64,000 nucleotides of DNA from Bacteroidales bacterium (GTDB taxonomy: Bacteria; Bacteroidota; Bacteroidia; Bacteroidales; FEN-979), in NCBI GenBank assembly GCA_023229525.1, contig JALNZC010000013.1, positions 17,286 to 81,285 of the forward strand, in the 5' to 3' direction. The notes below the pieces were generated by a model that was given only the letters and a program-made list of their open reading frames with translations, was not told where the DNA came from and made no database searches. The position numbers were made by a program, and so were the translations under genes. This document shows, piece after piece, positions 1-64,000 of this stretch (positions within the stretch are counted from its first letter, which is position 1; each line of letters starts with the position of its first letter).

Positions 1-324
1 GCATTGATGGAACTTGAGACAACGGAAAGTATTACAATGAATGAACTTGCCAAAAAACTCCATCTTGATAAAAGTACGGTAAGCCGTACTGTAGATAACC
101 TGTTTCAGTCGAATCTTATTGACCGTGAGATCCCGACATCTAACAGAAGAACCACCCGGATCAAACTTGACAAAAACGGACGCTCGGTTTGTAAAACCAT
201 CAATGAGGGCAATAATGAATACTATAAACAGGCATTACGTGCAATATCGCCCGAAAAACTTGCCGATTTCTTAAGCGCTTTTGAACAGTTGACCAATGGG
301 ATGATGAAACTGAATAATCGTTAA
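1..324 (+). CDS. MarR-family winged-helix transcriptional regulator (5' end outside window)
   Basis: ORF 4..324 is in frame with base 1. HTH-like segment ITMNELAKKLHLDKSTVSRTVDNL is followed by a wing (RRTTRIKLDKNG). 106 aa is short for MarR, so the N-terminus is probably cut by the window edge. Confidence 0.8.
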   Translation, partial: ALMELETTESITMNELAKKLHLDKSTVSRTVDNLFQSNLIDREIPTSNRRTTRIKLDKNGRSVCKTINEGNNEYYKQALRAISPEKLADFLSAFEQLTNGMMKLNNR

Positions 325-601
325 AATCCCGGTAAATTTCACATTACCTTCTTTTTATTTCCTCTATGTGGGTTTCTTACCAGGTGTAATTTTGCATACA
401 GACCGCAAGTATTTCCGGTTTTGATTGTCAAGCATTAAAAGGAAATATTTCAGCTTTTTAATAACCCCTGATTTAAAATTAACAAATTTTTAGCATTTTT
501 TATTTGTATATTATATTTTAAATGTTGTAATTTGCAACAGTTTCAATAAACACCATTCATTCGTTAAGAGAATCAATTATAAAAAGTTAATACCCGATAC
601 G

Positions 602-1075
602 ATGAGACATCCAAATGAAGCAGTGAATCTTTATTCTAAAAATTTTAACTGTTGCCAGTCAATCCTTGGTTCATTCGGACCGGATTTTGACCTCAACATG
701 GAGATGGTTTTGAAACTAGGAGCAGGGCTTTCCGGTGGTTTGGCTTTTCACGGAGAAACCTGTGGCGCTGTTATCGGCGCTTGTATTATTTTAGGTCTGG
801 TAAATGGCAGTAATGATCCTTCTAATGATTTAGCTGAACAGACCACTTATATTAGTGTAAAAGAATTCCTTTCGGATTTTAAAAAGAAATTCGGCACAAC
901 TGGCTGTAATAAATTATTTAACACAGATGTTTCAACCCCCGAAGGCTTCGAGTTAGCGCAAGAATCAAGCAATACCGAGATAAAAAACCTAAACGAAAAC
1001 TGCTGTGCAAATTCAACTACAACAACAGATATGGCAAAGATTACGATCTTCCTTTCTCATGCGAGAAAGGGATAA
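602..1075 (+). CDS. C_GCAxxG_C_C family protein (putative redox-active Cys-rich protein)
   Basis: 157 aa with the family hallmarks NCCQSIL near the N-terminus and GETCGAVIGA in the centre. Confidence 0.8.
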   Translation: MRHPNEAVNLYSKNFNCCQSILGSFGPDFDLNMEMVLKLGAGLSGGLAFHGETCGAVIGACIILGLVNGSNDPSNDLAEQTTYISVKEFLSDFKKKFGTTGCNKLFNTDVSTPEGFELAQESSNTEIKNLNENCCANSTTTTDMAKITIFLSHARKG

Positions 1076-1115
1076 CAATAAACATAGAACTTGAACATTA
1101 ATCAAACATTTAAAA

Positions 1116-1481
1116 ATGGAGGAAACAATCATGAAATCTCAAACTTTTCAAAAATTCGTATTCGTTTTGATCACTCTTCTGATCATCACCGGCCAATCTT
1201 TTTCAGAGAATGCTTCAAAAGAAGCAGTGGCCATTATCCGGGAATGTATACAGGAACAGGTTAATTATCCTGATTTATCAAACATAATAGATGGTCCGTG
1301 CTCAGCAGATATCCTTTTTATTATCACAGCGGAAGGCGAACTTTGCGTCAAAAGTGTAACTACAGAAAACCAGGTCCTTTCCAAGTATATTACCGAAAGG
1401 GTTTCAGCGATCCGGTTCTGCTGTCTTGAAAGTCCTGTGAACCAGTATTACCGTATTAAACTTACTTTTAGTCTGATATAA
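1116..1481 (+). CDS. hypothetical secreted protein
   Basis: 121-aa ORF with a hydrophobic signal-like N-terminus (FVFVLITLLIITGQSFS). A strong terminator follows it. No recognisable family. Confidence 0.5.
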   Translation: MEETIMKSQTFQKFVFVLITLLIITGQSFSENASKEAVAIIRECIQEQVNYPDLSNIIDGPCSADILFIITAEGELCVKSVTTENQVLSKYITERVSAIRFCCLESPVNQYYRIKLTFSLI

Positions 1482-1519
1482 AGCCAGATTCCCTTAGTTA
1501 TTATCGGTGATTGACAATA

Positions 1520-1555
1520 GCTGCCTTCCCAAAGGAAGGCAGCATTTTTATTTTA
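1520..1555 (+). terminator. rho-independent terminator
   Basis: Perfect 10-bp GC-rich stem GCTGCCTTCC / GGAAGGCAGC with loop CAAA, followed by ATTTTTATTTT. It lies 39 nt after the stop at 1481. Confidence 0.75.
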
Positions 1556-1623
1556 TAACACCGATTGATCGACAAACATTGTTAATCTGGTGTGGTAGAA
1601 ACAAATCTACAAAAAATTCAAAA

Positions 1624-1665
1624 TTGTTACAATCTGTTACGTTGCATTGAATCCTGTGTTACAAT
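1624..1665 (+). promoter_or_regulatory. three direct TGTTAC repeats upstream of the efflux operon (candidate response-regulator site)
   Basis: TGTTAC starts at 1625, 1635 and 1657 (spacing 10 and 22 bp). Two copies extend to TGTTACAAT. The site is 40-80 nt upstream of the tolC-like start at 1705. Confidence 0.3.
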
Positions 1666-1704
1666 GTCCCACGACATTTGCTGCGAATTTACTAGCTGAA
1701 ATAA

Positions 1705-2979
1705 ATGAAAAAATACTGGTTATTATTTGTGCTACTGTTCTTACATATAGAAGGGGTGTTGGCCCAGGAAAATCAATTGAGCGTTTTCACTATCGATTCG
1801 TGCATACAATACGCTTTTAAAAACAGTCCTTATTTAAAAGCAAGGAACAAAGAGGTTCTCATTGCGGCAAAAGATGTAGATATTATAAAAAGCAAACGTT
1901 TTCCGCTGATTAATGCTTCTGGTAATTATTTCCGGATAACCCAGAATGAGTATCCGTATGAATATCCATCCGGATTTGCAGGAATTGAATTGACTCAATC
2001 CGTTTGGAAAAATGGAAAAATAACAACACTCATTGAGAATGCTGCAATCGGTCAGCAAATGGCCGAAACAAAGTTTCTGATCGAGAAGAATAATATGATT
2101 TCAACCATAAATCAGCAGTATTTGATTCTATTAAAAAACCAGGAACTGGAGTTGCTTTCGAATAAAATTACTCAAAGGATCGCAATAAACCTGGAATCGT
2201 CAAAAGAACGCTATAAATCAGGAATCGCTCGCAAATCGGACGTTTTAAAAGCTGAAACCGGATTGTCGGATGCAAATTTTACGCTCACGGGATACACTAC
2301 AGAACGAAAAATCGCAGAACATAATCTGGTGAAAACTATTGGTGCAGATTTAAACCATGAGATAAAAGTGATCAACACCTTGCTGGATACGGATTTCACT
2401 TATACCACCTGGGAGTTGGAAAGGTTTTATACAATGGCGCTCAAAAATCTGCCGGAATTGAAATATTCGGATCTGTCGATATCCTGGCAGAATTTACTTA
2501 TTAAATACGAGAAGAAAACAAACGGGCCTGATCTGGATTTTTATGCCGCTTACTCGTATATCTATTCACCTGTACAAAATAATAACTGGTCCGGATCGCT
2601 TGGCCTGGCATTAAACTTTACCATTTTCAACGGTTTTGAAGCAAAAAATAAAATTGCAAAAGCATCCATCCGACGTGACCAATTTGAATATGAAAAGGAG
2701 GAATTATTACAGATGGTAAAACTCGAAATCAGGCAATCATATCTTGAATTACTGGAGGCAAAGCAACAAATAGAAAATGCAGACAAGCAGCGTGAAAATT
2801 CTGCAGAAAATCTGAAAATAGCTAACGGGGAATATCAGCAAGGGATCAGTTCCATGCTCGAGTTGCTTGATGCCGAAAACGCAGATTTTACAGCCAATCA
2901 GAATTACATCAATGCTTTATGGTGGTATCAGATGGCGAAAGCTGCAATTGAAAGAAAAACAGGAATTTCCAAATATTAA
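1705..2979 (+). CDS. TolC-family outer-membrane efflux protein
   Basis: 424 aa with a signal peptide (LLFLHIEGVLAQ) and OEP-type repeat/coiled-coil sequence. First gene of an adaptor/ABC operon with gaps of 4-28 nt. Confidence 0.85.
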   Translation: MKKYWLLFVLLFLHIEGVLAQENQLSVFTIDSCIQYAFKNSPYLKARNKEVLIAAKDVDIIKSKRFPLINASGNYFRITQNEYPYEYPSGFAGIELTQSVWKNGKITTLIENAAIGQQMAETKFLIEKNNMISTINQQYLILLKNQELELLSNKITQRIAINLESSKERYKSGIARKSDVLKAETGLSDANFTLTGYTTERKIAEHNLVKTIGADLNHEIKVINTLLDTDFTYTTWELERFYTMALKNLPELKYSDLSISWQNLLIKYEKKTNGPDLDFYAAYSYIYSPVQNNNWSGSLGLALNFTIFNGFEAKNKIAKASIRRDQFEYEKEELLQMVKLEIRQSYLELLEAKQQIENADKQRENSAENLKIANGEYQQGISSMLELLDAENADFTANQNYINALWWYQMAKAAIERKTGISKY

Positions 2980-2985
2980 TAAAAC

Positions 2986-4041
2986 ATGTTCAATAAAAAT
3001 AACCTGATAAGAACTACTTTGATTATCTGTGGAGCAATGACCCTGACATTTATATCGTGCACGGATAAAACGCCGGAAGATGTTAAATGGGAGACACAAA
3101 CTGTGAGCCGGAGAGACATTGGAACTTCGGTGATGGCAAAAGGAATTATTAAACCGAAGGTAGGAGCCGAAGTGCGAATTGGTTCACGTGCGTCGGGAAC
3201 AGTAACAAACCTGTATGTTAATGTCGGGGATTATGTGACCAAAGGAACACTTCTTGCCGAGTTGGATGATGCTGAATTAAAAGCCCAATGTGAGAAATCG
3301 AAAGCAAACCTTTACAATGCAGAAGTAACACTTAAGTATGCCGAAATTGAACTTCAACGCATGAAAAACCTGAAACTAAAAGAGTTCATATCACAACAGG
3401 TGCTTGATGACGCACAAAAAGCAAGCGAATTGGCAAACGCAAGAGTACTGCAGGAAAAAGCGAACCTTGATTTTACAAATATTCAATTAGGTTATACCCG
3501 CATTTATGCTTCTCTTTCAGGAGTAATTGGCTCTGTTTCGACACAAAAAGGCGAAACCGTGTCGGCAATCATTTCCACACCCACTTTTGTAACCATAATC
3601 GACCTGGACAGGCTTGAAGTCTGGGCGTATGTTGATGAAACTGATATAGGACGCATTGAAGAAGGACAACCTGCAAAATTTACCGTTGACACTTACCCCG
3701 AAACTGAATTCAATGGTATCGTCAGGACTATTTATCCCCAGGCGGAGATCCTGAATAACGTAGTGAATTACATTGTAATTATCGAAATAGATCAGCATAA
3801 AGGTAACATCCTGCGACCTGAAATGACAGCTTCGATAAATATTTACATGCAAACCCATGGTAACGTACTATCAATTCCAAATAAGGCATTAAAGCGAGAT
3901 GGAAATAAAAACATTATATACATTCTGGAGCATAATCAGGCCGTCGAACGTGAAGTAATTGTTGGCTTGCGTGGAAAGTATCAGAGCGAAATCATAAATG
4001 GAATTAAAGAAAATGAAGTAGTAATAATAAATAAAAAGTAA
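2986..4041 (+). CDS. efflux periplasmic adaptor subunit (HlyD/MacA-like)
   Basis: 351 aa with a lipoprotein-like N-terminus (LTFISCTD), a lipoyl/coiled-coil hairpin and beta-barrel segments typical of membrane-fusion proteins. Confidence 0.9.
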   Translation: MFNKNNLIRTTLIICGAMTLTFISCTDKTPEDVKWETQTVSRRDIGTSVMAKGIIKPKVGAEVRIGSRASGTVTNLYVNVGDYVTKGTLLAELDDAELKAQCEKSKANLYNAEVTLKYAEIELQRMKNLKLKEFISQQVLDDAQKASELANARVLQEKANLDFTNIQLGYTRIYASLSGVIGSVSTQKGETVSAIISTPTFVTIIDLDRLEVWAYVDETDIGRIEEGQPAKFTVDTYPETEFNGIVRTIYPQAEILNNVVNYIVIIEIDQHKGNILRPEMTASINIYMQTHGNVLSIPNKALKRDGNKNIIYILEHNQAVEREVIVGLRGKYQSEIINGIKENEVVIINKK

Positions 4042-4045
4042 ACCT

Positions 4046-4720
4046 ATGATCCAATTTAAGAACATTTCAAAAACTTACGAAAAGAACGGAGAGGCAACTG
4101 TTGTGGCTTTAAATGAAGTTAGCCTGTCCATTTCGCGGGGCGAATTTGTCGCCATAATCGGAGCATCCGGTTCAGGGAAATCAACTCTGATGAACATACT
4201 GGGAATGCTTGACCGTCCTTCAAACGGCACATATTATTTTGAAAACAGGGAAGTGAATAAATTAAGTGATGCAGAACTGGCCGTAATCAGGAATAAAAAA
4301 ATAGGTTTTGTATTCCAGTCATTTAACCTGTTGCCAAAAACCTCAGCCTTGGAAAATGTTGAGCTTCCGCTCATTTATTCAGATAGGAAAGAGATAAATG
4401 GCCTGGCTGCGGATGCCCTTAAAAAAGTGGGAATGGGCGACCGTTTGTCTCACAAGCCGAACGAATTATCAGGCGGACAGCAACAACGGGTTGCAATCGC
4501 CAGGGCTCTGGTCAATGAACCTGAAATTATTCTGGCCGATGAACCGACAGGAAACCTCGATTCAAAGTCTGGAGCAGAAGTCATGGAGCTTTTCAGGAAA
4601 CTGAATTCGGAAGGCAAAACCCTTGTGTTGATTACGCATGATACTGAAATTGCAAAAAAGGCAAAACGCGTAGTAAACATTCTCGATGGAAAAGTAATTG
4701 AAGATAAATTAAACCAGTAA
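4046..4720 (+). CDS. ABC transporter ATP-binding protein (MacB/LolD-type)
   Basis: Walker A GASGSGKST, signature LSGGQQQRVAIARAL, Walker B ILADEPTGNLD. Confidence 0.95.
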   Translation: MIQFKNISKTYEKNGEATVVALNEVSLSISRGEFVAIIGASGSGKSTLMNILGMLDRPSNGTYYFENREVNKLSDAELAVIRNKKIGFVFQSFNLLPKTSALENVELPLIYSDRKEINGLAADALKKVGMGDRLSHKPNELSGGQQQRVAIARALVNEPEIILADEPTGNLDSKSGAEVMELFRKLNSEGKTLVLITHDTEIAKKAKRVVNILDGKVIEDKLNQ

Positions 4721-4731
4721 AACAGAGTAAA

Positions 4732-5961
4732 ATGAACCCGGAACGAAACAGCAGAATACTATTCAGCGGTTTACGAATGATGAGCCGCTCAAAGTTGAGG
4801 ACATTCATAATGATGCTAAGTATTATCATAGGCATCACAGCCTTAACATTAACGTTAACCATAGGTAACGGGATTGAAAGAAAAGTCTTGGCGAACGTAA
4901 GGCGCATGGTCACCCCGGAGAACATTGTTATTACTGCGGAAAAAATAGAGACCGAAGGTGTTCATGAATCGGAAAAAGGTCCGAACACAGCGATAAAAAT
5001 TGAGGATATAGAAGCCATTGCCTCGCAGGTCGATGGAATTGTACTGTATGATTATTTGCAGGTAATTCCTAAAAAAGAGGTAAATTATTCAGGAGTAAAC
5101 CATTTTACGACTGTTAAAGGTTGTCGTACCGAGGGTCAGAGAATCTGGAATAAACCTGTTACACAGGGACGTTTTTTTGATCAAAGTGAATTAATAGGCA
5201 CTAAACGCGTTGCAGTTTTAGGTCCCAAGCTGGCGAAAATTCTTTTCCATGACGAGGATCCTATCGGAAAACAATTCAGTCTAGGAGATGCGCCATTTAT
5301 GATAATTGGGATCGCCGAAGCACAGGGCGCCGACGTGCACGGCTCTGATCTGGATGATGAGATCTATATTCCCATCACTACATTAATGAGACGGGTCGCA
5401 AATATCGATTATTTATTCGGTGCAAAATTCCTGTTTGAAAGTGAACTGAAAAGTGCCGGATCAGAGTCGGCAATCAGAAATATTCTAAGGGAAAGACATT
5501 CTCTAAAGGAAGGCGAAGCCGACGATTTTACAATGATAACACCTGTTCTGGTAAAAGCATTCGTTGGTAAAATTGTAAGGGTTTTTAAGGTACTTCTGCC
5601 TACTATTGCCGGAATTTCATTGTTGGCTGGAGCAATATTTATTCTTGTATTAATGAATATGGCCGTCAACCAGCGTAGAAAGGAGATCGGACTTCGAAAG
5701 GCGGTAGGTGCGAGGGAAAAGGATATAAGCCGGCAATTTTTTGCCGAAACCATATCCGTTGTATTCATTGGTGGTATTGTCGGGCTGATTATCGGATTGC
5801 TGATCTCAATGGTAATAAGCGCTAAAATGAATACTTCATTTTATATCCCTGTCCAAACCCTTCTAGCCGGAATTGTTTTGCCTATTCTCACTGGACTGAT
5901 AGCCGGAATTATTCCTGCCCGTAAAGCTTCAAAACTGAACCCTGTTGATACCATGAAATAA
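4732..5961 (+). CDS. ABC transporter permease (FtsX/MacB-type)
   Basis: 409 aa with an N-terminal TM, a large periplasmic MacB_PCD-like domain and a C-terminal FtsX 3-TM bundle ending in the PARKASKLNPVD motif. Confidence 0.9.
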   Translation: MNPERNSRILFSGLRMMSRSKLRTFIMMLSIIIGITALTLTLTIGNGIERKVLANVRRMVTPENIVITAEKIETEGVHESEKGPNTAIKIEDIEAIASQVDGIVLYDYLQVIPKKEVNYSGVNHFTTVKGCRTEGQRIWNKPVTQGRFFDQSELIGTKRVAVLGPKLAKILFHDEDPIGKQFSLGDAPFMIIGIAEAQGADVHGSDLDDEIYIPITTLMRRVANIDYLFGAKFLFESELKSAGSESAIRNILRERHSLKEGEADDFTMITPVLVKAFVGKIVRVFKVLLPTIAGISLLAGAIFILVLMNMAVNQRRKEIGLRKAVGAREKDISRQFFAETISVVFIGGIVGLIIGLLISMVISAKMNTSFYIPVQTLLAGIVLPILTGLIAGIIPARKASKLNPVDTMK

Positions 5962-5989
5962 TTTATGGGAACAACCTAAAACAATTAAG

Positions 5990-7210
5990 TTGAAAATATA
6001 CCGGAACATAAAACTTTCCATAAAGGCTTTGCTTGTCAACAAAACCCGGACTTATTTCTCGATTGCAGGCATGGCTGTGGGGATTGCAGCGGTAACCGTG
6101 ACTGTCGCAATCGGTGAATCTGCCAAACAGAAAGCCCTTGATCCAATTAAAGCCATGGGTACAAATGTGATTGTGATCAATGCAGGCAAGTTCACAGAAG
6201 TGTTTGGGCGAGCCAGGGAAGTGACCAATGTGACGACGCTCAAATTACAAGACGTCAGCGTTTTACATAAAAATAATTCCATTGAAAAAATTTCTCCCTT
6301 TCAGGAACGGCTCTTACCGGTTAAATATCAGGGGAGAAGTACAAATTCACTTATTCAGGGGGTGTCAACCGAATATCCTTCAATTCGCAATTATACTCTA
6401 AATCAGGGTGAATTCTTCACCGATGATCAGAACAAGATGTCGGAACGGCTTGCTGTTTTAGGTTCACAAACGGCAAATAATTTATTCAAAAACGAAAACC
6501 CCTTGGATAAAATCATTTATATCAACAATATACCCTTTACTGTGATCGGATCTCTTAATCCCAAAGGCTCAACATCCGAAATGGGTAATATCGATAATGT
6601 TGTGATGATCCCGGTAAAAACCATACTGCGCAGGGTGTTGAATATTGATTACCTAGCTAAGATATATCTGCAGGTACGCGAGATAGATCATATGGATATC
6701 ACAGAAAGTTATATTACTGAGCAACTCAAGGCAACCCATCAGCTAAAGCGGGAGAATGAGAAGGATGATTTCACGATCATCAATCAGTTAAATGCCATTC
6801 ATATGAGTGAGGAAACTTCGAACTCCTTTAACATTCTGATATTAGGTGTGGCAGTTATTTCGCTTATCATTGGCGGATCAGGGATACTTACTGTAATGAT
6901 TTTGTCGGTACGTGAGCGGATAACAGAGATTGGTTTACGCATCTCGGTTGGGGCAAGAAAACGTAATATCGTGTTTCAGTTCATGTACGAGTCACTCATA
7001 CTGGGTTTTGCCGGGGGATTGACTGGAACAATTTTGGGATATTTAATTTCTTTAGTTTTAAATAAATTTACTGACTGGACAACAACCGTGTCTATGCAGG
7101 CATTATTAACATCTATTGGGTTTTCCATGATTGTTGGTTTGATTTTTGGTGTGTTTCCTGCACTAAGGGCAGCAAAGTCAGATCCTATTAATGCTCTAAA
7201 AGCAGAATAA
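5990..7210 (+). CDS. ABC transporter permease (FtsX/MacB-type), TTG start
   Basis: 406 aa with the same architecture as the preceding permease. C-terminal motif ALRAAKSDPINAL. The start codon at 5990 is TTG. Confidence 0.9.
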   Translation: MKIYRNIKLSIKALLVNKTRTYFSIAGMAVGIAAVTVTVAIGESAKQKALDPIKAMGTNVIVINAGKFTEVFGRAREVTNVTTLKLQDVSVLHKNNSIEKISPFQERLLPVKYQGRSTNSLIQGVSTEYPSIRNYTLNQGEFFTDDQNKMSERLAVLGSQTANNLFKNENPLDKIIYINNIPFTVIGSLNPKGSTSEMGNIDNVVMIPVKTILRRVLNIDYLAKIYLQVREIDHMDITESYITEQLKATHQLKRENEKDDFTIINQLNAIHMSEETSNSFNILILGVAVISLIIGGSGILTVMILSVRERITEIGLRISVGARKRNIVFQFMYESLILGFAGGLTGTILGYLISLVLNKFTDWTTTVSMQALLTSIGFSMIVGLIFGVFPALRAAKSDPINALKAE

Positions 7211-7217
7211 AAACTGT

Positions 7218-7225
7218 TAAATTTG
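7218..7225 (+). promoter_or_regulatory. possible Bacteroidota -7 box (TAAATTTG) for the two-component genes
   Basis: Exact TAnnTTTG match 12 nt upstream of the ATG at 7237. Confidence 0.3.
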
Positions 7226-7236
7226 CAATAATCACC

Positions 7237-7923
7237 ATGAAAGTGAAGATTAAAATTTTAATCATAGACGATGATGATGAACTCAACCGTTTGTTAAAAG
7301 CTTACCTTGAAAAAGTAGGATATGAAGTTGTCTCCACATTAAACCCGGTTGAAGGCATTGAAATCGCAATAAAGCAAAAGCCTGATTTCATCATCCTCGA
7401 TATCATGATGCCCGGAATGGATGGATTTGAAGTCTGCCGTACCATCCGTCAACAAAGCGATGTACCAATCGTTATGCTTACTGCCCGCGGAGAAGTTACC
7501 GACCGGGTCGTTGGTTTGGAATTTGGTGCCGATGATTACATGCCCAAACCTTTTGAACCGAGAGAGCTGGACGCAAGAATAAAGGCCATACTACGGCGGA
7601 GTAGAAAGACAGAATCTGCTTCCCGGTTTCAATTCGGTGAACTGAACCTGTACCCTGAAAGATATGCAGCAGAGTTGGATGGTAAACCACTTGATGTATC
7701 CACTTTTGAATTCGATCTTTTATTATTGTTGGCCAGGAATAAAGGAAGGGTATTATCAAGGGATGCAATTATGGACTCCCTTCGGGGGATTGACTGGTCG
7801 GCCTTCGATCGTTCTGTTGATATGCTGATAAGCCGGTTAAGGCAAAAACTTAATGACGACCCTAAAAATCCCAGGTTTATCAGAACAATACGTAATGCAG
7901 GATATATATTCATTGGGGAGTAA
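7237..7923 (+). CDS. OmpR/PhoB-family response regulator
   Basis: Receiver domain (ILIIDDDD ... LDIMMPGMDG ... MLTARG) plus a winged-helix output domain (RFIRTIRNAGYIF). Confidence 0.95.
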   Translation: MKVKIKILIIDDDDELNRLLKAYLEKVGYEVVSTLNPVEGIEIAIKQKPDFIILDIMMPGMDGFEVCRTIRQQSDVPIVMLTARGEVTDRVVGLEFGADDYMPKPFEPRELDARIKAILRRSRKTESASRFQFGELNLYPERYAAELDGKPLDVSTFEFDLLLLLARNKGRVLSRDAIMDSLRGIDWSAFDRSVDMLISRLRQKLNDDPKNPRFIRTIRNAGYIFIGE

Positions 7924-7935
7924 AATTCAGAAGCC

Positions 7936-8958
7936 ATGAATTTTCTTAAACAATTAAAATCACTTGCTCATTCATTTATCGCTAAACTCATAGGACTTAT
8001 CATCTTATTGGCTTTTGCAATCATCCTCACGGTTTCTTTGTTCAAAGGATTTATATTATCGGATAAAACGACACATCTTTTCATTTTTTTAATTGTGGTT
8101 ATTATCCTGATTTTCTCGTTGGCTATTTATTTTGTTCATCGTTTATTGTTACCTGTCCGTGAATTGAATAAAGGCGTAAAGGAAATAAGCAAAGGAAATC
8201 TTGATGTTCAGCTTGCTGTTAAAAGCACTGATGAACTGGGGAAGCTGGCAAACGCTTTTAATCTGATGACAAAAAACCTGCGACTAATGGTTCGGTACAG
8301 AGAACAGTTGTTGCTCGATGTAAGTCATGAATTGCGCACACCCCTTACCAGGGCGCTTTTGGCTCTTGAGATGGCAGATGAATCGGAGTATATAACTTCT
8401 GCCAAACGTAATCTGAAAGAAGTCCAGGCCATGATAACAGAACTGCTTGAAAACCAACGGTTAAAAAATGGGTTTGACAATCTTAATATTTCGAGAATTA
8501 GTATTAAAAACCTGATCACACGAATAGCAGAAGAATATTCAGACGTTCTTCCCGGAGTTAATATAAATCTCATTTCTGAAGGTTTGTTTATTGAAGCAGA
8601 TGAAGAATTAATGAAGATAGTGCTCCGGAATCTTTTAGAAAATGCACTTAAGCATTCACCTGAGAATTCCAGTCCGGTCGAACTATCAGTCATTGATAAT
8701 GATGACCGTATTACTGTCCGGATTGAAGATTTCGGACAAGGAATAAATCCGGATGAAATTGAAAAGGTTTTCGAACCATTTTACCGTACCGACAGATCTC
8801 GTTCACGAAAAACAGGCGGTTATGGCCTTGGGTTACACTTATGCAAAAACATTATTGAGACCCATAACGGAGAAATTAAGATTTACAATAAAAATGAAGG
8901 GTATGGGCTAATTGTTGAGATTGTAATCAAAAGAAATTGGGAACATCCGTCGATCTAG
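7936..8958 (+). CDS. sensor histidine kinase (HAMP-HisKA-HATPase)
   Basis: Two N-terminal TM segments, a HAMP region, H-box SHELRTPLT, N-box LLENALKHS and G-box GGYGLGLHL. Confidence 0.9.
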   Translation: MNFLKQLKSLAHSFIAKLIGLIILLAFAIILTVSLFKGFILSDKTTHLFIFLIVVIILIFSLAIYFVHRLLLPVRELNKGVKEISKGNLDVQLAVKSTDELGKLANAFNLMTKNLRLMVRYREQLLLDVSHELRTPLTRALLALEMADESEYITSAKRNLKEVQAMITELLENQRLKNGFDNLNISRISIKNLITRIAEEYSDVLPGVNINLISEGLFIEADEELMKIVLRNLLENALKHSPENSSPVELSVIDNDDRITVRIEDFGQGINPDEIEKVFEPFYRTDRSRSRKTGGYGLGLHLCKNIIETHNGEIKIYNKNEGYGLIVEIVIKRNWEHPSI

Positions 8959-8979
8959 GATTTAAATTTTTAGCACAAT

Positions 8980-9297
8980 CTATAAATAGTCCTCTCGTGG
9001 CGGAGTGAAGACATCGATTATTTCTCCACTTTCAATTACTTCTAAAGAGTGTTCAACATTTTCAGGTATGGTATAACTGTCACCCTGATAAATAATCTCA
9101 TTGATATCCTCATATATTATCCTGTATTTCCCGGAAAGCACATATCCGATCTGCTCGTTGGGATGAGAATGGAGAGGGACTTTGTTCTCTATTTTCAGGT
9201 TCATCTTGGTAACCATTGTTTTTTCTCCAACCGCAACAACTTCAAATGAGACTCCTTTAAATTGGCGTTTTCCAGTATTTTCTTTTTTTGTTATCAT
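8980..9297 (-). CDS. cupin-domain protein
   Basis: 105 aa with the cupin metal motif HSHPNEQIGYVLSG ... IPENVEHS. Confidence 0.8.
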   Translation of the reverse strand: MITKKENTGKRQFKGVSFEVVAVGEKTMVTKMNLKIENKVPLHSHPNEQIGYVLSGKYRIIYEDINEIIYQGDSYTIPENVEHSLEVIESGEIIDVFTPPREDYL

Positions 9298-9409
9298 AAT
9301 AATAGATTTTTCAATTTCCTAAAATTATATTTCATCAAGGTCCCCCAAACACCTTCACTGATAAACCCTGCAATTAAACCGGAGTAAATGATTTTAAATG
9401 TTGAGGCCA

Positions 9410-9602
9410 CTCCGAAAAGTAGCTTATGGTAAATCTACCCATCCCCAGCCCCTCCCTGCCCACAGGGAGGGGAGCATCTCTGCTCCGGCAAAATACTGTA
9501 TATCTTGTTATTGGGTATGGTGGCGCTTTTCCCATCCCTTTTCAAGGAAGGGGTTGGGGGTGGGTAGATTGGCTGCAAACCTTTTTCGTAGACTTTTCGG
9601 AG
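9410..9602. repeat. approx. 190-bp imperfect palindromic, GC-island-containing intergenic element (possible structured RNA or MITE-like element)
   Basis: Outer arms CTCCGAAAAGT (9410-9420) / ACTTTTCGGAG (9592-9602). Middle arms AATCTACCCATCCCC / GGGGGTGGGTAGATT. Nested hairpin CCCCTCCCT-GCCCAC-AGGGAGGGG. Only short, mutually overlapping ORFs cover it. Confidence 0.6.
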
Positions 9603-9653
9603 CAGGCTCAATGTTTTATTTTTCATCGCTATGCATAAAATGAGAACAATATT

Positions 9654-10112
9654 TTATTTCCAATAATTTTTCATCATTTCCGAAACCCATAAAGGTTGAA
9701 CGATTTCTCTGTTGGGCAGGAACTCTTTAAATACGGGTTTAATATCCAATACCATTGTTCCATCTATCGCATCAAGGTACTTTACCTTTATTTTTCGTTC
9801 AGTATGTGCTATGAGTTCCACGGTACAAATTCCAATCCTGTTTGGCCTGTCTTTTTTTCTTTGTCCGAAGATGCCAACCAAAGGATAATCCGGATTGCCC
9901 CGTGGGCGACCTGAAAAAACAATTTCATTTGCTTTTACTTTGTCAAAATAATAGACTATTTCAAGATGTGAAAAATCGGAGATACAATTCAACGCTTCTG
10001 TTGGAATATCATCTGAAAGTTCTATCTCGGAAATTACTTCTTCCCAAAAATCATCAATCGGTTCTTTTCGCGAATTTTTAACTGTTCCTATAGGTCTTAA
10101 TTTAATTTCCAT
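9654..10112 (-). CDS. trmO: TsaA/TrmO-family SAM-dependent tRNA methyltransferase
   Basis: 152 aa with family motifs RPNRIGICTVELI and DGTMVLDIKP. Confidence 0.8.
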   Translation of the reverse strand: MEIKLRPIGTVKNSRKEPIDDFWEEVISEIELSDDIPTEALNCISDFSHLEIVYYFDKVKANEIVFSGRPRGNPDYPLVGIFGQRKKDRPNRIGICTVELIAHTERKIKVKYLDAIDGTMVLDIKPVFKEFLPNREIVQPLWVSEMMKNYWK

Positions 10113-10157
10113 CTTGTTAATTTTACAAAATATTAAATACAGCTAATCTCCAGATGT

Positions 10158-10508
10158 TCACTTGAACTTTTGTAAGCTTTCTTCAATTGATGAAATGATG
10201 TTGAGTGGGTTCTCATTTAATTGAATGCCAATGGAGACATGTCCGTCCCTGAAAGGCTTCACAAATTCATAGAAATTGCCATAGCGAACCAGAACGAATT
10301 CTGCTCCCCCACAATCAATGTTGCCCCGTTGTGTTACGAGCTTCAGCAGGGTTGGATTCACAATGAGTTCTTCATATTTGTCGGATTCCGAACTGCTGGT
10401 ATTCTGCAATTCTTGCCTGACTGAGGAAATTAATTTCCCATTGGTGTATATTGCTACATAGCGAATACCTAGGGATAACGAAAATATGATATCCATTAAT
10501 TGTTCCAT
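10158..10508 (-). CDS. hypothetical protein
   Basis: 116-aa ORF with no signal peptide and no recognisable motif. It lies downstream of the RND operon on the same strand. Confidence 0.45.
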   Translation of the reverse strand: MEQLMDIIFSLSLGIRYVAIYTNGKLISSVRQELQNTSSSESDKYEELIVNPTLLKLVTQRGNIDCGGAEFVLVRYGNFYEFVKPFRDGHVSIGIQLNENPLNIISSIEESLQKFK

Positions 10509-10554
10509 ACAGAATCAGTATTAAATTTCTCCGGTAAAGTTATCAATGAAAGCA

Positions 10555-13500
10555 TCACCCCAGAACCGGCGGCATTAATTTATAGATCACCGGGGTGACG
10601 ATACGTGAAAGCAATGTTGAACTGATCAATCCGCCAATGATAACGATGGCCAGAGGTGAGATCAGGGGGTTGGTAGAGATGGCAATCGGCATCAACCCCC
10701 CGATTGCCGTCATTGAAGTGAGGATGATGGGCAGAAAACGTATTTCCGAAGCGCTACGGATTGCGTCGTCAAGGGATGTGCCTTCCCTCCTCATCTGGTT
10801 CGTAAAATCGACCAGCAAAATGGTGTTCTTCACCTCAATTCCCGCAAGTGCGATCAGTCCGATGATGGCAACAAAAGAAACAGAATTCCCTGTTATCCAG
10901 AGTGCTGTCATCGCCCCGACCAGTCCGAGCGGGATCACCGAAAGAACGATCAGGGCATTCCGGAAGGATTTGAAGAGCAGGATCAGCACGCTAATGAACA
11001 GGAAGGTAGCCACGATAATGACACTTGTAAAACCACCAAATGCTTCGTTACGACTTTCGAATTCTCCACCCATCGAATAGGAATAACCGGCCGGCATCTT
11101 GAACTTGTCCATTTTACCTATTACCTCCGCGTTGACATTATCGTTCAGGAATCCTTTCCGAACAAAGGAGGTGACGGAGATTGTCCGGATCTTATTGTAG
11201 TGGTCGATTGAAAGAGGAGAAGATTCCAGCCGAAGCGAGGCAAGTTGCTTAAGAGGTACAGCTGCCCCCATGTTGCTGTTCACATAGAGATCGTTGAATA
11301 CGTCAAGTCTTGGTCTTCCTTCATGCGGGGTACCCACCAGAATATCATAACCCGTACCGTCAGCATCAGTAAACCTGCCGGTTTTAAGGCCGGCCACAGC
11401 CATACGGACTGTCCGGCCTATATTTACCGTAGGTATACCCAGTTGTTGTGCTTTGTCTTTATTTACAGCCACTATCATATCCGTTTTCAGATATTTAACC
11501 GGATTATTGACATACATGGTTCCCCTCATGCCTTTAAGCAGCGTCTCTACCCTGCCTGCCATTTGTCTCAGGGTATCCAGATTTTCCCCGAAAAGCCTGA
11601 CTTCTACAGGCGCAGGGACCATCATACCCTGTTCAAAATTCTTCACTTCGACACGTGCTCCCGGGTACGGAGTCCAGTTTTTCCTGAGAGATTCAATGAT
11701 CTCCAGTTTCTTTTTGGGATTAGTTTCGGGATTCAGTTGAACAAAGATCTCTGCAAAATCGCTACGGACGTTTGCCTGTGGTACGTTATAGTAGACCTGT
11801 GGATTTCCTTTCCCTATGTTTGAAGCAAAGTACTTCACATGGGGTTCCTTAGCCAACTGCCGTTCGATATCATGGGTTATAGAATCCGTGTACGCCAATC
11901 CCGATTGCAGTGGGGTTTCGATCCGAACCAGGAACTGGGGTTTCTCAGAGGATGGGAAAAGGCTGGTACCGATTACCTTGAATAATGCGAGAGATCCTGC
12001 AAAAAGAAGTCCGGCAATGCTGATAGTGATCCACGGTCTTGCAATGGCACGGTTAAGTACCTTTGAATAGAGACCGCTGATTAGCAGGCGTTTCATGCCG
12101 CGCATGAAAATATTGCCGCGCGATGGACCCTGATGTTCCTTCAGGATACGGCCGGCGAGAAGCGGTATAACCGTAAGAGAGACCACCAGGGAAGCGAGCA
12201 CACTCATTACTACTGCCATGGGAAGCCCACGGATGAAATCACCAGCCGTTTCGGGCATGAATGCCAACGGTAAAAATGCAATGATAAGTGTAATCGTGCA
12301 GCCTGTAACAGCAAGGCCGATCTGGTTGGTTGCTTTGAGCACGGCTTCTTTCCTACTGAATCCCTGTAACATCCACCGTTCAATGTTTTCAATAACCACG
12401 ATGCTGTCGTCGACCAGTATCCCAAGGGCAACGACCAGACCCACGATGGTCATCTGGGTCAGGGTGAAGCCGGTCATGTTGAGAAATATGATCCCCATGG
12501 CCAGTGAGAGCGGGATAGAGATCATCACGATAAGTGAAGAACGAAAACCAAGGGGCAGCAAGGTGATGGATAAAAGCAGAATCGCAATAAGGAAATCGGT
12601 TCCAAGGTCGGTAAGGCGCTTGTTTACGTTGTCGGCCTGGTCAAAGTTCTGTACCAGATCGATGGTAGGTGGCAGGCTTTTCTTAAAACGCCCGATCACC
12701 GGTTTGTACACCTTCTGGACCGAAGTAATGTTATTACCCGGTTTCAGCGCCGCTACAACGAATACACAGCGGTGGCCGTTGAGGCGGGTGTTATAATCGG
12801 AAGATGCCATGTCCTGGTAAACATCGGCAATGTCACGCATAAAAATATTCCGCCCGTTAACAGAATAAACGATCGCATTCCGGATATCCTCAACACTAGT
12901 AAATTTTCCGCTGGTTTTTACATTGAACGATTTGTTTCCTGCTTCAATGCTCCCACCGGGGATGGCCGACATTTCGCTCTGGATGGTTCCAAAAACCGCG
13001 TTCAGCGGTAGATTCATACGGGCCATCTTCTCCGGATGAAGATCAACCCTGACAAGTTGTTCTTCCAGCCCATGAATCTCCACATTTTTCAGAGCCGGGA
13101 TTTTTTCAAGTTCATCCTGCAGGTCTTCCGCTTTTTTTCTGAGTTTTTCTGACGAGATGTTTTCGGAAACGAGGGCCGTCTGAATCACATTTACACTGGA
13201 AGGAGTGACCTTCTGTACTTCAATGCTGACGATCTCCTCGGGAAGCTCTTTACGGGTGGCATTCACCTCACGCACAAGTTCCTGGTACTTATCATCCGCA
13301 TTCGTCCCGTATGCATATTCCACGTTGAGTACTGCAATCCCATCGCCTATGTTGCTTTTTATCCGTTTGATGTTTTCAAGCGCATAGATCTTTTTTTCAA
13401 GCGGATCTACCACCAGTTCTTCCATATCTTTCGGACTGGTGCCGGGATATACGATGACCACCGGGAAAAACGAAGTATGCAGTTCCGGATCTTCCGAACG

Positions 13501-13599
13501 CGGCATTGTCAGGATAGTCGAGATACCCAGTACAACGACCATCAGGAACATCACAATGGTGAACTGGGAATTTTTTATTGCTAATTCTGTGATTTTCAT
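10555..13599 (-). CDS. RND efflux transporter permease (AcrB/HAE1-type)
   Basis: 1014 aa from the Met at 13599 (MKITELAIKNSQF...). The ORF-track start at 13662 would overlap the upstream adaptor gene. Typical 12-TM RND with two large periplasmic loops. Confidence 0.95.
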   Translation of the reverse strand: MKITELAIKNSQFTIVMFLMVVVLGISTILTMPRSEDPELHTSFFPVVIVYPGTSPKDMEELVVDPLEKKIYALENIKRIKSNIGDGIAVLNVEYAYGTNADDKYQELVREVNATRKELPEEIVSIEVQKVTPSSVNVIQTALVSENISSEKLRKKAEDLQDELEKIPALKNVEIHGLEEQLVRVDLHPEKMARMNLPLNAVFGTIQSEMSAIPGGSIEAGNKSFNVKTSGKFTSVEDIRNAIVYSVNGRNIFMRDIADVYQDMASSDYNTRLNGHRCVFVVAALKPGNNITSVQKVYKPVIGRFKKSLPPTIDLVQNFDQADNVNKRLTDLGTDFLIAILLLSITLLPLGFRSSLIVMISIPLSLAMGIIFLNMTGFTLTQMTIVGLVVALGILVDDSIVVIENIERWMLQGFSRKEAVLKATNQIGLAVTGCTITLIIAFLPLAFMPETAGDFIRGLPMAVVMSVLASLVVSLTVIPLLAGRILKEHQGPSRGNIFMRGMKRLLISGLYSKVLNRAIARPWITISIAGLLFAGSLALFKVIGTSLFPSSEKPQFLVRIETPLQSGLAYTDSITHDIERQLAKEPHVKYFASNIGKGNPQVYYNVPQANVRSDFAEIFVQLNPETNPKKKLEIIESLRKNWTPYPGARVEVKNFEQGMMVPAPVEVRLFGENLDTLRQMAGRVETLLKGMRGTMYVNNPVKYLKTDMIVAVNKDKAQQLGIPTVNIGRTVRMAVAGLKTGRFTDADGTGYDILVGTPHEGRPRLDVFNDLYVNSNMGAAVPLKQLASLRLESSPLSIDHYNKIRTISVTSFVRKGFLNDNVNAEVIGKMDKFKMPAGYSYSMGGEFESRNEAFGGFTSVIIVATFLFISVLILLFKSFRNALIVLSVIPLGLVGAMTALWITGNSVSFVAIIGLIALAGIEVKNTILLVDFTNQMRREGTSLDDAIRSASEIRFLPIILTSMTAIGGLMPIAISTNPLISPLAIVIIGGLISSTLLSRIVTPVIYKLMPPVLG

Positions 13600-13612
13600 A
13601 AACAGACAGGAA

Positions 13613-14656
13613 TCAGTGAATAATGTTGATAAGAGAATTGTCCGAAAGGTATGCGCTCCCACTGACGATCAGGGAATTACATCCTTCAAGACCGCCATCG
13701 ATCAACATGTTATTGCGGGTAATCCCGGCAATGGAAACATTCGTACGGATGGCTTTTCGACGGTCATGGGTTACGAATACATAACCTTTGCTACCATCGC
13801 CATCCAGAAGGGCATCATAAGGAATGATCCAGAGTTTCCGGCCGTGTGATGGTGTGATTTTAACCTTGCCGAACATACCTGATGCTACGGAACGGCTGAG
13901 GCTCACCCTTGGTTTGATATCGATCGTAAAAGTGCCCGTGACCGGATCAACTCCTTCAGATTTTTTAGTGACAGAGCCTCTGACTGATTTCATATCAGGC
14001 AAATCGGAGGTGATGATTGCGGAATCCCCTGTTGACAGGTTGCTCCATTGCCCATCGCTTACAGCCACCCTCAGGATCCAGTTTCCGTCGCCAGCTCCGT
14101 TGGTCTGAAACACCGGTGTGCCCGGACTGACTACCTGCCCTTCATTCACGAATTTCCTGAGTACATAGCCATTCTCCGTCGCACGGATCTCCGAGAAGTT
14201 CTTATTGAAACGGGCTGTCTTGAGTTGTTCATTCGCAATGTCTAGTCCTGTCCGGGCGTTTTGAAACTGCTCTAGAGTGACCACACTGTCACGGTATAGA
14301 TTGCTTAGTCTGTTGAAATCGCGTTGAGCTTTCTCATAGGCCAGGTTGGCCTGGGTCACCTGGGCCGTAATTTCCGTCAGATCGAGTGTTGCAAGCAACT
14401 GGCCCTTTTTAATCGCATCACCTTCCCTGACGAACAGGTGTTGTACAATACCTCCGGTTTTAAACGAACGCATGGTTTCATCATCGGTAGTGAAACTGCC
14501 GGATGCATACACCGGTTCATATACGGTTTGCTGCTGCAGGGTGATCACTTTTACCGGAACCGGGACTTCGGTTGTTACATACGGTTTTATTTCGGAACGG
14601 CTGCATGCTGCGATAATCACAGGGAGCAAAAAAAGATATAATCTGTTTGTTTTCAT
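13613..14656 (-). CDS. efflux RND periplasmic adaptor subunit
   Basis: 347 aa with lipoprotein signal (PVIIAACS) and HlyD_D23/biotin-lipoyl-like segments. Sits between the TolC-like and RND genes. Confidence 0.9.
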   Translation of the reverse strand: MKTNRLYLFLLPVIIAACSRSEIKPYVTTEVPVPVKVITLQQQTVYEPVYASGSFTTDDETMRSFKTGGIVQHLFVREGDAIKKGQLLATLDLTEITAQVTQANLAYEKAQRDFNRLSNLYRDSVVTLEQFQNARTGLDIANEQLKTARFNKNFSEIRATENGYVLRKFVNEGQVVSPGTPVFQTNGAGDGNWILRVAVSDGQWSNLSTGDSAIITSDLPDMKSVRGSVTKKSEGVDPVTGTFTIDIKPRVSLSRSVASGMFGKVKITPSHGRKLWIIPYDALLDGDGSKGYVFVTHDRRKAIRTNVSIAGITRNNMLIDGGLEGCNSLIVSGSAYLSDNSLINIIH

Positions 14657-14667
14657 GTGTTTGATTT

Positions 14668-16035
14668 TTAAATTGTGGATGATGCTGTTTGACGTTTCAG
14701 GTCGGCATAGGCCGACAATACTTTATATCTGTTCAATTTTACCTGGATCTCGGATGCTGTAAGCTGATTTCGTGCATCCATGAATTCTATCAGGCTGTTG
14801 ATTCCTTCCGCGTAACCTTTATCGATCAGATTGAAATAGGCTCTGGCGCTTTTATATTGCTTTTCGGAAGATTCGAGGTTAACCATTGCAGTACTGAGGT
14901 TATTACGTGCAACTCCAGCTGCAACAGTGAATTGTTTACTTGTATTTTCAGTACGGATGGCCAAATCGTCCATTTCAAGTTTTGTTGTGGAGATCTTCAC
15001 GCTGTTGCGGAGGCCGCTGAAGATGGGAATGGTGACCTGGAACCCTGCCAGGATATACTTGCTTTTACTGTCGAATTGCCAATCAAAAGCCTGTGAGCCC
15101 AAGTCGACAAAGGTGTTGACTTTCGGAACGGCATAACGCTGGTTCATACTGAGCTCTGCCTGGCGGATGGAGGTGGCAGTAACAAGTTCCTTCAGTTCGC
15201 TCCGGTTCATAATAACCGGGGTCTCCGAGATCGCCTTTGAGAGTTCGGGAGGCAATGGCAACGATTCATAAATAACGGTATCAGCAAGCGGCCGGTTCAG
15301 CAGGAAATTAAACCATGAACGGGCATTCTGCTGTTGGTTTTCCACTTCATGAAGCCTGGAAGTGATCGCCTCTATTTCGCTCTCTGCCCGAAGGATATTG
15401 GCCGCCAGGCCTTTGCCGTTGCGAACCAGCGATTCATTGATCTGCAGGTTTCGCCTGACAAGATCCTGTGCGCTTTCATAGACCTTAGCCGCATCCACAG
15501 CCAGGCAATAGTTGTAATATGCCGTTTCGATATCGTGGATGAGCTCTTGCCGGTAAGTTTCAACTTCATACTCGACCAAATGTATTTCCTGTTTTTTGAT
15601 CCTGTAATTATAATACAGATCTGTGTTTACCAGAGGGTATGCAATTCTCACCCGGGCATCATAAAAATTCTTTGGCAGAAGATGGATGTCACTATTTTCG
15701 ACCTGAGGGAAATTATGTGACGAAGTTAACTGGTTCAGGGTGGAATAGACCGGATTTAATAGGTCTCCCACCGGGAACTCGATAGTACGCCCTCCTTCAG
15801 CCCATGTATAATCACCGGTAAAACCTGCAGAAGGGTAAAACCAGCTCCTGGCCTCTTTCAGCGCCAGCAGGCTCTGTTCAAGCCCAATATTCTTCTGTTT
15901 CATGACCAGGTTGTTGGCTAACCCTTCTTCTATATACTTTGGAAGATATACCTGGGCTCTGATCGAAGCGGGATGAACAAATCCCACGATAAGGAGTGCA
16001 CTAATAAATAACATCTCTAATTTATTATACATCAT
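14668..16035 (-). CDS. TolC-family outer-membrane efflux protein
   Basis: 455 aa with a signal peptide and duplicated OEP repeats. Part of a tight operon with 11-14 nt gaps. Confidence 0.85.
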   Translation of the reverse strand: MMYNKLEMLFISALLIVGFVHPASIRAQVYLPKYIEEGLANNLVMKQKNIGLEQSLLALKEARSWFYPSAGFTGDYTWAEGGRTIEFPVGDLLNPVYSTLNQLTSSHNFPQVENSDIHLLPKNFYDARVRIAYPLVNTDLYYNYRIKKQEIHLVEYEVETYRQELIHDIETAYYNYCLAVDAAKVYESAQDLVRRNLQINESLVRNGKGLAANILRAESEIEAITSRLHEVENQQQNARSWFNFLLNRPLADTVIYESLPLPPELSKAISETPVIMNRSELKELVTATSIRQAELSMNQRYAVPKVNTFVDLGSQAFDWQFDSKSKYILAGFQVTIPIFSGLRNSVKISTTKLEMDDLAIRTENTSKQFTVAAGVARNNLSTAMVNLESSEKQYKSARAYFNLIDKGYAEGINSLIEFMDARNQLTASEIQVKLNRYKVLSAYADLKRQTASSTI

Positions 16036-16043
16036 ATATATTA

Positions 16044-16057
16044 TTAACAGTGTTTAG
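16044..16057 (-). promoter_or_regulatory. candidate TetR operator copy 1 (CTAAACACTGTTAA on minus strand)
   Basis: Shares the 12-mer CTAAACACTGTT with the site at 16732-16745. Lies in the 39-nt tetR-tolC spacer. Confidence 0.4.
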
Positions 16058-16074
16058 TATGAATACAAAAAAAA

Positions 16075-16704
16075 CTAAATTTTGTCCAATATTTTGACAA
16101 GTTCTTCAAATCCGCTCAAATGAACTGGTGGATGATCACCATCAATACCCATGCAATCGATACCTTTACAACGGTCACGTATTTCCAATGCAACCATGCC
16201 GTGAACACAACTCCATATCAGGAAAGAGAGTGCATCGGGATCATGACCTGCGAAACGGCCTGCAGCCATGCATTCCTTCACGGTATTGGCCAGAAATCCA
16301 AATGCTCTTTCTCCATCATGCCAATTCTTCTCCTTTACTTTTTCGAGGAAATTCATCGGGGCCTTGGCCATAAACATAAGATCGTACCTTTCGGTATCCT
16401 CAAATGCGAACTCAAGGTAGACTCTGCCAATCGCCTTAAGTCTTTCAAGCGGGTCAGCCACAGCCATAAGAACTGAACTTCTGGTAGCCAGTTCATTGAA
16501 TGCAAAGGAATGAAGCTCATGGAGGATCTCATCCTTGTCTTTGAAATAAAGGTAGATTGTTGCCGGACTATATTCGATACGCTCGGCAATATTGCGGATG
16601 GAAGTTTCATCGATACCTTTTTCAATGAAAAGTTCATGTGCAGCTTTCAGTATCAAAGCTTTAAGCTCGAGTTTTTCTTTGCTTTTCCGTTCAATGATAC
16701 CCAT
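16075..16704 (-). CDS. TetR/AcrR-family transcriptional regulator
   Basis: N-terminal TetR HTH (ETSIRNIAERIEYSPATIYLYFKDKDEIL). Heads the RND operon. Confidence 0.9.
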   Translation of the reverse strand: MGIIERKSKEKLELKALILKAAHELFIEKGIDETSIRNIAERIEYSPATIYLYFKDKDEILHELHSFAFNELATRSSVLMAVADPLERLKAIGRVYLEFAFEDTERYDLMFMAKAPMNFLEKVKEKNWHDGERAFGFLANTVKECMAAGRFAGHDPDALSFLIWSCVHGMVALEIRDRCKGIDCMGIDGDHPPVHLSGFEELVKILDKI

Positions 16705-16723
16705 GATGAATAATTTAACGCTG

Positions 16724-16745
16724 CAAATATACTAAACACTGTTTA
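16724..16745 (-). promoter_or_regulatory. candidate -7 box (TATATTTG on minus strand) with adjacent palindromic operator TAAACAcTGTTTA
   Basis: CAAATATA at 16724-16731 is the reverse complement of TAnnTTTG, 20 nt upstream of the tetR ATG. The palindrome at 16733-16745 abuts it. Confidence 0.4.
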
Positions 16746-16900
16746 TAAAATCCAAATTTTTTAGCAATTATTTTTTATTTTTTTTTATAAATTTGCTGTT
16801 TATTTATTAACAATGAAGGATCAAAGTTAAGGGTATTTGATGTAATCAGAAGGTTTTCACAGGTTCTTTACACTTTGATCCACCTTTAATCATTATCCAG

Positions 16901-18286
16901 ATGAAAAGATTTATCCTCTGCGGAATGCTACCGCTGCTGCTCGTTATTGGGGCCAATGCCCAAAACACCGAACAGAAGAAGGGTCTTCAGGAGTTCAAAA
17001 AGAATCCAGAACAAAAGCCCATGGATCAAAAATCTCCCGAGAAAAAACCGCTTTTCGGTATTGTATTTTCCGGTTATGTGAAAACGGATATCATCTACGA
17101 TACCCGCCAGACCTGTGGTTTGCGAGATGGTCATTTTCTGCTCTACCCGGAACCGGTAAAACCTGACGCCGAGGGTAAGGATATTAACGCAAAAGCAACG
17201 TACAACATCCTTTCCATCCAGACGCGCTTTGCCGCCTCAGTTACTGGTCCTGATGCTCTGGGGGCCAAGACGTCGGCCTATATTGAAGCGGAATTTTTCG
17301 GGAATATCAATCCGAACATCAATTCCTTCAGGCTTCGCCATGCATGGATTAAGTTAAACTGGCCGCATACCGAACTGTTGGTCGGTCAATGGTGGCATCC
17401 TATGTTTGTCCCAGAATGCTCTCCGGGTACGGTTTCGTTCAATACGGGTGCGCCTTTCGTGGTGTTCTCACGCAATCCACAAATAAAGATCACCCAGCGT
17501 GCGGGAAAATTCAGTCTTGCCCTGACCGTGCTTTCGCAGGTTGATTTTATGAGCGACGGTCCTGAAGGGGCAAATACCAAATACATCCGGAATTCGGTAA
17601 TCCCCGAATCGGACCTGCAGTTTCAGTTTCTCACGGTGGACAAGGTTAAAAACATCGAATTCCTGTGCGGTTTCGGGATCAACTGGCAGATGCTCACCCC
17701 CAGGTTATCCTCTTTGGTTACCCTCAGTCCGGCGTACGATACAGTGATCAACGGAAAAGTATTCCACCACGATGTAGTCACCGATACTTATAAAACTGAT
17801 GTTAAATCCACCTCCATGGCCTATAATGCCTATGTCAAACTTAAATTGAAAAAGGTGACATTCAAGCTGGGCGGGGAATACGGCGGGAACAACAACGCTT
17901 ATACCATGCTGGGCGGTTACGTGGTGAGATCTGTGACTGATCCGACCCGCGGATTGGTCGATTATGCAAATATCCGCACCTTTGCCGCCTGGGCCGAATT
18001 ACATACAAATGCGGTCCGCTGGCAACCCGGTCTTTTTGCAGCATACAGCAAAAACCTTGGCGCAGGTGAAATGGTTGCAGGTCCTTATTACGTCCGGGGT
18101 AACAATATCGATTATGCTTACCGCATCTCGCCCAGGCTCGTTTTCAATGCAAATAAATTCAGGCTGGCCGGGGAACTTGAATATACAGTGGCGGCATATG
18201 GCACGACCAATGAAAAGGGATTTGTAAGCTCCCCCTCTGAGGTTGGAAACCTCAGGTTCCTGCTTGGGGTATATTACTTTTTTTAA
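16901..18286 (+). CDS. putative outer-membrane porin (beta-barrel)
   Basis: 461 aa with a signal peptide (LLLVIGANAQ), a charged linker, then alternating beta-strand-like sequence. C-terminal aromatic signature LGVYYFF. Confidence 0.55.
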   Translation: MKRFILCGMLPLLLVIGANAQNTEQKKGLQEFKKNPEQKPMDQKSPEKKPLFGIVFSGYVKTDIIYDTRQTCGLRDGHFLLYPEPVKPDAEGKDINAKATYNILSIQTRFAASVTGPDALGAKTSAYIEAEFFGNINPNINSFRLRHAWIKLNWPHTELLVGQWWHPMFVPECSPGTVSFNTGAPFVVFSRNPQIKITQRAGKFSLALTVLSQVDFMSDGPEGANTKYIRNSVIPESDLQFQFLTVDKVKNIEFLCGFGINWQMLTPRLSSLVTLSPAYDTVINGKVFHHDVVTDTYKTDVKSTSMAYNAYVKLKLKKVTFKLGGEYGGNNNAYTMLGGYVVRSVTDPTRGLVDYANIRTFAAWAELHTNAVRWQPGLFAAYSKNLGAGEMVAGPYYVRGNNIDYAYRISPRLVFNANKFRLAGELEYTVAAYGTTNEKGFVSSPSEVGNLRFLLGVYYFF

Positions 18287-18336
18287 ACCACTTTGATCTC
18301 AAACGTTTTTCTTCCTGCAAAAGGTGTATCCTGGCT

Positions 18337-19512
18337 CTAAAACGAACCCTTCAAGCGGATAAAGATGGAGGTCTGCGAAAACCCCGATGTTGTCGGATCA
18401 TAGGACTGAAAGGATTGCGCAATCACCGAAAGATCCAGGTTGTTCATGAGGGAGAAAGTAAAAGTGGGGATGATGAAATACATGCTGTTGTTTGGATTAT
18501 AGATACCTGCCAGCGCAAGGCTTATCAGCGGAGTGACAGGGTAGGAGATGTTGCCAAAGATGGAGAAACCGTTCAGGAAGGGGTTCTTGGCATTCAGCAA
18601 TCCCGAATTGAACTGGTTGATTAGAATATTTAGAGAGTTCACCGGATTTGAATTGTAAAAACCTTCAAACTGGATGAATATAGAATTCCTGAAGGTGTAA
18701 TCATATTCCACTGAAGAGAGAAATACACCTGCTGTATCACCGAAATGCTGCAGCGGCTGGAACCAGGTCATCTCCCCCTTAAATCCGCCTTTGGCGATCT
18801 GCCCGGCCCATCCCAATCCAACCACCAGGTCGCTCTGGGTATATATCCCCGCCAATCCCTGGAAATCATATTTCCATTTGTTGAACCTGTACAAACCAGC
18901 AGCAGTGATTTTCTGGTCCTTATCAGCTTTGACGGCGATCTCGGCTTTTGACGAAGGACCGGTAAAATACTGGATCCTTATTGCATCGCTCCCAGGTTTT
19001 TCTTCATAATCAAAATCGAAGTAAGAATAGGTATTGAATATATCGTTGGGATTCCATACAAAAGTCTGGCTCCAGTTTATTCTCTGGCGACCCAGGGTGA
19101 CCTGGAAGTTTTTCCGTGTATAATCCAACCAAGCCCGGTCAATGGCAACATTGAGCACATAGGAATTCCCTGAAAAGAGGTTCCACGACATATTCACTAC
19201 TCCGTTATCATAGGCGATAAAATCCTTGTATTGCGGATTCAGCTTTGTAAGTTCACCCCAGTAAAAACGGTTTCTCTCCTCGAAGCAGAAGGTGAAGCTC
19301 TTGGAGATGTTCCACCTGAAGTTTAGACGGTTATGGATCAGGTTGCTGGTAACCCAGGTAGAACCAGTGTTTGGGATGATCATGGTTTGCATGTCTTTCA
19401 GATATCCGTTGAATGACCAGTTCCGCTCTTTCTTCACCGGGATGGAATCCTGCGATTTGGCATCAAAAGCAATGACACACAATAAAAGTAATGTTAGCAA
19501 TCTCCGTGACAT
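18337..19512 (-). CDS. hypothetical outer-membrane beta-barrel protein (last gene of the ABC exporter operon)
   Basis: 391 aa with a signal peptide (LLCVIAFDAKSQ), aromatic-rich alternating sequence and C-terminal ...RLKGSF. Confidence 0.5.
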   Translation of the reverse strand: MSRRLLTLLLLCVIAFDAKSQDSIPVKKERNWSFNGYLKDMQTMIIPNTGSTWVTSNLIHNRLNFRWNISKSFTFCFEERNRFYWGELTKLNPQYKDFIAYDNGVVNMSWNLFSGNSYVLNVAIDRAWLDYTRKNFQVTLGRQRINWSQTFVWNPNDIFNTYSYFDFDYEEKPGSDAIRIQYFTGPSSKAEIAVKADKDQKITAAGLYRFNKWKYDFQGLAGIYTQSDLVVGLGWAGQIAKGGFKGEMTWFQPLQHFGDTAGVFLSSVEYDYTFRNSIFIQFEGFYNSNPVNSLNILINQFNSGLLNAKNPFLNGFSIFGNISYPVTPLISLALAGIYNPNNSMYFIIPTFTFSLMNNLDLSVIAQSFQSYDPTTSGFSQTSIFIRLKGSF

Positions 19513-19560
19513 GATCTTCCGACAATTTCTCCTTACAACACTTTTTTCATTCTTTTTCTT

Positions 19561-20271
19561 TCATGAATGAGGGACAGTAGGAGCGTTGTTCCGTTTGATG
19601 TCCCCGACGATCTTGCCGTCTTCAAGTGTTATTACCCGCCGCGCCTTCGCAACAACCCGTGAATCGTGGGTTGAAAATATAAAGGTGATGTTCTCTTCCC
19701 GGTTCAGCTTCTCCATGATCTCCAGCAGGTTCTCCGCCGATCTGGAATCGAGGTTGGCGGTAGGTTCATCGGCAAGGATGAATTTTGGCTTCGATGCCAG
19801 GGCACGGGCTACCGCAACCCGTTGCTGCTGGCCTCCCGACAGCTTATTGGGCCTTACGTTGATCTTATCTCCCAACCCTACGGAATCAAGCAGCTCAATG
19901 GTTCGTTTATCCCTTTGATCTTTGTTCACTCCCTGAAGCTGCATGATGAACTCCACGTTTTCCTTGGCGGTTAACACCGGAATCAGGTTAAATGATTGAA
20001 AGACGAAGCCAATATTTCTCAACCTGAAATCGATCAGTTTCCTGGATGTCAATTCCGTAATGTCCGTTTGGTCAATGATGATCTCACCTCCCGACGGTGA
20101 ATCAAGTCCACCCAGCAGGTTAAGCATTGTTGTTTTCCCTGATCCAGATGGTCCTACAATGCTGGTGAACTCACCTACATTGAAAGCCAGGTCAACCCCG
20201 TTCAAGGCATAAACCGGAATCGTCTTCTCATCATATACCTTACTCAGATTTTTTATCTCAATGATGTTCAT
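19561..20271 (-). CDS. ABC transporter ATP-binding protein (LolD/MacB-type)
   Basis: Walker A GPSGSGKTT, signature LSGGQQQRVAVARAL, Walker B ILADEPTANLD. Confidence 0.95.
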   Translation of the reverse strand: MNIIEIKNLSKVYDEKTIPVYALNGVDLAFNVGEFTSIVGPSGSGKTTMLNLLGGLDSPSGGEIIIDQTDITELTSRKLIDFRLRNIGFVFQSFNLIPVLTAKENVEFIMQLQGVNKDQRDKRTIELLDSVGLGDKINVRPNKLSGGQQQRVAVARALASKPKFILADEPTANLDSRSAENLLEIMEKLNREENITFIFSTHDSRVVAKARRVITLEDGKIVGDIKRNNAPTVPHS

Positions 20272-20280
20272 CTTTAAATA

Positions 20281-20312
20281 ATTTGAAGATTTGAGGATTT
20301 GAAAATTTGAAA
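20281..20312. repeat. 8-bp tandem array (ATTTGARR) x4
   Basis: Read as atttgaag atttgagg atttgaaa atttgaaa. Starts 9 nt upstream of the ATPase start codon. Confidence 0.9.
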
Positions 20313-20323
20313 ATTAAACTCAT

Positions 20324-20435
20324 CATTTCACCATTTCACCATCTCACCATCTCACCATCTCACCACCTCACCATCTCACCACCTCACCATCTCACCACCT
20401 CACCATCTCACCATCTCACCACCTCACCATCTACT
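20324..20435. repeat. 8-bp tandem array (CAYYTCAC) x about 14
   Basis: In-phase units are catttcac x2, then catctcac/cacctcac x11, then a degenerate unit. The array begins at the stop codon (20431-20433) of the upstream permease gene. Confidence 0.9.
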
Positions 20436-21651
20436 CCACCCTTATTGCTTCCACCGGTTTTAACTTCAGGGCTTTTCGGGCAGGCATAATGGCAGAGAGA
20501 ATGGCTGTAAAGATGATCATCAGGGTCAGGTGGAAATAGAGTTTGATTTTAATAAAAGGATAAATATTCGGATCGAATCCATAGGCTTCCAACCCTTTTG
20601 ACATAGAGGATAAGTCAATACCCTGCCGGTGAAAATAGCTAACCAGAAATGCGCTCAGGATCATTCCGATGATCCCTCCGATGGTGGTTAGAAAGATCGT
20701 CTCCAGCATGATCATCCGGAACACCCTCGCTCTGCTCATTCCCACGGCCATAAGCATTCCAAGCTCCCGTGTGCGCTCAAAAACGATCATCAGCATCGTA
20801 TTGACAATACCAAAAGCCAGGGCAAATAAAATAATGCCCAGGATGATGTATACTTCCATTGCAATGGTTGAGGTGATGAGGCCCATTTCAGGCCGGAGTT
20901 CAATCCAGTTCCGGATGTCAAACCCTGGAAACCTGCTCTTCAGAGAAGGCTCCACAATCGGGATCTGATCAATATCATTAAGAATGATGGCAATCTCCTG
21001 ACAACTGTTCTCATTTCCAGTCAGCAAACCGAGATCTTTCTTTTTAACGAACACAGTTGTTTCGTCAAATACATTATTGGCCGTCTGATAGATCCCGTTG
21101 ACGGAAAAGGCTGCTTCGGTAAGGTCCCCATCGGTATTCTGAAAACGAAGCACTACTTTTGACTTCAGTCTGACCTTCAGTTTATCCACCAGTTTCCTGC
21201 CCAGGACCAACTGATTCTTTTTGTTCCCTATGAAGTAACCACCACCGGAATCGGAAATGGTGGTATAAAGGGTGCTCACTTTCTTTTCCTGTAATGGATC
21301 GACGCCTACGATTTGCACTCCAGCCGCTGAATTGGGAGAGGCAGCCATTCCGGTGATCCGGATCCGGGTGCAAACCGCTTTTACATCTGGTATCTTCGAA
21401 ATTACTCCTGCGATGCTGTCGGCACCGGGAATTGAATATTGAGGTTCAAAGTTCTTAAGGAATCCAGGGTAGTGGATCTGTATATGGGAAATTTCGTTAT
21501 TTATGTCCATCCTCACCTTTTGCTCCACCATCCCGGTTATGATTGCTGCTGCAAAGATCCCTCCGGTCAGACCGAGTGTTACTGAAAGGATGACGATCAG
21601 GCTCCTTACCTTGTTTCTCCAGACATTTTTGAATGCGATTTTAATGATCAT
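20431..21651 (-). CDS. ABC transporter permease (FtsX family)
   Basis: 406 aa with an N-terminal TM, an extracytoplasmic domain and a C-terminal FtsX bundle. Ends ARKALKLKPVEAIRVE. Confidence 0.9.
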   Translation of the reverse strand: MIIKIAFKNVWRNKVRSLIVILSVTLGLTGGIFAAAIITGMVEQKVRMDINNEISHIQIHYPGFLKNFEPQYSIPGADSIAGVISKIPDVKAVCTRIRITGMAASPNSAAGVQIVGVDPLQEKKVSTLYTTISDSGGGYFIGNKKNQLVLGRKLVDKLKVRLKSKVVLRFQNTDGDLTEAAFSVNGIYQTANNVFDETTVFVKKKDLGLLTGNENSCQEIAIILNDIDQIPIVEPSLKSRFPGFDIRNWIELRPEMGLITSTIAMEVYIILGIILFALAFGIVNTMLMIVFERTRELGMLMAVGMSRARVFRMIMLETIFLTTIGGIIGMILSAFLVSYFHRQGIDLSSMSKGLEAYGFDPNIYPFIKIKLYFHLTLMIIFTAILSAIMPARKALKLKPVEAIRVE

Positions 21652-21660
21652 GAGACTACA

Positions 21661-22881
21661 TTATTTATGAAGAGACTCAACAACCTTTAACTTAAGGGCT
21701 TTCCTGATGGGATAAATACAGGTCAGCAAAACAATGACCAGCACACTGATCACATTCCAGAGGATGAACCCGGGTTTCACTGCCAGGGGCATCAGCGGTT
21801 CAATGCCAAAACTGATAAATGCCTGGGCCATTCCTCCCCACAGGTGAATAGGGTAGACGTGGAAATAAACCATGATCGGCACCGCAGTAACCACTCCTGC
21901 AATTGTTCCGGTAAGACCGATGAAGATCATCTCAAGAGTAAGGATAATGGCCAACCGGGTTTTCTGCATGCCCACTGAAACCATCACGCCAAACTCTTTC
22001 AGGCGTTCGTTGGTCATCATGATTACCGTTCCGAAAATACCAAAACCGACGATCATATATAAAATGGCAATGATGATCATCCCGCCTCCTGTCTTGGCCT
22101 TCAACGCTTGCATAACCTCTTCCATCATTTCATCCCAGCGCATGATCTCGAACTTCTCCATACCGATTTCGCTTTTCAAAACAGCCACCGTAGAATTGAT
22201 CTCATCGGGGTTAAGCAGAGTTAATGAAAGCGATGTTATCCGGTTCCCGGTACTGAAAAATTCCTGAGCCGTAAGCAGATTCATATAAACCATCTGGTTA
22301 TCGAGCTGGGGTGAAGGCATATGGATAATTCCGCAGACAGGGAATTTCCCGGCTGCACTGACACCATGATACCCTTGTCCCAAAAGTACAAGGGTGTCGC
22401 CGGTTGTCAGTCCGAGAAATGACGCGAGCCCCTGGGAAACCAGGATACCATTCCCATGAGTATCCAGATATCTGCCTTTAATCACTTTCCTTGAGAGGTG
22501 GGTCAGTGCGTCTTCCTTACCAGGATCTGTTCCCGAGAGCATTACCGCTTTTGTTTGCTTACCATATGAGGAGAGGGCAAAATATTCCAGGCGGGGGACT
22601 GTTTTATCCACATTTTTCGTTGCGGTGACATGGGATGTAAGTGAATCATCGTAAAGAATGGAATTATTGATATCCCTGTCATCCCAATACCCTTTTTTAT
22701 GTATTTGGATATGACCGGTGTATGACTGGATCGAGATGGCGACAAGGTTATCGAACCATCCGGTTTGCAAAGACCTGACGATCAATGCCAGGAATATGGC
22801 CAGAAAGATCGATGCCGCAGTCAACAGGGTCCTTCGCTTATTCCGCCAGATATTACGCCATGCAAGCCTGAATTCACTCAT
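21661..22881 (-). CDS. ABC transporter permease (FtsX family)
   Basis: 406 aa, paralogous architecture. Ends IRKALKLKVVESLHK. Confidence 0.9.
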   Translation of the reverse strand: MSEFRLAWRNIWRNKRRTLLTAASIFLAIFLALIVRSLQTGWFDNLVAISIQSYTGHIQIHKKGYWDDRDINNSILYDDSLTSHVTATKNVDKTVPRLEYFALSSYGKQTKAVMLSGTDPGKEDALTHLSRKVIKGRYLDTHGNGILVSQGLASFLGLTTGDTLVLLGQGYHGVSAAGKFPVCGIIHMPSPQLDNQMVYMNLLTAQEFFSTGNRITSLSLTLLNPDEINSTVAVLKSEIGMEKFEIMRWDEMMEEVMQALKAKTGGGMIIIAILYMIVGFGIFGTVIMMTNERLKEFGVMVSVGMQKTRLAIILTLEMIFIGLTGTIAGVVTAVPIMVYFHVYPIHLWGGMAQAFISFGIEPLMPLAVKPGFILWNVISVLVIVLLTCIYPIRKALKLKVVESLHK

Positions 22882-22887
22882 TTGTTA

Positions 22888-23649
22888 CTATCTTATTTTT
22901 ATCATGTTCTGTTGTGAGAAGAACCCTTCTTCGACCTTGATGTTGAACTTCATATCATCGATCTGCATAACGGTTTTCTGTCCTTTTTTAGTCTGGGGCG
23001 CCATCTCGATCCGGGTTGGAATTTCGCGGTCGCCCATCTTTCTGATTTCATAGTTGTTCGCAACATTTACCAACTTGTTGTCCTCGTCATAATATTCGGT
23101 CATCCACTGGTCATAGCCTTTTACCGTGATCCACATGACCACCTTCCCCCAAACTACGGGTGCGTCGGGCAAAGGCGTCAGTTCGATCTTATAACAGTCC
23201 AGATCCCGAACCTTTTCTCTCCCCAGCAGTTTATGGGTATAATCTATCACGATGGATGACTGCCGTACCAGGTCATCGTTGGTAAAATCGGAACCCATCC
23301 ATGACTGAAGCATCATCGACGGAGGTATTTTGATGGTTTTATCGATTGAAGGTACCCAGTTCCACATCTCGGTCTTGATTTTGAGGAAGACTTGTCCCTT
23401 GTCTTTGGCAGGGGCGGTGATCAAAACGAGAGAGTACTCCCTGCCTTTCGACCAGGTTTTCATCGAAATGGTCCGGGTCCAGTCGGGCCTCACCACCGTC
23501 ATGGTCATGGTTCCCTGGCTCGACAATCCACGGGTTTTCTCATCGGCTTTCCGGACAATGTCGTCCGCATTGAGATTCTGGGCCTGCATCCCTTGCAGGC
23601 CGGCCAACATCAGGGTGGTCAGGATCAGTTTTTTAAGTTTATCTGTCAC
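22888..23649 (-). CDS. LolA-like outer-membrane lipoprotein-sorting family protein
   Basis: 253 aa with a signal peptide and a LolA_like-type sequence (...MWNWVPSIDKTIKIPPSMMLQSWMGSDFTNDDL...). Typically encoded beside FtsX exporters. Confidence 0.7.
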   Translation of the reverse strand: MTDKLKKLILTTLMLAGLQGMQAQNLNADDIVRKADEKTRGLSSQGTMTMTVVRPDWTRTISMKTWSKGREYSLVLITAPAKDKGQVFLKIKTEMWNWVPSIDKTIKIPPSMMLQSWMGSDFTNDDLVRQSSIVIDYTHKLLGREKVRDLDCYKIELTPLPDAPVVWGKVVMWITVKGYDQWMTEYYDEDNKLVNVANNYEIRKMGDREIPTRIEMAPQTKKGQKTVMQIDDMKFNIKVEEGFFSQQNMIKIR

Positions 23650-23659
23650 TCTTCGGAGT

Positions 23660-24241
23660 TTATTTATATATGTTAATTATTCTTTTCTTGATCTCATTGA
23701 GTGGATAGTTTTCAGGATCAGAAATATACTCATAGATCACCCCGCTGAATAATGTACTGAGGTAGGCCACATCTACCTTGGGTTTTTTGGATCCCTGGCT
23801 TTTAAAATAACATTCCAGCATCTCAAGCGGCTGCTTTGAAGATGCCCGGATTTCATCTTTAAGGATTTCCTGAACCGTTGGTTGACTGAATATCGCCATA
23901 TACATTTTCCATATAATAAGATTTGATTTCAGATGGCGGAAGAGTCGGTTTAAATATTGCAGGAGGCCTTTCCGGTCGATCACACCCGCCCGATCGGGGT
24001 CGAAAGTGTCCAGCATTCCAAGCTGTGAAAGAATTTCCCGGAAAATCTCTTTCAGAAGTTCCTCCTTACTTATATAATAATTATACATCAGGCCTTTTGA
24101 AATGCCGGCGTGATTGGCCAGTTCACTGATAGAAACGGCATGGTATCCCTTGGTTGCAAAACACTCGATCGCTGCATCCAGGATGTGGGAGCGTTTACTG
24201 TCGCGGATCTCTTCATATTGTTCTTTTGTTCTCGGGCTCAT
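23660..24241 (-). CDS. TetR-family transcriptional regulator
   Basis: N-terminal HTH (FATKGYHAVSISELANHAGISKGLMYNYYISKEELL). First gene of the exporter operon. Confidence 0.9.
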   Translation of the reverse strand: MSPRTKEQYEEIRDSKRSHILDAAIECFATKGYHAVSISELANHAGISKGLMYNYYISKEELLKEIFREILSQLGMLDTFDPDRAGVIDRKGLLQYLNRLFRHLKSNLIIWKMYMAIFSQPTVQEILKDEIRASSKQPLEMLECYFKSQGSKKPKVDVAYLSTLFSGVIYEYISDPENYPLNEIKKRIINIYK

Positions 24242-24246
24242 ATTTT

Positions 24247-24270
24247 ATGACTGAACGGTCGGTCAAAGAT
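24247..24270 (-). promoter_or_regulatory. candidate -7 box (TATCTTTG on minus strand) overlapping an imperfect palindrome TGACTGAACGGTCGGTCA
   Basis: CAAAGATA at 24263-24270 is the reverse complement of TAnnTTTG. The 7/9-matched palindrome at 24247-24264 lies between the box and the tetR ATG (24241). Confidence 0.35.
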
Positions 24271-24403
24271 ACAATAAAAAAAATAACTACATCTCATCCC
24301 CGCCAAAAAAAATGTTAATGGATTGAAATACAGATGAGAAAATTCATGGTATGCTTTGTGGTCGATTTTCTCAGCTAAAATACCTTCGCAGGAAATCAAT
24401 AGG

Positions 24404-24781
24404 TTAACCGGCTCTCATGAAAACAATGATAAATATTAATGCAACTATTGCCGGTAGTGCCTGGACAAAAAATATTTTCCTGGTTGCGGTTATAGCTCCA
24501 TAGATACCGGCGATGATTACACAACCCAAAAAGAAGAGGGAAATATTGGATCTCCATAAATTATCCGTGATGAAGAATGTCCAGATCAGTCCGGCCGAAA
24601 GAAAACCGTTATACAATCCCTGATTTGCAGCTAGCGTTTTTGTCGGTTTAAACAAATCGCCGGCGAGCAGATCCTTAAATGTTTCTTTTCCTTTGGTCTC
24701 CCAGGCAAACATCTCTATCCATAAAAAATACAAATGTTCCAGGGCAACAATTCCGATCAAAATTTCTGCTATGGTTTTCAT
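24404..24781 (-). CDS. DUF1304-family membrane protein
   Basis: 125 aa with 4 predicted TMs. N-terminal IVALEHLYFLWIEMFAW is typical of DUF1304. Confidence 0.75.
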   Translation of the reverse strand: MKTIAEILIGIVALEHLYFLWIEMFAWETKGKETFKDLLAGDLFKPTKTLAANQGLYNGFLSAGLIWTFFITDNLWRSNISLFFLGCVIIAGIYGAITATRKIFFVQALPAIVALIFIIVFMRAG

Positions 24782-24784
24782 GTT

Positions 24785-25213
24785 TTATGATTCTAAATAC
24801 TCTTTTAAGGCAATATTAACAAAATGGGTCCAGCCTTCAACAAAATTCTCCCTTGCAAAATCCGGACTTCCTGCCGCCAAGGTTTCAAGGCCACGATGGG
24901 TCAGTCTTAATGTGGTTTTGTCGTCCTGGTTAAAAAGTTCAAATGTCACAAACGAATTACCCGGATAACCGTCATATCTCCAGCTGTAGGTGAGTTTTTT
25001 TTCGAAGATGGCTTCCGTTACTTCACAGCGGTGTAAATATTGGGTTTCAGGATCTTTCCCTCCATAAAACTGAAATTTAAATCCAACTTCCGCCTTGAAT
25101 TCAGCAAGGTCGAAGTACCATTTCCTCATTTCATTTATATCGGTAAGTGCCTGCCACACTTTTATAATTGGAGCGTTATAGTTCCGTTCAAGAATGATCG
25201 GTTGATTTTCCAT
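24785..25213 (-). CDS. SRPBCC/AHSA1-domain protein
   Basis: 142 aa with an Aha1/START-like sequence (ERNYNAPIIKVWQALTD ... WYFD...). Confidence 0.8.
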   Translation of the reverse strand: MENQPIILERNYNAPIIKVWQALTDINEMRKWYFDLAEFKAEVGFKFQFYGGKDPETQYLHRCEVTEAIFEKKLTYSWRYDGYPGNSFVTFELFNQDDKTTLRLTHRGLETLAAGSPDFARENFVEGWTHFVNIALKEYLES

Positions 25214-25454
25214 AGCAATTCATTTTAGAATTAATATTTAGACTTTTTTGATGTTATTTTTTTTTACAAAAAGGTTAATTTTGATTAACGGTTTAATCGT
25301 ATGTTTCATTATATAAAGATAAAGGAAATTGACCGCATCAGAAAATAGGCAGAAAAGCATAAATGAATGATTAGTATTTATCTGCGGAATATTGTACATA
25401 TCTTTGTTGTAGTAAAAATATTGGATTTAAGGTTTTTGTATAAAAGAAGGAGTT

Positions 25455-27119
25455 ATGAGCAAAAATTACACTGTTTCCCGGTATATTCTTTATCGCTTGC
25501 AGGAGATCGGCATTAAACACCTTTTCGGGGTTCCGGGAGATTATAACCTCGATTTCCTTGACGACGTCGTTGAAAGTCCCATCCGGTGGGTGGGGAATTG
25601 CAACGAGCTGAATGCCGGTTATGCAGCCGACGGCTATGCCCGCCTGAACGGGGCAGGAGCGGCTGTGGTTACTTACGGCGTAGGCGGACTGAGCATTCTG
25701 AATGCAGTGGCAGGCGCTTTTGCAGAGCAAGTGCCCGTGATCGTCATCAGTGGCGCCCCTCCGGCCCGGCGCAGAGAATCGGGAGCCATGGTCCACCATC
25801 TCATTTCCAATTATTATCTCCAGTTGGACATCTTCAGGAAAATTACGGCCGATGCAGCCCTTCTTACCGATCCAAATACTGCTCCAGATGAGATAGACCG
25901 TGTTATCCGGAATTGCATCACCCGGAAACTGCCCGTCTACCTTGAACTCCCGGCCGATATGACCAATGCCTTGTGCCGCGAGCCAGGGAAGCTGGTTTAT
26001 TCCACGTTATCTGTTTCCAATGGAGACAGCCTGGCAGAATGTGTTGCTGAAGCTGCAGAGATGCTCAATAATGCCGGTCATCCACTGATCCTCGCAGGAG
26101 TGGAGTTACTCCGTTTCGGACTCGGGAACGAAGCGCTTCAACTGGTTGAAAAAACGGAAGTTCCTTTTGCCACCATGCTCAGCAGCAAATCGGTGTTGCC
26201 GGAGTTACATCCCCAGTTCACCGGTATATATCAGGGTGGCTGGAGTCGTGAAGCGGTACGCCGGCAAGTGGAAGACTCTGACTGTCTTTTGTCGCTCGGG
26301 GTATGGATGACCGACCTGGATACGGGTTTGTTCAGCATGAATCTCGACAACCGGCGGATGATTACCGTTGGAGGAGACCAGGTACGAATCGGCAGCCATT
26401 ATTATCACCAGATACAACTGGGAGATTTCATCCGGGAACTGGCCCTTGCGGTTAAACCCAGGTCTTATCTGGCTTCACATCCGGCTGAATCCTATCGTCC
26501 CAAACGACCGTTCATACCTGAACCTTCGCGTATTCTGACCGCGATCCGCTTATACGAATGCCTTAACTTTTATCTCGACGACCAGATGATCCTTCTGGCA
26601 GAACCCGGCGACGCTTTTTGCGCAACCCCGGAATTCCACATAGAAGAAGCCGAAAATTTCATTGTACAAGCCTATTATTGTTCTATCGGTTATTGTACAC
26701 CGGCAGCTTTGGGCGTCGCTCTGGCACGTCCGGGAAAACGGCCGGTTGTCCTCACCGGTGATGGCGCCTTCCAGATGACGGCACAGGAAGTATCCACCCT
26801 GATAAGGGAGCGTTGTCCTGCAGTGATCGTGATCATCAACAATGATGGCTACCTGATTGAGCGGCGCCTCCACAAAGACGGGCCGTATAATGACATCCGG
26901 ATGTGGCGGTACGCTGAAATGCCCGGAGTATTTGATGATGGGTCCTTTGCTATCGGTATCCGGGTCACCACAGAGGAAGAGATGGAACAAGCCATGAAAA
27001 TTGCGGAAAAGGAGAGAAACAAACTTGTGCTTATCGAAGCATGCCTACCTTACCGCGATTGCTCTACAGGACTGGAACGACTCGGTAATGCCTTCCGGCA
27101 GGCACAACAGAAAAAATAA
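25455..27119 (+). CDS. thiamine-diphosphate-dependent alpha-keto-acid (indolepyruvate/phenylpyruvate-type) decarboxylase
   Basis: 554 aa. The N-terminus ...HLFGVPGDYNLDFLD matches the IpdC/PDC family. TPP-binding GDGAFQMT ... NNDGY motif in the C-terminal domain. Confidence 0.85.
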   Translation: MSKNYTVSRYILYRLQEIGIKHLFGVPGDYNLDFLDDVVESPIRWVGNCNELNAGYAADGYARLNGAGAAVVTYGVGGLSILNAVAGAFAEQVPVIVISGAPPARRRESGAMVHHLISNYYLQLDIFRKITADAALLTDPNTAPDEIDRVIRNCITRKLPVYLELPADMTNALCREPGKLVYSTLSVSNGDSLAECVAEAAEMLNNAGHPLILAGVELLRFGLGNEALQLVEKTEVPFATMLSSKSVLPELHPQFTGIYQGGWSREAVRRQVEDSDCLLSLGVWMTDLDTGLFSMNLDNRRMITVGGDQVRIGSHYYHQIQLGDFIRELALAVKPRSYLASHPAESYRPKRPFIPEPSRILTAIRLYECLNFYLDDQMILLAEPGDAFCATPEFHIEEAENFIVQAYYCSIGYCTPAALGVALARPGKRPVVLTGDGAFQMTAQEVSTLIRERCPAVIVIINNDGYLIERRLHKDGPYNDIRMWRYAEMPGVFDDGSFAIGIRVTTEEEMEQAMKIAEKERNKLVLIEACLPYRDCSTGLERLGNAFRQAQQKK

Positions 27120-27150
27120 TTGGTTGTTTAATCTCCGGACCAGAAAACAT

Positions 27151-27606
27151 TTATTTGACTGCAAGGTTGGTTCTAAGCCTGATGTCAGCGGATGAACTTC
27201 CAACGCTAATTTCAAAATTACCCGGATCCACTTTCCATTGCTTATCTTTCACGTCATAGTATGCAAATGAACGGGAATTAAAGTGCATCGTCACCTTCTT
27301 CTCCTGTCCGGGATTCAGGACAACCTTAGCGAATCCTTTCAATTCTTTTACCGGGCGCGGTAACGGATTGTGGGTATCGGACACATATAGCTTAATGGTT
27401 TCACTGCCAGCAATGACATTCACCTCTGTGCGCTGCCATTCCTGGTTGTTGAGTGCAAAATGCTCGACGCTTGCAATCACACCCTGCGATTGAAGGGCTT
27501 TGATATAGCTAACGGCCAAACGGGAAGCCAGCCAGGGATCTTCTCCATAACTCTCAAAATTTCGGCCTCCGGCAGGGAACCGATGAATATTCACGCAGGG
27601 ACCCAA
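27151..27606 (-). pseudogene. glycoside hydrolase family 3 (beta-glucosidase) remnant, 5'-truncated with a large internal deletion
   Basis: The 151-aa ORF joins a GH3 N-domain fragment (GPCVNIHRFPAGGRNFESYGEDPWL ... EHFALNNQEWQR) directly to the C-terminal Fn3-like domain (LYV...PVKELKGFAKVVLNPGQEK...VGSSSADIR). A stop codon lies immediately upstream of the TTG start. Confidence 0.7.
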
Positions 27607-27682
27607 ACATTTTTACCTCCCGGATAAGCATCCTGAAATTCGATTATTTAAAATTAGAAATTTTTTTTATCCTGTGATCTCT

Positions 27683-28456
27683 TCATCTACATTCTTCCAC
27701 ACAAAACACCTCCGTTTCCTCGTACCGCGACGCAACAACGATTTTTGTGCCTTTTGCATGCCGGCTGAACAGGTCATATACCAGCTTTGGGTGGTTATTT
27801 ACGGCCGAAAGATGCGAAAGTACCAGAAGTTGCATCCAAGGTGACCGATGGGTGTTGAAAAGGTCCAACGCCTGGTCGTTCGAGAGGTGTCCCTCGGCGC
27901 CCCGGATCCGCCGTTTCAGATAAAGCGGATAACGACCCCTTTCCAGCATTTGTTCATCATAGTTTGCTTCCAGGAAGGCTGCATGACATTGGCTGAGGTG
28001 ATGTATAACATGTTCACATGCTGTACCGATGTCCGTGAAAACACCCGCTGTAATATGGTCAGCGCTTATCGTAAAACTATGTGGTTCGGAAGCATCATGC
28101 CGTTTGGGAAATGGATTCACCCTGAGATCGCCAATATGAACCGGCATACCTGTGGTAAATGGTTTTATCATCTGCGGATCCAGGTTCAGACGGCTGTTTC
28201 GCCAGGTTGCCCCAGTAATATATACGGGTATCCCGTATTTATGTGAGAGCACCTCAACACCTCGGGTATGATCGGTATGTTCATGCGAGATGAATATGGC
28301 TTTAACATTCCGGATGGATAATCCCAGCCTGATCATCCGCCGCACTGTTTCCCGGCAGGAAATTCCGGCATCGATCAGCACAGCATCCGGCCCGTTACCG
28401 ATGTAATAACAGTTTCCATTACTCCCTGAATTGAGCGAGGCAAGGTAGAGGGGCAT
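27683..28456 (-). CDS. MBL-fold metallo-hydrolase
   Basis: 257 aa with the HxHxDH motif (ISHEHTDHTRG). Confidence 0.85.
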   Translation of the reverse strand: MPLYLASLNSGSNGNCYYIGNGPDAVLIDAGISCRETVRRMIRLGLSIRNVKAIFISHEHTDHTRGVEVLSHKYGIPVYITGATWRNSRLNLDPQMIKPFTTGMPVHIGDLRVNPFPKRHDASEPHSFTISADHITAGVFTDIGTACEHVIHHLSQCHAAFLEANYDEQMLERGRYPLYLKRRIRGAEGHLSNDQALDLFNTHRSPWMQLLVLSHLSAVNNHPKLVYDLFSRHAKGTKIVVASRYEETEVFCVEECR

Positions 28457-28473
28457 AGGTATAACCAGGAATT

Positions 28474-29019
28474 TTACAATTGAATAGTGTAATTATATAT
28501 TACCGGACTCTCATTCTTTTTCTTCGGTCCGGCTTCAGGTTTATCACGCTTATTGGAAGTTGTAAAGGTGTAACTGATACTCGACGATTTAGGAAGATGG
28601 AAATTGATCGTGGTTTTTGACGTCATTTTAACGCGCACACCTCTGTTCTTCACTTTCTCAAACCGGAGTAGACTGACAACCCGGAGTGCCTCTTCATCGC
28701 AGCCATAACCTAGTCCTTTCAAAATGCGTGGGTTGTCCACGTCACCATTGTCATGAACGTCGTATTCAACAATAACAAAACCTTCCACTTTTGCTTGAAG
28801 TGCAGATTCAGGATAGCGCAGGTTTTCTGCAATAAACTCCCTGAAAGCCTTATTCCCTCCAGTGTATTTTGGCAGTTTAAGAAAACGTTTTTTTTGATGG
28901 TGATCAAGCATGATCCATATGATTTTATCCCGTTTATCTTTTTTAACGGGAGAACGAAGGTAGAACTTTTTCTCGTTGATGGAAAGGGTACTGATTTTCT
29001 TTATAGATCCCTGTGTCAA
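28474..29019 (-). CDS. TonB C-terminal-domain-containing protein (start uncertain)
   Basis: TonB_C-like segment PKYTGGNKAFREFIAENLRYPESALQAKVEGFVIVEYDV. No clear N-terminal TM. An internal Met (MLDHH...) could be the true start. Confidence 0.6.
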   Translation of the reverse strand: MTQGSIKKISTLSINEKKFYLRSPVKKDKRDKIIWIMLDHHQKKRFLKLPKYTGGNKAFREFIAENLRYPESALQAKVEGFVIVEYDVHDNGDVDNPRILKGLGYGCDEEALRVVSLLRFEKVKNRGVRVKMTSKTTINFHLPKSSSISYTFTTSNKRDKPEAGPKKKNESPVIYNYTIQL

Positions 29020-29119
29020 ATGATATCGAATGAATTCATGTCAATAAATAATTTTATAACACAATATCCGTTCATTACGATATCTTTCATCCCGGATCTA
29101 TTAAATTTATATTATTAAA

Positions 29120-29428
29120 ATGAAGAAAACATTTTTTGGTTTAATGGTTTGCGCAACCCTGATGGGAGCCTGCAGTAAGAGTTCCAACAGTTTTGTACCC
29201 GATTGCAGCGGGAGTACAAAATCATTCAGTAATGATGTTTTACCGGTATTTCAAAGTGCCTGTGTGAGCTGTCATTCGCAATATTCAGGTTATTCACAGA
29301 TATCGGCAGCTAAAACTACTATCAGAAGCAAAATCGTTGATGGCAGTATGCCCCCGGGAAATTCATTATCAACTGCACAGAAGAACAATATTGTTTGTTG
29401 GATTGATAATGGCGCTCCCAATAATTAA
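29120..29428 (+). CDS. small lipoprotein with one c-type haem motif (PSCyt1-like)
   Basis: 102 aa with a lipobox (LMGACS), a single CVSCH and a downstream GSMPP. Confidence 0.6.
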   Translation: MKKTFFGLMVCATLMGACSKSSNSFVPDCSGSTKSFSNDVLPVFQSACVSCHSQYSGYSQISAAKTTIRSKIVDGSMPPGNSLSTAQKNNIVCWIDNGAPNN

Positions 29429-29478
29429 TCAATCCCAATCAAGGCATACAGCTGTAGTATAGTCCTGCATGCAATGTC

Positions 29479-30228
29479 TTAAAATTTCCTGATGCATCGT
29501 ACATTGAGATAGCTGTTTTTACTCGTCCAGCCTACATTTGGCGGTTCAATATCAAATTCTACAATCCATGCCCCTGGAATTGATTGTTCTGTCGAACTCC
29601 AATACCAAAATGGAGCAAATCCACCAATGATCGACTGGTGCACATACACTGAATCCAGTTCGTCAACCGAAGGAAGAAACCAATCGGTAAATCCGCCGGT
29701 TGTCAATGTGTCACATACACTTGCAGCAATACCCGGAGTCGGGCATACCGCGAGAATTGCAGCTGTGTTCGTAGCTCCGGTACCCAGGGCAGTTCCGTTG
29801 GCCCCTGGTATGGTATCTGTATCACAACCATAAAGATAATAATCTGGTAGGTCCGTTTCCGATGCAATTAATCCATGCTGGCCTGAAGGATCGAGATAGA
29901 AAACAACTCCCCCTCCCACATGTTGTCCCAAATAATAAGTTGAGGTGTTTATTTTTAACCATCCTACCCCGTCAAATATATATAGTCCGTTCCCGAATGG
30001 TCCATTTGCGGTTACATAAATCAATAAACCGGTTGTTGCATTCAAGGGTCGGTTGTTATAATCGATCCTTGGAAGTAAAAGTCCCTTGTTTTCAGATTTT
30101 ATTTCAAGCATTGCCGAAGAATCCGGAGCGCTTCCGTCATTATTTATTGATACCTGGCCCACTGCTGGCATATTGTATAACAAATGCATTAAAACCACAA
30201 TAAACAAAAAATGATAAAGTGTTTTCAT
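29479..30228 (-). CDS. DUF1566 (Lcl C-terminal-like) domain secreted protein
   Basis: 249 aa with a signal peptide. Motifs GGVVFYLDPSGQHGLIAS ... GFTDWFLPSVDELDSVY ... YWSSTE are typical of DUF1566. Confidence 0.65.
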   Translation of the reverse strand: MKTLYHFLFIVVLMHLLYNMPAVGQVSINNDGSAPDSSAMLEIKSENKGLLLPRIDYNNRPLNATTGLLIYVTANGPFGNGLYIFDGVGWLKINTSTYYLGQHVGGGVVFYLDPSGQHGLIASETDLPDYYLYGCDTDTIPGANGTALGTGATNTAAILAVCPTPGIAASVCDTLTTGGFTDWFLPSVDELDSVYVHQSIIGGFAPFWYWSSTEQSIPGAWIVEFDIEPPNVGWTSKNSYLNVRCIRKF

Positions 30229-30614
30229 AATTAATCCTCGTTAAAAATTATTATTCGAATGTATTTCTATCCAAATTTCTTCGGAACTCAAGATTTGGCG
30301 GGGCAAATCTTGAATATTATTGTCGGCCGTTTTGATTAAACTCCCGGATAAAGATCCGTCGATGACAAAGTTAATATAAAAACACCTAATTGAATATTTA
30401 GATATGTAAAATATTCACCTCATTACCAGTTTGGTCCTGATCCCGGATGCACCCTCTTCCATCGCAGAAACAGGCCATTTAAAAATCAGTATTGAAGACA
30501 GGATCACATTTCGTTAAGGTAGTTGCTGAAGATAAAACCGAGATGGTCAAATTGATCAAAATGAGGTAAGATAATTATCCAATCCCCGTTTACTTTTCAA
30601 ATGAAGGAAGTAGC

Positions 30615-31502
30615 CTACCGGTTATAGTTTCTTTCGGAATGACATCCCGGGGCGCATGTACCGCCGTTCTCCTGTGATACGAAATGGATGGGCATTTCCC
30701 ATTTACCGAAAGGAACCTTTTCGGCGATCAGTTGTGGGTTTAAGGCTCCGTGGACATTGTGGCAACTGATGCAGGTTCTGCTTTTACTGCCTTGGAGATG
30801 AAGATAATGCAGATTCTGCGTGCCACTCCTGAAACCCGTAGCAGTTCCGGTAGTTTTCAGCAGGAGCAAATCGCTGTTGTGGCAGGTAAAACAGACCAGG
30901 AAGTTTTCCTTGTGTGCTGAAGTATAAATCCCCTCGGGGAATGAACCATTCAGGATGAACGGGTTTGATGATCCGTGGGGCGTGTGACAGGCTGAACATC
31001 CCGGATTGGTTTTTCCACCGTGGAAATAGGTGCTGTTGATCACGTTCTTGCGGATATTCATAATGGGTTTGTTATCGGCGGTGACCGACTTGTTATGGCA
31101 GGTGAGGCAGGTTTTTGTCTCTTCGGCCAGCAGCAGTTTCTTTTCTGCTGATGCATGCGGAGAGTGGCAGTTCATGCAATTCTTCTCAGCAGTCACTGGT
31201 GGATGGGGGTGAGTGGCTTCTTGTGTAGCGGCCTGAATGTCGTCGTGGCAACTGAAGCATAGATCCGGGGTTTGTGCAGCCAGGGAGAAGCCTTTTTCTC
31301 CTTGGGAAGGGTGGGTATTACCGTTAGGCTTATGACAAATTCCGCAATTTTTTACAGCTGCTACATGTTTATACTCAGGTTCCATCAATTTTGAATGACA
31401 TTCGAGGCAATCCTGTGGATTTTTATACGGGACGGAGCTAAATACCAGGTTCAGTCTGGCCATATCAAACACAATAAAGATCATGACCAGGGAGAGTCTC
31501 AT
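30615..31502 (-). CDS. multihaem c-type cytochrome (8 CXXCH + 1 CX3CH)
   Basis: 295 aa with a hydrophobic N-terminus. Motifs are CLECH, CGICH, CFSCH, CMNCH, CLTCH, CSACH, CFTCH, CISCH plus C-terminal CAPGCH. The start overlaps the upstream barrel gene stop (ATGA at 31499-31502). Confidence 0.9.
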   Translation of the reverse strand: MRLSLVMIFIVFDMARLNLVFSSVPYKNPQDCLECHSKLMEPEYKHVAAVKNCGICHKPNGNTHPSQGEKGFSLAAQTPDLCFSCHDDIQAATQEATHPHPPVTAEKNCMNCHSPHASAEKKLLLAEETKTCLTCHNKSVTADNKPIMNIRKNVINSTYFHGGKTNPGCSACHTPHGSSNPFILNGSFPEGIYTSAHKENFLVCFTCHNSDLLLLKTTGTATGFRSGTQNLHYLHLQGSKSRTCISCHNVHGALNPQLIAEKVPFGKWEMPIHFVSQENGGTCAPGCHSERNYNR

Positions 31503-33466
31503 TTCCTGTACCAGTTAAAGTTTCTCACTATTTGAATAAATCCGCCCACATAATTGGTTTGCTCATGGAGATAATCACGCCGGAACACCTCCACGCCAAC
31601 TTTAAAGAATATCTGACGGAAAAGTGTGGTGAACTGGACACGACCGGTTAACAGGTTAAGGTCGATCTGCTGGCCTATTTGTTTACGATAACCGAATTCT
31701 ACGGAAAGAGTACTTTGATGCGCAAACTGGTATCCAACATTCCCGGTCACATCAATGAACTGCTGGCGTGTATTCTCAGCCGTCAGGTTGTAATCGCGCA
31801 TGTTCCCGCTGAGCGAAATGGTAACCTTGTATCCTAAATTTCCCTGCAGCTGTGCCCAATAACGGATAAGACGGTAGGGCACGATCGTACTCTGGTAATT
31901 CTCGAATTCCACACCGCCACTGGCAAACTTGTACTCAAGACGGCAGCCGTAAGTAGTTTGGGTGAAATAGTTCAAGGTAAGGTACTCCGCGGTTGTCAGG
32001 TTTGAATACCCCTGGTCGGCCCACTTGAAATATATCTCAAACAGGCGGTTGAAGAACGACACGCTGGCGTTGATGCATTGAAAATTGACATCATACTGAT
32101 AAGACCCCGGGAGCATGGCAACATAATCAACGTATACGCTCCCTTTATTTGGAATTTGTCCACCCGGCATACGCTGGATTTCCAGGAACGTGTTGCGCTG
32201 GATCAACACATAATCGAAATTGGGCTCATAGATGATCGTTCCGGTAACATCCTTCACAACTACCGAATTGAGATCAATATTGGCCTGGTTTAGCAAGGTC
32301 ATCTGACCGTCAGTAAGCACGTGCTCTTCGTGCAGGATAGGCTGGGGAACAGGTTCACTTGTATGTTTCTGACGTTGCCAATTATAAGTATAACCCAGCA
32401 TCAACCTGCCTTTTAAGGGGATTTTCTTCTCATAGTTTATATTGATACCCGCGATAAGGTTATTCTCTTTATAAAATGTATGACGGATCTGGTTATATTC
32501 CAGCGACAATCCCGAATTGAGGCTTTCGTACAACCGGTGACGCAGCATGGCCCGGATCGCATTCTGATTCATTTCCTGCGAATCCCTGCGGTAATCGTAA
32601 AAGTTATAACTTGTGCTTAAGCTGAAGCGTTTTGGGAGGTTCAGGTTTATGCTTTCATCTACCTGGATCCTGCGAAAAACGTCGGAGCCCCGCTGATCGA
32701 TACCGGAAATTGCTGAGATAAAGCTGTAATTGCGCTTTTTATCGAAGGAAATAGTATTGTTGAGACTCAGGTTATCGGAGATATTCCTTGATTCAGCGAT
32801 GTTTACATCATTCCTTGAATAGTCATTGTGAAAATAAATGAGTTGGCTGTTATCATAAGCAGAAAAGGATTTGTCGATCCGTGCCTGGATGGTTTGCTGT
32901 TGGGTGATGAATGAACGACCGGTAAGGATCTCAGTTTCGTACCATTTCCCCTGTTGGTAAGAGGCCTGGATGGGAAGGATCTTGTTCATCCAGATAAAAT
33001 TACCTCCAAAGTTGATGGTATTTGAGTGGATATTTGATAGGTTTTCACGACTGGTGTATACATTGTTATAGTTGAAAAAACCACTGAAGTTAATGGTCTT
33101 CTGGCGAAAGAAAGTGAGGGTGGCATCCAGTTTTTCCATAGTTCGTACCTCAGCCTGGTCGGGGATGACGAGAAAAAGATCCTTTCCGATAACCGGGTTG
33201 AATTCTCCGCCCAGGTGGAGCGAGATAAAATCAGGATGAATGAAATAACTGTCGGTGTTAAGTAGTATCCCACCATAAAACCGTGAACTTTCTTGGGTGT
33301 TGTAGATCTCGTTGGAATATCCGGCCTGGTAACGGTAATCGGCCCCAAGTTTCACAGCGCCATTTATCGAGTTGAGCGCCCAGAACCTCCGGGAAATGGA
33401 ATAATTCTGGGATAATCCCAGTGCGGGCAAAAGCAGCATTATGCAAAAAAAACGCAAGCCTTTCAT
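31499..33466 (-). CDS. large outer-membrane beta-barrel protein (candidate porin of a porin-cytochrome complex)
   Basis: 655 aa with a signal peptide (MLLLPALGLSQ) and no Cys-haem motifs. Tyr/Asn/Ser/Gly-rich with alternating amphipathic strand-like segments throughout. Sandwiched between two multihaem cytochrome genes. Confidence 0.65.
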   Translation of the reverse strand: MKGLRFFCIMLLLPALGLSQNYSISRRFWALNSINGAVKLGADYRYQAGYSNEIYNTQESSRFYGGILLNTDSYFIHPDFISLHLGGEFNPVIGKDLFLVIPDQAEVRTMEKLDATLTFFRQKTINFSGFFNYNNVYTSRENLSNIHSNTINFGGNFIWMNKILPIQASYQQGKWYETEILTGRSFITQQQTIQARIDKSFSAYDNSQLIYFHNDYSRNDVNIAESRNISDNLSLNNTISFDKKRNYSFISAISGIDQRGSDVFRRIQVDESINLNLPKRFSLSTSYNFYDYRRDSQEMNQNAIRAMLRHRLYESLNSGLSLEYNQIRHTFYKENNLIAGININYEKKIPLKGRLMLGYTYNWQRQKHTSEPVPQPILHEEHVLTDGQMTLLNQANIDLNSVVVKDVTGTIIYEPNFDYVLIQRNTFLEIQRMPGGQIPNKGSVYVDYVAMLPGSYQYDVNFQCINASVSFFNRLFEIYFKWADQGYSNLTTAEYLTLNYFTQTTYGCRLEYKFASGGVEFENYQSTIVPYRLIRYWAQLQGNLGYKVTISLSGNMRDYNLTAENTRQQFIDVTGNVGYQFAHQSTLSVEFGYRKQIGQQIDLNLLTGRVQFTTLFRQIFFKVGVEVFRRDYLHEQTNYVGGFIQIVRNFNWYRK

Positions 33467-33480
33467 CCCTTATTCCTGTT

Positions 33481-34035
33481 TCAGTTTAAAAAATACCGTT
33501 TATTCCCACCATGTGGATTATGACAAGTTGTACATGGCGATTCACCGATCTTCTCATGCTCCGGAGTTGCAAGGATACGGTCTGATTCATGGCAAGTGAA
33601 GCATAGCGCTTGTCCTGTTCGCAAAAGCAATTTTGGGTTCTCCGAATTGTGTGGGCTATGGCATTTGGTACAATTACCGGAGACCACTGGTCCATGCTCG
33701 AATTTCCCGTCATACGCATCATGACACTGATAGCAAAGACCAGGTTGAGGTTCGATCATGTTCCCAGGACGGTTGGGATCGTGACATACCCCGCATTTTT
33801 TAAGGGCAAACGGTGGATGTGCCGGGTGCTTCGATGCAGCAGTATTGGCAGCCAGTTCATTTAACAGGGCGGAATCCGATTTATTTCCGGTCTGTTTTGC
33901 AACCATTTTAACCGAATCATTCTTTTCGGGCACACCGTCGAAGAAGACAGTAAGCATCCTGTGCGAACATCCCAGTAAAAAGGAAAAAATGATCACTATC
34001 AGAGAAAGAGATATGTTTTTTTTTACCGGTGTCAT
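33481..34035 (-). CDS. pentahaem c-type cytochrome lipoprotein
   Basis: 184 aa with a lipobox (FSFLLGCS). Motifs are CGVCH, CYQCH, CTKCH, CFTCH, CTTCH. Confidence 0.9.
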   Translation of the reverse strand: MTPVKKNISLSLIVIIFSFLLGCSHRMLTVFFDGVPEKNDSVKMVAKQTGNKSDSALLNELAANTAASKHPAHPPFALKKCGVCHDPNRPGNMIEPQPGLCYQCHDAYDGKFEHGPVVSGNCTKCHSPHNSENPKLLLRTGQALCFTCHESDRILATPEHEKIGESPCTTCHNPHGGNKRYFLN

Positions 34036-34046
34036 CGTTATGTGTT

Positions 34047-35116
34047 TTATTTCGGGCTGATTGCACCGTACACATTGATCTTGTCGGGTCCGTATTGGTT
34101 GGTTACAAAGATGAGATAGTTAAGATTGTAAGCCTGATCCACATATTTATGGAAGTATTTCAGATTGTCATAATCGATGGTCACCTTTGCCGGAAGCCAC
34201 ATATCACCGGGGCCTTGATAAGGTCCGCCGAAAAAGAGCAGTACGCGACCAGTTTTATCAAAAATCTGCGTATTCTCGAAACTTGCATCCACCACATACA
34301 GGTTCTCTTTTTTATCTACGGCGATACCTTTGGGTCGTGCAAACTGGCCAAGGCCGCTCCCGTTGCTTCCCACAGATGACAAGTATTTCCCATCATGGGT
34401 ATAGGTCTTACATTAAAATCACCGATATCACTTACATAAACCTTATCGGGTGTAACATAAATGTTGGCCGGAGAATAAAGGTAACCAGGCTGACCCTGTT
34501 CGGCGTCAGGGAACGTATAGAGAAGTTCACGGGTATTCTTTTTATAAACGTTGATCCTGTTGTTTTTGATATTGGTTACCCAGATCGTATCGCCGGTCAC
34601 AAAGACATCGGTCGGCTTAAATTTATCGGTCTCGCCAAAAGCGCCTATATAGGTTCCGTCCGCTTCAAAGACAACTACTTGCATTCGAATTCCATCGGCA
34701 ACATATAGTTTTCCGGTATCGTCCACGAAACAATTGAGTGGAAGTTTGAGTTTCCCGTTGCCTATCGGTTCGAAATAGGTGAAGGTATTTTTCTCAAGGT
34801 CGATCACTTCAATGAGACCCATGCCTGTATCACAGATATAGATCTTTCCTCCATGCATAGCAATACCGTATGGTTTTTTAATCGGCTTTACCGGGGATTC
34901 GCCAAAAATGAACCGCGAAAATGCTGATTGTTTACCGGTGCTGTTCTCGGAACTGCTGAAAGAAGTCAGAAACTGGATCCTTGCTGTGTCTGGCGGGGGT
35001 GGGTAGGTAACCACTACTTTAAAGGTGGACGTTTTATGCAAACGCCTCGAGCAACCTGAAAAAAGCAGGAATAGGATTCCCGGGATCAGCAATACGGTAA
35101 GAATTTTTCTGTACAT
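34047..35116 (-). pseudogene. NHL-repeat beta-propeller lipoprotein, interrupted by a 1-nt frameshift (or assembly error)
   Basis: ORFs 34316..35116 and 34047..34382 overlap in different frames. Joined at about 34407-34411 they read ...VYVSDIGDFNV/KTYTHDGKYLSSVGSNGSGLGQFARPKGIAVD..., a continuous NHL repeat paralogous to the 40787..41794 protein. Lipobox LLFSGCS. Confidence 0.7.
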
Positions 35117-35145
35117 GGTTAGCTACGTTTCCCAAAAATGATTAA

Positions 35146-35172
35146 TTGGAGGGGATTAAATGGCCCTTCCAA
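35146..35172 (-). terminator. intra-operon hairpin (attenuator or partial terminator) after the tetrahaem cytochrome gene
   Basis: On the minus strand, TTGGAAGGG-loop-CCCCTCCAA (8/9 paired), followed by TTAATCATTTTT. Lies between the cytochrome stop (35206) and the NHL start (35116). Confidence 0.45.
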
Positions 35173-35205
35173 ATCATTGCTTCAACAGATAAAAATGATA
35201 AAAAT

Positions 35206-35835
35206 TTATTTGTTATGGCAGGTAAGGCAGAGGGCACTGGCGACATTGGTCTTCCGTAGCAGGTGCGCAATTCCGGTTCCGTTGTGTACATTGTGACAGG
35301 ATGCACATTCCAGTTTGTTATTGAACAACATGGTCTGTGAAATGGTTCCGGTACCGATTCCTGAAGGATGGGTAGTAGGATTCCACAGACCGGGGTCGGC
35401 TGCTGCCAGCGCAGCGTCGAAAACAAAGGAGATCGGGTGGTCATTCCGCAGATCAGTTCCCACATTGTTGACCGTTGTGATAAAATGAGTCCCGTTTGTT
35501 GTACCACCGAAGTTTTCGAGGGCTACGGTGCCGTCGTGGCAACTCAGACAGAGTTTCGAACTGCCGCTGGGTTGTGTAATGGTTGCTGCTCCGTTAAATG
35601 TCGGACTGGTGTATAGCTGGAAGGTTGCGGTAGTAGATCTGTGGTTCCATAGCGGAGCATCCGGAATGGTGATATCCGCATTGTGCGGTGTGTGACAGCA
35701 GATGCAAATCTGTTGGGTAGTATTCCAGGTCTGCGCTGAAAAATCGTGAGCAGAACCTACGATGGTTTGCCCTAAACCAACATTAACAAGAAAGAAAAAT
35801 GCCGGCAATGCAGTTAATAGTTTCTTGATTTTCAT
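35206..35835 (-). CDS. tetrahaem c-type cytochrome (secreted)
   Basis: 209 aa with a Sec signal (FFFLVNVGLGQ). Motifs are CICCH, CLSCH, CASCH, CLTCH. Colinear similarity to residues about 20-205 of the 559-aa cytochrome (PLWN, CLSCHDGT.AL, NDHP.SF.(Y/F)DA.LAAAD). Confidence 0.9.
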   Translation of the reverse strand: MKIKKLLTALPAFFFLVNVGLGQTIVGSAHDFSAQTWNTTQQICICCHTPHNADITIPDAPLWNHRSTTATFQLYTSPTFNGAATITQPSGSSKLCLSCHDGTVALENFGGTTNGTHFITTVNNVGTDLRNDHPISFVFDAALAAADPGLWNPTTHPSGIGTGTISQTMLFNNKLECASCHNVHNGTGIAHLLRKTNVASALCLTCHNK

Positions 35836-35936
35836 TTTTAGATTGTTTGTTAGTTTGTTTAATTGATATAATTTGAATTGATTATGAGCTCATTAATGTA
35901 ATTTGACAAAACCATTTTTATACTCCGGTAGGGCGA

Positions 35937-35954
35937 AGTCAAAGATTATGCCAA
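35937..35954 (-). promoter_or_regulatory. candidate sigma-54-type promoter (TTGGCAT-N5-TTTGACT, minus strand)
   Basis: The reverse complement of AGTCAAAGATTATGCCAA has GG/-12 spacing matching TGGCAC-N5-TTGC, except the -12 element reads TTGA. It lies about 100 nt upstream of the cytochrome ATG (35835). A 13/17-identical copy occurs at 41877-41894. Confidence 0.35.
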
Positions 35955-36204
35955 AAACAATAATAATAGGGATGGATGGCTATACGGCTATTATTTTTGC
36001 CCGGATTGAGTAAAAATTATAACAGGACAGTAGTTGTAAATGCCACAAATTTAATTACATAATAAATGTTTTCCAGATTATTTTCATATCCTGGAAGTTT
36101 ATCGTTTTTCTTTGGAAAAACAAGAGATCGAAAGAGTAACCGGAATATAAAATCCGGGTGGGTCAATTCACTCAATCCGGGGTGGGGCAAATTACCCAAC
36201 TGCC

Positions 36205-37584
36205 TCATAGACTGTATTTCTTCATCTTATAACGGAGGGTATCACGGGTAATCCCAAGCAATCTGGCCGCCCGGGTCTGATTTTGGCTGGTCTTTTTCAG
36301 TGCAGTGATGATGGTCTGTTTCTCAATGTCATACAATGATGTGCCTTCGGCGAAGAATCCTCCCACTTCTTCGGATGCACGTTGCAAAGGTTTCTGTTCC
36401 TCTTTAAGTTTCACCATTTCGGCAGGCAGGCTTTCAGCATGGATAATATCGCTTGTTTCAAGAATGACAGCCCGTTCGATAACATTGCGCAATTCCCGTA
36501 TATTTCCAGGCCAGTTGTACATTTCAAGAAGTTGTTTGGCCGCAGGATCGATCATCTGGATATTTTTTCTGAAGCGGGAATTGAAATATCTAAGGAAATG
36601 ATCGGAAAGTAATGGGATATCCTCCGTATGTTCACGCAGTGGCGGGATGATGATGCGGAAAACCGTAAGACGGTAATACAGATCTTCGCGAAAGGTCTTC
36701 TCTTCAATGGAACGTTTCATGTCTTTGTTGGTCGCGGCGATGATGCGGATGTCGACCGGAATATCGGCAGTACCGCTGATCCGGCGGATCACCCTGTTTT
36801 CGATTACGCCGAGAAGTTTCACCTGGGTAGCCTGGTTGATCTCCCCGATCTCATCCAGGAAAACGGTGCCTCCTTCAGCCATCTCGAACAGTCCTTTCTT
36901 AAGTTTTTTTGCATCGGTAAAAGCCCCCTGTTCATGACCGAAAAGTTCGCTCTCCAGCAGTGTTTCGGGGAGCGAGGAGCAATTGATTGTGACAAAGGGC
37001 TTACTGGCCCGGCTGCTTTCGTTGTGGATAGCGTGCGCGAAAAGGTCTTTCCCCGTGCCACTTTCACCCAGCAGCAGAATGGTGGTGGTATTGATCCGGG
37101 CTATCTTCTTCGACAACTGGATGATCTTGAGAATTTCGGGTGAGCGGCCGACAATATGGTCGAAGGTGACTTTTTCCTTGTGTTGCCGCCTGAGCAACTG
37201 AACCTCGTTGTTGACGCTGATCTTCTCCCGGATTATGTCTATAATAGCATAGATTTCCTTGAAGGAAAAGGGTTTGTTTATATATTCCTGGGCCCCGAGT
37301 TTCATTGCCTTGACCGCGGTATCGATCGAACCGTAAGCAGTCATAAAAACAATGTTGGTATCCTCGTGCATGGCCCGGATTCGTGTGATCACCTCCAGCC
37401 CCTGGATACCAGGGAGTTTATTGTCGACAAAGGTAATGTCGGGAAACTGTGATTCAAAGAGCTGCAGCCCCTCTTCCCCGCTCTCGGCGGTAAACACGGA
37501 ATATCCCTGCGCCTTCAATTTTTTTTCAAATGACCAGCGAATCAGCTGTTCATCATCGATCACCAATATTTTCAAAGTTTGCAT
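36205..37584 (-). CDS. sigma-54-dependent response regulator (NtrC family: REC-AAA+-Fis HTH)
   Basis: Receiver (ILVIDDE ... DNKLPGIQG), AAA+ Walker A GESGTGKDL, GAFTGA-type loop (GAFTDA) and a C-terminal HTH (RAARLLGITRDTLRYKMKKY). Confidence 0.95.
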   Translation of the reverse strand: MQTLKILVIDDEQLIRWSFEKKLKAQGYSVFTAESGEEGLQLFESQFPDITFVDNKLPGIQGLEVITRIRAMHEDTNIVFMTAYGSIDTAVKAMKLGAQEYINKPFSFKEIYAIIDIIREKISVNNEVQLLRRQHKEKVTFDHIVGRSPEILKIIQLSKKIARINTTTILLLGESGTGKDLFAHAIHNESSRASKPFVTINCSSLPETLLESELFGHEQGAFTDAKKLKKGLFEMAEGGTVFLDEIGEINQATQVKLLGVIENRVIRRISGTADIPVDIRIIAATNKDMKRSIEEKTFREDLYYRLTVFRIIIPPLREHTEDIPLLSDHFLRYFNSRFRKNIQMIDPAAKQLLEMYNWPGNIRELRNVIERAVILETSDIIHAESLPAEMVKLKEEQKPLQRASEEVGGFFAEGTSLYDIEKQTIITALKKTSQNQTRAARLLGITRDTLRYKMKKYSL

Positions 37585-37620
37585 CTAAAGGTATTGGTTC
37601 ATCCAACAAACGGGAACTTG

Positions 37621-39075
37621 CTAATTTACCGGAAGAGAAATATAGAATGTGCAGCCTTTGTCAGGATTGTTCTCAACCCTGATCTCCCCCTGGTGCATAT
37701 CAATGATCTCCTTGACAATGGCCAATCCAAGACCCGTTCCCTGGGTCCGGGTGGTGTAAAAGGGTTTGAAGATATCCGGCAGTTTGTCCTCAGGAATACC
37801 GATACCGGTATCCCTGACCGCGATTTGTACCTTTTTCCCGGCAGCCGACCAGGAGGTCTCATAAGTGATGGTGCCACGTACATCCGATGCCTGCACTGCA
37901 TTCAAACCCAGGTTCAGCAGCACATTCTCCACCTGTTCCGGGTCGAAATAAAAGAGCGGTATATCTTTGCCCAATTCCACCTTGAAATTAATCTTTTTAT
38001 TGATAGCCTGATTCTCAAGAAAAAAAACAACCGATTTAATAATTTCATTGATGTCGGCTTCCTGTGGATTAAGATCCTTCGAGCGGGAGTAGTTGAGGAG
38101 GTTTGAAACTGCTTTATTCACGCGGTTTGCCTGTCGCTGGATCTCCTCAAGTACCGGTTTATTTTCGGTATCCTTGGTTTCCTCAATAATAATTTCAATG
38201 GCATTCGCTATTCCGGTGATCGGGTTGCGGATTTCGTGGGCCAGCCGGGCCGACATCTCCCCGATAGTGGCCAGTTTCTGTGAAGTCCTGATCTCCTGTT
38301 GATGGTATTTCTGAAGCTCATTCTGTGTCTGCTGGAAATGTCCCACCATTTCGTTGAAACTTTTTCCCAACCGGCCCAATTCGGTTGACTTCGGGATAGT
38401 AAGTCGTTCGTTGAGGTTCCCCTGGTTAATGACATTGATGGCCTTTTGGAACTCAGAAAGCGACTTCCTGACGATCTTGTAATGGAGGGTTAAAACAAAC
38501 CCGAGAACAAGTAAGATCAGGATCACCGTGAAGATAAAGCTGAACTGACGGGTGAAAGCAATGGTGTCGCCCGGGGAGTGCATGGCGAAATCGATTCCGA
38601 TATACCCCAGGATGGGTTTGGTAGATGCATGACAATTATAGCAGGTCGGACTGTTTTTCAGGCGGATGATAGCCCGGGAAAAAGGAACGTTTGCATCCTG
38701 GAATGTCGTCAGGGTGATGTCGTTAGGTAAGGACGCAAGCTTCCGAAGGTTAATGGTATCGAATTCATTCGGATTGAATTGGGAAGGGTATAGCACTTTC
38801 CCATCGGCATCAATTAAATAAGAATGAATAACCTGCCCGTTCTTGTCAAGCTGACGCAGACTTGGTTTGATGATCCGGCCGTCATGCACGGCTACGATCT
38901 GGCCCTTCATCAGAGTGAGTACCGACAAAATATCCTCTTTTGCATTCTCGTAGATCTTTTTGCTGAGGTAATAATTATAGATGTAAAAAGAGAAGAAGGA
39001 CATTACCGTAATGACCACGATGATGGTTGTTACAATTTTAAACCGGAAGGAGGTAAAATTAATTTCTATTTTCAT
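37621..39075 (-). CDS. sensor histidine kinase with a periplasmic domain carrying a c-type haem-binding motif
   Basis: TM1 (IVTTIIVVITVMSFFSFYIY), an extracytoplasmic domain of about 150 aa containing SPTCYNCHAS, TM2 (FSFIFTVILILLVLGFVLTL), HAMP, H-box LAHEIRNPITG and G-box GTGLGLAIV. Confidence 0.9.
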   Translation of the reverse strand: MKIEINFTSFRFKIVTTIIVVITVMSFFSFYIYNYYLSKKIYENAKEDILSVLTLMKGQIVAVHDGRIIKPSLRQLDKNGQVIHSYLIDADGKVLYPSQFNPNEFDTINLRKLASLPNDITLTTFQDANVPFSRAIIRLKNSPTCYNCHASTKPILGYIGIDFAMHSPGDTIAFTRQFSFIFTVILILLVLGFVLTLHYKIVRKSLSEFQKAINVINQGNLNERLTIPKSTELGRLGKSFNEMVGHFQQTQNELQKYHQQEIRTSQKLATIGEMSARLAHEIRNPITGIANAIEIIIEETKDTENKPVLEEIQRQANRVNKAVSNLLNYSRSKDLNPQEADINEIIKSVVFFLENQAINKKINFKVELGKDIPLFYFDPEQVENVLLNLGLNAVQASDVRGTITYETSWSAAGKKVQIAVRDTGIGIPEDKLPDIFKPFYTTRTQGTGLGLAIVKEIIDMHQGEIRVENNPDKGCTFYISLPVN

Positions 39076-39107
39076 TCAATCCTGCATTAAAAAACGTTTT
39101 TTTAGGA

Positions 39108-40787
39108 TCAGTAAGTTTCAGGGTTATGATTTTCCCCATGGCATACAAGCCGGCAGCTGCCATGACGGACCCCGGTATCTGTGAACTGGATGATCCCTCC
39201 GGAAGGACTTACCACAGCGGTATTAAAATTAACGAGGTTGGAGTTGTTCGTTGTCGTGCCGGGACTGCCTATACCATGTGCATCATGGCAGACATTGCAG
39301 GGTGTGCGCTCTTCTACGATATGTAAACGATGTCTCGGGAAGCTATTGATATTGTTGATAATGTTGTTCCGGTTATGACAGGTGTAGCAAAGAGCATAGG
39401 CAGCGGCCGATTCCGTGGTATTATCGGCTGTAAGGTACTGTGCTTTCATGATATGTGGATAGATCGATCCGTGGGGGCCGGCCGGAGAACCGGTACCATC
39501 ACTGGCGTGACAGGCGGTACAGTAAATTACAGTGGAGGCCGTATTGGGTGCGATCAGATTCCCTGTGATCTCCGTATTGTTCCGTGGTCCGACCACCGGA
39601 TGGAACGAGGGGTTAGTCGTGGCAAATTCAAGACGTACATTGTTTTGTACGATAACGCGGGGAGAGGCCGGTGGGGCCATCCCTGGAGTATTGGTATGAC
39701 AACGGTAACAGATCTGGTACTCGTAAACAGCCGGGTTTACCTGACTCCCATTCTGGTCGATCCCTTTTACACCGGTGATAAAGCCATTCACGTTGGGCGC
39801 CACAGCCGTGGTATTGTTGGCCTGGTGGGCATTATGACAGTCGGTGCACTCTACATGGTTTGTGCTCACCAGCGCATTCTCAACAGGGTCGTGAATCCCT
39901 TGGTAGCCATATACATTGTGCTTGTAGGTTTTTGCAGCTTGAGCCTGGATGTTCTTAACTGCCACGTTTCCATTATGGCAATCGAGGCAGTTATTTTCCT
40001 CGGGAAGCCAATCCATCAAACGGAGTTTCCCGGCGGCGGAATGGGGATTATGACAGTTTTCGCACCCATTATCGGCAACTGTAGTATACGGGCTATGGAA
40101 CCAGGGATTGGGGGCGACGCCATTCCAGGTGCTGGTTGAGTTACGGTGGCTTGCAGTAACCCAATTTGCAGGTGTATGGCAAACAAGACAAAGGTTCGAT
40201 GCCTGTGTAGTAGCCACGAGAAAAGCTGAATAGATATTCTTGTGTGGATCATGACAGGAGGTACACTGGAGTTTACCGTTCTCCAACTTTACAGGACCGG
40301 TGAGGGTAGCCGGATTCACCAGTTGTCCGTCGGCGGCTGCGAGTGTAGCATCATAGATAAACGAGAGCGGGTGGTCGTTGGAGATATCCTTGGTGAGGTT
40401 GCTCACCCCAGTAGGCATTGTCGTAACGCCGCCAGCCATGATAATCGGCGTTGTACGGCTGATGATGCTTCCAAGGGCAATGGTACCATCGTGACAGGAG
40501 AGACAGAGGATCGATGCCCCGTCGGGTTGTCCGAGAATAGCCTGTGTAGTGGAACTGGCATAAAGGGTATAGGTTAGTCCCGGGTCAGACCGGTTCCACA
40601 GGGGGTGATCCGGCCGTGAATTATGAGGTGCATGGCAAAAAATGCATATTTCGGATTCTGTAGTTGCTTTGATGGCGCCGGGTCCACTTACCGACAGGTT
40701 ATGCTTTGTGGATACTATGGTTTGTGAATAAACAGCCAGCGGTATCCAGAACAACTGCAGCAGGCTGATCTTCAGTAGTCTAATCAT
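39108..40787 (-). CDS. multihaem c-type cytochrome (11 CXXCH + 1 CX3CH)
   Basis: 559 aa with a Sec signal. Motifs are CIFCH, CLSCH, CTSCH, CLVCH, CENCH, CLDCH, CTDCH, CYRCH, CTACH, CYTCH, CNVCH plus C-terminal CRLVCH. The start overlaps the upstream NHL gene stop (TAATG). Confidence 0.9.
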   Translation of the reverse strand: MIRLLKISLLQLFWIPLAVYSQTIVSTKHNLSVSGPGAIKATTESEICIFCHAPHNSRPDHPLWNRSDPGLTYTLYASSTTQAILGQPDGASILCLSCHDGTIALGSIISRTTPIIMAGGVTTMPTGVSNLTKDISNDHPLSFIYDATLAAADGQLVNPATLTGPVKLENGKLQCTSCHDPHKNIYSAFLVATTQASNLCLVCHTPANWVTASHRNSTSTWNGVAPNPWFHSPYTTVADNGCENCHNPHSAAGKLRLMDWLPEENNCLDCHNGNVAVKNIQAQAAKTYKHNVYGYQGIHDPVENALVSTNHVECTDCHNAHQANNTTAVAPNVNGFITGVKGIDQNGSQVNPAVYEYQICYRCHTNTPGMAPPASPRVIVQNNVRLEFATTNPSFHPVVGPRNNTEITGNLIAPNTASTVIYCTACHASDGTGSPAGPHGSIYPHIMKAQYLTADNTTESAAAYALCYTCHNRNNIINNINSFPRHRLHIVEERTPCNVCHDAHGIGSPGTTTNNSNLVNFNTAVVSPSGGIIQFTDTGVRHGSCRLVCHGENHNPETY

Positions 40788-41794
40788 TACTTTCCTCCGT
40801 TCATGAGTTGAAATACCTGTATTCTCGAATTATAGCTATCAGCAATATAGATCTGGTCGCGATTATCAATATAAATACCAGAGGGCATCCAGAACTCCAT
40901 GTTCCCGTGTCCGCGTGTACCAAAGGTGTATAGTAACTGCCCCTGCGGGTTAAAGATCTGTACGGCGCTGAACAGGGCATCAGCAATATAAATATTGCCG
41001 TAGGAGTCAGTGGCGATCCCTTTCGGACGGGCGAAATCGCCACTGCCGTCACCAGGTTTACCGAACTGAGAGATGAATTCGCCATCAGCGGAAAAGATCT
41101 GAATGCGAAAATTCAAGGCATCCACGATATATACTTTGCCATTCCTGTCGACCCACACTGAGGTTGGATAATTGAATTCACCAGGTGCAGTGCCTCTTTT
41201 CCCGAACCGTTTCAACACTTTCCCATATTCATCCAGCACTGATACCCGGTGGGCATTGGTCTCCACCAACCAGATCCGGTGATCCGACGGCACCCAGGCT
41301 ATCCCTGTAGGCCGGTCGAAAGTGGAGTCGGTAAGCAGTGTGAGCGACTTTTTATCCGGTGTACATAAAAAAATCTTATTATAATAGGAATCGGTGAAAA
41401 GAAAACTATTTTCCTTGAAAGGTGTAATACCTACCAGGGAGGGGAAATTTTTGTACTTTTTATTTCTGAAGTGGGTTATTTCACCCACTTTGTCTTTCAC
41501 CTTGAAGATCACCCCGTTCTCCTGGTCAAGTACATACAAAGAAAGGGAATCCTTTGCAATAACACCTACCGGACGTGTTAGTTCCATTGAGTTTTTTTTA
41601 CCCAGAATGAGTTCGGCGATGCGTGTACCGAGACTGCGTTTTGGTTTTTCATTGGCAAGTGGAGGATATTGAGATATCCAGGCAATATAAGGCGAATCCT
41701 CAACCTTTCGGACAAACTCCTGCGCCCGAGCCTGAAACACGCCACAGGTATAAATTATGATAAACAGGATGATGATTATTCTGTTAGTTTGCAT
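40787..41794 (-). CDS. NHL-repeat six-bladed beta-propeller protein (secreted)
   Basis: 335 aa with a signal peptide. Repeated NHL units, e.g. GEFNYPTSVWVDRNGKVYIVDALNFRIQIF, GDFARPKGIATDSYGNIYIADALFSAVQIF, MEFWMPSGIYIDNRDQIYIADSYNSRIQVF. Confidence 0.9.
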   Translation of the reverse strand: MQTNRIIIILFIIIYTCGVFQARAQEFVRKVEDSPYIAWISQYPPLANEKPKRSLGTRIAELILGKKNSMELTRPVGVIAKDSLSLYVLDQENGVIFKVKDKVGEITHFRNKKYKNFPSLVGITPFKENSFLFTDSYYNKIFLCTPDKKSLTLLTDSTFDRPTGIAWVPSDHRIWLVETNAHRVSVLDEYGKVLKRFGKRGTAPGEFNYPTSVWVDRNGKVYIVDALNFRIQIFSADGEFISQFGKPGDGSGDFARPKGIATDSYGNIYIADALFSAVQIFNPQGQLLYTFGTRGHGNMEFWMPSGIYIDNRDQIYIADSYNSRIQVFQLMNGGK

Positions 41795-41876
41795 CAGATC
41801 CGGGAGGGTTTTTTACAGGTAATCCGGAGATCGTCCGGGTTTCAATTCTTAACAAAATTAGAATTTTGTTGCAACT

Positions 41877-41894
41877 AGTCAAATTTAGTGCCAA
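41877..41894 (-). promoter_or_regulatory. candidate promoter for the NHL-cytochrome-kinase-regulator operon (TTGGCAC-N5-TTTGACT; alternatively a sigma-A -33/-7 promoter)
   Basis: The minus strand reads TTGGCACTAAATTTGACT, about 83 nt upstream of the ATG at 41794. The same TTTG is followed after 19 nt by TAATTTTG (a perfect TAnnTTTG), so a housekeeping promoter is an equally good reading. Confidence 0.35.
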
Positions 41895-41987
41895 ACAATA
41901 GAAATAGCGAAAGGAGAATACGATAAGTCCACAATACAATATTTTATTATCTTTTTCGTACTTTTATCTGGATTGAATATTAAAAAC

Positions 41988-44900
41988 ATGAAAAAAATAC
42001 CTACCCTGCTTTTCTCTTCACAGATGACCCTTTTGCTTTTGATGATCTTTGCCATAGCTATCGGGTCGGCCACTTTCATCGAGGAAAAATTTGACATAGT
42101 TACGGCTCGCCTATTGGTATACGATGCCTGGTGGTTCGAACTTGTGCTGTTGCTTCTCGCCCTCAATTTCATAGGGAATATCAGTCGATATAAGCTTTGG
42201 CGCAGAGAGAAGATATCAATCCTGTTATTTCATCTTGCGTTCATTCTCCTGATCCTCGGAGCAGGGATCACCCGTTACCTGGGTTTTGAAGGGATGATGC
42301 ATATACGGGAAGGGAATTCTTCACGGGTCATATATAGCTCCACTCCCTATCTTCAGGTGAATGCGACCGGGAAGGATTTCGATTTCTCTTTGAATAAACC
42401 CCTTCTATTCAGTGAGATGGTTCCTAACCGGTTCAGTTTTGGATTCGACACCAGGGGGAAGGGAAAGATTTCAGTTTCTTTCCATGATTATATGAAGAAT
42501 GCCGTATCACGGATCAATGAAAATGTAAGGGGAGGTACAACGATTGTTCAGATGGTCCTTGCCGCTTCGGAAGGCAGAGAAACAGTGCTCATCGAAAAAG
42601 GAGAGATTGTGGATCTGGGAAATGCTGTGATCGCGTACGAAAATAACAACCGGAAGGATGCCATCCGGCTTTCGGAAAGAAATGGGAAACTTTTTCTCTC
42701 ATCACCCTCCGGTATCGTGATGTCGTTCATGCATGGTATGGGCAGTACCAGTGATACTACTGTTAATCCACCGGTGACAGATACCATACAGGAATTTAAG
42801 GCAGGTTATATTTATAGTACTCAGGATGTCCTGCTGCTTTTCGTTAAACGATTTACCGGCGCTGAAAAAGAGTTGGTCCGTGGAAAGGCCAATGACCAGG
42901 GTTCCGAGGTGCTTTTCGTGGATGTGGCCTTTGAAGGCAAAACCCGCACTGTTCCTTTGTTCGTCGGCACAGGATACAATACGGCTGTAAAAGAACTCAA
43001 TCTGGATGGGGTTAGAATGAAACTCGCATACGGAAACAAAGAAATTACCTTACCCTTCTCCCTTCAGCTCGACGATTTCATCCTTGACCGCTATGCAGGA
43101 TCAATGAGCCCATCCTCATATGCCAGCGAGGTCACCCTCATCGATAGCGAAAGGAATCTCCGGGAAAAACGGCGGATATATATGAACCATGTGCTTGATC
43201 ACCGGGGCTACCGTTTTTTTCAGTCCTCATACGATATGGATGAAAAAGGGACGGTGCTTTCGGTGAACCACGACCGGGCAGGAACATGGGTCTCTTACGC
43301 CGGGTACATCCTGCTGGCAATCGGTTTCATCGGCACACTTTTCAACAAAAACTCCAGATTTCGCATCCTTAGCAAAGCAATCGACCGGATCCGGTCGGAA
43401 CGGAAGGCAGGGATCATGGTCACCCTTTTCTTCTTCCTTTTTGCCTCTGTTTCCTGCTTTGCCCAGCAAGAAACTGTTCAGCCATACGTCGGGGCCGATC
43501 ATGCGGAGAAATTCGGACACCTGTTGGTGCAGACTTTCGATGGACGTTTTGAACCGATTCATACCCTGGCCTACGATGTGATGCATAAAATTTCACGAAA
43601 GGACCAAATTCACACCGACAAAAAGGGCGATATGGATGCAATCCAGGTTTTCATGGATATGCTTATGGATCCCGAATACTGGAAACACCAGAAGATCATC
43701 TATGTGCGTGAAAAAGCTGTGAGGGATATCCTTGGTGTAGGCGGACAATATGCCTGTTTTTATGATTTTGTCGACCAGCAGTCGAACTACAAACTTTCCT
43801 CCTTTGCTGAAAAAGCCTTCCGCAAGAGACCTGCAGAGCAGAATGCTTTCGATAAGGAAATCATCAAAGCGGATGAACGGATCAACATATGGATGAGCGT
43901 TCAAAACGGTTCATTGCTCAAGATCTTCCCGGAGCAAAACGCGATCAATCACGGGTGGATCAGTTTTGTTGATACATTGGCCCGAGTGCCCCTCACCGGG
44001 AAATTGCGCGATATAAACAGCGATCTTCCCCTGAATCAGTTAGATTATAACAATTTAATGCGTTATTACCTTCAGGCTGTTTATGACGGCGCCCGGACGG
44101 GTGACTATACAAATGCCGACCTCGTGCTGAAGCACCTGGAAAGTACCCAGCGGGAAGGAACCCCCGAAAATCTTTTACCAACCATTTCCAAAATAAATAC
44201 AGAGATATGGTATAATAAATCGCAGATCTTTATAACACTACGGAATATTTACGGAGTACTCAGTCTGTTCCTGCTCGTGTTTGCCTTTGCGGAAAACCTT
44301 CGATCACGCAAGAGCCGTTTCGTTTCCTGGACATTAAATTTACTGACGATTGTGCTCGGTGCAGCATTTTTATACCACACCTGGGGTATGGCGCTCCGGT
44401 GGTATCTCACCGGACATGCCCCCTGGAGTAACGGTTATGAGGCATTGTTGTTGGTCGCCTGGGGAAGTCTCCTGGCCGGATTCTGTTTCATGAAATACTC
44501 CCGGATCACGCTGGCGGCCACAGCAGTACTTGCTTTTATGGTACTAATGACGGCAGGTCACAGCAGTTACGATCCACAGCTGACCAACCTTCAACCTGTG
44601 CTGAAATCCTATTGGCTGATCGTACATGTAGCGGTGATCACCGTAAGTTATGGATTCCTGGCGCTTGGTTTTTTACTTGGGCTGATCAATATGTTCATCT
44701 TTCTTTTCAAAACGAAAATCCAAGCCTTCCGCCTCGACCTGATTATCAGGGAGCTGACCCTGACCAACGAAATGACGCTGATCATCGGAATTGTGCTGGC
44801 GACCATCGGTACCTTTCTTGGCGGTGTCTGGGCCAATGAATCCTGGGGCCGGTACTGGGGCTGGGATGCCAAGGAAACATGGGCGTTGGTCATCGTGATC

Positions 44901-45155
44901 ACCTACGCGATTATCTTGCATCTTAGATTCGTTCCAGGGTTAAAGGGAAATTTTATTTTCAACATAGCGTCAGTGATTGGTTTCGGAAGTGTGATCATGA
45001 CTTTTGTCGGGGTTAATTATTATCTTTCGAAAGGACTTCACAGTTATGCTGCTGACGATAAAAAGGTGTTTCCTTTGTGGGGTTGGGGATTAATTCTGGG
45101 GATAATCTTACTCATGATTGTGGCAGGTTATAGGGAACGTTTGTCGAAGAAATGA
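41988..45155 (+). CDS. ccsBA: fused System II cytochrome c biogenesis protein CcsBA (ResB-CcsA)
   Basis: 1055 aa from the ATG at 41988 (the ORF track begins at TTG 41973). The N-terminal part is ResB-like with TMs and a large soluble domain. The C-terminal part is CcsA-like with the Trp-rich WWD motif WGRYWGWDAKETWALV. Confidence 0.9.
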   Translation: MKKIPTLLFSSQMTLLLLMIFAIAIGSATFIEEKFDIVTARLLVYDAWWFELVLLLLALNFIGNISRYKLWRREKISILLFHLAFILLILGAGITRYLGFEGMMHIREGNSSRVIYSSTPYLQVNATGKDFDFSLNKPLLFSEMVPNRFSFGFDTRGKGKISVSFHDYMKNAVSRINENVRGGTTIVQMVLAASEGRETVLIEKGEIVDLGNAVIAYENNNRKDAIRLSERNGKLFLSSPSGIVMSFMHGMGSTSDTTVNPPVTDTIQEFKAGYIYSTQDVLLLFVKRFTGAEKELVRGKANDQGSEVLFVDVAFEGKTRTVPLFVGTGYNTAVKELNLDGVRMKLAYGNKEITLPFSLQLDDFILDRYAGSMSPSSYASEVTLIDSERNLREKRRIYMNHVLDHRGYRFFQSSYDMDEKGTVLSVNHDRAGTWVSYAGYILLAIGFIGTLFNKNSRFRILSKAIDRIRSERKAGIMVTLFFFLFASVSCFAQQETVQPYVGADHAEKFGHLLVQTFDGRFEPIHTLAYDVMHKISRKDQIHTDKKGDMDAIQVFMDMLMDPEYWKHQKIIYVREKAVRDILGVGGQYACFYDFVDQQSNYKLSSFAEKAFRKRPAEQNAFDKEIIKADERINIWMSVQNGSLLKIFPEQNAINHGWISFVDTLARVPLTGKLRDINSDLPLNQLDYNNLMRYYLQAVYDGARTGDYTNADLVLKHLESTQREGTPENLLPTISKINTEIWYNKSQIFITLRNIYGVLSLFLLVFAFAENLRSRKSRFVSWTLNLLTIVLGAAFLYHTWGMALRWYLTGHAPWSNGYEALLLVAWGSLLAGFCFMKYSRITLAATAVLAFMVLMTAGHSSYDPQLTNLQPVLKSYWLIVHVAVITVSYGFLALGFLLGLINMFIFLFKTKIQAFRLDLIIRELTLTNEMTLIIGIVLATIGTFLGGVWANESWGRYWGWDAKETWALVIVITYAIILHLRFVPGLKGNFIFNIASVIGFGSVIMTFVGVNYYLSKGLHSYAADDKKVFPLWGWGLILGIILLMIVAGYRERLSKK

Positions 45156-46405
45156 TCCTCTTAAAAAAGGCGTCCCACCATTATTTCCGATCAGTATTAC
45201 TCCACCGTTATTGGGACCCCTTCATTGGTTACAAATTGGGGTGGGATGGAAGGGGAAATAAGTTGGTTGAAGATGAAAATGAAAGTAAATGGTTACGATA
45301 CATCTTCACCGAATATTCAAAGGGGACATCCTTGAAGGATATCAAATCGACACTTCATGTAAATGGAATAAAGACACGAAGGGGTAATGATCTTTGGTCG
45401 ATGGGATCGTTACAGGTGATGTTAAGGAATGACATTTATATTGGTAATCAAGTTTTTGTGGATAAAAAGTCGAAGATTGTCATTCGTAACACCATTCCCC
45501 AATTGGTATCCAATACCCTTTGGGATGAAGTTCAACATAGACGAAATTCGATATTGGTAAGAAGAAACCAAGTCAACCGGACGAAGAAATTTTATCTGTT
45601 CCGGGACTTCCTGATTTGTAAATGTGGTACCCCTATGGGTGGAAGAAGTCGGATCGACAAAGGATTAAACCATTATTACTGTCCACTTCCGGAAAGGAAA
45701 TTCAATAACAATTATAAAAATGATGTCCACTGTGATATGAAACGGGGGTTGAACATCCCGACGACCAATGGTGTCCTTTGGAATAAAATCATCGACATTC
45801 TTTCTGATACGATGGAGTTGAAAAAGACTTTGACAAAAATGACAAACATCGGAAAATTGGGGAACTCAAAAGGTTTGAAGGTGGAAAGTAAATCAATTGA
45901 AGATAAAATTCGTAAACTACTGAAAGTCAAATCTGATATAGAAAAAGGGTTAGTCGAAGTCGAAACAAAAAAAATCTTACAAAAATACCCCTCAAATGAG
46001 GTTTACCAGTCTTTACGAAAATCTCTGACCAACTCGCTCAACCAGACCAAATCAGAAATTGAAAAATTAAGAAATTCACTTCAACAGATTGGGGATCAAC
46101 AATCTTGGTTTTTGTGGATTGAAACCTTCGGAAATGACATTAGTGAAAAAAGACACCTTCCGGATCCTTTAAAAAAAATATTATTAAAACAAGTATTGGA
46201 TTGTATAACTGTGGATTATGACTGGGTGGAGAAGGTTCATCGACTAAATATTTCCTTCAAAATACCCGTATTCACGGGTGATCGGGAGGACAAATATTCA
46301 CCAAATATACTTGTGCCTTCGGAAACCCTTGGTAATCAACCCGACCAACTTGTCCCCGTTGAAACCTACTCCACCGTTACCGATTTGGCCAGGTTTCGCG
46401 GTTGA
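45152..46405 (+). pseudogene. large serine recombinase remnant lacking the N-terminal resolvase catalytic domain
   Basis: The ORF begins at the recombinase-domain boundary (...IGYKLGWDGRGNKLVEDENESKWLRYIFTEYSKGTSLKDIKSTLHVNGIKTRRGNDLWSMGSLQVMLRNDIYIGN). It has a zinc-ribbon (FLICKCGTPMGG...YYCP) and a coiled-coil tail. No catalytic Ser domain is present. The last 40 nt run antisense into the glmS 3' end. Confidence 0.65.
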
Positions 46406-48204
46406 TCAACGTTGCAGCCACGCATCACGGCGATGTGGTAAGAGAGAAGTTGTAATGGGATCGTAGCCAACAAAGGAACCAGCATCTCCTCTGTATCGGG
46501 GATCTCGATGTAATGGTCGGCCAGTTTCTTGACTGATTCATCTCCTTCTGTGATGATGGCAATGATTTTCCCTTTTCGGGCTTTCACCTCTTCAATATTG
46601 GAGATTACCTTATCATAGATACCACGCCGGGTAGCGATGAAAACTACGGGCATGTGCTCATCGATCAAGGCAATAGGACCATGTTTCATTTCTGCGGCAG
46701 GATAACCTTCTGCATGGATATAGGAAATTTCCTTCAGTTTGAGTGCACCTTCCAATGCGACAGGGAAATTATATCCACGGCCCAGGTAAAGTGAATTCTT
46801 GACATCTTTGTAAATATGGGCGATCTCCCTGACCTTTTCGTTCAGCTTTATGGTCCGGTCAACCTTGGCAGGAATGGATTCAAGTTCAAGCAAAATTCGC
46901 TGAAAATTTGATTTTGAAAGGGTTCCTTTTCGCTGTGCAATCAGCAATCCAAAGAGAGTAAGCACTACAACCTGGGAGGTAAATGCTTTGGTTGAAGCAA
47001 CTCCGATCTCAGGTCCTGCATGTGTATAAACACCGGCATGGGTAGCCCTGGCAATGGAAGATCCAACCACATTGCAAATCCCAAGTACGGTAGCTCCTTT
47101 TGATTTGGCCAATTCAATGGCGGCAAGCGTATCGGCTGTTTCACCCGACTGGGAGATTGCAATAATGACATCCTCCTCCGACAATACCGGGTTACGGTAA
47201 CGGAATTCAGACGAATACTCCACTTCAACTGGTATACGCGCCAGGTCTTCGATCAGGTATTCACCCACGAGTCCGGCATGCCAGGATGTGCCGCACGCCG
47301 TGATGATAATGCGTTTCGTGTTGAGTATTTTTTGTTCATAGTTCTGGATACCGCCAAGCGTCACAATACCCTGGTCAACGTGCAAACGGCCGCGCATGGA
47401 GTCATGAATCGACCGCGATTGCTCATATATTTCTTTCAACATGAAGTGGTCAAATCCACCTTTTTCTATCTCACTCAGGTTGAGTTCAAGTTTTTGGATA
47501 TATGGGGTTTGATTTTTATTTTTTATCGTCTTTATCTTTAAATCTTGTCCCCGTTCGATGATAGCAATTTCTTCATCATTGAGATAAACCACATGATCGG
47601 TATATTCAATGATCGGTGTTGCATCTGAAGCGATAAAAAACTCACCTTCCCCGATTCCGATAACCATCGGACTGCCTTTACGGGCGGCAATAATCTTATC
47701 TGGAAATTCTTTAGCCAGGATCACGATGGCATAAGCGCCGATGACCTGGTTCAAGGCGATCCGGACGGCTTCTTCAACCGGAACATGCTCATTGAGAATA
47801 ATATCTTCGATAAGGTGTATTAACACTTCCGTATCCGTATCACTGGCAAACTGATAACCGCGATTCTTCAGCTCACTGCGCAATACTGCGTAGTTTTCAA
47901 TAATTCCGTTATGGATAATGGCAAGTGTCTTATTTTGAGACAAATGTGGATGAGCATTGATCTGATTGGGTTCCCCGTGGGTTGCCCAGCGGGTATGTGC
48001 CATACCGATCGTGCCTGAAATATTCTTCCCTGTGACAAATTCCTCAAGTTCAGACACTTTCCCTTTACATTTAAAAACCCGGATGTCGTTGTTCAACAGG
48101 CATATTCCCGCACTGTCATATCCCCGGTATTCCAGACGGTGCAGCCCTTTTAATAAAATGGGATATGCATCCCTGGGACCGATATAGGCTACAATTCCAC
48201 ACAT
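46366..48204 (-). CDS. glmS: glutamine--fructose-6-phosphate aminotransferase
   Basis: 612 aa with the Ntn-amidotransferase start MCGIVAYIG, two SIS domains and the conserved C-terminus ...NLAKSVTVE. Confidence 0.97.
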   Translation of the reverse strand: MCGIVAYIGPRDAYPILLKGLHRLEYRGYDSAGICLLNNDIRVFKCKGKVSELEEFVTGKNISGTIGMAHTRWATHGEPNQINAHPHLSQNKTLAIIHNGIIENYAVLRSELKNRGYQFASDTDTEVLIHLIEDIILNEHVPVEEAVRIALNQVIGAYAIVILAKEFPDKIIAARKGSPMVIGIGEGEFFIASDATPIIEYTDHVVYLNDEEIAIIERGQDLKIKTIKNKNQTPYIQKLELNLSEIEKGGFDHFMLKEIYEQSRSIHDSMRGRLHVDQGIVTLGGIQNYEQKILNTKRIIITACGTSWHAGLVGEYLIEDLARIPVEVEYSSEFRYRNPVLSEEDVIIAISQSGETADTLAAIELAKSKGATVLGICNVVGSSIARATHAGVYTHAGPEIGVASTKAFTSQVVVLTLFGLLIAQRKGTLSKSNFQRILLELESIPAKVDRTIKLNEKVREIAHIYKDVKNSLYLGRGYNFPVALEGALKLKEISYIHAEGYPAAEMKHGPIALIDEHMPVVFIATRRGIYDKVISNIEEVKARKGKIIAIITEGDESVKKLADHYIEIPDTEEMLVPLLATIPLQLLSYHIAVMRGCNVDQPRNLAKSVTVE

Positions 48205-48249
48205 GGTAAAATTAAATTTATGTCAAAAGTAAAAAAAAATAAGAAGAAA

Positions 48250-49608
48250 TCAGTTCAAAATAGTGTAGGTCACTTTTAGTTGCAACCGGTCGGATAGATT
48301 ACCCGTAAACTTGGAATTTGTACCGTTAAGGATAACACGGCCCGGGTTAAGGATATTCAGAATCGGGTTGCTTACGAGGATATAAAGGTCGAAGTGGTCT
48401 TTATAATAATTGGCCATCATTTTCTGCATGTGTTGTGTGATCCGGAAAAAGTAGGTTCGTTTGTCCGGATCGTAAATCCCGCCAAAATAGGCTGAACCTT
48501 CAAGATCATCTACCAGTAAACCGATTCTTCCGATACTGTCTTGCCGGATCATAGTAATACTTTGGGGTGGTGGATAGATTGTATCGGTTTCCGGAGTTTT
48601 AAGCATAAGCAGCGCATCGTTGATGGCCACGACTTTCCCCTTTCCGAATTTACTTAAATAGGGAATCTTGACCTTTATTTTTATGCCACCTAGCCCCTGG
48701 AGAAATAATTGATTGGCTCCTTGTGCCGAATCATGGTTAAGAAGTTGCCGTTTCACATCCTGACTTGCATCGAGGTATCCGTTGTGATCGATATTCACAA
48801 AACGCGCACAACTTTCATTCAAGGGCATTTCAAACGATAGCGAATCATTGTTGGGATTTATTCCGTCATGATAATAGACTACCAATTTGGATAGACCGCC
48901 GGTGGTCTGGAAATTGAGCAAAGCGCCTTTACTGTTCACCGGCGTGCAGGCAACATAAAGTCCTTTGAAAAATTTAATGAATGCTGCATTACTTTCAAGC
49001 ACACTGGATGGGGCGTACAGAATTTTGTTGCCAAGATAGTTGGTGATATTACTCAAGTTTATGCGTAGCTGAGCCTGCTCTTTGGAACCGGAAACCATTA
49101 CGCTGTCGGTAGGTCGCGGAGAAAAATTCAAGTCAGCCAGCATCGTTGAATAGGTTCCAATTATTTGATTTGAGAAATATGAGCTATCGTAGTGGATATC
49201 CTGGCTTATCTCATAAACCTTAATGTTTTGCCGGGTAGTGGTATCGCCGGTGTAACTGACGTAATAAAGTTTTAGAATAAGGGAATCAAGAACGGGGTCG
49301 GTCCCGAAATCGGCTCCTGTAGTAGAAAGTTGCACCTGGCTGTAAAAGCTGCAGGTGGTTTTCCCGAAGACCGGATCCAGTATGGATCCTACCATTAGTG
49401 AAGTAGGATTACTCGTTCGGATGGAATCCTGCTTCACTGAAAAAGCAAGCACGGTGCAAGTATCGGTGGTCTTCACGTTCAACGTATCGCTGGGAGGTAA
49501 AAGGTCAATCCCGATCTCGTAAGGATCTTTTTTACAGGAAAAGAGAGCCAATATAAGGAGGACGCCGGTGAAAAACGGGGCAGTTAGGGTAGTCCTGAAT
49601 GATTTCAA
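48250..49608 (-). CDS. DUF4270-family lipoprotein
   Basis: 452 aa with a lipobox (LALFSCKK) and a GSILDPVFGKT motif. Its position next to the short glycogen-synthase-like gene is the usual Bacteroidota arrangement. Confidence 0.6.
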   Translation of the reverse strand: MKSFRTTLTAPFFTGVLLILALFSCKKDPYEIGIDLLPPSDTLNVKTTDTCTVLAFSVKQDSIRTSNPTSLMVGSILDPVFGKTTCSFYSQVQLSTTGADFGTDPVLDSLILKLYYVSYTGDTTTRQNIKVYEISQDIHYDSSYFSNQIIGTYSTMLADLNFSPRPTDSVMVSGSKEQAQLRINLSNITNYLGNKILYAPSSVLESNAAFIKFFKGLYVACTPVNSKGALLNFQTTGGLSKLVVYYHDGINPNNDSLSFEMPLNESCARFVNIDHNGYLDASQDVKRQLLNHDSAQGANQLFLQGLGGIKIKVKIPYLSKFGKGKVVAINDALLMLKTPETDTIYPPPQSITMIRQDSIGRIGLLVDDLEGSAYFGGIYDPDKRTYFFRITQHMQKMMANYYKDHFDLYILVSNPILNILNPGRVILNGTNSKFTGNLSDRLQLKVTYTILN

Positions 49609-49634
49609 ACGTTTTGTGTTTTGGTGGTTGATAT

Positions 49635-50462
49635 CTAATCCACAGCGACCTCATCGTTTACCAGGATCTCTTCGTAAAATTCATTATAAGCATCCAGGTA
49701 ACGGTCAAGAGGTTGAAACTCAAGAAATGGCTTTTCAATTTCCTGAATATAACTGATCAATTCCGGATTGATTTTCGGAGAACCAAGAATCACACCATCG
49801 GAAAAATCAATCGCCGCTTTTATCACATTAACGTAATCCGGCGTTTTATAGTGTTTCAGATCTTTGTTGGTTATACCTTCAAGTTTGATTTTGTTGGCGA
49901 AATTTTTATTCATCATCTCCGCAAAGTCGTCATCGTATATTGAAAATATAACTTTTGTATCGGTGAACAATGGGTTATCGCAATACGCTTTTTTAATATA
50001 GAGCGGCAGCAGACTGGTTAACCATCCATGGCAATGAACGACATCGGGCCCCCAACCTAATTTTTTAACCGTCTCCAGGACACCCCTTGAAAAAAAGATT
50101 GCCCGTTCGTCGTTATCATTAAAAAATTTATTGTTTTTATCATACAGGGTATATTTCCGTTGAAAATAATCCTCATTGTCGATAAAATAGATCTGCATAC
50201 GGGCTTGTTGAATGGAAGCCACTTTAATAATCAACGGGTGATCCGTATCGTCGATGATCAGATTCATTCCCGATAAACGGATGACTTCATGAAGCTGATT
50301 CCGGCGTTCATTGATATTGCCGTATCGGGGCATAAAAGTCCGGATTTCCCTCCCCTTCTCCTGAATTCCCTGGGGAAGGTAACGCCCGATAATACCCATT
50401 GGACTTTCTTTCAAATACGGGGTGATTTCCTGCGCAACAAATAAAACTTTTGTTTTTTCCAT
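49635..50462 (-). CDS. glycogen/starch synthase-like protein (short, N-terminal GT5 domain type)
   Basis: 275 aa. The sequence VLFVAQEITPYLKESPMG ... PDVVHCHGWLTSLLP is typical of the Glyco_transf_5 domain. Confidence 0.75.
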   Translation of the reverse strand: MEKTKVLFVAQEITPYLKESPMGIIGRYLPQGIQEKGREIRTFMPRYGNINERRNQLHEVIRLSGMNLIIDDTDHPLIIKVASIQQARMQIYFIDNEDYFQRKYTLYDKNNKFFNDNDERAIFFSRGVLETVKKLGWGPDVVHCHGWLTSLLPLYIKKAYCDNPLFTDTKVIFSIYDDDFAEMMNKNFANKIKLEGITNKDLKHYKTPDYVNVIKAAIDFSDGVILGSPKINPELISYIQEIEKPFLEFQPLDRYLDAYNEFYEEILVNDEVAVD

Positions 50463-50933
50463 TTTTTCCTCTCGGTTTTATCCCTGTTTGAATCCTTGTG
50501 CGAAGATTCCCCGCTAATATTGACGGGGAAAAATGAACTGAAAATGTTCTCTTCCAGTATAGAAAATCCCTACTACTAATAATAAATAATAGGGCACTTC
50601 AAAATCGGCTGCAAAGATACTAAAAATTTTTGAGATAATTTCCAAAGGAAAAATGTAAATAAATGATATTTATCATATTATAATTTTTTAAGTCCTTGGA
50701 TGAAAAAAAGTTATGATTGACATATTACCTTTTGCCTCTTTCCCCGATTAAGCATTAAAAAAGATACCAGGAAGGGAGGTAATTTCCGATGGACTAAAAA
50801 ACAAAAGCGAAAAAGCAGGCCCCTGGGAGGGACATTTTTTCGGGAGAAGGACCGGTCTGCCAAATCAATCCGGGTCACCGTAAACTGCCGGCGGTAGAAT
50901 CGGGCAGCATAAACCAAAATAAAACCATAAGTC

Positions 50934-51410
50934 ATGAAAAAATTTATTATATTATCGATGCTGGGTATCATGCTTTTTAGCGATGCTATCTTTTCAACCG
51001 GGACCTTTGCGAGCAATCCTTCCCCGGAAGGTGTGTGGATCAAGTTTTCTCTTATTTTCCATCGTCCGAAATTTAATTGTGAAAGGGGTTTCGGAATCTG
51101 TTTTGATATCGATTATGGATTTACAGGGTCAGACGGTACTGCAGAGCCAAAAGGATGTGCAGTACGAGGTCAGATCAATAACCTGAACCAGTTGGTGGTT
51201 GAAATCAAAGAATCTGCCCTGATGGGTTATGAGGGTGGGTCGACTCTTTCTTATTTCAAGGATAAAAAAACCATCACTATAGCCGATCCTTATACTTTTT
51301 CAGAGACCACGTGTAAATCGCTCGGACTGAAATCCCAATTTACGATCAAACCAGGCGAATATCCCGTAATTTTTAAAGATGGATTGTATATCGTGGTATT
51401 TCAACCATAA
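50934..51410 (+). CDS. hypothetical secreted protein
   Basis: 158-aa ORF with a signal peptide (ILSMLGIMLFSDAIFS). A strong hairpin follows it. Confidence 0.5.
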   Translation: MKKFIILSMLGIMLFSDAIFSTGTFASNPSPEGVWIKFSLIFHRPKFNCERGFGICFDIDYGFTGSDGTAEPKGCAVRGQINNLNQLVVEIKESALMGYEGGSTLSYFKDKKTITIADPYTFSETTCKSLGLKSQFTIKPGEYPVIFKDGLYIVVFQP

Positions 51411-51497
51411 ATGGAAAGCTACCCTTGAATCCTTACGCGCGTTTTTCCCGTCGCCTTATGACGAGATTAGTGAGCGGGAATTATCACCTTAAGGATC

Positions 51498-51531
51498 GAA
51501 GATTCCTCGTGGCTTGCCACGAGGAATCTTC
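51498..51531 (+). terminator. perfect 16-bp hairpin (probable terminator)
   Basis: GAAGATTCCTCGTGGC-TT-GCCACGAGGAATCTTC, 88 nt after the stop at 51410. A T-run (CGTTTTTTC) lies 8 nt downstream. Confidence 0.55.
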
Positions 51532-51624
51532 ATTAAACGTTTTTTCAACTTAGATCAGGGATAGACATAATTATAGGGAAAGCCTTTTTTTCTTCGTAAC
51601 CGATTTAAAAACAAGAATTTAATA

Positions 51625-52248
51625 ATGAAAGTGATGGAACGTTCGATAATTGCAATCGTATTGATACTTAACTTGCTTGTTCCGGCAGCAGGATGCAGGC
51701 AGTTACTCGGGTTTAAATATGGGATGACCCAACCCCGGGAGGAGACACCCGAAAAACTGATATTGTTCCTGGAAAAGGAAAAATTTCCCATGGATAATAT
51801 GTACCTGTTTCCAGATTCCTTATCCTGGTTTCAGGCTTTACGAAATCCGGTTTTCAGGAAAAACATGCTAAGTCACATGGTTTTTGATCATGAGGGTCAG
51901 CTTTTGGAACGCGACACAGCACAATGTCAGTGGTCGGGTTATGATTTTATCAGGACCCTCGACCGCGATTCGTCATACCGGAAAATTCAGGGATTTCAGA
52001 TAAACAACTTACTCGGTCAAATAAAACCTTTTGGGGGTCACTCCGAAAGTGTTGGCTTTCCCTTAGATCCCGATTTTACTATCGTCATCACATGGGCAAA
52101 GTTTATCGGAACTTACAACAAACGTCTTTTTGTCCTTTCCAGAGCGGTCAGCGAAAACAGATCAGCCAAGATCCGGTTAATCTATTTGAATATCGATATG
52201 CAGGAAAGCTGGAATTTGACTAAAAAGCAAAAGGTGGCCATCCAATAA
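51625..52248 (+). CDS. hypothetical lipoprotein
   Basis: 207 aa with a lipobox-like LLVPAAGC. No confident family assignment. Confidence 0.45.
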   Translation: MKVMERSIIAIVLILNLLVPAAGCRQLLGFKYGMTQPREETPEKLILFLEKEKFPMDNMYLFPDSLSWFQALRNPVFRKNMLSHMVFDHEGQLLERDTAQCQWSGYDFIRTLDRDSSYRKIQGFQINNLLGQIKPFGGHSESVGFPLDPDFTIVITWAKFIGTYNKRLFVLSRAVSENRSAKIRLIYLNIDMQESWNLTKKQKVAIQ

Positions 52249-52282
52249 CGGGGAATTATGAAAATTATAAGACTTATGACAA

Positions 52283-53227
52283 GTGGGTGTATTGAAAAGA
52301 GGGGATTGTTTATTACTATTGTTTGCGTTATTCCTGCCGGTGTCGTTAAGCGGGCAGTACCTCGTACTGAAGGATACCATCTTGCTGGTTCCCCTGAGCA
52401 AACTTGCCGAACCGGAGAAATCTGTTATAAATTTCCGGTTCACACAAGCAATGGAATACTCACTGACTGCTTCCAATCTGCTATTGTCCAATTGGCAACA
52501 GACAGAAAATTCAAATCAATTCACTTTCCTTCAAAACTTTAAATACAGTGCACAATTATTTGATGACCATTTTTTCAAAATAACGAATATCTTTTTACAC
52601 AATCTGGGAATTCAGATATTTTTCGACAGCTTGACAAAAATTGCATTCGACGATAATACCCTTGATACCCGGATCGAATTCAAATTCGGTCGTTCTGTAA
52701 ACCTCACCTTTTTATCGAACCTATCCACCCGATTTTTTAACGGATATGATTATCAATCGGATGGTTCCGGCTCGGTTACACGTACACCCGCTTCTTCATT
52801 TTTAACACCACTTATCTGGACGTTTTCCGGTGGAATAGGGATTCAGGTCCCACGATTCCTTATGTTAAACTTCGGTCTTTCCGCAGCCAGGCTCACCTGG
52901 ATCAGGAACAAAAAACGATTGGAAAGTTCGGGCAGGACAGACTTTTTCGGTGTCCCTAAAGAGAAAGACCATTTGTTTGAATTCGGGCTTAGCATGCATC
53001 TTTTGGTTGATAAAAACCTGGGGAATTGGGGAAACTGGAACTGCGATGTACTGATTTTTAAAAATTACAACAAACCCGTTGATCTGGTTCTGAAAAACCT
53101 GATAGGAATAAAGATCAATAAATTCATAAAAACCTGTGTTCAAACACGGTTGATCTACGAAGAGGATGTCAGCAAAACCCTTCAGATGGAAAACCTGATC
53201 TCGATTGGGTTTAATATCCGCCTTTAA
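52283..53227 (+). CDS. hypothetical outer-membrane-type protein (start uncertain)
   Basis: 314 aa with a hydrophobic N-terminus (LLLLFALFLPVSLSGQ), strand-like alternating sequence and a C-terminal ...IGFNIRL. Confidence 0.45.
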   Translation: MGVLKRGDCLLLLFALFLPVSLSGQYLVLKDTILLVPLSKLAEPEKSVINFRFTQAMEYSLTASNLLLSNWQQTENSNQFTFLQNFKYSAQLFDDHFFKITNIFLHNLGIQIFFDSLTKIAFDDNTLDTRIEFKFGRSVNLTFLSNLSTRFFNGYDYQSDGSGSVTRTPASSFLTPLIWTFSGGIGIQVPRFLMLNFGLSAARLTWIRNKKRLESSGRTDFFGVPKEKDHLFEFGLSMHLLVDKNLGNWGNWNCDVLIFKNYNKPVDLVLKNLIGIKINKFIKTCVQTRLIYEEDVSKTLQMENLISIGFNIRL

Positions 53228-53245
53228 CTGTGAAAAACTTCACAG
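53228..53245 (+). terminator. short hairpin immediately after the stop codon
   Basis: CTGTGAA-AAAC-TTCACAG starts 1 nt after the TAA at 53225-53227. Confidence 0.4.
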
Positions 53246-53296
53246 ACCCTTTCAATTTTAAATGTTTTAAATCAGTAATTTTGCCACCCATATTGG

Positions 53297-53331
53297 GATT
53301 TTAGATTTTAGATTTACGATTTTAGATTTAT
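53297..53331. repeat. 7-bp tandem array (GATTTWM) x5
   Basis: Read in phase as gatttta gatttta gatttac gatttta gatttat. Confidence 0.9.
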
Positions 53332-53371
53332 GCAACAACCTATTGATAGCCACTTGTATGCTACATCTTTT

Positions 53372-53483
53372 ATCCAGCATCCAGCATCCAGCATCCAGTA
53401 TCCAGCATCCTGTATCCCGCATCCTGCATCCTGCATCCCGCATCCTGTATCCAGCATCCAGCATCCGGCATCCAGCATCCTGC
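53372..53483. repeat. 7-bp tandem array (ATCCWGY) x16
   Basis: Sixteen in-phase heptamers (atccagc, atccagt, atcctgt, atcccgc, atcctgc, atccggc variants). The array ends 25 nt before the ATG at 53508. Confidence 0.95.
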
Positions 53484-53507
53484 ATCTGATAACAAACTCG
53501 AACAACA

Positions 53508-56500
53508 ATGTATAAGATCACGAAACATCCGATCCTTGAAATAGCGGAAACCGAAAAAACCATTTTTTTATTTGAAGGACGGGAAATCACAGGCGACAAA
53601 GGTTTTACCATTGCTGCTGCGCTGCACCAGGCCGGGTATCCGGTTCACAGCCATAGCCTGACCAACCGCGAGCGTAGCCTTGAATGCGGCATTGGAAAAT
53701 GCGGTGCCTGCGAGATGCTGGTCGACGGACAGATCAAACGTATCTGTATAACCCGTGTCGACGGGGTGAAGGTAGTAAGTGAGATCCCTTCTGACTATGC
53801 TCCTTCCCCGGTCAATGTGAAAAAAGATATTCCGCTGAATATTTACAAGACATCCGTGGCCATTATCGGTGCGGGTCCGGCAGGACTGGCTGCCCGTGAA
53901 GAACTGAACAAACATCGTATCCCGAATCTGGTCATTGACAATAATGATAAAATCGGCGGTCAATTTAATATGCAGACCCACCAATTTTTCTTTTTTGAGA
54001 AGAAGCAGAAATTCGGTGGGATGAGGGGATTTGATATTGCAAAAATGCTGGCCGGAGATAACCACGAAGGGATTTTCCTGAATTCTACCGTATGGGATAT
54101 CCTCGAAGGAGGACGGATTGCCGTTAAAAATATCCTCACGGACGAAATCTTTTTTGTCGACACGGAGTACCTGATTGTTTCCACCGGGGCGGTTCCTTTC
54201 ATGCCTGCATTTGAAAACGATGATTTGCCGGGCGTTTTTACTGCCGCAGTGGTTCAAAAAATGATGAACAACGAATTGACCCTTCTGGGTAAAAATGTGC
54301 TCACCGTCGGCGCAGGAAATATCGGCTACCTCACCTCGTATCAGCTTATGCAGGCAGGAGCCAGGGTCAAGGCGATCGTAGAAGCCCTGCCTAATGAAGG
54401 CGGTTTCCCGGTGCAGGCTAACCGGGTCAGACGACTTGGCATTCCCATCCTTACTTCGCATATGCTGCTGAAAGCCATACCCAATGAAAAACACGATGGT
54501 ATTATAGGTGCAGTTATTTCCGAATGCAGTGATTTTAAACCTATCCCCGGAACCGAAAAGGTGATTGATGGCATCGATGCCATTAATATCTGCACAGGTC
54601 TGGTTCAGGATGATCAGCTCTTGATTAAAGGGAATGAAATTTTCGGCCGCCGTTGCTTTGGCGCCGGAGATGCAATACGCATTGGCGAAGGTACCAGCGC
54701 CGTTTTGCGTGGCCGGCAGGCAGCCTTCGACGTCCTGCAAGAAATGGGGGAACATTTTGATTATGATGAATTCCTGTCTTTATCAAAAGAATATATTGAT
54801 TCGCAGCAACATCCCATACGCGTAATCCAGGAACCATACCAACCAAGCGCCGAACGGATGCAGGAAAAAGGTTTCGTACTGATCGACTGTCTTTACGGTT
54901 TTGCCTGCAATCCATGCGCGTTTTCCTGTCCCCACGGAGCCATAACCAAATCATCGACCAGTACCGTACCGGAAATCGACTTTGGAAAGTGCATCGGTTG
55001 TATGGATTGTGTTTTCCAATGCCCTGGATTGGCCATATTCGGATATAATCTCAAAAAGGACTGGCTCTTTTTACCCATTGAATATGAAGTTACCGAAAAA
55101 TCGGCATGCTACCTGGTCGATAACAACGGAAATCGACTGGGGGAGGGCATTGTGGAAAAAATCCTGCGTAAGCAAAATAAAACCAACATTGCCCGGGTGA
55201 AGTCACTGACCCTCCACGGTGAAGGTCTTAGCAAGGTCAGCGGGTTCATTGTAAAAGAGAATTTCCCTGATCCCATTGAGTATAAACCGTATAAACAGGA
55301 AACACGGGAATCAACCTACATTTGTCATTGCGACGATGTAACCCTGGATGAAATCCTGGAAACCATCGGAGACCGGAAATTTATTTCGGTAGACGAAGTA
55401 AAACATACCACCCGTCTTGGGATGGGCGCTTGCCGGGGAAAACGATGCATTAAACGTTTAAAATCAATCCTTTACGGTTCAGGAATTTCCATTGTTGGGG
55501 AACCGACACCCCGAGGACCTTTATCGAATCAGGTTTCGATGGGGGAACTTTATCCGCGAACTGTTCACGAAAAGGTGATCACGGGTGTGAACGGGCAAAA
55601 GCCGAAAAAGGTGAAAGTAAAATCATTGATTGCCGGTGGCGGGATCGGGGGAAGCGCTTTATTTCGTTACCTCAGCGAAGCCGGTCAGAAACCGGTACTG
55701 ATCAATTCAGGTCGCGGCGCCTCATGGCGTAACATTGCCGGCGGACGTCCAAATTTTACCCTTCCCGAACTATCAGAAATTGCGGTGCAAAATCATGAGA
55801 TCTTTAAGGATTTGCAGAAAATTCATAATATCGATTACCGGCAGATATTATATGTCACCTTTGCGCATGATGACTCAATGTACAAATCGCTGGCTGATTC
55901 CATGTCTTGGTCAAATGCACGGATGGTGGAGCCCAAAGATTTCAGGAAAGAAATTGCGCCTGGCATCAATCCGGACCTTACTACCTATCAGGCTGCATTT
56001 ATTACCCGCGATTGCTGGCAGGCAACTCCCGGCCGGGTTATCGACCTGATCCGCCGCATAGGAATCAACCGGGGAGGAAAGGTCGAAGAGGATTGTAAGC
56101 TGATCGATGTAAACCAGGTAGAAGACAAATATATTATATTGGTGCAGGATCACCGGAAACAGTTTATAGAATATGAGACAGGGATCTTTATCAATGCGTT
56201 GGGTCCTGAAGGAGAAAAATTTGCCCGGCAATTGAATATCGAAACAGGGCTTTTTCCGGTGAAACACCAGGCTTTCATCACACGCAGGTTACCCATGCTC
56301 GGAAAAGACGGGATGCCTCTTCCCATGCTTATCGATCGCCGTCGCTACAAAGGATTCACGGCAGTATATGGCCAGCAACTGGCTGAAACCGGTCAGATCA
56401 TCGGGTGTGCCTCGCCTGCCATAGAGCCGATGGAGGCAGATAAAAATATAAAAATCAACTCGGAAGATTTTGTGGAAATCGTAGCTGAGATTTTCACGAA

Positions 56501-56741
56501 TTGGATTCCTGATCTCTCTTCCGTCGGATTCCAGGCTGTGTGGGCAGGTTATTATGTGGAACCCCGTATGGTCATTGATACAGAACTTGGACTATTCCTC
56601 GGTTTACGCGGACAGGGATTCATGCTTGGTCAATACCTGGCAAAGATGTATGTCGACCAACTACTGGGAAAAACAGTGCCATCCTATTTCAACAGGCTTA
56701 AACTGAGCGGTGACGGAATGCCGGAGAAAGCGTTTAAGTAA
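53508..56741 (+). CDS. multidomain Fe-S flavoprotein: 2Fe-2S + pyridine-nucleotide-disulfide oxidoreductase + 4Fe-4S ferredoxin + BFD-like 2Fe-2S + DAO-type FAD oxidoreductase
   Basis: 1077 aa. N-terminal CGIGKCGACEMLVDG, a Rossmann motif VAIIGAGPAGLAA with a second VGAGNIGYL, CNPCAFSCP and CIGCMDCVFQCP, CHCDDVT...GMGACRGKRC, and a C-terminal DAO-like GGGIGGSALFRYL. Confidence 0.85.
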   Translation: MYKITKHPILEIAETEKTIFLFEGREITGDKGFTIAAALHQAGYPVHSHSLTNRERSLECGIGKCGACEMLVDGQIKRICITRVDGVKVVSEIPSDYAPSPVNVKKDIPLNIYKTSVAIIGAGPAGLAAREELNKHRIPNLVIDNNDKIGGQFNMQTHQFFFFEKKQKFGGMRGFDIAKMLAGDNHEGIFLNSTVWDILEGGRIAVKNILTDEIFFVDTEYLIVSTGAVPFMPAFENDDLPGVFTAAVVQKMMNNELTLLGKNVLTVGAGNIGYLTSYQLMQAGARVKAIVEALPNEGGFPVQANRVRRLGIPILTSHMLLKAIPNEKHDGIIGAVISECSDFKPIPGTEKVIDGIDAINICTGLVQDDQLLIKGNEIFGRRCFGAGDAIRIGEGTSAVLRGRQAAFDVLQEMGEHFDYDEFLSLSKEYIDSQQHPIRVIQEPYQPSAERMQEKGFVLIDCLYGFACNPCAFSCPHGAITKSSTSTVPEIDFGKCIGCMDCVFQCPGLAIFGYNLKKDWLFLPIEYEVTEKSACYLVDNNGNRLGEGIVEKILRKQNKTNIARVKSLTLHGEGLSKVSGFIVKENFPDPIEYKPYKQETRESTYICHCDDVTLDEILETIGDRKFISVDEVKHTTRLGMGACRGKRCIKRLKSILYGSGISIVGEPTPRGPLSNQVSMGELYPRTVHEKVITGVNGQKPKKVKVKSLIAGGGIGGSALFRYLSEAGQKPVLINSGRGASWRNIAGGRPNFTLPELSEIAVQNHEIFKDLQKIHNIDYRQILYVTFAHDDSMYKSLADSMSWSNARMVEPKDFRKEIAPGINPDLTTYQAAFITRDCWQATPGRVIDLIRRIGINRGGKVEEDCKLIDVNQVEDKYIILVQDHRKQFIEYETGIFINALGPEGEKFARQLNIETGLFPVKHQAFITRRLPMLGKDGMPLPMLIDRRRYKGFTAVYGQQLAETGQIIGCASPAIEPMEADKNIKINSEDFVEIVAEIFTNWIPDLSSVGFQAVWAGYYVEPRMVIDTELGLFLGLRGQGFMLGQYLAKMYVDQLLGKTVPSYFNRLKLSGDGMPEKAFK

Positions 56742-56743
56742 AA

Positions 56744-56881
56744 GATGCAGGATGCAGGATACAGGATGCAGGATTTTGGATGCTAGATGCTGGATACTGG
56801 ATGATGGATACTGGATAACGAACGGTTGTCAGAAAGGATTAACTCTATCCTGTATCCTGTATCCTGTATCCTGTATCCTCT
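56744..56881. repeat. inverted heptamer arrays: (GATRCWG) x11 - 26-nt spacer - (ATCCTGT) x5
   Basis: In-phase units run from 56744 to 56820, and the opposite-orientation array from 56847 to 56881. Together they fill the spacer between convergent stops at 56741 and 56888 and can pair as a long hairpin. Confidence 0.9.
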
Positions 56882-56887
56882 ATAGGT

Positions 56888-57799
56888 TTATCCCCTAACG
56901 AATAACGCCTTTATAATGTGTGTTGCCATTTTTGGATTTTCTTTCAACCTGCGGGTAGAATAACCAAACCACTTTTTGCCGAAAGGTACGTATACCCTCA
57001 TGATATGTCCCTTGTCAACGATTGACTTCCGCAATTCCGGGGTGACGCCATAAAGCATCTGAAATTCGCACCTCTCTTTCGGAATCCCATATTTTTCGAT
57101 AAGACGATAAGCTCCTTCAACCAATGTTTTATCGTGGGTGGCAATGCCGGGGAATATGCCCTCGCTGAACATGTATTCAAGGTCATCCAGGTAATGGGCG
57201 TTGATTTCCTGGTATTTTTTCCAGGCAATCGTTTCGGACTCCACATAGATGCCTTTGCAGAGTCTGAAATTCAGGGGAATTTCATGGGAATGAAGATCAT
57301 GAAGATCCTGCAAATCTTTCAATGTTCTTTTAAGATAAGCCTGTACAACCAGCCCCACATTTTTTGGAAATTCCCGGTGCAGTTTTCTGAACAATTCAAT
57401 TTCCCGGTCAGTACACTGTGAATCTTCCATATCGATCCTGATGAAATTATTGTGACCAGCGGTTTTCTCCACGATCTCACGAATGTTTTGATAACAGATT
57501 TCCGTATCGATCAGCAAACCGAAACTGGTTGGTTTAAGAGAATAATTGGCATCAATTTTTTCTTTCTCGATCCGGTCGATAATCTCGAGATATGCTTTTT
57601 TATTTTCTGAGGCCTCATCCAATCTGGTGATAAATTCTCCCAACAGATCAATTGTTGCCTTTATTTTCTTTTCATTTAACTCACGGCAGGCACGAATGGC
57701 ATCTTCAATGGTTTCACCGGCGATATATTTACGGGAAAAGATCCAAACCAGTTTTTCAGGCATGAAGGGAAGCAGGAGTGTGATGAATCGGTTAAACAT
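56888..57799 (-). CDS. proline dehydrogenase (monofunctional Pro_dh family)
   Basis: 303 aa with a Pro_dh TIM-barrel-type sequence (YIAGETIEDAI ... ATIDLLGEF ... LVVQAYLKRT ... ATHD...). Confidence 0.85.
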   Translation of the reverse strand: MFNRFITLLLPFMPEKLVWIFSRKYIAGETIEDAIRACRELNEKKIKATIDLLGEFITRLDEASENKKAYLEIIDRIEKEKIDANYSLKPTSFGLLIDTEICYQNIREIVEKTAGHNNFIRIDMEDSQCTDREIELFRKLHREFPKNVGLVVQAYLKRTLKDLQDLHDLHSHEIPLNFRLCKGIYVESETIAWKKYQEINAHYLDDLEYMFSEGIFPGIATHDKTLVEGAYRLIEKYGIPKERCEFQMLYGVTPELRKSIVDKGHIMRVYVPFGKKWFGYSTRRLKENPKMATHIIKALFVRG

Positions 57800-57833
57800 A
57801 AGTATATACCATTTAGTGGTTTAATCATTTCAG

Positions 57834-57841
57834 CAAAGGTA
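57834..57841 (-). promoter_or_regulatory. possible -7 box (TACCTTTG on minus strand) for proline dehydrogenase
   Basis: CAAAGGTA is the reverse complement of TAnnTTTG, 35 nt upstream of the ATG at 57799. Confidence 0.3.
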
Positions 57842-57879
57842 AAGGGAAATAGTTATTTGGGAATCACCAAATTAATTTT

Positions 57880-57887
57880 TAATTTTG
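57880..57887 (+). promoter_or_regulatory. possible -7 box (TAATTTTG) for the yceD-rpmF-plsX-fabH cluster
   Basis: Exact TAnnTTTG match 20 nt upstream of the TTG start at 57907. Confidence 0.3.
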
Positions 57888-57906
57888 CAGCCTTTTTCAT
57901 GGGAAG

Positions 57907-58437
57907 TTGAATTACGCAGGGCAATATGAAATTTTGTTCAGTGGTTTGAAGCTGGGCAGGTTTACTTTTGATTTTCAAATTGATCAAAAGTTCTTTGAAC
58001 ATTTTGATAATGCCGAAATAAAAGATGGCCGGGTCGGTGTTACTGTCACTATGAACCGGGAAGAGCGCATGATGGACCTTCATTTTGCAATCGAAGGCAC
58101 AGTTAAGGTTCCATGCGACCGATGTAATGAATTGATCGATATCGGCATCGACGGTGAGGAAAGGTTGATTATCAAGCTGGGCGACCGTTATTACGAAGAG
58201 AGTGACAACGTACAGATCATACCTGAAACGGATCAAAAAATTGACCTGGGCCCTTTTATTTATGAGTATATTTACCTGCTGATACCGTTCCGTAAAGTTC
58301 ATCCGGATGATGAATACGGAAACAGTATGTGTGACCCGGAGATAATAATGAAGTTGAAAGAGCTGAGTGAAAGGCACATCCCCGATCCGCGTTGGGAAGC
58401 GCTCAACCAGCTTAAAAATCTAAAATCTAAAATCTAA
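57907..58437 (+). CDS. yceD: YceD/DUF177-family protein, TTG start
   Basis: 176 aa with a Cys pair CDRCNE and a conserved position upstream of rpmF-plsX-fabH. The last approx. 8 codons (LKNLKSKI plus the stop) are encoded by the heptamer array. Confidence 0.75.
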   Translation: MNYAGQYEILFSGLKLGRFTFDFQIDQKFFEHFDNAEIKDGRVGVTVTMNREERMMDLHFAIEGTVKVPCDRCNELIDIGIDGEERLIIKLGDRYYEESDNVQIIPETDQKIDLGPFIYEYIYLLIPFRKVHPDDEYGNSMCDPEIIMKLKELSERHIPDPRWEALNQLKNLKSKI

Positions 58438-58448
58438 AATCGTAAATT
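58414..58448. repeat. 7-bp tandem array (TAAAATC-type) x5
   Basis: Read as aaaaatc taaaatc taaaatc taaaatc gtaaatt. This is the reverse complement of the GATTTWM family at 53297-53331. Confidence 0.9.
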
Positions 58449-58456
58449 TTTTCATT

Positions 58457-58642
58457 ATGCCACATCCAAAACACAAAATTTCCACTACCCGCAGAGATAA
58501 ACGCAGAACCCACGACAAAGCCATAGCCCGTGCCACCATCGTTTGTTCCAATTGCGGCGCTCCTGTTCTGTATCACCGGGTTTGTGGAGAATGCGGTTAT
58601 TACCGCGGAAAACAAGCCATCGTGAAGGCAACTACCGAATAG
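58457..58642 (+). CDS. rpmF: 50S ribosomal protein L32
   Basis: 61 aa beginning MPHPKHKISTTRRDKRRTH, with a CxxC...CxxC zinc ribbon. Confidence 0.95.
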   Translation: MPHPKHKISTTRRDKRRTHDKAIARATIVCSNCGAPVLYHRVCGECGYYRGKQAIVKATTE

Positions 58643-58669
58643 TTTTTAGTTCAACCCAAAGCATAGCCA

Positions 58670-59629
58670 ATGAAAATCGGCCTCGATGTTTCAGGGGGTG
58701 ACTTTGCACCAAAAGCCACACTAAATGGAGCCATCATGGCTCTGAAGGAACTCCCCCAATCCGACAAAATCGTATTGATTGGTGATAAGGAGATCATTCT
58801 TTCCTATCTTAAAGAAGAAAAGGTCAATCCTTCGGAGTTTGAAATTGTTGATGCCCCCGATGTCATTGAGATGGATGAACAACCCACCAAGGCATTGGTT
58901 AACAAGCCGGATTCAAGTATTTCGGTAGGGTTCCGCCTGCTCAAACACAAGGAAGTCCAAGCTTTTGCCAGTGCGGGCAGCAGTGGAGCCATGCTGGTCG
59001 GTTCGATTTATAGTGTGAATACCATTCAGGGGGTCATACGGCCCAGTACACCTGCATATATCCCGAAGGAAAACGGCGGATCGACAGTACTCATTGATGT
59101 AGGGACAAACCCCGATGCCAAACCAGACGTCATGTACCAATTCGGATTGCTGGGTTCCCTATTTGCAGAACATGTGTTTCATGTTAAAAAACCGCGCGTA
59201 GGATTGCTGAACATCGGCTCCGAGGAAAAAAAAGGCAGCCTTACTACCCAGAGCGCTTTTCAACTGATGAAAGATTCGAAGGATTTCCATTTTGTTGGTA
59301 ATGTGGAAGGCCGTGAGTTGTTCCGCGACAATGTGGATGTCATTGTTTGCGACGGGTTTGTCGGAAACATTGTCCTCAAACAGGTGGAAGCCATGTACCG
59401 CGTCCTTGTGAAAAGGGGTATCAGGGATACTTACCTCGACCGTTTCAATTATGAAACTTATGGAGGGACCCCGATTCTGGGTATCAATTCCACGGTACTT
59501 GTGGGTCACGGAATTTCCAATGGAAATGCTGTCCGTCGCATGATTTTAATGGCAAAGGAGGTGCATGAAGCAAAACTTTCCCAAAAGATCAAGCACGCGC
59601 TTGAGCCTTATTCTCTTATCAACATTTAA
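58670..59629 (+). CDS. plsX: phosphate acyltransferase PlsX
   Basis: 319 aa. Sequence MKIGLDVSGGDFAP ... GNVEGRE ... DGFVGNIVLK is typical of PlsX, and it sits between rpmF and fabH. Confidence 0.95.
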   Translation: MKIGLDVSGGDFAPKATLNGAIMALKELPQSDKIVLIGDKEIILSYLKEEKVNPSEFEIVDAPDVIEMDEQPTKALVNKPDSSISVGFRLLKHKEVQAFASAGSSGAMLVGSIYSVNTIQGVIRPSTPAYIPKENGGSTVLIDVGTNPDAKPDVMYQFGLLGSLFAEHVFHVKKPRVGLLNIGSEEKKGSLTTQSAFQLMKDSKDFHFVGNVEGRELFRDNVDVIVCDGFVGNIVLKQVEAMYRVLVKRGIRDTYLDRFNYETYGGTPILGINSTVLVGHGISNGNAVRRMILMAKEVHEAKLSQKIKHALEPYSLINI

Positions 59630-59635
59630 TCAATC

Positions 59636-60625
59636 ATGTCAAGAATCAGAGCCAAGATATCAGGGATTCATGCCTGGGTTCCCCCTTACATACTGACCAA
59701 TAAGGAACTGGAATCCATGGTGGAAACCACCGATGAGTGGATCGTAACACGAACAGGTATCCGCGAACGTCACATTCAGAAAGGGGAAGGGTTGGGGACG
59801 TCGGATATGGGCGTTGAAGCAGTTCGGGGATTACTCGAAAAAACAGGGACCAGGCCGGAAGAAATTGATATGGTGATCTGTGCAACAGTAACCCCGGATA
59901 TGGTTTTCCCGGCGACAGCCAATATCATCAGTGACAAGGCAGGAATTAAAAACGCATTCAGCTACGATCTCAATGCAGCCTGCTCAGGGTTGCTTTATGC
60001 AGTGGTCACCGCTTCAAAATTCATTGAGACCGGCACTTGTAAGAAAATTGTGGTTGTCGGCGCCGATAAAATGTCATCCATCACGGATTATTCCAACCGT
60101 GAAACCTGCGTATTGTTTGGTGATGCTGCTGGCGCCATGCTGCTCGAACCGACTACGGAAGACATCGGGATCATGGATTCCATTATGCAGACCGACGGAT
60201 TCGGAAGGGTACATCTGCATATGAAAGCCGGTGGATCGCTTAGGCCCTCCTCTCATGAAACGGTTGATGCCAAAGAACATTTCGTTTATCAGGAGGGACA
60301 ACCGGTATTTAAATTCGCCGTGACAAAAATGGCCGATGTAGCTGCAGAGATCATGGAACGCAACAACCTCACCGGCGAAGATATTTCTTTCCTGGTCCCT
60401 CACCAGGCGAACCTGCGGATCATCGAAGCCACGGCCCGCCGTATGGGCATTGGTAAAGACCAGGTGACGATCAACATCGAAAGGTACGGCAATACCACCT
60501 CAGCCACCATTCCACTTTGCCTCTGGGAATGGGAAAACAAACTCAAAAAAGGCGACAACATCATCCTCGCTGCCTTTGGCGGAGGATTCACCTGGGGTAG
60601 TATCTGGGTGAAGTGGGCCTACTAG
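59636..60625 (+). CDS. fabH: beta-ketoacyl-ACP synthase III
   Basis: 329 aa with catalytic triad contexts [19 protein letters not shown] and [10 protein letters not shown]. Confidence 0.95.
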
Positions 60626-60715
60626 ATGCCGGATGCTGGATACAGGATACAGGATGCAGGATACTGGATAACAGATTACAGAAAAATCGTAAATCGTAAA
60701 TTGTAAATCGTAAAT
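60625..60715. repeat. 13 in-phase heptamers grading from GATRCWG to CGTAAAT
   Basis: Read as gatgccg gatgctg gatacag gatacag gatgcag gatactg gataaca gattaca gaaaaat cgtaaat cgtaaat tgtaaat cgtaaat. The first unit shares its G with the fabH stop codon. Confidence 0.9.
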
Positions 60716-60736
60716 CAAACTACAATACCTCCCGTC

Positions 60737-63700
60737 ATGAAATTACCATTCGCCTTCTTGTTATTCTTTCTTTACCTTGCCTTCTCTTCTGCTGATGCAC
60801 AGGTAGTTCAGACTGCAAAAAATGATGAGCTATCGGTTTCATCCCTGTTTTCGGGGAAGACCGAACGGTATTTCCGCTTTCTTATCCATGATAAAAAGGA
60901 AATAGGCAAACTGACCAAAATTATCCCGATCGATAATGTAAAAGGTGATACCGTATGGGCTTATGCCAACCGAAAACAATTTGCTGCGTTCGTAACCCTG
61001 GGATATGATTATAAAATATTACCCAATCCGGGTGAACTCATTCATCCGCTGATGGTCAATAAAATCAATTTAAAAGACCGCAACAATTGGGATTATTATC
61101 CAACCTATACTGCTTATCTCGATCTGATGAGCCAGTTCCAGGCAAATTATCCTGCCTTATGTAAAATTGATACTATCGGCGTAACAACCGACGGTCGTTT
61201 ACTTCTTGCAGCCAAAATTTCCGACAATGTCAACACAGATGAAGGTGAACCGGAGTTTTTGTATACTTCCTCCATGCATGGGGACGAGACCACGGGATAT
61301 GTACTGATGCTGCATCTGATGGATTACCTATTAACGAATTATGGCATCGACAGCCGGGTAACAAACATGGTGAACAATACGGAAATCTGGATCAATCCCC
61401 TGGCCAATCCCGACGGCACTTACATGGGTGGCAATAACACTGTATTCGGGGCCACCCGGGGCAATGCCAATGGGGTGGATCTGAACCGCAACTATCCTGA
61501 TCCGGAAGACGGACCCCATCCCGACGGTGAAGTCTGGCAGGCAGAAACCCAGGCATTCATGAATTTTGCCGGCCTTCATCATTTTGTAATGTCTGCCAAC
61601 TTTCACGGAGGTGCCGAGGTATTCAACTACCCGTGGGATACCTGGGCAAAATTGCATCCTGATAATAACTGGTGGATTTTTACAGGCCGCCAATTTGCCG
61701 ATACTGTGCATGTGCATAGCGGAGGAGGATATATGACCGATCTGAACAATGGGATCACCAATGGTTATGCCTGGTATGAAGTAAACGGAGGGAGACAGGA
61801 TTACATGAACTATTTTTGGCATTGCCGCGAAGTGACCATTGAGTTGTCGAGTACAAAAATATTACCGGCAAACCAATTGGTTAGCCACTGGAACTATAAT
61901 TACCGCTCATTCCTGAACTATATCGACCAATCCCGATATGGTATCCAGGGTGTGGTGACCGATTCTCTTACTGGGAACCCTTTACACGCCCAAGTGTTTA
62001 TTGTGGGTCATGATTTCGACAGTTCGCAGGTGTATTCATCGGCTTTGAATGGCGATTATCATCGTCCGATCAAGACTGGAAACTATACACTTACCTTTTC
62101 AGCTTCCTGTTATCATCCGAAAACAATTCAAAACGTTAGTGTTACTGACCTGAGTACCACTGTTTTAAATGTTCAGCTTCAATCCTTCGGAGGCCTTAAC
62201 CCGGATTTCACAGCAAATAAAGTAAACGTAACCTTTGGTGAACCGGTACATTTTACCGATTTGTCATGTGGCAGCCCGGTGAGCTGGGAGTGGATCTTTG
62301 AGGGTGGAACCCCTGCTACCTCAACCGATCCGAATCCAGTTGTGAATTATTCCGCTGCAGGCACCTATGATGTTTCACTTACCATTTCGGATGGTGTTAA
62401 CGCTCAATCCTTGCTGAAACAGGATTACATAACGGTTGCACAGAATATAATCATGGCCAATGGTTCCATCACTACCTGTACCGGAAATTTTTTCGATTCG
62501 GGGGGGCCCGACAACAATTACAGCAACAACGAAAATAAAGTGATGACCATCAATGCTGCTACACCGGGGGCTATGCTCAAGGTCTCGTTTTCTCAATTTG
62601 AAACCGAGAGTGAATATGATTATCTATATATTTACAATGGAACTACGGTAACTGCACCCCAGATTACCGGCAGCCCTTTCAGCGGGACGACAAACCCTGG
62701 TGTTATTACTGCTTCAAATGCAAGCGGGGCGCTTACTTTTAAATTCACTTCGGATGGTTCGGTCACAAAAACCGGATGGGAAGCTACCATTGAGTGTGAA
62801 GGAGGTTCCATTGGCCATGTCATCAGTGGTACCATTACCTATCCCAATACCGGAAACACCCCGATGAATAATATTCCGGTTAAGCTCAAGAATGCGTCCG
62901 GGACAGTGATTGCCACTGTCGCTACGAATGTATCCGGGAGCTATTCTTTCACGGAGGTAACCGATGGTAACTATACCCTTGAGGCGTCCACGGATAAGCC
63001 CTGGGAAGGTGTTACCGCAGGAGATGTTTTATTGTTCAGAAAACATATCGCAAATATCGCTCCATTATACGGGATCTATCTGGCTTGCGGTGATGTGAAC
63101 GGCAGCGGTTCCCTTACGGCAAGCGATGTCCTGTTGATCAAAAAAAGAATTATTACCCTTATTAATTCATTCCCTGTTGGGGATTGGCTCTTTAATAATC
63201 TGCCTGTTATCGTTAACGGTAATGATGTGACCCAGAATTTTAACGGAATAATTTATGGTGATGCCAATGCTTCCTATATCTGGACAAATGCGGATACCCC
63301 CGGTCTTACTACCGATCCTTTGAATCTGGTAAAATCCAATACGGGATCAACCATTACCCTCGGATCAGCAAATGTTGCAACTCAGGGTCAGGTCATATTA
63401 CCCCTGAATGTGTCCTCGATCCAAAACCTCGGCGCATTCCAGTTCAGCATTCAATATGATCCCACAAAATTATCGTTTGTTGAAGCCACCCACTGGTATC
63501 CGGGAATTGATGAAGTATTGGTCGCCAATCCTCAACCCGGTAGCGTGACATTCATCTGGGCTGCCGATGTTCAGGGAATTTCCATTTCCGGAGATCGCTT
63601 ATGCCAACTTGTTTTTAATCCGGTCTCAACCGGAAGACCGGAAATTTCCTGGTCCGGTAATCCCATCCCTTGCGAATGGTATGATTTTGATGTGAATAAG

Positions 63701-64000
63701 CTGGAGATCGGTATGCTGAAAACTACTGTCGATAACGAAACGGGGATGAATGACCAGATGGAGGATGACGTTCGGATCTATCCCAATCCAGGAGCCGGTA
63801 TGTTTACTTTATCCCTGAAAACTCCCGGAAACACTAACGCAGAAATTGTTGTTTATAATGCCCTTGGCCTTCAGGTAGCCCGTCTAATTGCTACTGATTT
63901 TAGCAAGCCGGAGACAACACAGATCAACCTCAGTGATTTACCCAACGGCGTTTATTTTCTGCAGATCCAGACAGAAAGGGGAAAGATTACGAGAAAAGTG
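60737..64000 (+). CDS. secreted multidomain M14 zinc carboxypeptidase (M14 + PKD + CUB + CarboxypepD_reg-like + dockerin-like + cohesin-like + T9SS C-terminal domain), 3' end at window edge
   Basis: Not in the ORF track because no stop occurs in the window. My translation from the ATG at 60737 stays open for 1088 codons. Signal peptide, zinc motifs SSMHGDETTG and NFHGGAEV, PKD (VHFTDLS...GTYDVSLTISDG), CUB-like (CTGNFFDSGGPDNNY...YLYIYNG), GDVNGSGSLTASDVLLIKK, FQFSIQYDPTKLSFVEA and a terminal RIYPNPGAGMFTL...NGVYFLQIQTERG. Confidence 0.85.
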   Translation, partial: MKLPFAFLLFFLYLAFSSADAQVVQTAKNDELSVSSLFSGKTERYFRFLIHDKKEIGKLTKIIPIDNVKGDTVWAYANRKQFAAFVTLGYDYKILPNPGELIHPLMVNKINLKDRNNWDYYPTYTAYLDLMSQFQANYPALCKIDTIGVTTDGRLLLAAKISDNVNTDEGEPEFLYTSSMHGDETTGYVLMLHLMDYLLTNYGIDSRVTNMVNNTEIWINPLANPDGTYMGGNNTVFGATRGNANGVDLNRNYPDPEDGPHPDGEVWQAETQAFMNFAGLHHFVMSANFHGGAEVFNYPWDTWAKLHPDNNWWIFTGRQFADTVHVHSGGGYMTDLNNGITNGYAWYEVNGGRQDYMNYFWHCREVTIELSSTKILPANQLVSHWNYNYRSFLNYIDQSRYGIQGVVTDSLTGNPLHAQVFIVGHDFDSSQVYSSALNGDYHRPIKTGNYTLTFSASCYHPKTIQNVSVTDLSTTVLNVQLQSFGGLNPDFTANKVNVTFGEPVHFTDLSCGSPVSWEWIFEGGTPATSTDPNPVVNYSAAGTYDVSLTISDGVNAQSLLKQDYITVAQNIIMANGSITTCTGNFFDSGGPDNNYSNNENKVMTINAATPGAMLKVSFSQFETESEYDYLYIYNGTTVTAPQITGSPFSGTTNPGVITASNASGALTFKFTSDGSVTKTGWEATIECEGGSIGHVISGTITYPNTGNTPMNNIPVKLKNASGTVIATVATNVSGSYSFTEVTDGNYTLEASTDKPWEGVTAGDVLLFRKHIANIAPLYGIYLACGDVNGSGSLTASDVLLIKKRIITLINSFPVGDWLFNNLPVIVNGNDVTQNFNGIIYGDANASYIWTNADTPGLTTDPLNLVKSNTGSTITLGSANVATQGQVILPLNVSSIQNLGAFQFSIQYDPTKLSFVEATHWYPGIDEVLVANPQPGSVTFIWAADVQGISISGDRLCQLVFNPVSTGRPEISWSGNPIPCEWYDFDVNKLEIGMLKTTVDNETGMNDQMEDDVRIYPNPGAGMFTLSLKTPGNTNAEIVVYNALGLQVARLIATDFSKPETTQINLSDLPNGVYFLQIQTERGKITRKV

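Follow-up and report, generated by a model that had tools for sequence, protein, structure and literature searches.

A predicted haem-c sensor kinase and its sigma-54 partner regulator very probably switch on a neighbouring OmcE-like cytochrome operon in Bacteroidales

The closest described relatives of the sensor reported here are the Geobacter chemoreceptors GSU0935 and GSU0582 (PDB 3B42 and 3B47; Pfam PF21563, Mcp40H-20_sensor), and the spin state of the Geobacter haem sensors changes when they are reduced, with both CO and NO able to bind to them (PMC8396549). The sCache_heme family (DUF3365/Tll0287-like, PF11845; Deshpande et al. 2026 preprint, PMC12889525) has an extracytoplasmic single Cache domain in which a short helix bears a strictly conserved CXXCH, and a signalling protein of this family binds NO tightly (PMC12889525). 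On the output side, the sigma-54 regulator BccR induces cbcBA with falling redox potential in G. sulfurreducens, activating its operon from a -24/-12 promoter (bioRxiv 10.1101/2021.04.15.440034), and is a working precedent for redox-linked sigma-54 control of respiratory cytochromes. The pairs AtoS/AtoC and ZraS/ZraR provide the general wiring, HAMP, HisKA and HATPase on the kinase and REC, AAA+ and HTH_8 on the regulator. Here, we compare with these systems a locus of an uncultured Bacteroidales bacterium, contained in a window that is the whole stretch of 64,000 nucleotides analysed, in which a sensor histidine kinase gene and its parts map as follows.

37621..39075, minus strand: sensor histidine kinase gene, 484 aa (open reading frame and translation)
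38968..39036, minus strand: TM1 or signal anchor, residues 14-36 (hydropathy scan, charge count)
38548..38967, minus strand: periplasmic sensor domain, residues 37-176, ~140 aa, single Cache/PAS-like fold
38629..38643, minus strand: CYNCH (C145, C148, H149), residues 145-149, predicted haem-c attachment site and proximal His
38479..38547, minus strand: TM2, residues 177-199 (hydropathy scan), followed by HYKIVRKS and HAMP
38338-38469, minus strand: HAMP domain, straight after TM2 and HYKIVRKS

From N to C terminus the kinase runs TM1, periplasmic domain, TM2, HAMP, HisKA and HATPase_c, with Pfam placing HAMP at residues 203-246, HisKA at 272-332 and HATPase_c at 378-483, and with the H-box histidine, H280, in a HEIRNP box. 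By a Kyte-Doolittle scan the protein has two hydrophobic segments and no more, with maxima at residues 14-32 and 179-197, and three Lys/Arg residues lie within the N-terminal 13; hydropathy and the position of HAMP predict an extracytoplasmic location for the sensor domain between the two TM helices. The initial annotation had proposed a CXXCH-bearing periplasmic domain of about 150 aa between TM1 and TM2, of which the topology and the motif stand and the length shrinks to ~140 aa. It had also read CYNCH as the only cysteine pair of that domain, rightly so, as the kinase has cysteines only at positions 145, 148 and 475.

Shuffling and alignment both indicate that the CXXCH in the sensor domain is not there by chance. 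A C..CH arises in 3.6e-4 of shuffles of the domain's own residues. All 13 close orthologues have C145, C148 and H149, as do 47/47 syntenic orthologues from separate genomes, and in an alignment of 39 homologues that reaches down to 17% identity these three columns alone are invariant. Orthologues of the kinase are 40-78% identical in the sensor region; R134, N141 and D162 are conserved near the CXXCH, and H198, within TM2, is invariant across the sensor family.

The sensor domain had no Pfam match even at E<=10, and as a single sequence it matched nothing among PDB sequences. When PF21563 and PF11845 were run against the whole genome, the hits were either noise or CXXCH segments in multihaem cytochromes, and the kinase was not among them. 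Close homologues of the sensor score 17-20 bits against the PF21563 cut-off of 27, and a curated model is passed by distant homologues only: P0049 (phmmer E=1.2e-6) passes PF21563 with 32.6 bits, P0061 passes one of the models at 29.5 bits, and P0063 alone passes PF11845, at 28.1 bits. A profile of 23 sensor sequences matched 3b42_A (GSU0935) at E=1.4e-4 over ~100 residues (positions 63-165 to 29-127), a modest match at 13-16% identity that sets the CYNCH of the kinase in register with the CQSCH of GSU0935, and matched 3b47 (GSU0582) at E=0.06. The AlphaFold (AF2) model of the sensor (pLDDT 84.6) consists of the elements H10-63 (one unbroken helix), H66-77, E82-89, E94-96, H110-114, E120-127, E130-140, H143-147 and E155-164, with the CXXCH carried on the short helix H143-147 that precedes the last beta-strand. 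The best specific Foldseek matches of this model were 3b42 (E=2.2e-5) and 3b47 (E=2.3e-4), followed by the Cache domains of CitA, KinD, LuxQ and PctA/C; its rmsd to 3b42 is high, at 12 Angstrom, which may be due to the domain-swapped crystal dimer of 3b42. Between the PAS-like and four-helix folds considered in the initial annotation, the model takes a single Cache/PAS-like form, and the likeness to the haem-c sensor domains of Geobacter is upheld by the 3b42 profile match, the Foldseek matches to 3b42 and 3b47, and the distant homologues that pass PF21563 or PF11845.

Like GSU0935 and GSU0582, which give its best specific profile and fold matches, the kinase has ~130-140 aa of PAS-like/Cache fold between two TM helices followed by HAMP, one CXXCH, carried by a short helix that precedes the last strand and placed at almost the same point in the numbering (its proximal histidine is His143/His144 in the Geobacter proteins and H149 in the kinase), and no cysteine axial ligand. 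It differs from them in its low identity (13-16%, with PF21563 below threshold), in its phylum (Bacteroidota rather than Desulfobacterota) and in its output, which is HisKA/HATPase directed to a sigma-54 regulator where theirs is that of a chemoreceptor (MCP). It shares with sCache_heme proteins the extracytoplasmic single Cache and the helix with its conserved CXXCH, and with their Cluster 2 (PMC12889525) the signalling layout of TM, HAMP and kinase without the Cys axial ligand of Tll0287; unlike those proteins, it is not detected by PF11845 at any E-value tried. The text of PMC12889525 makes no mention of Bacteroid* or sigma. We conclude that the sensor forms a divergent sCache_heme branch, one that escapes both PF21563 and PF11845, and we infer that its periplasmic domain almost certainly carries a covalently bound haem.

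Because the domain has no third cysteine, it cannot have the Cys/His ligation of Tll0287, and its sixth position is likely to be labile (PMC12889525). Nothing conserved corresponds to the distal Met60 of GSU0935; instead, there is H64, invariant among the 13 closest orthologues. We rejected H64 as a conserved distal ligand given that it occurs in only 38/47 syntenic orthologues and is not kept across the family, and rejected M56 and M165 as neither is conserved. No Met or His distal ligand conserved across the sensor family was found, and the ligation chemistry is not predictable.

The genes around the kinase are cytochrome genes, a regulator and a cytochrome c synthase.

36205..37584, minus strand: NtrC-type response regulator, 459 aa (Pfam and NCBIfam), probable cognate partner of the kinase
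39108-40787, minus strand: 559-aa multihaem (12-haem) cytochrome (Pfam), 32 nt upstream of the kinase
40787-41794, minus strand: NHL propeller (Pfam), first gene of the kinase's operon (NHL, cytochrome, kinase, regulator)
41973..45155, plus strand: CcsBA, a ResB and CcsB fusion, System II cytochrome c synthase (PF05140, PF01578, TIGR03144)
30615..35835, minus strand: predicted target operon (Pfam, synteny, OmcE match)
35206-35835, minus strand: OmcE-like tetrahaem cytochrome, 209 aa (match to OmcE 7tfs, E=1.7e-27)

That the kinase lies within a cytochrome operon, as had been proposed, is confirmed by the 559-aa cytochrome gene just upstream, and a match to this cytochrome precedes the kinase wherever upstream sequence is present, except at one locus (L044). 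The sigma-54 regulator said to adjoin the kinase does so, its gene starting 36 nt downstream. It comprises a receiver (D54), a sigma-54 AAA+ domain (GESGTGK Walker A, GAFTDA loop) and a Fis-type HTH, and as the two genes are always adjacent in ~60 loci, it is the probable cognate partner of the kinase. The claim that the kinase sits next to ccsBA needs amending: both are in the same island, but they are not directly adjacent, ccsBA being 2.9 kb off and pointing away from the gene that opens the kinase's operon, to which it is divergent. In 12 related loci (e.g., L001, L009, L014, L025, L028, L045 and L067) ccsBA also flanks the cluster, and the genome holds System I cytochrome-c maturation genes in addition to CcsBA.

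Kinase and regulator have the features of an NtrC-family two-component system, namely H280 and an ATP-binding domain on one side and D54, an AAA+ domain with a GAFTDA (GAFTGA-type) loop and an HTH on the other, and the genome and target supply rpoN, a conserved -24/-12-like element and dyads, these being predicted sites and the -12 lacking its canonical C. The wiring is that of AtoS/AtoC and ZraS/ZraR, and the best NCBIfam matches are AtoS (245 bits) and ZraS (198 bits) for the kinase core and AtoC (458 bits) for the regulator, though these scores fall far under the equivalog cut-offs of 646, 479 and 714 and the sensor domain is unrelated. As with BccR, an NtrC-type receiver/AAA+/HTH regulator stands beside a cytochrome operon, but the BccR target is an inner-membrane bc-type complex, whereas here it would be an OmcE-like, conduit-type cluster. 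In addition, a sensor gene lies beside the regulator here, whereas none is named for BccR, and the term 'histidine kinase' is absent from the text of the BccR paper (bioRxiv 10.1101/2021.04.15.440034).

In the predicted target operon, the OmcE-like gene is followed by genes for an NHL propeller, a 184-aa cytochrome, a 655-aa protein (a putative barrel, with no Pfam match) and a 295-aa cytochrome. In this genome the NHL gene is frameshifted and the last cytochrome shortened; the output of the circuit may be impaired here, or these may be assembly errors. In ~60 genomes labelled Bacteroidales or Chlorobiota, the latter probably Ignavibacteria-like, the genes keep one invariant order: NHL, 12-haem cytochrome, kinase, NtrC-type regulator, OmcE homologue, NHL, cytochrome, barrel and cytochrome. 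The carriers include the cultured species Carboxylicivirga marina N1Y132. Loci that matched the kinase core only, with no CXXCH and no cytochromes nearby (L072-L088), were left out as non-members.

The candidate regulatory sites of the two operons are the following.

36159..36198, no strand assigned: two dyads TGGGNNAWWTNNCCCA, 36183-36198 exact and 36159-36174 with 1 mismatch (window search)
41472..41487, no strand assigned: third dyad TGGGTTATTTCACCCA, exact, inside the NHL-propeller gene at the codons for VGEITHF
35939..35953, minus strand: sigma-54-type -24/-12 element TGGCATAATCTTTGA, ~100 nt upstream of the ATG of the OmcE-like gene
41879..41893, minus strand: second sigma-54-type element TGGCACTAAATTTGA, 85 nt upstream of the first gene of the kinase operon

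The paired dyads, 24 bp apart centre to centre, begin 7 nt past the stop codon of the regulator. Most orthologous loci have the pair at the same place, 150-400 nt upstream of the target, and the k-mers TGCCCCA, TAACCCA and TCACCCA are 7- to 13-fold enriched; we predict that these dyads are the binding sites (UAS) of the regulator. The place of the intragenic dyad is kept in 34/48 loci though the encoded residues vary (T/P, E/D, H/Q), with GTG and CCC/ACC codons fixed at the site.

The two sites of the window itself served to define a strict promoter pattern, which was then tested on the loci; the 64 kb hold only two exact matches to TGGCAY-N5-TTGA, TGGCATAATCTTTGA among them, with TTGA rather than TTGC at its -12. 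In 47/48 orthologous intergenic regions, the ATG of the OmcE-like gene is preceded at 26-95 nt (in one case 271 nt) by a GG...TTG element of the TGGCAY-N5-TTG type, compared to 11/44 in a control region and a background of 0.12 per 300 nt. The conserved -12 is without the canonical GC (TTGA/TTGT), and the canonical TGGCAC-N5-TTGC at <=2 mismatches is not enriched (35 in the window vs 50 expected); the two sigma-54-type sites gain their meaning solely from position and conservation. The sigma-A -7 box of Bacteroidetes is TAnnTTTG. We rejected it as a reading of the element, since it fits only one of the two window sites and leaves unexplained the invariant GG at fixed spacing in 47-48/48 loci. 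The TGGCACTAAATTTGA element suggests possible autoregulation of the kinase operon in the source clade; a comparable site, at 72-98 nt, occurs in only ~10/44 loci. Control of the island by the sigma-54 regulator, as first suggested, gains weight from the gene order fixed in ~60 genomes, the conserved -24/-12-like element, the paired dyads and the rpoN gene found in the genome.

We propose that the kinase and its sigma-54 partner very probably switch on the neighbouring OmcE-like "nanowire" cytochrome operon, and consider it likely that the explanation holds as a whole, with haem-c kinase, regulator, dyads and sigma-54 promoter together driving that operon. We infer the chain from haem attachment, through signal and phosphotransfer, to regulator binding at the dyads as follows. 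Haem c would be bound covalently at C145 and C148, its iron ligated on the proximal side by H149; either the CcsBA of the island or another cytochrome-c maturation system of the genome would attach it in the periplasm. A change in haem oxidation, spin or ligation, brought about by electron transfer to or from the pool of periplasmic cytochromes or by a small ligand (NO, CO), would alter the Cache domain; for the identity of the signal, we put redox state slightly below an even chance and regard a gas ligand as somewhat improbable. The change would pass from the Cache domain via TM2 and HAMP to the DHp/CA core (H280), and the kinase would thereby set phosphorylation of the adjacent NtrC-type regulator at D54. 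The regulator would bind the paired dyads immediately downstream of its own gene and activate sigma-54 RNA polymerase at the TGGCAY-N5-TTG promoter, from which the operon of OmcE-like cytochrome, NHL protein, cytochrome, putative barrel and cytochrome would be transcribed, and it would probably drive its own operon too in the source clade. More tentatively, and at well under an even chance, the haem may be a redox tap on the conduit and no detector of a diffusible ligand, exchanging electrons with the co-transcribed 12-haem cytochrome or the periplasmic pool and so reporting how reduced the chain is, with the regulator adjusting synthesis of the OmcE-like subunit and the outer-membrane conduit.

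The haem-c domain might instead be a dedicated gas sensor for NO, perhaps CO or O2, and not report on the redox state of the electron-transfer chain; the kinase would then be switched by a ligand occupying a sixth position that is open or labile, a reading that we consider doubtful and that matches what has been proposed for signalling sCache_heme proteins (PMC12889525). The P. azotoformans sCache_heme-HAMP protein, which has no Cys axial ligand, releases NO at a koff of ~6e-4 per s (PMC12889525), the kinase is likewise without a third Cys or a family-conserved distal Met/His, and GSU0582 and GSU0935 reversibly bind CO and NO. These Geobacter relatives, however, also switch spin with redox (PMC8396549); moreover, no NO-detoxifying or nitrogen-oxide respiration genes were seen among the island genes scanned, and the kinase is locked into a cassette with no recognisable function other than extracytoplasmic electron transfer. 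The gas-sensor and redox readings cannot be told apart from sequence alone.

It is very unlikely that the CXXCH serves without haem, as a redox-active disulphide or, with the His, as a metal site (Zn, Cu, Fe) through which the kinase would sense thiol oxidants or metals. Periplasmic CXXC pairs can be thiol switches, haem attachment is a prediction here and the curated haem-sensor models do not match the kinase, but a disulphide switch needs no His, and in this motif the His is just as invariant as the two cysteines before it. Within a homologous fold, the motif also falls in register with the CQSCH that binds haem in GSU0935, relatives pass Pfam models whose structurally characterised members have covalent haem c (PMC12889525), and cytochrome-c maturation genes are at hand. 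The fold further resembles the ligand-binding Cache domains of CitA, KinD and PctA, and with R134, N141 and D162 conserved beside the CXXCH, one might suppose that the pocket binds a small organic or inorganic ligand while the haem is a structural relic that plays no role in signalling. We consider this highly improbable, as the only universally invariant residues of the sensor are the three that would bind haem, and a relic would not persist in 47/47 orthologues and all distant homologues.

Our literature search found no described haem-sensing kinase controlling OmcE-type or EET clusters; what is new is the predicted control circuit, the sensor itself belonging to a known family as a divergent member. 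Pfam models miss one branch of haem-c Cache sensors, and the spread of the family in Bacteroidota is underestimated as a result. Even for Geobacter, it is poorly understood how bacteria decide when to make cytochrome wires and conduits outside the cell. Bacteroidota are abundant in anoxic sediments and digesters, and to our knowledge such regulation is essentially unstudied in this phylum. If the haem of the kinase does act as a redox tap on the conduit, the locus would constitute a self-contained feedback circuit for cytochrome-nanowire expression in Bacteroidales and Chlorobiota-labelled lineages. It offers a complete testable circuit, with a predicted haem-bearing sensor, a sigma-54 activator, its probable binding sites and the putative promoter of an OmcE-like operon.

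The kinase gene and its sensor region are laid out as follows.

37621..39075, minus strand: histidine kinase ORF, 484 aa, with Pfam domains HAMP (residues 203-246), HisKA (272-332) and HATPase_c (378-483)
38548-38967, minus strand: sensor domain between TM1 and TM2, residues 37-176
38629-38643, minus strand: CYNCH, residues 145-149, within the segment ...NSPTCYNCHAST...

A hydropathy scan found exactly two hydrophobic segments in the kinase, peaking at residues 14-32 and 179-197, and because HAMP directly follows the second, residues 37-176 must face the periplasm in this predicted topology. The initial annotation had described a periplasmic domain of about 150 aa between TM1 and TM2 that carries a CXXCH as its only Cys pair; the position of the motif and its uniqueness hold, as the kinase has Cys at 145, 148 and 475 only, the last outside the domain, and the domain itself is present at a size of about 140 aa. 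Shuffles of the sensor domain's own residues gave C..CH by chance in 3.6e-4 of trials.

Residues C145, C148 and H149 are conserved throughout. When kinase residues 1-200 served as query in a word-indexed search across 5.8 billion proteins, 13 relatives came up, all kinases of 483-493 aa bar one 326-aa partial; the three residues are invariant when the kinase is aligned with the other 12, which are full-length. Exhaustive phmmer searching of 1.84 billion cluster representatives yielded only 51 proteins at E<=1e-3, and the sensor family is therefore small; when 39 of these 51 matches were aligned, down to 17% identity, the same residues formed the sole invariant columns. The CXXCH is kept by 47/47 full-length orthologues, each translated from a different species-level genome, and N141, G157, L156, R134 and D162 are almost invariant among them.

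Searched on its own, the sensor domain had no match in Pfam, with the threshold relaxed to E<=10, and none among PDB sequences. A profile of A3, a diverse alignment of 23 sensor regions, matched the periplasmic sensor domain of GSU0935 (3b42) at E=1.4e-4, with positions 63-165 against 29-127 and the CXXCH in register, and GSU0582 (3b47) at E=0.06. AlphaFold2 on A3 returned a confident model (pLDDT 84.6, pTM 0.69) in which TM1 runs into a long helix. After it the chain forms another helix, a beta-hairpin, a short helix and two long strands, then a further short helix (143-147) with the CXXCH, a final strand and TM2. Compared with the PDB by Foldseek, the model matched an integrative WalK model first, then 3b42 (E=2.2e-5), 3b47 (E=2.3e-4) and the Cache domains of CitA, LuxQ, KinD and PctA/C. 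A 2026 preprint groups GSU0582, GSU0935 and Tll0287/DUF3365 as 'sCache_heme', a set of Cache domains in which an inserted short helix bears a CXXCH conserved at 99%, found in kinase, MCP and GGDEF architectures (PMC12889525). PF21563 (Mcp40H-20_sensor) matches in 17/39 family members: the distant homologues P0049 (32.6 bits) and P0061 (29.5 bits) pass, close members score below its cut-off (17-20 bits vs 27), and P0063, another homologue, passes PF11845 (Tll0287-like). By profile, family-member and model matches the kinase is a divergent sCache_heme branch, and since both curated models fail to detect it in domain and whole-genome searches, we file it as a distant rather than model-defined member. 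Across the wider sensor family, outputs besides HisKA kinases include GGDEF (P0050), MCP (P0059) and HisKA_3 (P0052). Five distant homologues (P0050, P0051, P0052, P0060 and P0063) have a sensor region with two CXXCH separated by 36-39 residues and look like di-haem variants.

The haem of GSU0935 is ligated by His144 and Met60 (PMC8396549), and the predicted proximal His of the kinase, H149, corresponds to His144. By our own count on the A3-3b42 profile alignment, the counterpart of Met60 would lie about 3 residues before H64. No conserved Met occurs in the sensor family alignment or among the 47 orthologues, and H64 is common, not universal (38/47); the sixth haem position is probably labile or variable. 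Cys/His ligation as in Tll0287 is ruled out by the absence of a third Cys from the domain. From its gene content, the capacity of the genome to attach haem c is not in doubt: besides the island CcsBA it encodes another Cytochrom_C_asm protein and, on contig C91, System I genes (CcmE and a further Cytochrom_C_asm-family match), two kinds of predicted cytochrome-c maturation system thus coexisting. In the survey of contigs C68/C91, the second Cytochrom_C_asm protein is an open frame of 699 aa.

The kinase stands among genes for electron transfer and regulation.

32 nt upstream of the kinase gene, overlapping the NHL propeller gene: 559-aa multihaem cytochrome
Starting 36 nt after the kinase gene: NtrC-type regulator, 459 aa, with REC, sigma-54 AAA+, AAA_lid and HTH_8
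Second gene set, OmcE-like gene: 209-aa tetrahaem cytochrome matching the OmcE filament subunit (7tfs, E=1.7e-27)
Second gene set, next members: NHL protein, 184-aa cytochrome, 655-aa protein without a Pfam match, 295-aa cytochrome
Divergent from the first operon: ccsBA fusion

The regulator carries D54, GESGTGK and GAFTDA, and a 370-nt gap separates it from the second gene set. The stop codon of ccsBA is also where a 417-aa ORF (45152-46405, plus strand) begins, and this ORF overlaps the 3' end of glmS, a gene on the opposite strand. With tblastn of ten island proteins against 88 fetched loci, the nine genes that run from NHL to the last cytochrome kept their order in about 60 loci, essentially all those with a full-length orthologue. 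These loci come from MAGs of Bacteroidales (with the labels Lentimicrobiaceae, Prolixibacteraceae and Draconibacterium), from Chlorobiota-labelled MAGs and from the cultured Carboxylicivirga marina N1Y132. In the genus to which the window belongs, an intact strong orthologue occurs in 10 further genomes of 36, with one more split in two, and other families of the order lack this orthologue. The cassette is accessory. The cultured isolate (NZ_JAENRR010000001.1) holds the whole cassette, with a kinase orthologue of 45% identity, CVECH at residue 147 and a weak best -24/-12 candidate (6 of 10).

In this genome, two genes of the predicted target operon, from the OmcE-like gene onwards, are altered: NHL is frameshifted and the last cytochrome is shortened. 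The NHL gene (34047-35116, minus strand) is split into 266-aa and 111-aa ORFs in different frames, the latter equal to residues 246-356 (81% identity) of the orthologue in the related locus L001, which is intact at 361 aa; the split is due either to a frameshift or to an error in the assembly. The last cytochrome (30615-31502, minus strand) has 295 aa vs 431-434 aa in orthologues; from residue 32 it aligns with the L001 protein from residue 171, and the missing module of about 136 aa is likely a deletion between repeated haem modules.

Two types of candidate regulatory element accompany the operons.

35939-35953, minus strand: promoter copy 1, about 100 nt before the OmcE-like ATG
41879-41893, minus strand: promoter copy 2, 85 nt before the NHL ATG
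36183-36198: dyad 1, exact
36159-36174: dyad 2, one mismatch
41472-41487: dyad 3, exact (TGGGTTATTTCACCCA), inside the NHL gene 40787-41794

The promoter pattern TGGCAY-N5-TTGA, derived from the window itself and then checked on other loci, has exactly two copies in the 64 kb, and rpoN is present in the genome. Between regulator and OmcE-like gene, the best site has a GG...TTG core in 47/48 regions (column counts G 48/48, G 47/48, TT 48/48, G 47/48), 26-95 nt from the ATG in 46 and 271 nt in locus L042, against a background rate of 0.12 per 300 nt. The control, sequence preceding the first operon, had a comparable site in only 11/44 loci; in about ten of these, which belong to the window's clade and a few others, the distance was constant at 72-98 nt. 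Across loci TTG is followed by T, A, C or G, making this predicted sigma-54 element atypical, with a non-canonical -12.

The k-mers TGCCCCA, TAACCCA and TCACCCA, enriched in 49 upstream regions, resolve to a 16-bp dyad, TGGGNNAWWTNNCCCA, mostly present twice, 23-24 bp apart, directly behind the regulator stop codon, with the -24/-12 element 150-400 nt further downstream. The three dyad positions recur across loci, in which the motif is almost absent elsewhere, and we regard them as putative regulator sites. The intragenic dyad lies at the same codons in 34/48 loci; the encoded residues differ (VGEITHF, VGDIPHF, VGEIPQS) while the GTG and CCC/ACC codons are fixed, which argues for selection on the DNA, and it may be an operator or an enhancer within the gene. 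In other clades a divergent sigma-54-like promoter (TGGCATAATTGTTGC) follows about 430 bp downstream of it.

We propose that the covalent Cache-domain haem would change redox, spin or ligation state, that this change would be relayed via TM2 and HAMP to the kinase, and that the dyad-bound regulator would then switch on sigma-54 transcription of the OmcE-like operon, a path that as a whole we consider quite probable. As the stimulus we favour, tentatively, the redox state of the periplasmic cytochrome pool, because the kinase is fixed in an electron-transfer cassette and co-transcribed with a multihaem cytochrome, because its Geobacter relatives switch spin state upon reduction (PMC8396549), and because the sigma-54 regulator BccR offers a precedent, inducing cbcBA as potential falls (10.1101/2021.04.15.440034). 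The main rival, NO or CO sensing, seems to us possible if rather unlikely; in its favour, the preprint on signalling sCache_heme domains reports tight NO binding for one such member (PMC12889525). A labile or variable sixth position would be compatible with redox-linked and ligand-linked switching alike. That the CXXCH is instead a non-haem thiol or metal site is highly unlikely, and least likely of all is that the haem is a relic and the Cache domain binds a ligand.

In the searchable literature we found no paper in which a kinase of this kind is connected to an OmcE-type cluster. Haem-c periplasmic sensors, kinases included, are already known, and this kinase is a new, divergent member; the case is solid, testable and useful, not categorically new, and C. 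marina N1Y132 is a possible experimental host.

Follow-up and report, generated by a model that had tools for sequence, protein, structure and literature searches.

The 64,000-nt stretch of Bacteroidales DNA analyzed here, hereafter the window, carries the full set of genes of the module described below, with a haem-attachment gene adjoining it. The order is CcsBA, NHL-A, cyt12, a sensor histidine kinase, a response regulator, a free-standing OmcE-like tetrahaem cytochrome, NHL-B, a 5-haem lipoprotein, a 655-aa barrel-like protein, and a 9-haem cytochrome. All of these genes lie on the minus strand except that of CcsBA (41973..45155, plus strand), a ResB-CcsA fusion of System II cytochrome c maturation (PF05140 ResB and PF01578 Cytochrom_C_asm), which diverges from NHL-A. 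NHL-A (40787..41794) encodes a 335-aa NHL-repeat protein, predicted to be a six-bladed β-propeller, with a signal peptide and probably a lipid anchor (Cys17). It is followed by cyt12 (39108..40787), which encodes a secreted 12-haem c-type cytochrome of 559 aa. The stop codon of NHL-A and the start codon of cyt12 share one base (...AAG TAATG ATT...). Farther downstream, the free tetrahaem cytochrome (35206..35835, 209 aa), a candidate filament subunit, stands next to NHL-B (34047..35116), an NHL β-propeller lipoprotein with an FSGC lipobox (Cys22). Each OmcE-type cytochrome gene adjoins its own paralogue of an NHL six-bladed propeller, which is probably a lipoprotein. The open reading frames are exactly where a first-pass annotation, made from the DNA letters alone, had put them, apart from NHL-B, which does sit beside the tetrahaem gene as described but is not a single intact frame. 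In the window, a 1-nt frameshift near 34408-34410 splits it into two ORFs (266 and 111 aa). When the reading frame is restored, the protein has 356 aa, as does its uninterrupted counterpart in a relative contig that is 85-89% identical.

The 12 haem-binding motifs of cyt12 consist of 11 CXXCH and one C-terminal CX3CH (C545RLVCH550). The first-pass annotation had proposed that its N terminus, i.e. residues about 20-205 (40173..40730, minus strand), is a copy of the tetrahaem protein, and this was borne out. As assessed by BLASTP, residues 2-204 are colinear with residues 3-207 of the 209-aa protein, with 92/220 identities (42%, E = 3e-40), and the strings quoted as shared (PLWN, CLSCHDGT(I/V)AL, NDHP(L/I)SF(I/V)(Y/F)DA.LAAAD, and L(Q/E)C(T/A)SCH(D/N)) are all found. 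Because cyt12 matches a profile built from the free tetrahaem family with 168 bits, over residues 8-205 only, the likeness is a whole-domain match that extends beyond the haem motifs. Both cytochromes also match OmcE structures. The N-terminal module of cyt12 matches the Geobacter sulfurreducens OmcE filament (PDB 7tfs_A) over residues 11-205 with E = 1.6e-33, and PDB 9yuq_N with E = 3.7e-21, whereas the 209-aa protein matches the same two entries over its full length (E = 1.7e-27 for residues 8-209, and E = 7.7e-24, respectively). Like the OmcE of G. sulfurreducens (gene cluster GSU0615-GSU0619; PDB 7tfs) and the OmcE bundles of Desulfuromonas soudanensis (PDB 9yuq), to which they are homologous over their full length, both tetrahaem units display four CXXCH motifs and four distal His. 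In the 209-aa protein, these are conserved and correspond to C44, C96, C177, and C203, with H30, H51, H133, and H184. In the cyt12 module, they correspond to C48, C95, C175, and C200, with H29, H55, H139, and H182. In both cases they align with the His in 7tfs, and the cyt12 module retains all eight haem-ligand His of OmcE (H29, H52, H55, H99, H139, H179, H182, and H204). In OmcE-type subunits, these eight serve four haems, and one is given to the adjacent subunit. Full-length homology combined with four CXXCH motifs and four distal His assigns the 209-aa protein and the cyt12 module to the OmcE type and, judged by sequence, both window cytochromes are homologues of this Geobacter nanowire subunit.

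Within cyt12, only the first module is securely OmcE-like. We also considered whether the protein might consist of three OmcE modules in tandem. When residues 207-400 were compared with the whole OmcE-family profile using hhalign, they aligned colinearly (probability 98.4%, E = 6e-15), with H214 opposite the arm His, but unrelated multihaem families from the same cluster, used as a control, did equally well or better (E = 1e-13 and 5e-17), and the alignment therefore does not discriminate. In 81 sequences from about 13 phyla, conservation reaches 96% or more for each of the 12 haem motifs of cyt12 and for another 16 His. With 28 conserved His for 12 haems, the protein could satisfy all its own haems and would have a spare ligand to offer. 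Because cyt12 begins with an OmcE-like unit, it is a candidate connector or cap for cytochrome nanowires. An AlphaFold2 model of the protein, built without haems from a 71-sequence alignment, was unusable (mean pLDDT 44, pTM 0.34).

The two propellers are related as well. NHL-A matches the Pfam NHL family (PF01436; E = 2.6e-26, 90.7 bits with a cut-off of 20) and the 6-bladed propeller family PF17170 (E = 1.5e-19, 70.8 bits with a cut-off of 22.9), and the two halves of NHL-B score 28.4 and 20.5 bits with PF01436. These matches point to multi-NHL-repeat β-propellers, for which six blades are predicted. BLAST aligns NHL-A and NHL-B over 173 aa with 24% identity (E = 1e-13), and in a second segment over 92 aa with 38% identity (E = 5e-18). 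The alignments include the strings reported as shared by the two proteins (GDFARPKGIATD / GQFARPKGIAVD). The lipobox Cys is conserved in 97% of 58 NHL-B orthologues (Cys22) and in 71% of 75 NHL-A orthologues (Cys17). No invariant His or Met was found in either family (75 NHL-A and 58 NHL-B orthologues), and a simple mechanism in which the NHL protein would act as a temporary haem-ligand donor, i.e. a donor-histidine analogue of chaperone-usher donor-strand complementation, is therefore unsupported.

Two regulatory genes separate cyt12 from the tetrahaem gene. The first encodes a sensor histidine kinase (37621..39075) with HAMP, HisKA, and HATPase_c domains, the second a sigma-54-dependent (NtrC-type) response regulator (36205..37584) with Response_reg, Sigma54_activat, and HTH_8 domains. 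The periplasmic domain of the kinase contains a CXXCH haem motif (CYNCH, residues 145-149), which occurs in the same place in the L004, L006, and L009 orthologues, and the kinase/regulator pair is inserted at this point also in L004, L009, and a close relative contig. Sigma-54 sites (TGGCAC-N5-TTGC, with up to 2 mismatches) are not enriched in the window (35 found versus 49.6 expected), two well-placed sigma-54-like sites carry TTGA rather than TTGC, and canonical sites upstream of the tetrahaem gene are present in only 4/60 loci. On the other side of NHL-B, the 5-haem lipoprotein cytochrome (33481..34035, 184 aa), a candidate periplasm-facing member of a conduit, has five CXXCH motifs, ten conserved His, and a lipobox Cys23 that is 91% conserved. 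The 655-aa protein (31499..33466), for which Pfam and NCBIfam searches returned no match, is probably an outer-membrane β-barrel as suggested by its signal peptide, its Tyr (7%) and Asn (9%) content, the strong alternation seen in 19 windows of 10 residues, and the terminal aromatic residue of its orthologues (...RKF, ...RRF, and ...IMW). The last gene encodes a 295-aa 9-haem cytochrome (30615..31502) with eight CXXCH motifs and a CAPGCH, which shows 36% identity with GSU0615 of G. sulfurreducens (E = 5e-54).

A 12-haem protein of this family is encoded by at least 587 species genomes. Cultured carriers include Lutibacter profundi, whose Lupro_12540 shares 63% identity with cyt12, and Desulforhopalus sp. 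IMCC35007 (locus L044). We examined synteny in the best 80 loci, which span about 13 phyla, among them Bacteroidota, Ignavibacteriota, Planctomycetota, and Verrucomicrobiota. NHL-A is directly upstream of cyt12 on the same strand in 73 of these 80 loci. The median gap is -4 nt, and the two genes overlap in 47 cases. In the 39 loci whose flanks extend for 7 kb or more on each side, NHL-A, the free tetrahaem cytochrome, and NHL-B are each present in all 39, the 5-haem lipoprotein in 35, and the barrel, as assessed by BLAST, in 29. Recurrent gene orders in this long-flank subset have the tetrahaem gene immediately before NHL-B, and a common order is 5-haem lipoprotein, barrel, NHL-A, and cyt12. 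The cytochrome/propeller adjacency is thus conserved in related genomes and is clearly not due to chance. Because the tetrahaem cytochrome and NHL-B accompany cyt12 and NHL-A in 39/39 long-flank loci, the paralogy is ancient rather than the product of local duplication. Similarly, paralogous tetrahaem units within a locus share only about 39% identity, less than the roughly 52% seen between N-terminal modules of 12-haem orthologues from different phyla, and the duplicated pair of the first-pass annotation is accordingly not a recent duplication. Both cytochrome/NHL pairs belong to a single module, in which they are old and separate parts.

The closest known counterpart is the recently published minimal omcE cluster, which consists of multihaem cytochromes, β-propeller lipoproteins, OmcE, and a large β-barrel, next to resB/ccsB (bioRxiv 10.1101/2025.10.22.684050). 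The window genes have this composition, but their barrel has no detectable relationship to the Geobacter one, and Geobacter has no 12-haem fusion. In the Geobacter cluster, as in the window, an NHL lipoprotein gene adjoins omcE, there are a large barrel-like gene and further multihaem cytochromes, and resB/ccsA flank the cluster. Indeed, an NHL-A-type lipoprotein gene is found directly before omcE in G. sulfurreducens and in one Desulfuromonadales MAG, and Geobacter GSU0617 is nearer NHL-A (162 bits) than NHL-B (93 bits). In contrast to the window, Geobacter/Desulfuromonadales have a single OmcE and a single detectable NHL gene and lack the 12-haem OmcE fusion, and glycosylation genes take the place of the kinase/regulator pair. 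Comparison of the 655-aa protein with the Geobacter barrel (about 750 aa; 752 aa) gave no blastp match and an hhalign probability of 1.7%. Geobacter OmcE is about equidistant from both paralogue families. It groups with the fusion N-modules in a neighbor-joining tree, but it is only 18 bits nearer to them by HMM (90-130 bits for controls), which makes its clade assignment ambiguous. That the 209-aa protein would form filaments is an extrapolation from the Geobacter system, in which there is no 12-haem fusion and the barrel shows no detectable relationship to that of the window.

The pairing of cytochrome and NHL genes is itself already published, because NHL/β-propeller lipoproteins have been described beside OmcE, OmcS, and the outer-membrane cytochromes of Desulfovibrio ferrophilus (bioRxiv 10.1101/2025.10.22.684050; PMC9070056; PMC5815863). 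The roles proposed for the NHL proteins in the first-pass annotation, i.e. chaperone, assembly factor, or anchor, are candidate functions. Its statement that the pairing is not explained by standard annotations is correct for Pfam and NCBIfam, which have no model for the module proteins, but not for the literature, where OmcE homologues and their NHL neighbors are described. What is apparently new is the OmcE-like N terminus of the 12-haem protein and the breadth of phyla. In the osc cluster of G. sulfurreducens, it has been proposed that the assembly or expression of OmcS requires the neighboring NHL protein GSU2505 (PMC9070056). The likeness, which for GSU2505 is by description, lies in a polymerizing cytochrome with inter-subunit His ligation beside an NHL-repeat protein (PMC9070056; PMC9473688), but OmcS is hexahaem and is described as having no sequence similarity to OmcE (PMC12954529). 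In D. ferrophilus IS5, the clusters DFE_0448-0451 and DFE_0461-0465 (the FeGenie 'DFE' markers) contain multihaem cytochromes interleaved with six-bladed NHL (lipo)proteins, and clusters of this type are widely conserved among sediment bacteria (PMC5815863, PMC8322314, PMC9769857). Matched by gene order and descriptions alone, DFE_0463 (NHL), 0464 (cytochrome), and 0465 (secreted cytochrome) mirror NHL-A, cyt12, and the tetrahaem cytochrome in Bacteroidota-Ignavibacteriota-Calditrichota loci, but no barrel gene is listed in that cluster. Deletion of the possibly related DFE_0464-0465 had no Fe(III) oxide phenotype (PMC9769857).

Porin-cytochrome conduits (MtrCAB; OmaB/OmbB/OmcB) share with the window the logic of a periplasmic multihaem protein, an outer-membrane barrel, and an outer multihaem cytochrome. 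However, the Pfam matches to MtrC/MtrF domain II/IV and to DmsE/MtrA-type decahaems are weak, all of them far below family cut-offs. TIGR03508 scores 52-72 bits versus a cut-off of 192, and PF22113 scores 45 bits on cyt12, over residues 356-504 only. In addition, the window barrel has no family match and the outer cytochrome has no lipobox. Mtr and Pcc systems are not known to include propeller lipoproteins. By analogy, the module may work in a conduit-like manner while falling outside the MtrCAB/Pcc family.

We consider it slightly better than an even bet (a probability of about 0.55) that NHL-A and cyt12 represent one half of a module for extracellular electron transfer of the OmcE type, carried by a Bacteroidota genome and operating as follows. 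After Sec export, the neighboring CcsBA would attach the haems. A conduit through the outer membrane, comparable with porin-cytochrome complexes, would be formed by the 5-haem lipoprotein, the 655-aa barrel, and cyt12, with the 209-aa OmcE-like protein as a polymerizing or surface subunit. The OmcE-like module of cyt12, in which the N-terminal arm His is retained, would let the conduit dock or nucleate that subunit through an interface of matching type. The two NHL lipoproteins would each be the dedicated, paralogue-specific partner of one OmcE-type module, either holding it before export/assembly or anchoring it at the outer membrane, and translational coupling would fix the ratio of NHL-A to cyt12. 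An NHL lipoprotein gene is encoded in every locus examined (39/39 long-flank loci). In the lineage of the window, expression would probably be under the control of the inserted haem-sensor kinase and sigma-54 regulator. In favor of this OmcE-type module are the OmcE homology, which spans both tetrahaem units and includes the eight His ligands, the agreement in composition with the published omcE cluster, the synteny, the NHL-A-type gene before omcE in G. sulfurreducens and the Desulfuromonadales MAG, the conserved lipobox cysteines, the surplus of conserved His in cyt12, and the haem motif of the kinase. Counted against it are the NHL-B frameshift in the window, the D. ferrophilus deletion result, the unusable cyt12 model, the lack of an invariant His or Met in the NHL families, and the differences from the Geobacter system in 12-haem fusion and barrel.

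A bolder version, which we put forward tentatively and consider rather unlikely, is that OmcE-type nanowires have in cyt12 their missing end adaptor, either as the base that couples the outer-membrane conduit to the filament or as a tip/stopper. Its N-terminal module would enter the polymer via the inter-subunit histidine-haem ligation that ordinary subunits use, while its eight other haems would lead to the barrel and the periplasmic cytochrome, or to mineral. The NHL lipoproteins would be paralogue-specific 'ushers' of OmcE-type modules.

A porin-cytochrome conduit without any filament is possible, if on balance doubtful. Here, cyt12 would be a terminal extracellular reductase/oxidase like OmcB or MtrC, the 209-aa protein a loosely bound or released carrier, and the NHL proteins permanent stabilizing subunits of an outer-membrane complex, with the shared module reflecting nothing but common ancestry. 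The common order of 5-haem lipoprotein, barrel, NHL-A, and cyt12 does resemble that of periplasmic cytochrome, porin, and outer cytochrome, and Deng et al. proposed that NHL propellers stabilize an outer-membrane cytochrome complex (PMC5815863). Moreover, the product of D. ferrophilus DFE_0465, the last gene in an NHL > cytochrome > cytochrome arrangement, showed enrichment in the extracellular fraction and was missing from biofilm cells (PMC8322314), and many carriers of the module (e.g. Chitinophagaceae, Saprospiraceae, and Phycisphaerae) are not known metal reducers. However, both tetrahaem modules retain the arm His and the full OmcE ligand set, which support inter-subunit haem ligation in OmcE filaments (PMC9473688), and a simple conduit does not require that the fusion and a free tetrahaem paralogue co-occur in 39/39 loci. 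That the NHL proteins are instead enzymes, i.e. lyases or lactonases like other NHL/SGL-type six-bladed propellers, modifying the cytochromes or a substrate rather than serving as scaffolds, is improbable. There are weak Pfam matches to SGL (gluconolactonase-like) and Vgb_lyase, and partial NCBIfam matches to ScyF, a periplasmic NHL protein of a biosynthetic pathway, but these scores are below or near cut-offs (29 versus 50 bits for Vgb_lyase, and 146 versus 350 for ScyF). In 75 NHL-A orthologues, the residues that are at least 95% conserved are, by our reading, the D..N.R.Q / G..G..P repeat framework, with no distinct catalytic/metal-binding set and no invariant His or Cys besides the lipobox. 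Finally, the idea that widespread domain types have come to lie together by chance or through recent local duplication, devoid of functional meaning, can be dismissed. NHL repeats and multihaem cytochromes are both common and the shared NHL string is near the generic NHL repeat consensus, but this reading is refuted by the synteny (73/80 and 39/39, with adjacency and stop/start overlap kept in about 13 phyla) and by the lower identity of paralogues within a locus than of orthologues across phyla.

For the OmcE-type module, these findings bear on what recent papers in the field treat as an open question, namely the export, initiation, termination, and anchoring of cytochrome nanowires and the way in which they receive electrons. 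The module supplies testable candidates in the form of a 12-haem protein that always co-occurs with a free OmcE-type subunit, and two paralogue-specific propeller lipoproteins. The published survey of omcE clusters covers five phyla, which do not include Bacteroidota, Ignavibacteriota, Calditrichota, Planctomycetota, or Verrucomicrobiota (bioRxiv 10.1101/2025.10.22.684050). OmcE-related machinery is far more widespread than these five phyla, which bears on how the potential for extracellular electron transfer is read from metagenomes.

The gene run lies on the minus strand of the window and spans 41.8 to 30.6 kb. It starts with NHL-A (41794..40787, 335 aa), one of two NHL β-propeller paralogues, followed by cyt12 (40787..39108), a 559-aa cytochrome. 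Domain assignment identifies the next two products as a sensor histidine kinase (39075..37621) and a sigma-54-dependent response regulator (37584..36205). These are followed by a free-standing 209-aa tetrahaem cytochrome (35835..35206), the second NHL propeller NHL-B (35116..34047), a 5-haem lipoprotein cytochrome of 184 aa (34035..33481), a 655-aa protein that matches no family (33466..31499), and a 295-aa 9-haem cytochrome (31502..30615). Divergent from the run, on the plus strand, is a gene assigned by its domains to a ResB-CcsA fusion for cytochrome c maturation (41973..45155). Its end is overlapped by 4 nt by a 417-aa ORF (45152-46405, plus strand) that has just one domain of large serine recombinases, "Recombinase," lacks the resolvase catalytic domain, and may be a mobile-element remnant at the cluster edge. 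The last cytochrome is 295 aa in the window vs 433 aa in a relative contig, which is 85-89% identical. The 386-nt gap downstream of the window gene shows no haem-motif remnants, so real domain variation seems likelier than truncation as the source of this size difference.

The first-pass annotation proposed that the run contains a duplicated cytochrome/NHL pair, with a copy of the tetrahaem protein at the start of cyt12. The 209-aa protein (residues 3-207) indeed aligns colinearly with cyt12 residues 2-204 at 42% identity (E 3e-40), an alignment that contains all the strings quoted as common to the two proteins. The similarity extends beyond the CXXCH motifs, with a 168-bit match of a profile derived from 120 homologues of the free tetrahaem protein to cyt12 residues 8-205, outside which this profile gives only haem-motif-sized fragments. 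Both cyt12 and the 209-aa protein match PDB 7tfs_A (E 1.6e-33 and 1.7e-27, respectively) and 9yuq_N (E 3.7e-21 and 7.7e-24). The latter, a 16-chain entry named "putative multiheme cytochrome c," most probably represents the OmcE bundle of D. soudanensis (bioRxiv 10.1101/2025.10.22.684050). The matches to OmcE, the tetrahaem subunit of one Geobacter sulfurreducens cytochrome nanowire, are full length, and all four of its non-motif haem-ligating His are present. Both cytochromes, cyt12 and the 209-aa protein, are homologues of OmcE. One of the four His is near the mature N terminus in each case (TKH in OmcE, H29 in cyt12, and H30 in the 209-aa protein); with OmcS His16 as an analogue, this N-terminal arm His would be the inter-subunit His of OmcE. 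Filaments of OmcE and OmcS have one haem whose ligand is a His of the adjacent subunit (PMC9473688; PMC12954529).

By motif count, cyt12 has 11 CXXCH sites and one C-terminal CX3CH. Conservation across 81 sequences is ≥96% for each of the 12 haem motifs and for another 16 His, which makes 28 His for 12 haems, four above the bis-His need. The final site is CRLVCH (residues 545-550; window 39135-39152), a CX3CH that 96% of 81 orthologues share. The 9-haem protein likewise terminates with a CX3CH (CAPGCH, 30639-30656), and the CX3CH sites of Geobacter GSU0615 are CATRCH and CVVGCH; cytochromes of this cluster seem typically to carry a C-terminal CX3CH haem. Profile-profile alignment likens cyt12 haems 5-8 to a second, degenerate OmcE module, with H214 at the place of the arm His, a result on which we place no weight, as unrelated multihaem controls score equally strongly. 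An AlphaFold2 model of cyt12 (pLDDT 44) was too poor for use. In the 5-haem lipoprotein, conserved His number exactly ten, and the lipobox Cys is kept in 91%. The 655-aa protein, which has a signal peptide, outer-membrane-protein-like composition, and many alternating segments, and whose orthologues terminate with an aromatic residue (typically ...R(K/R)F), is probably an outer-membrane barrel.

The two propellers are 24-38% identical, and the stop of NHL-A and the start of cyt12 have one base in common (TAATG). NHL-B is cut into 266- and 111-aa ORFs by a one-base frameshift near 34408-34410 (minus strand), where GTAAG is read and GTAAAG restores the frame. The repaired protein is 356 aa, the same length as the product of the intact gene in the relative contig, and the frameshift reflects either faulty sequencing/assembly of a short A run or genuine inactivation of the gene. 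The lipobox Cys is conserved in 97% of NHL-B and 71% of NHL-A orthologues, and the NHL propellers of the module are likely lipoproteins. There is no invariant His or Met in 75 NHL-A or 58 NHL-B orthologues; we read the conserved positions (D..N.R.Q and G..G..P) as repeat framework. Seven related cyt12-bearing loci (L028, L036, L039, L045, L052, L053, and L061), which are proteobacterial, Desulfobacterota, or Victivallales, have a third NHL-type gene a few kb downstream of cyt12, some with further multihaem cytochrome matches nearby. The propeller/cytochrome association may have expanded repeatedly.

The cyt12 family is large and very uniform in length (∼560 aa). At E ≤1e-5, 5668 database clusters match cyt12, the best 120 of which have 59-93% identity and are for the most part full length (510-583 aa), and at least 587 genomes encode it in a scan with one genome per species. 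Taxa represented among the best 80 loci are Bacteroidota, Ignavibacteriota, Calditrichota, Chlorobiota, Nitrospirota, Verrucomicrobiota and relatives, Planctomycetota, Desulfobacterota, Gamma-/Beta-/Alphaproteobacteria, Myxococcota, Acidobacteriota, Zixibacteria, and Eisenbacteria. The cytochrome/NHL adjacency is conserved, with an NHL-A orthologue directly upstream of cyt12 on the same strand in 73 of these 80 loci; in two of the seven exceptions, upstream DNA amounts to less than ∼250 nt. Gaps have a median of -4 nt, with overlap in 47 loci and 0-30 nt in 19, individual values being approximate as given by alignment-chosen start codons. When module composition was counted in 39 loci flanked on each side by at least 7 kb, NHL-A, the free OmcE-like tetrahaem gene, and NHL-B were each present in 39/39, the 5-haem lipoprotein in 35/39, and a barrel detectable by BLAST in 29/39. 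Two gene orders dominate: tetrahaem, NHL-B, 5-haem, barrel, NHL-A, cyt12; and NHL-A, cyt12, tetrahaem, NHL-B, 5-haem, barrel, the latter in Bacteroidota, Ignavibacteriota, and Calditrichota. These patterns firmly indicate that the module genes are tightly co-inherited and often translationally coupled. The two OmcE-type modules are ∼39% identical within a locus vs ∼52% between phyla for the N-terminal modules of cyt12, which indicates that the two cytochrome/NHL pairs are old, separately maintained components.

The sensor kinase has a c-type haem-binding motif (CYNCH, residues 145-149; 38629-38643) in its periplasmic domain, and the orthologues in L004, L006, and L009 have CHSCH, CYSCH, and CYGCH at the same position. 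These motifs point to a two-component system that senses redox state or haem and is paired with a sigma-54 activator. Sigma-54-like -24/-12 elements occur on the minus strand at 41879-41893 (TGGCAC-N5-TTGA), ∼85 nt upstream of NHL-A, and at 35939-35953 (TGGCAT-N5-TTGA), ∼104 nt upstream of the tetrahaem gene. Both read TTGA in place of TTGC, and the window shows no enrichment of the motif. In L024, L058, L062, and L077, a canonical TGGCAC-N5-TTGC precedes the tetrahaem gene by 113-141 nt, and no other module gene has such a site upstream.

The minimal omcE cluster of Desulfuromonadia, which adjoins resB/ccsB, comprises two multihaem cytochromes, two β-propeller lipoproteins, OmcE, and a large β-barrel (bioRxiv 10.1101/2025.10.22.684050), and the window cluster fits this in kind. 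We compared it directly with the omcE loci of G. sulfurreducens (L081) and a Desulfuromonadales MAG (L083), which read purHDE, ppcA, resB, ccsA, GSU0615 (11 haem motifs), GSU0616 (8 haem motifs), GSU0617 (NHL lipoprotein), omcE, a ∼750-aa protein without family match, and glycosyltransferases. GSU0615 is 36% identical to the window 9-haem protein, and GSU0617 is nearer NHL-A (162 bits) than NHL-B (93 bits). However, the 12-haem fusion is absent from both loci, the ∼750-aa Geobacter barrel has no detectable relationship to the window 655-aa protein, and Geobacter OmcE is approximately equidistant from both paralogue families, being slightly closer to the N-terminal module of cyt12 (+18 bits, controls 90-130 bits). 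These differences indicate that the window carries a variant of the OmcE cluster that is not of the Geobacter type. In the G. sulfurreducens assembly Logan DRR462663, gene calling splits GSU0617 into two pieces of 148 and 143 aa (L082:8340-9423), whereas it is intact (361 aa) in the sister sample DRR462664 (L081:8338-9423); the propeller gene may have been disrupted naturally or in the laboratory.

β-Propeller (NHL) lipoproteins have been described beside extracellular cytochromes, including OmcE and OmcS, and suggested to aid assembly or stabilise the complex (PMC9070056; PMC5815863; bioRxiv 10.1101/2025.10.22.684050). In a literature search of incomplete coverage, so that an earlier description is possible, we found no report of a bona fide OmcE module at the start of the cluster's 12-haem member, of the invariant set (the fusion together with a free OmcE paralogue and two NHL lipoproteins, each paralogue-specific), or of its span of ∼13 phyla, mostly beyond the five reported for OmcE. 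Published omcE operons are said to encode no OmcE-like tip candidate (bioRxiv 10.1101/2025.10.22.684050), unlike the window-type cluster, which does encode one.

The main alternative is a plain conduit, in which the tetrahaem protein would be a released carrier and the NHL proteins structural stabilisers. The latter role was suggested for D. ferrophilus by Deng et al. (PMC5815863). The gene order in that species, NHL (DFE_0463), cytochrome (0464), and secreted cytochrome (0465), resembles the module, a likeness drawn by gene order only (PMC8322314, PMC9769857), and its knockouts have no Fe(III) oxide phenotype (PMC9769857). In the mechanism that we consider most likely, the 5-haem lipoprotein, the barrel, and cyt12 would form a trans-outer-membrane conduit, like porin-cytochrome complexes, and the 209-aa protein would be a polymerising or surface subunit. 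The OmcE-type N-terminal module of cyt12 would provide the conduit with an interface matching this subunit, and each NHL lipoprotein would be the dedicated partner of one OmcE-type module, acting as an assembly/holding factor or anchor.

Follow-up and report, generated by a model that had tools for sequence, protein, structure and literature searches.

The STRR heptanucleotides of heterocystous cyanobacteria were reportedly described by Mazel and colleagues in 1990. They comprise families of 7-nt units that form tandem arrays over many intergenic sites of one genome. CCCCAGT, TTGGTCA, and CAACAGT are units of this kind.

In the summary of Mrazek, Guo and Shah (2007) that is given in PMC4679880, long simple sequence repeats (LSSRs) have units of 5 to 11 nt, with heptamers as the commonest class. 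The same summary places them mostly in intergenic regions, describes them as abundant in scattered lineages, and attributes them to polymerase slippage. MacGregor (2015; PMC4679880) reported TAACTGA and other heptamer direct repeats from Beggiatoaceae, Cyanobacteria, and five Bacteroidetes; the Bacteroidetes with such repeats, in up to 43 copies, include Flexibacter litoralis, Paludibacter, Gramella, and Aequorivita. The TAACTGA arrays are intergenic, often lie just upstream of start codons, and are mostly in the "forward" orientation, and their patchy phylogeny suggests transfer or blooms (PMC4679880). A functional role has been described for hmw1A/hmw2A of Haemophilus influenzae, where (ATCTTTC)n in the 5' untranslated region (5'-UTR) pairs with a G-rich arm to form a hairpin cut by RNase III, and more copies result in less expression (PMC12721329).

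The locus analyzed here lies at 53297-53483 of a 64-kb stretch of DNA (64,000 nt, the window), in front of a large oxidoreductase gene. Its arrays are most probably part of the 5' leader of this gene and constitute one instance among several hundred in the host genome.

Spacer layout and predicted leader

Analysis of the intergenic spacer and its surroundings revealed the following features.

Up to 53227: upstream DUF3078-like gene, whose stop ends here (Pfam, ORF list)
From the upstream ORF stop (53225-53227) to the ATG at 53508, + strand: intergenic spacer of 280 nt (ORF list)
53228-53245, + strand: palindrome CTGTGAA-AAAC-TTCACAG, straight after the stop of the DUF3078-like gene
53276-53283, + strand: TAATTTTG, a TAnnTTTG -7 box of the Bacteroidetes type, the sole exact box in the spacer
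53297-53331, + strand: array B, five GATTTWM units (GATTTTA three times, GATTTAC, GATTTAT; Tandem Repeats Finder [TRF], unit list)
53332-53371, + strand: non-repeat spacer of 40 nt between the arrays (sequence)
53372-53483, + strand: array A, 16 in-phase ATCCWGY units, 112 nt (TRF, unit list)
53484-53507, + strand: proximal leader ATCTGATAACAAACTCGAACAACA, 24 nt, between array A and the ATG at 53508
53330-53515, + strand: 61-codon open frame through array A, its TAA end overlapping codons 2 and 3 of the main gene
53508-56741, + strand: downstream gene, encoding a 1077-aa multidomain Fe-S flavoenzyme (Pfam: Fer2_4, Pyr_redox_2, Fer4, BFD-like 2Fe-2S, DAO)
56744-56883, no strand assigned: opposed arrays after the gene stop, (GGATRCW) in about 10 copies at 56744-56816 and (ATCCTGT) in 5 copies at 56846-56883 (TRF)

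TRF and cutting of the sequence into units confirmed the arrangement at 53297-53483 that had been described in the sequence-only reading, namely, GATTTWM in five units and, after a spacer of 40 nt, ATCCWGY in 16 units in phase. In array B, the unit order is GATTTTA, GATTTTA, GATTTAC, GATTTTA, GATTTAT, with 4 of 5 units matching GATTTWM; TRF reported it at 53297-53329 with period 7, 4.7 copies, and 84% matches. Array A is a mosaic of ATCCAGC, ATCCAGT, ATCCTGC, ATCCTGT, ATCCCGC, and ATCCGGC, in which 13 of 16 units match ATCCWGY and the exceptions are ATCCCGC (twice) and ATCCGGC (once). It was reported by TRF at 53372-53486 (period 7, 16.4 copies, 86% matches, 0% indels, score of 153). Array A is separated from the ATG at 53508 by 24 nt. 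A blastn-short search with the 42-nt stretch 53330-53371, which holds the 40-nt spacer, revealed no second significant copy in the genome. The 3' half of this spacer (GTATGCTACATCTTTT) looks like a row of putatively decayed ATCCWGY units.

The heptamer units were found, by our own reading of the sequence, to be free of stops in all six frames. The 61-codon frame at 53330-53515 is therefore probably a by-product, and it was set aside as a real upstream ORF. Spurious ORFs created by arrays also include a 54-aa minus-strand "gene" at L001:2807-2971 (-), which was called in this same intergenic spacer on a JGI contig. The NCBIfam search with the 1077-aa flavoenzyme gave partial matches only and no equivalog.

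Other arrays in the window are located at 56744-56883, 58415-58446, and 60631-60716, with 8-mer arrays at 20280-20432. The opposed arrays at 56744-56883 correspond to a predicted long hairpin ahead of the convergent proline dehydrogenase gene (RNA fold of -65.6 kcal/mol, z = -7.65). At 58415-58446 and 60631-60716, reverse-orientation GATTTWM arrays end at a distance of 8 to 21 nt from the start codons of two genes, rpmF and the next gene, on their upstream side. The composite at 60631-60716, directly after the stop of a fabH-like gene, is the reverse complement of the 53297-53483 composite.

A total of 160 orthologous loci were fetched, all from Bacteroidales/Prolixibacteraceae metagenome-assembled genomes (MAGs); 118 had enough upstream sequence for determination of box-to-ATG distances, and 11 sequences were aligned. 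Within the TAnnTTTG box, T, A, and TTTG were invariant across all 11 aligned upstream regions, and the palindrome at 53228-53245 aligned as CTGTGAAnnnnTTAACAG in 10 of them. Kept in relatives, this palindrome marks the ancestral part of the spacer. In the 118 loci, the box nearest to the ATG was positioned 20 to 30 nt (23 loci) or 41 to 64 nt (52 loci) upstream, with a thin tail. In the window, the corresponding distance is 224 nt, compared to the usual 20 to 64 nt. The earlier statement that the stretch from the arrays to the ATG lacks a TAnnTTTG holds; no exact box was found from 53283 down to the ATG. One-mismatch sites in this interval comprise three TAGATTTW (7 of 8 positions of TAnnTTTG), all inside array B.

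Judged by sequence, the box at 53276-53283 is probably the promoter of the oxidoreductase gene, and transcription would start at about 53288-53292. The first array begins about 13 to 14 nt past the box, which corresponds to positions +1 to +7, approximately, of the predicted transcript. The closest relatives with the short form have a spacer in the order stop, CTGTGAAnnnnTTAACAG, GGGAAAAT, TAATTTTG, 7 nt, AAAACTCA..., ATG. The motif AAACTC, contained in ATCTGATAACAAACTCGAACAACA, is found directly 3' of the promoter box in relatives, as revealed by the alignment and the raw upstream sequences; in the window, it has stayed adjacent to the ATG. Because the block sits between the conserved -7 box and the conserved last ~14 nt (AAACTCGAACAACA), the arrays are most probably transcribed. 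The array block, of about 200 nt, was probably inserted between the conserved box and the conserved proximal leader and would thus be transcribed leader; the ancestral leader, of roughly 15 to 55 nt, would have been extended to about 218 nt here. The earlier proposal that the repeats belong to the 5' leader is supported as the most probable one, with the putative promoter box upstream of the block. If transcription started from any of the three TAGATTTW sites, the ATCCWGY array would still lie in the leader. Array B, with its TAGATTTW sites matching at 7 of 8 positions, was considered as a promoter and rejected, since the conserved exact box lies 14 nt upstream and, relative to the next gene, antisense arrays of this family outnumber sense ones (18:33).

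Folding of the leader RNA (53288-53530) gave a minimum free energy (MFE) of -30.9 kcal/mol, compared to a mean of -38.05 for shuffled sequences (z = +1.83); 195 of 200 dinucleotide shuffles folded at least as well. The array block is thus predicted to lengthen the leader and to add no structure to it. A scan of the leader against Rfam revealed no family, and nothing was found in a scan for sigma-70 promoters and terminators.

Arrays in the host genome and in related genomes

The host genome (4.18 Mb, 95 contigs) was analyzed with TRF at periods 7 and 8, and rows were merged. The 495 period-7 and 202 period-8 rows corresponded to 468 and 188 merged arrays, which cover about 41 kb, i.e., approximately 1% of the DNA. 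A third-order Markov simulation of the whole genome yielded 0 period-7 and 2 period-8 rows, and the real arrays are therefore far beyond chance. The main unit families are ATCCWGY (219 arrays), GATTTWM-like (74), GGACGAR (55), TTTTGAS (55), and CTCACCAY (38). By crude ORF calls, about 510 arrays are intergenic; 141 of 489 are anchored -5 to +10 nt from a stop codon, and some lie inside long ORFs that stay open. These results show that the locus at 53297-53483 is ordinary for its genome. As one of about 650 arrays, it lacks the special status implied in the sequence-only reading, and the possibility raised there that such arrays might be confined to this locus clearly does not apply. Neither CCCCAGT, TTGGTCA, and CAACAGT as dimers nor TAACTGA dimers on either strand were found in the genome.

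One of the arrays' host ORFs encodes a 905-aa MurF-type ligase/alanine racemase fusion (L163:138-2852 [-], genome contig C1:101034-103751), which is open through three heptamer array insertions. One of these insertions, an inverted pair, interrupts the Ala_racemase_C domain, which is matched in two separate stretches as a result.

Analysis of array orientation revealed no sign of a strand-specific RNA function of leader arrays. Within 150 nt upstream of starts, ATCCWGY arrays are sense in 45 cases and antisense in 50, genome-wide. The GATTTWM-then-ATCCWGY composite occurs 15 times in the genome, with relative order and orientation fixed in 15 of 15; in our own reading of these 15 contexts, 12 are co-directional, and in 9 of these, including 60631-60716, the composite and the downstream gene have opposite orientations. 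A strand-specific leader function was not supported by these counts. In co-directional spacers, the counts for arrays with more G than C on the sense strand were 117:100 and 59:57, which is not significant. Because these spacers lack a sense-strand G/C bias, Rho loading (rut-like) by C-rich arrays in sense orientation was rejected as a rule of general validity. The G-rich array strand coincides with the locally G-rich strand in a ratio of 232:163 (p = 6e-4), a modest bias that was the sole orientation signal, and genes behave likewise (243:167). The array strand bias being equal to that of genes points to DNA-level processes.

In adjacent inverted array pairs, the 5' arm is almost always rich in purines and the 3' arm in pyrimidines (10:0 for GGATRCW...WGYATCC); the opposite arrangement was seen once. 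Purine-arm-first pairs also occur as GTGAG...CTCAC and GGACGAA...TCGTCC and, in the window, at 56744-56883. At least 8 copies of a cassette with the structure [GATTTAC]n[RATTTGAA]n-ATAAAAAATGATAAAGTAT-[ATCCWGY]n, whose non-repeat spacer is conserved, are dispersed in differing gene contexts, including genome contig positions C21:1-153, C25:84918-85121, C38:5326-5633, C82:46305-46424, C88:1131-1377, C90:117954-118126, and C92:2339-2470. The conserved spacer in these copies indicates that multi-array segments are copied between loci. The block at 53297-53483 was rejected as a copy of this 8-mer cassette: its spacer is unique, and there is only a weak resemblance (GATAG...GTATGCT).

A 15-nt element, GGGAGCGMAGCGACC, is nested between ATCCWGY units (65 matches of GGGAGCGNAGCNAC; e.g., C49:39045-39200, C50:14800-15020, and C38:26620-26730) and gives rise to higher-order periods of 22, 29, 36, and 43 nt (15 + 7n). 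Small dispersed repeats embedded in Nostoc heptamer arrays were reportedly described by Elhai and colleagues in 2008, and the 15-nt element resembles these. The sole RAYT-like Y1 transposase gene of the genome (C21:2302-2721; Pfam Y1_Tnp, E = 2.4e-20) is followed by 3 to 4 tandem repeats of about 98 nt that contain GGGTCGATTAAACCC (gene and repeats, C21:1990-2721), a repeat system separate from the heptamers. A REPtron was rejected as an explanation because the repeats flanking this gene are these unrelated ~98-nt repeats and not heptamers.

Comparison of orthologous loci revealed arrays at the same positions with differing units. In the close clade (38 loci), period-7/8 arrays are present in the leader of 6 loci and, built from many different units and beginning within a few nucleotides of the stop codon, downstream of the gene in 18; for the remaining 85 loci, leader arrays and after-stop arrays number 5 each. 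The leader arrays of the close clade are built from CATCCAG, ATCCAGC, CTTTGTCA, TTTCACTA, or CCTAATG. After the stop of the oxidoreductase gene, TGTGCTGA arrays in register with TAA were found in 26 copies (L003:5732-5940), 16 copies (L021:5732-5860), and 11 copies (L088). The three species that bear them share less than 86% nucleotide identity in the gene, and sister taxa have GGTAAGYT-type units or none at this site, which indicates rapid turnover of units at a fixed position. Unit families are spread throughout a given genome and differ from one genome to the next; TGTGMTRA gave 163, 115, and 84 matches in three relatives and 0 in the host genome.

A search with a pattern of four ATCCWGY units gave 490 matches in the host genome. 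The pattern occurred in 31 of the 90 genomes of the bacterial family, which represented 9 of 13 genera, but the window's own genus contributed just 2 of its 40 genomes. The pattern of four GATTTWM units occurred in 39 of the 90, mainly in that genus. These differing distributions indicate that the composite joins two families with independent histories. At the matching leader position, ATCCAGC arrays of 3.6 to 4.4 copies were identified in two other species (loci L005 and L010). The leader array of the window and those of these two loci do not share one ancestral origin according to the gene tree, in which L010 belongs to a different clade with good support, so that no fewer than two events are required. 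The presence of an ATCCWGY-type unit at this position in three divergent species could hint at a constraint.

Explanations considered for the array block

We consider it likely that the 5' leader contains, in this block, a simple-sequence repeat of the LSSR/STRR type that is prone to slippage and is tolerated, a local instance of growth of 7- and 8-nt arrays across the genome and the clade. The arrays, presumably transcribed at this locus, would grow and shrink by replication slippage or unequal exchange. New sites would be seeded from the existing arrays of the genome via ectopic template switching or gene conversion, and the nearly neutral arrays would survive only where harm is small, i.e., after transcription starts, after stop codons, and in frame in protein loops. 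The block combines a genus-typical GATTTWM array, the unique 40-nt spacer, and an array of the ATCCWGY family, which has bloomed in the host genome. The site probably tolerates the block because the added RNA has little predicted structure and the nucleotides next to the start codon are intact; leader length may have a quantitative effect on expression at most. Purely local slippage leaves unexplained that a few unit families are common to hundreds of loci in one genome, that repertoires are genome specific, that the GATTTWM-ATCCWGY order is fixed (15 of 15), and that paired arrays place the purine arm first. It is improbable, on our assessment, that each family genome propagates its own 7- to 8-nt units in trans by recombination-driven or templated "repeat-writing" at transcript boundaries, directly downstream of start sites and of stop codons. 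If true, such a process would explain the differing units at orthologous sites, the fixed composite order, the purine-first pairs, and the bloom of a unit family in a single species whose genus otherwise lacks it.

Copy-number-dependent tuning of expression, in which slippage in the 5' leader would grade oxidoreductase expression in the manner of a contingency locus such as hmw1A with its (ATCTTTC)n, is consistent with the location of the arrays downstream of the conserved promoter box, with the inverse relation between the length of 5'-UTR heptamer repeats and expression (PMC12721329), and with the copy numbers that differ among species at the orthologous after-stop site (11, 16, and 26). However, the hmw mechanism needs a hairpin with a G-rich partner, and the leader studied here is predicted to be less structured than 195 of 200 shuffles. 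Moreover, the ~650 arrays lie beside housekeeping genes of every kind without orientation preference, unlike a set of contingency genes, and most relatives have no array at the leader site. Such tuning is therefore unlikely. Sense-strand ATCCWGY of the leader might instead pair with the reverse-complement array of the 3' UTR (56744-56816) and loop the mRNA for protection or RNase III processing, and the gene is indeed flanked by complementary arrays of the ATCCWGY family. Nine genes in the genome are flanked on both sides by ATCCWGY arrays, but 4 of these pairs are inverted and 5 direct, as expected by chance, and the 3' array has a nearer partner in its predicted local hairpin of -65.6 kcal/mol; pairing between the two ends of the mRNA is very unlikely.

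A dedicated trans-acting system, i.e., a mobile-element enzyme or templated addition at transcript boundaries that writes or moves units, would make the composite a deposited cassette. The genome-specific repertoires at orthologous sites, the order and orientation fixed in 15 of 15 composites, the conserved-spacer cassette in at least 8 copies, the 15-nt element nested in arrays, and the placement of 141 of 489 arrays at -5 to +10 nt from stop codons all fit such a system. Nevertheless, inspection of the block revealed no recognizable terminal inverted repeats or target site duplication, and the block, in view of its unique 40-nt spacer, does not duplicate the dispersed cassette exactly. The only Y1 transposase (RAYT-like) gene has ~98-nt repeats beside it that are unrelated to the heptamers, neither an enzyme nor a template was identified as a candidate, and a simpler account of these observations is ectopic recombination among the arrays already present. 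We regard this system as quite unlikely. An origin of the arrays or their copy numbers as artifacts of short-read metagenome assembly is the least probable of these explanations. Arrays do disturb assembly, as 14 of 190 contig ends lie in arrays, and just one further contig, JGI 3300037067, spans the whole locus; it shows identity over 9,234 nt and may represent the same assembly. Apart from this contig and a short Logan contig, the contig search gave no others, so that a same-species contig of another assembly history was not found, and in the metagenome scan no match exceeded 85% amino acid identity. Yet the mosaic of variant units in the 112-nt array A provides unique k-mers and makes the array resolvable by them; the copy number given here is that of the assembly. 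An independent Logan contig (SRR18595301) runs into the array after the neighboring proline dehydrogenase gene and stops there. In addition, the complete 5.3-Mb MAG chromosome OY820914.1 carries ATCCAGC in 4.4 copies at the matching leader position and has 83 overlapping three-copy pattern matches genome-wide, with ATCCAGC at about 30 further distinct sites among the matches listed, and ATCCWGY is found in 31 of 90 related genomes.

Comparison with known systems

With a repeat block of roughly 200 nt placed between promoter and start region, both of them conserved, the locus is a clean natural case for testing how far the length and composition of a leader matter in Bacteroidota, in which translation starts without Shine-Dalgarno pairing. 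The 90 related genomes, with independent patchy blooms and arrays turning over at orthologous sites, provide a comparative system for a question that has stood since the discovery of STRRs, namely, how identical short arrays reach hundreds of sites in one genome. In practical terms, such arrays break short-read assemblies and create spurious ORFs.

Comparison with mobile repeats revealed differences. Unlike in REP, BIME, and REPIN elements, self-complementarity is lacking in the units, no hairpin is predicted for the leader block, and the single RAYT-like gene has unrelated repeats at its flanks. Unlike a MITE, the block has no inverted termini and no clear duplication at CCCATA/TTGG and TGATAAC/AAACTC, as judged by inspection against the short-form relatives.

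In hmw1A, the heptamer array lies between promoter and start codon and is transcribed with the leader; the arrays studied here lie downstream of the conserved -7 box, and their transcription is predicted. Unlike in hmw1A, the leader is predicted to form no 5'-UTR hairpin (MFE of -30.9 kcal/mol, z = +1.83). H. influenzae hmw1A is nonetheless the closest functional precedent for a transcribed leader heptamer array.

With the TAACTGA repeats, the arrays have in common their intergenic location, their heptamer units, their patchy distribution, and Bacteroidetes hosts. They differ in that tandem TAACTGA is absent and the host arrays have no preferred orientation to the downstream start. The sequence-only reading knew of no described equivalent in Bacteroidota; this statement has to be corrected in view of the heptamer arrays described in five Bacteroidetes (PMC4679880).

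Like STRRs, the arrays comprise few heptamer families dispersed over many loci (ATCCWGY, 219; GATTTWM class, 74). Unlike STRRs, they belong to a different phylum and have different units, the three STRR units named above showing no dimers in the host genome, which adds 8-nt families and in-frame arrays inside essential genes. In common with LSSRs, they are head-to-tail 7-nt arrays beyond chance length, and the agreement extends to both unit size (TRF) and excess over chance (Markov simulation). In contrast to LSSRs, the load of the host genome is extreme (~650 arrays, 1%), with few families over hundreds of loci; the genome has fixed composites and inverted pairs, and repertoires differ between sister species at orthologous sites. 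Taken together, the arrays fall within the LSSR definition and behave like STRRs, and they are of a kind already described in bacteria, including Bacteroidetes.

Follow-up and report, generated by a model that had tools for sequence, protein, structure and literature searches.

Background

Two puzzles of bacterial genomes go back to about 1990. One is the existence of lineage-specific heptamer repeats that occur by the hundreds (STRR, the repeats of Xanthomonas and Nostoc, TAACTGA), and the other is the purpose of the S23p-encoding IVS of rRNA. On the side of the repeats, the closest described systems are the heptamers GGGAATC in Xanthomonas and GGGGA(C/T)T in Nostoc (Rehm et al. 2015, PMC4692102). 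Their G-rich 5' end lies nearer to the ORF (28 nt vs 160 nt), in a downstream-sense/upstream-antisense arrangement, and 70-75 convergent inverted pairs were counted per genome; no function was found (PMC4692102). The wider class includes the cyanobacterial STRR, the LSSRs of Mrazek 2007 and the TAACTGA repeats of MacGregor 2015 (PMC4679880).

S23p-encoding IVS of 23S rRNA are known from Coxiella, Leptospira and others (PMC4990558). The IVS of Coxiella burnetii carries an S23p ORF and a 28-bp terminal stem that RNase III cleaves (Warrier et al. 2016, PMC4990558), and strain-variable tandem heptamers are located at the cleavage site (PMC4990558). The domain concerned here, PF05635, which is that of S23p, the 23S rRNA intervening-sequence (IVS) protein, has been described as Avd-like (PMC10053308). 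Here we analyse a locus at which the two subjects may meet. It lies in a window of 64,000 nt from a Bacteroidales genome, and the positions given below are those of this whole stretch unless a contig is named.

Results

Opposed arrays between two convergent genes

The locus is a short spacer with an oxidoreductase gene on its left and a proline dehydrogenase gene on its right. Its features are as follows.

53508..56741, + strand: oxidoreductase gene, left flank, encoding a 1077-aa multidomain FAD/Fe-S protein (Pfam DAO, Pyr_redox_2, Fer2_BFD, Fer4)
56739-56741, + strand: stop codon TAA of the oxidoreductase gene
56742-56887: spacer between the two stop codons, 146 nt
56744..56820, + strand: left arm, 11 in-phase 7-nt units of the GGATRCW family in the G-rich form, beginning 2 nt past the oxidoreductase stop
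56744..56774, + strand: left-arm segment that pairs with the right arm, forming the 5' side of a ~31-bp stem in the minimum-energy fold
56821..56846: spacer between the arms, 26 nt
56847..56881, + strand: right arm, ATCCTGT x4 and ATCCTCT x1, C-rich form, stopping 6 nt short of the proline dehydrogenase stop
56888-56890, - strand: stop codon of the proline dehydrogenase gene
56888..57799, - strand: proline dehydrogenase gene, right flank (Pfam Pro_dh), convergent with the oxidoreductase gene

A preliminary description had stated that opposed arrays fill the 146 nt between the stops, and its coordinates and units are confirmed. GATRCWG is exact in 7 of the 11 left units, the deviants being GATTTTG, GATGCTA, GATGATG and GATAACG, and one of the five right units is ATCCTCT. 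The left arm is graded, with regular units near the gene and four degenerate units near the centre; Tandem Repeats Finder (TRF) gives it 10.4 copies with 78% matches, and the right arm 5.4 copies with 96% matches. Read in the sense of the - strand gene, the right unit is GGATACA.

The long, register-flexible stem that had been proposed was recovered on folding the RNA of both strands. The + strand folds at -67.6 kcal/mol (z = -6.8) into a 31-bp stem with a 72-nt interior, in which the first 4.5 left units pair with the right array, and the - strand folds at -53.1 kcal/mol (z = -6.0). On either strand, 0 of 200 shuffles folded as well as the real spacer.

How does this hairpin compare with the known systems? 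Like an S23p IVS, it has terminal inverted repeats forming a long stem (28 bp in Coxiella, ~31 bp here), and its arms consist of tandem heptamers with variable copy number. Unlike an S23p IVS, it lies between protein genes, in the interval of oxidoreductase and proline dehydrogenase, and not in rRNA helix 9, 25 or 45. It is also ORF-less, with 26 nt of unique sequence between the arms in place of a PF05635 gene, and its arms are much longer (11 + 5 units). Cutting by RNase III is a feature of the Coxiella stem; here there are a predicted stem and an RNase III gene in the genome.

With bidirectional Rho-independent terminators, REP/BIME and MITEs the spacer shares the form of an intergenic inverted repeat between convergent genes that belongs to a multicopy family. 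It differs from all of them in that the stem is built of tandem units, the interior is 72 nt long and the U-run is one-sided. A Rho-independent terminator would have a compact GC-rich stem, a short loop and a U-run, while in this spacer the U-run UUUUACUU lies 3' of the stem in the - strand RNA only, and none follows the stem on the + strand. A scan for consensus promoters and terminators found no site in the spacer. The sole match of the region in Rfam 15 was to mir-641, which is spurious (32.6 bits against a gathering score of 100). A second copy of the 26-nt sequence between the arms was sought across the genome and none was found, thus the loop is genome-unique. A MITE- or REP-like element would have multiple copies with common internal sequence and with defined ends or a target duplication. 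The loops of nine other GGATRCN pairs are unrelated to 56821-56846, and the flanks of arrays showed no conserved motif and no target duplication. With a unique spacer, unrelated sister loops and unconserved flanks, a MITE- or REP-like element was rejected.

A genome-wide repeat system

Is the spacer an isolated structure? The genome is a draft assembly of 4.18 Mb in 95 contigs with 42% G+C, and it is assigned to Bacteroidota since T9SS sorting domains are present. At a threshold of at least 3.5 copies, TRF reports 438 arrays of period 7 and 168 of period 8, and at most 20 of any other period. Together they make up about 42 kb, or about 1% of the genome, and occur in 412 of about 3425 intergenic regions (about 12%), with gene calls taken from our own ORF and hexamer caller. 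The largest family, GGATRCN, has about 170-180 arrays; other families are AAGGACG, AAATCGT, ACCATCTC, AAAACTC, AAAAGTC, ACGAGGG and AAATCTTC. The pattern (GGATRCW)x4 matches 473 times in the genome and its reversed control 0 times. Repeat abundance is far beyond chance, and the arrays belong to the long SSR class, which is defined by tandem units of 5-11 nt in many copies above chance. They are also enriched in non-coding DNA: although about 86-90% of the genome is coding, 425 of the 566 arrays that were classified lie between genes. The 5' end lies within 10 nt of an ORF in 36% of arrays.

Further arrays lie in the window itself.

53372..53486, + strand: solitary upstream array, (ATCCAGC) x16.4, C-rich form, ending 21 nt short of the oxidoreductase start, at the right of its spacer, as expected from the polarity described below
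60638..60670, + strand: solitary G-form array, (GGATACA) x4.7, directly 3' of the fabH stop on the left side of its spacer, ending in GGATACTGGATAAC as the left arm does
20280-20432, 53297-53329, 58415-58446 and 60638-60716: further arrays

The unit of the upstream array is the reverse complement of the left-arm unit, as had been noticed before. Three arrays have exactly 16.4 copies (115 nt); their sequences differ, and a meaning for this number was rejected as coincidence. Most arrays are solitary. A reverse-complement match of at least 10 nt within the same spacer is present for 49 of 487 arrays (about 10%, at about 25 loci), and the idea that every array has a hidden short complementary partner was therefore rejected.

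The system resembles the heptamers of Xanthomonas and Nostoc in several respects. The units are tandem, 7 nt long, mostly intergenic, present by hundreds per genome and lineage-specific. Many arrays start at or overlap a stop codon, convergent inverted pairs can form stem-loops, and copy number and sequence vary among relatives at conserved positions. There are differences as well. The repeats of Rehm et al. have tracts of three or four Gs, while GGATRCW has GG runs only, which permit no three-tetrad G-quadruplex and place it outside that subclass. AT-rich families and 8-nt families behave here as GGATRCW does, and roughly one array in four is an in-frame part of a protein.

The latter group comprises 141 arrays inside called genes, 114 of them internal, with the pyrimidine-rich form on the sense strand in 90 of the 141. 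Read in this form, GGATRCN arrays encode heptapeptide repeats of the IQHPASS type. Array-bearing genes confirmed by Pfam include DNA polymerase III alpha (dnaE, three arrays), MutS2 (six arrays, among which is one inverted pair) and a T9SS S8 peptidase. The MutS2 orthologues of congeners are without these insertions, and some have 7-residue repeats of their own in the same linker.

A fixed polarity

Array orientation follows a simple rule, in which the purine-rich form stands at the left of a spacer and its complement at the right, regardless of the orientation of the flanking genes. Over all families, the purine:pyrimidine counts are 117:34 at the left and 35:122 at the right (p = 7.5e-23, gene calls letting ORFs run through arrays), and each of the four gene configurations points the same way; for GGATRCN they are 34:9 and 11:43 (p = 1e-8). 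Complementary pairs are in the purine-left order in 45 cases vs 4. The 5' end of the purine-rich strand is beside the nearest ORF in any orientation, as in Xanthomonas and Nostoc, at a median distance of 21 nt vs 82 nt for the 3' end, and it is the closer end in 303 arrays vs 115, a polarity characteristic of the long SSR class. AT-rich families without a G-run (AAAACTC, AAATCGT, AAATCTTC) have a fixed polarity of their own, and two families keep their polarity in a 752-kb sample of the congener G012. Such polarity has already been published for the Xanthomonas and Nostoc heptamers and is not new.

Might the rule be an artefact? Background asymmetry of spacers was rejected as its cause, as array-free spacers are symmetric. 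A gene caller that masks arrays could mimic an upstream C-form, and this was rejected too, for letting ORFs run through arrays makes the rule stronger. Avoidance of start codons in 5' leaders fits the units GGATGCT, GAGATGGT and GAAGATTT; on inspection of the units it does not fit AAATCGT, AAGGACG or AAAACTC, and so is not a general cause.

The opposed arms of the spacer, and the inverted relation of its left arm to the array at 53372-53486, exist because the polarity of the family is fixed, and not by local design. The preliminary description had seen the oxidoreductase gene as bracketed by inverted arrays. This turns out to be incidental, since only 7 genes are flanked on both sides by the family, 2 of them in this arrangement. 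It had overlooked the genome-wide family, the polarity rule and the cassettes described next.

Cassettes with inverted arrays around a PF05635 gene

The genome has nine PF05635 genes, and 8 of the 9 are enclosed by inverted arrays, each cassette with its own unit. A full cassette consists of a purine-rich array at the left, its reverse complement at the right and the PF05635 gene between them, and the left arm is purine-rich on whichever strand the gene lies. Two of these genes and one junction in the spacer are as follows.

G000 C82:21159-21704: cassette with GGATGCT / AGCATCC arms, adjoining mutS2; PF05635 gene at 21293-21664
C19:49690-50064: paralogous PF05635 gene with AAGGAATG arms
56836-56847 (window): 12-mer junction, ATTAACTCTATC, formed by the right end of the 26-nt spacer and the first base of the right arm

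Among 30 PF05635 genes sampled from 12 other Bacteroidota genomes, 18 have such an enclosure and a further 6 are accompanied by a one-sided array. For the abundant families AAGGACG, AAATCGT and ACCATCTC, no cassette was found in this assembly. The link between heptamer arrays and PF05635 is unreported in the papers on Xanthomonas, Nostoc and TAACTGA repeats (PMC4692102, PMC4679880).

The GGATGCT-armed protein is a member of TIGR02436, and its predicted fold is a four-helix bundle (pLDDT 96.6). Structure matches are XCC0516 (PDB 2gsc), BT_0352 (2rld) and the DGR accessory protein Avd (4dwl). The fold is shared with Avd at a TM-score of 0.74-0.84, while sequence identity is only about 8-10%, and the likeness is one of fold. 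As in S23p IVS, a full cassette encodes a four-helix-bundle protein of PF05635 and is distributed sporadically in a way that suggests horizontal transfer.

Does the unit go with the protein? The reciprocal best hit of the GGATGCT-armed protein has 61% identity, belongs to an organism related only at the level of the phylum and has GGATRCT arms around its gene as well; the other paralogues reach at most 42%. Orthologues at 49-60% identity are present in 7 of 14 GGATRCW-positive genomes vs 0 of 17 negative ones (hypergeometric p ~0.001), which leaves half of the positive genomes without the orthologue. All six orthologues at 55-60% identity have the heptamer of the GGATGCT cassette as arms, with the G-form left and the C-form right. 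With one genome scanned per species, 34 relatives of the protein came to light at 41-68% identity in nine or more phyla, namely Ignavibacteriota, Planctomycetota, Verrucomicrobiota, Chloroflexota, Omnitrophota, Desulfobacterota and others. Relatives in so many phyla indicate horizontal transfer. Nearly all of their arms are heptamers, and the unit drifts as identity falls, from GGATRCT to CGATRCT and then to AGATGGT / GGTTGCT. Among 81 distinct cassettes, the edit distance between units is 2.1 at a protein identity of at least 55% vs 3.8 below 45%, which 0 of 1000 shuffles reached, for pairs that are phylogenetically non-independent. Rather than showing that the protein makes or binds the repeats, this co-variation could come from co-inheritance or from targeted insertion of the gene where arrays were already present.

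A motif connects the spacer with one of these cassettes. The 12-mer pattern ATTAACTCYATC is common to the inner edge of the right arm here and the inner right junction of the C82 cassette (C82:21671), and it occurs 3 times in the genome. When the ends of the C82 cassette are joined at two TTAA motifs as a model of internal deletion, only TTAACTCYATC aligns convincingly beyond the arm heptamers.

The same site in relatives

The proline dehydrogenase protein has about 75% identity in congeners. Most congeners with the same convergent neighbour have spacers of 10-45 nt, some with small GC hairpins. In two of them, G006 and G008, a complete PF05635 cassette with inverted GTGCTGAT octamer arms is located directly 3' of the proline dehydrogenase stop, and the identity of the enclosed small gene was confirmed by a PF05635 search. 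A third congener, G015, has an independent ORF-less opposed pair of GGTAAACN units (-50.6 kcal/mol, z = -5.3). Within the genus, 14 of 25 species have the GTGCTGAT octamer in abundance; it is absent from the genome under study and, in 16 other families of the order that were sampled, from outside the genus. GGATRCW is nearly absent from congeners and appears, scattered, in 13 of 401 Bacteroidota genomes (reversed control 0).

Array positions are conserved more widely than array units. In 171 syntenic spacers shared with G012, the presence of arrays is correlated (odds ratio 4.4, p = 0.006) and the units differ. At one orthologous spacer, GGATACA x27 here corresponds to GATGTGCT x26 in G012, and both begin at the stop codon. 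An array of the AAATCGT type stands upstream of rpmF in at least 10 congeners. Gene order and orientation around the oxidoreductase gene are conserved in at least nine congeners.

Discussion

What kind of structure, then, is the spacer? It was suggested earlier that its stem could terminate transcription from both sides. One part of this stands, since the stem is strong on both strands, is the sole strong structure between the convergent genes and stands where the orthologous spacer of relatives has small GC hairpins, so that a role at 3' ends is reasonable. That it is a purpose-built bidirectional intrinsic terminator, selected for ending both convergent transcripts, is a different proposal, and we regard it as quite improbable. 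It would account for UUUUACUU behind the stem in the - strand RNA and for the second array hairpin that evolved in G015, and in Xanthomonas such repeats coincide more often with the starts or ends of transcripts (PMC4692102). However, of 55 convergent spacers that bear arrays, only the one at 56744-56881 has an opposed pair from a single family. An inverted pair also lies within the coding sequence of mutS2, and elsewhere one array follows a stop codon and precedes a GC hairpin that looks like an ordinary terminator. These facts argue against terminators by design, as do the 72-nt interior, the lack of a U-run on the + strand and the empty terminator scan. The reverse-complementary units on both sides of the oxidoreductase gene raised another idea, that recombination between the arrays at 53372-53486 and 56744-56816 could invert or delete this 3.2-kb gene. 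As a recombination device the pair is hardly credible. The two arrays share at most 18 nt of uninterrupted identity, gene order and orientation are conserved in congeners, the only 7 genes flanked by the family on both sides are in all orientations, and the arrangement follows from the general polarity rule; an inversion switch was rejected on the first three of these grounds. Nor does a regulatory array, acting on the neighbours by G-quadruplex, by binding of cold-shock or S1 proteins or by phase variation in copy number, explain the locus well. There is a GG run every 7 nt, related heptamers have been the subject of such proposals (PMC4692102, PMC4679880), and the rpmF array and the orthologous spacers show positional conservation, but families with no G-run obey the same polarity, the genes next to arrays are housekeeping genes of every sort, and the arms at 56744-56881 lie downstream of both genes. 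We take this reading to be very improbable.

A more general alternative is pure slippage. The arrays would be ordinary LSSR/STRR repeats in unconstrained DNA, the hairpin a by-product of polarity, and the PF05635 link secondary, for example by homing of the gene into hairpins. Slippage is the explanation already in print (Mrazek 2007, cited in PMC4679880 and PMC4692102). It agrees with the occupation of spacers and protein linkers alike, with the turnover of units between congeners at orthologous sites and with the predominance of solitary arrays. A gradient of degeneracy along arrays in this genome (0.69 vs 1.03 mismatches per unit, p = 3e-6) speaks for it too, but a 752-kb sample of G012 did not reproduce this; directional growth of arrays was accordingly kept as weak evidence. 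Independent events of slippage leave unexplained why one heptamer occupies about 170-180 sites, why it recurs in 13 scattered Bacteroidota genomes of 401 when its reversed control does not, and why the unit tracks PF05635 identity across phyla. Pure slippage is therefore unlikely in our judgement.

We consider it probable that the 146-nt spacer is an ORF-less, or 'solo', GGATRCW hairpin made of the arm repeat of a PF05635 cassette family, with a putative role at 3' ends. It is read in this way from three facts taken together, that the arm repeat is that of the C82 cassette, that the order of the arms is the fixed order of cassettes, and that full cassettes are found at the same site in two congeners. 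The shared 12-mer supports descent from a cassette, with homology of the loop to a cassette resting on a motif of 12 nt and a weak alignment. How might the spacer have arisen? A cassette, or a copy of its arms, may have landed between the two convergent stop codons. Slippage would have lengthened the arms until they reached both coding sequences, and the ORF would have been lost, probably by internal deletion. Transcripts from either gene would then form the ~31-bp stem, which may be a substrate of RNase III, a block to the polymerase, or both. Such a stem would fix where both mRNAs end and protect those 3' ends, taking over from the small GC hairpin of relatives. It is plausible that the predicted stem serves as a bidirectional terminator or as a site for RNase III.

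Then how did GGATRCW reach so many other sites? Most arrays are solitary and more than 100 are in genes, and these are not obviously the products of cassette decay, so a further way of spreading is needed. Avd is a nucleic-acid-binding partner of DGR reverse transcriptases. Since the PF05635 protein has the Avd fold, spread could involve templated synthesis and not mere slippage. One possible scenario, which we offer tentatively, is that PF05635 proteins are sequence-specific partners of the heptamer or octamer arrays that flank their genes, and that horizontally transferred cassettes are the source of the lineage-specific STRR/LSSR families of many bacterial phyla. GGATRCW would then have spread from a cassette to its ~170-180 sites, among them ORF-less hairpins and in-frame arrays in dnaE and mutS2, possibly in a templated manner, and the purine-then-pyrimidine order would be a signature of the way in which the cassette is built or copied.

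Conclusions

The analysis ties one family of proteins, PF05635, to the heptamer repeats of bacteria, and the spacer looks like an empty copy of a cassette. It suggests that heptamer repeats and S23p IVS are two faces of one type of element, on the basis that PF05635 genes lie inside inverted arrays and that the unit tracks the lineage of the protein across phyla. The arm repeat of such an element can overrun a genome, here to about 1% of the DNA, and enter essential genes. For annotation, this means that array-filled spacers and 7-residue protein repeats (IQHPASS and similar) are to be seen as one repeat system and not as local regulatory designs. Both puzzles become directly testable with one purified protein and synthetic repeats.

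Arrays in orthologous spacers

Is the place of an array kept between species? Three spacers of the genome of the window (G000; C-numbers denote its contigs) bear on this question:

Window 58415-58446: (AAAATCT) x4.4 array, immediately upstream of rpmF (L32)
C14:16407-16535: (ACGATTT)n ... (AAATCGT)m inverted pair, lying between one gene's start and the next gene's stop codon
C88:1105-1391: (GGATACA) x27 array

In contrast to most other arrays, the one upstream of rpmF is kept in position. An AAATCGT-type array of 4.6-6.6 copies occupies the orthologous position in at least 10 congeners, even though protein identity there is only about 75%. The inverted pair on C14 has its unit, order and position in common with locus L034 of the congener G012, and proteins of these two species are about 68% identical. 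The C88 array corresponds to (GATGTGMT) x26 in G012 (L028:16168-16588), each lying immediately 3' of the same orthologous stop codon; the two are similar in position, orientation and length, but unit and period are not the same.

Composition of the arrays

Two unrelated array families often share one spacer, with the left-right order fixed. In the window, arrays of two families stand together at:

20280-20432: adjacent arrays (AATTTGAA) x4.5 and (CTCACCAT) x14.2, upstream of a minus-strand gene
53297-53329: (GATTTTA) x4.7, 3' of the DUF3078 gene and preceding an (ATCCAGC) x16 array
60638-60716: (GGATACA) x4.7, then (AAATCGT) x4.7, between fabH and the T9SS M14 carboxypeptidase gene

The AATTTGAA and CTCACCAT arrays belong to different families, and the orientation of both agrees with the polarity rule, by which purine-rich arrays stand at the left of a spacer and their complement at the right, whatever the gene orientation.

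A 16-nt motif, GGGTCGCTNCGCTCCC, has 135 matches across G000 with up to 2 mismatches (for example C1:~85000-85230 on the minus strand, C38:26589-26830 and C88:1105-1140). It sits within GGATRCW arrays in their G-rich form, mostly 1-2 units in from the 5' end, and together with one heptamer it also makes tandem units of 28-29 nt.

Arrays inside coding sequences

In G000, 103 called genes contain 141 arrays. In-frame heptamer arrays are found within essential or large genes:

C65:26756-30160 (L063:456-3860), minus strand: DNA polymerase III alpha, three arrays
C82:18468-21143 (L062:468-3143), minus strand: MutS2, six arrays, one inverted pair among them
C13:22841-27166 (L064:441-4766), plus strand: S8 peptidase, a single array separating prodomain from catalytic domain

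One of the polymerase arrays has 28 units and is translated into an RDEGRGT-type repeat about 65 residues long. In their C-rich sense, GGATRCN arrays give IQHPASS-type heptapeptide repeats.

Spread of the PF05635 cassette

One small PF05635 protein, of the kind whose gene is often enclosed by inverted heptamer or octamer arrays, has close relatives (50-68% identity) across at least nine phyla (loci L132-L165), including Planctomycetota, Verrucomicrobiota, Ignavibacteriota, Chloroflexota and Omnitrophota. Such a distribution implies that the cassette has often been transferred horizontally.
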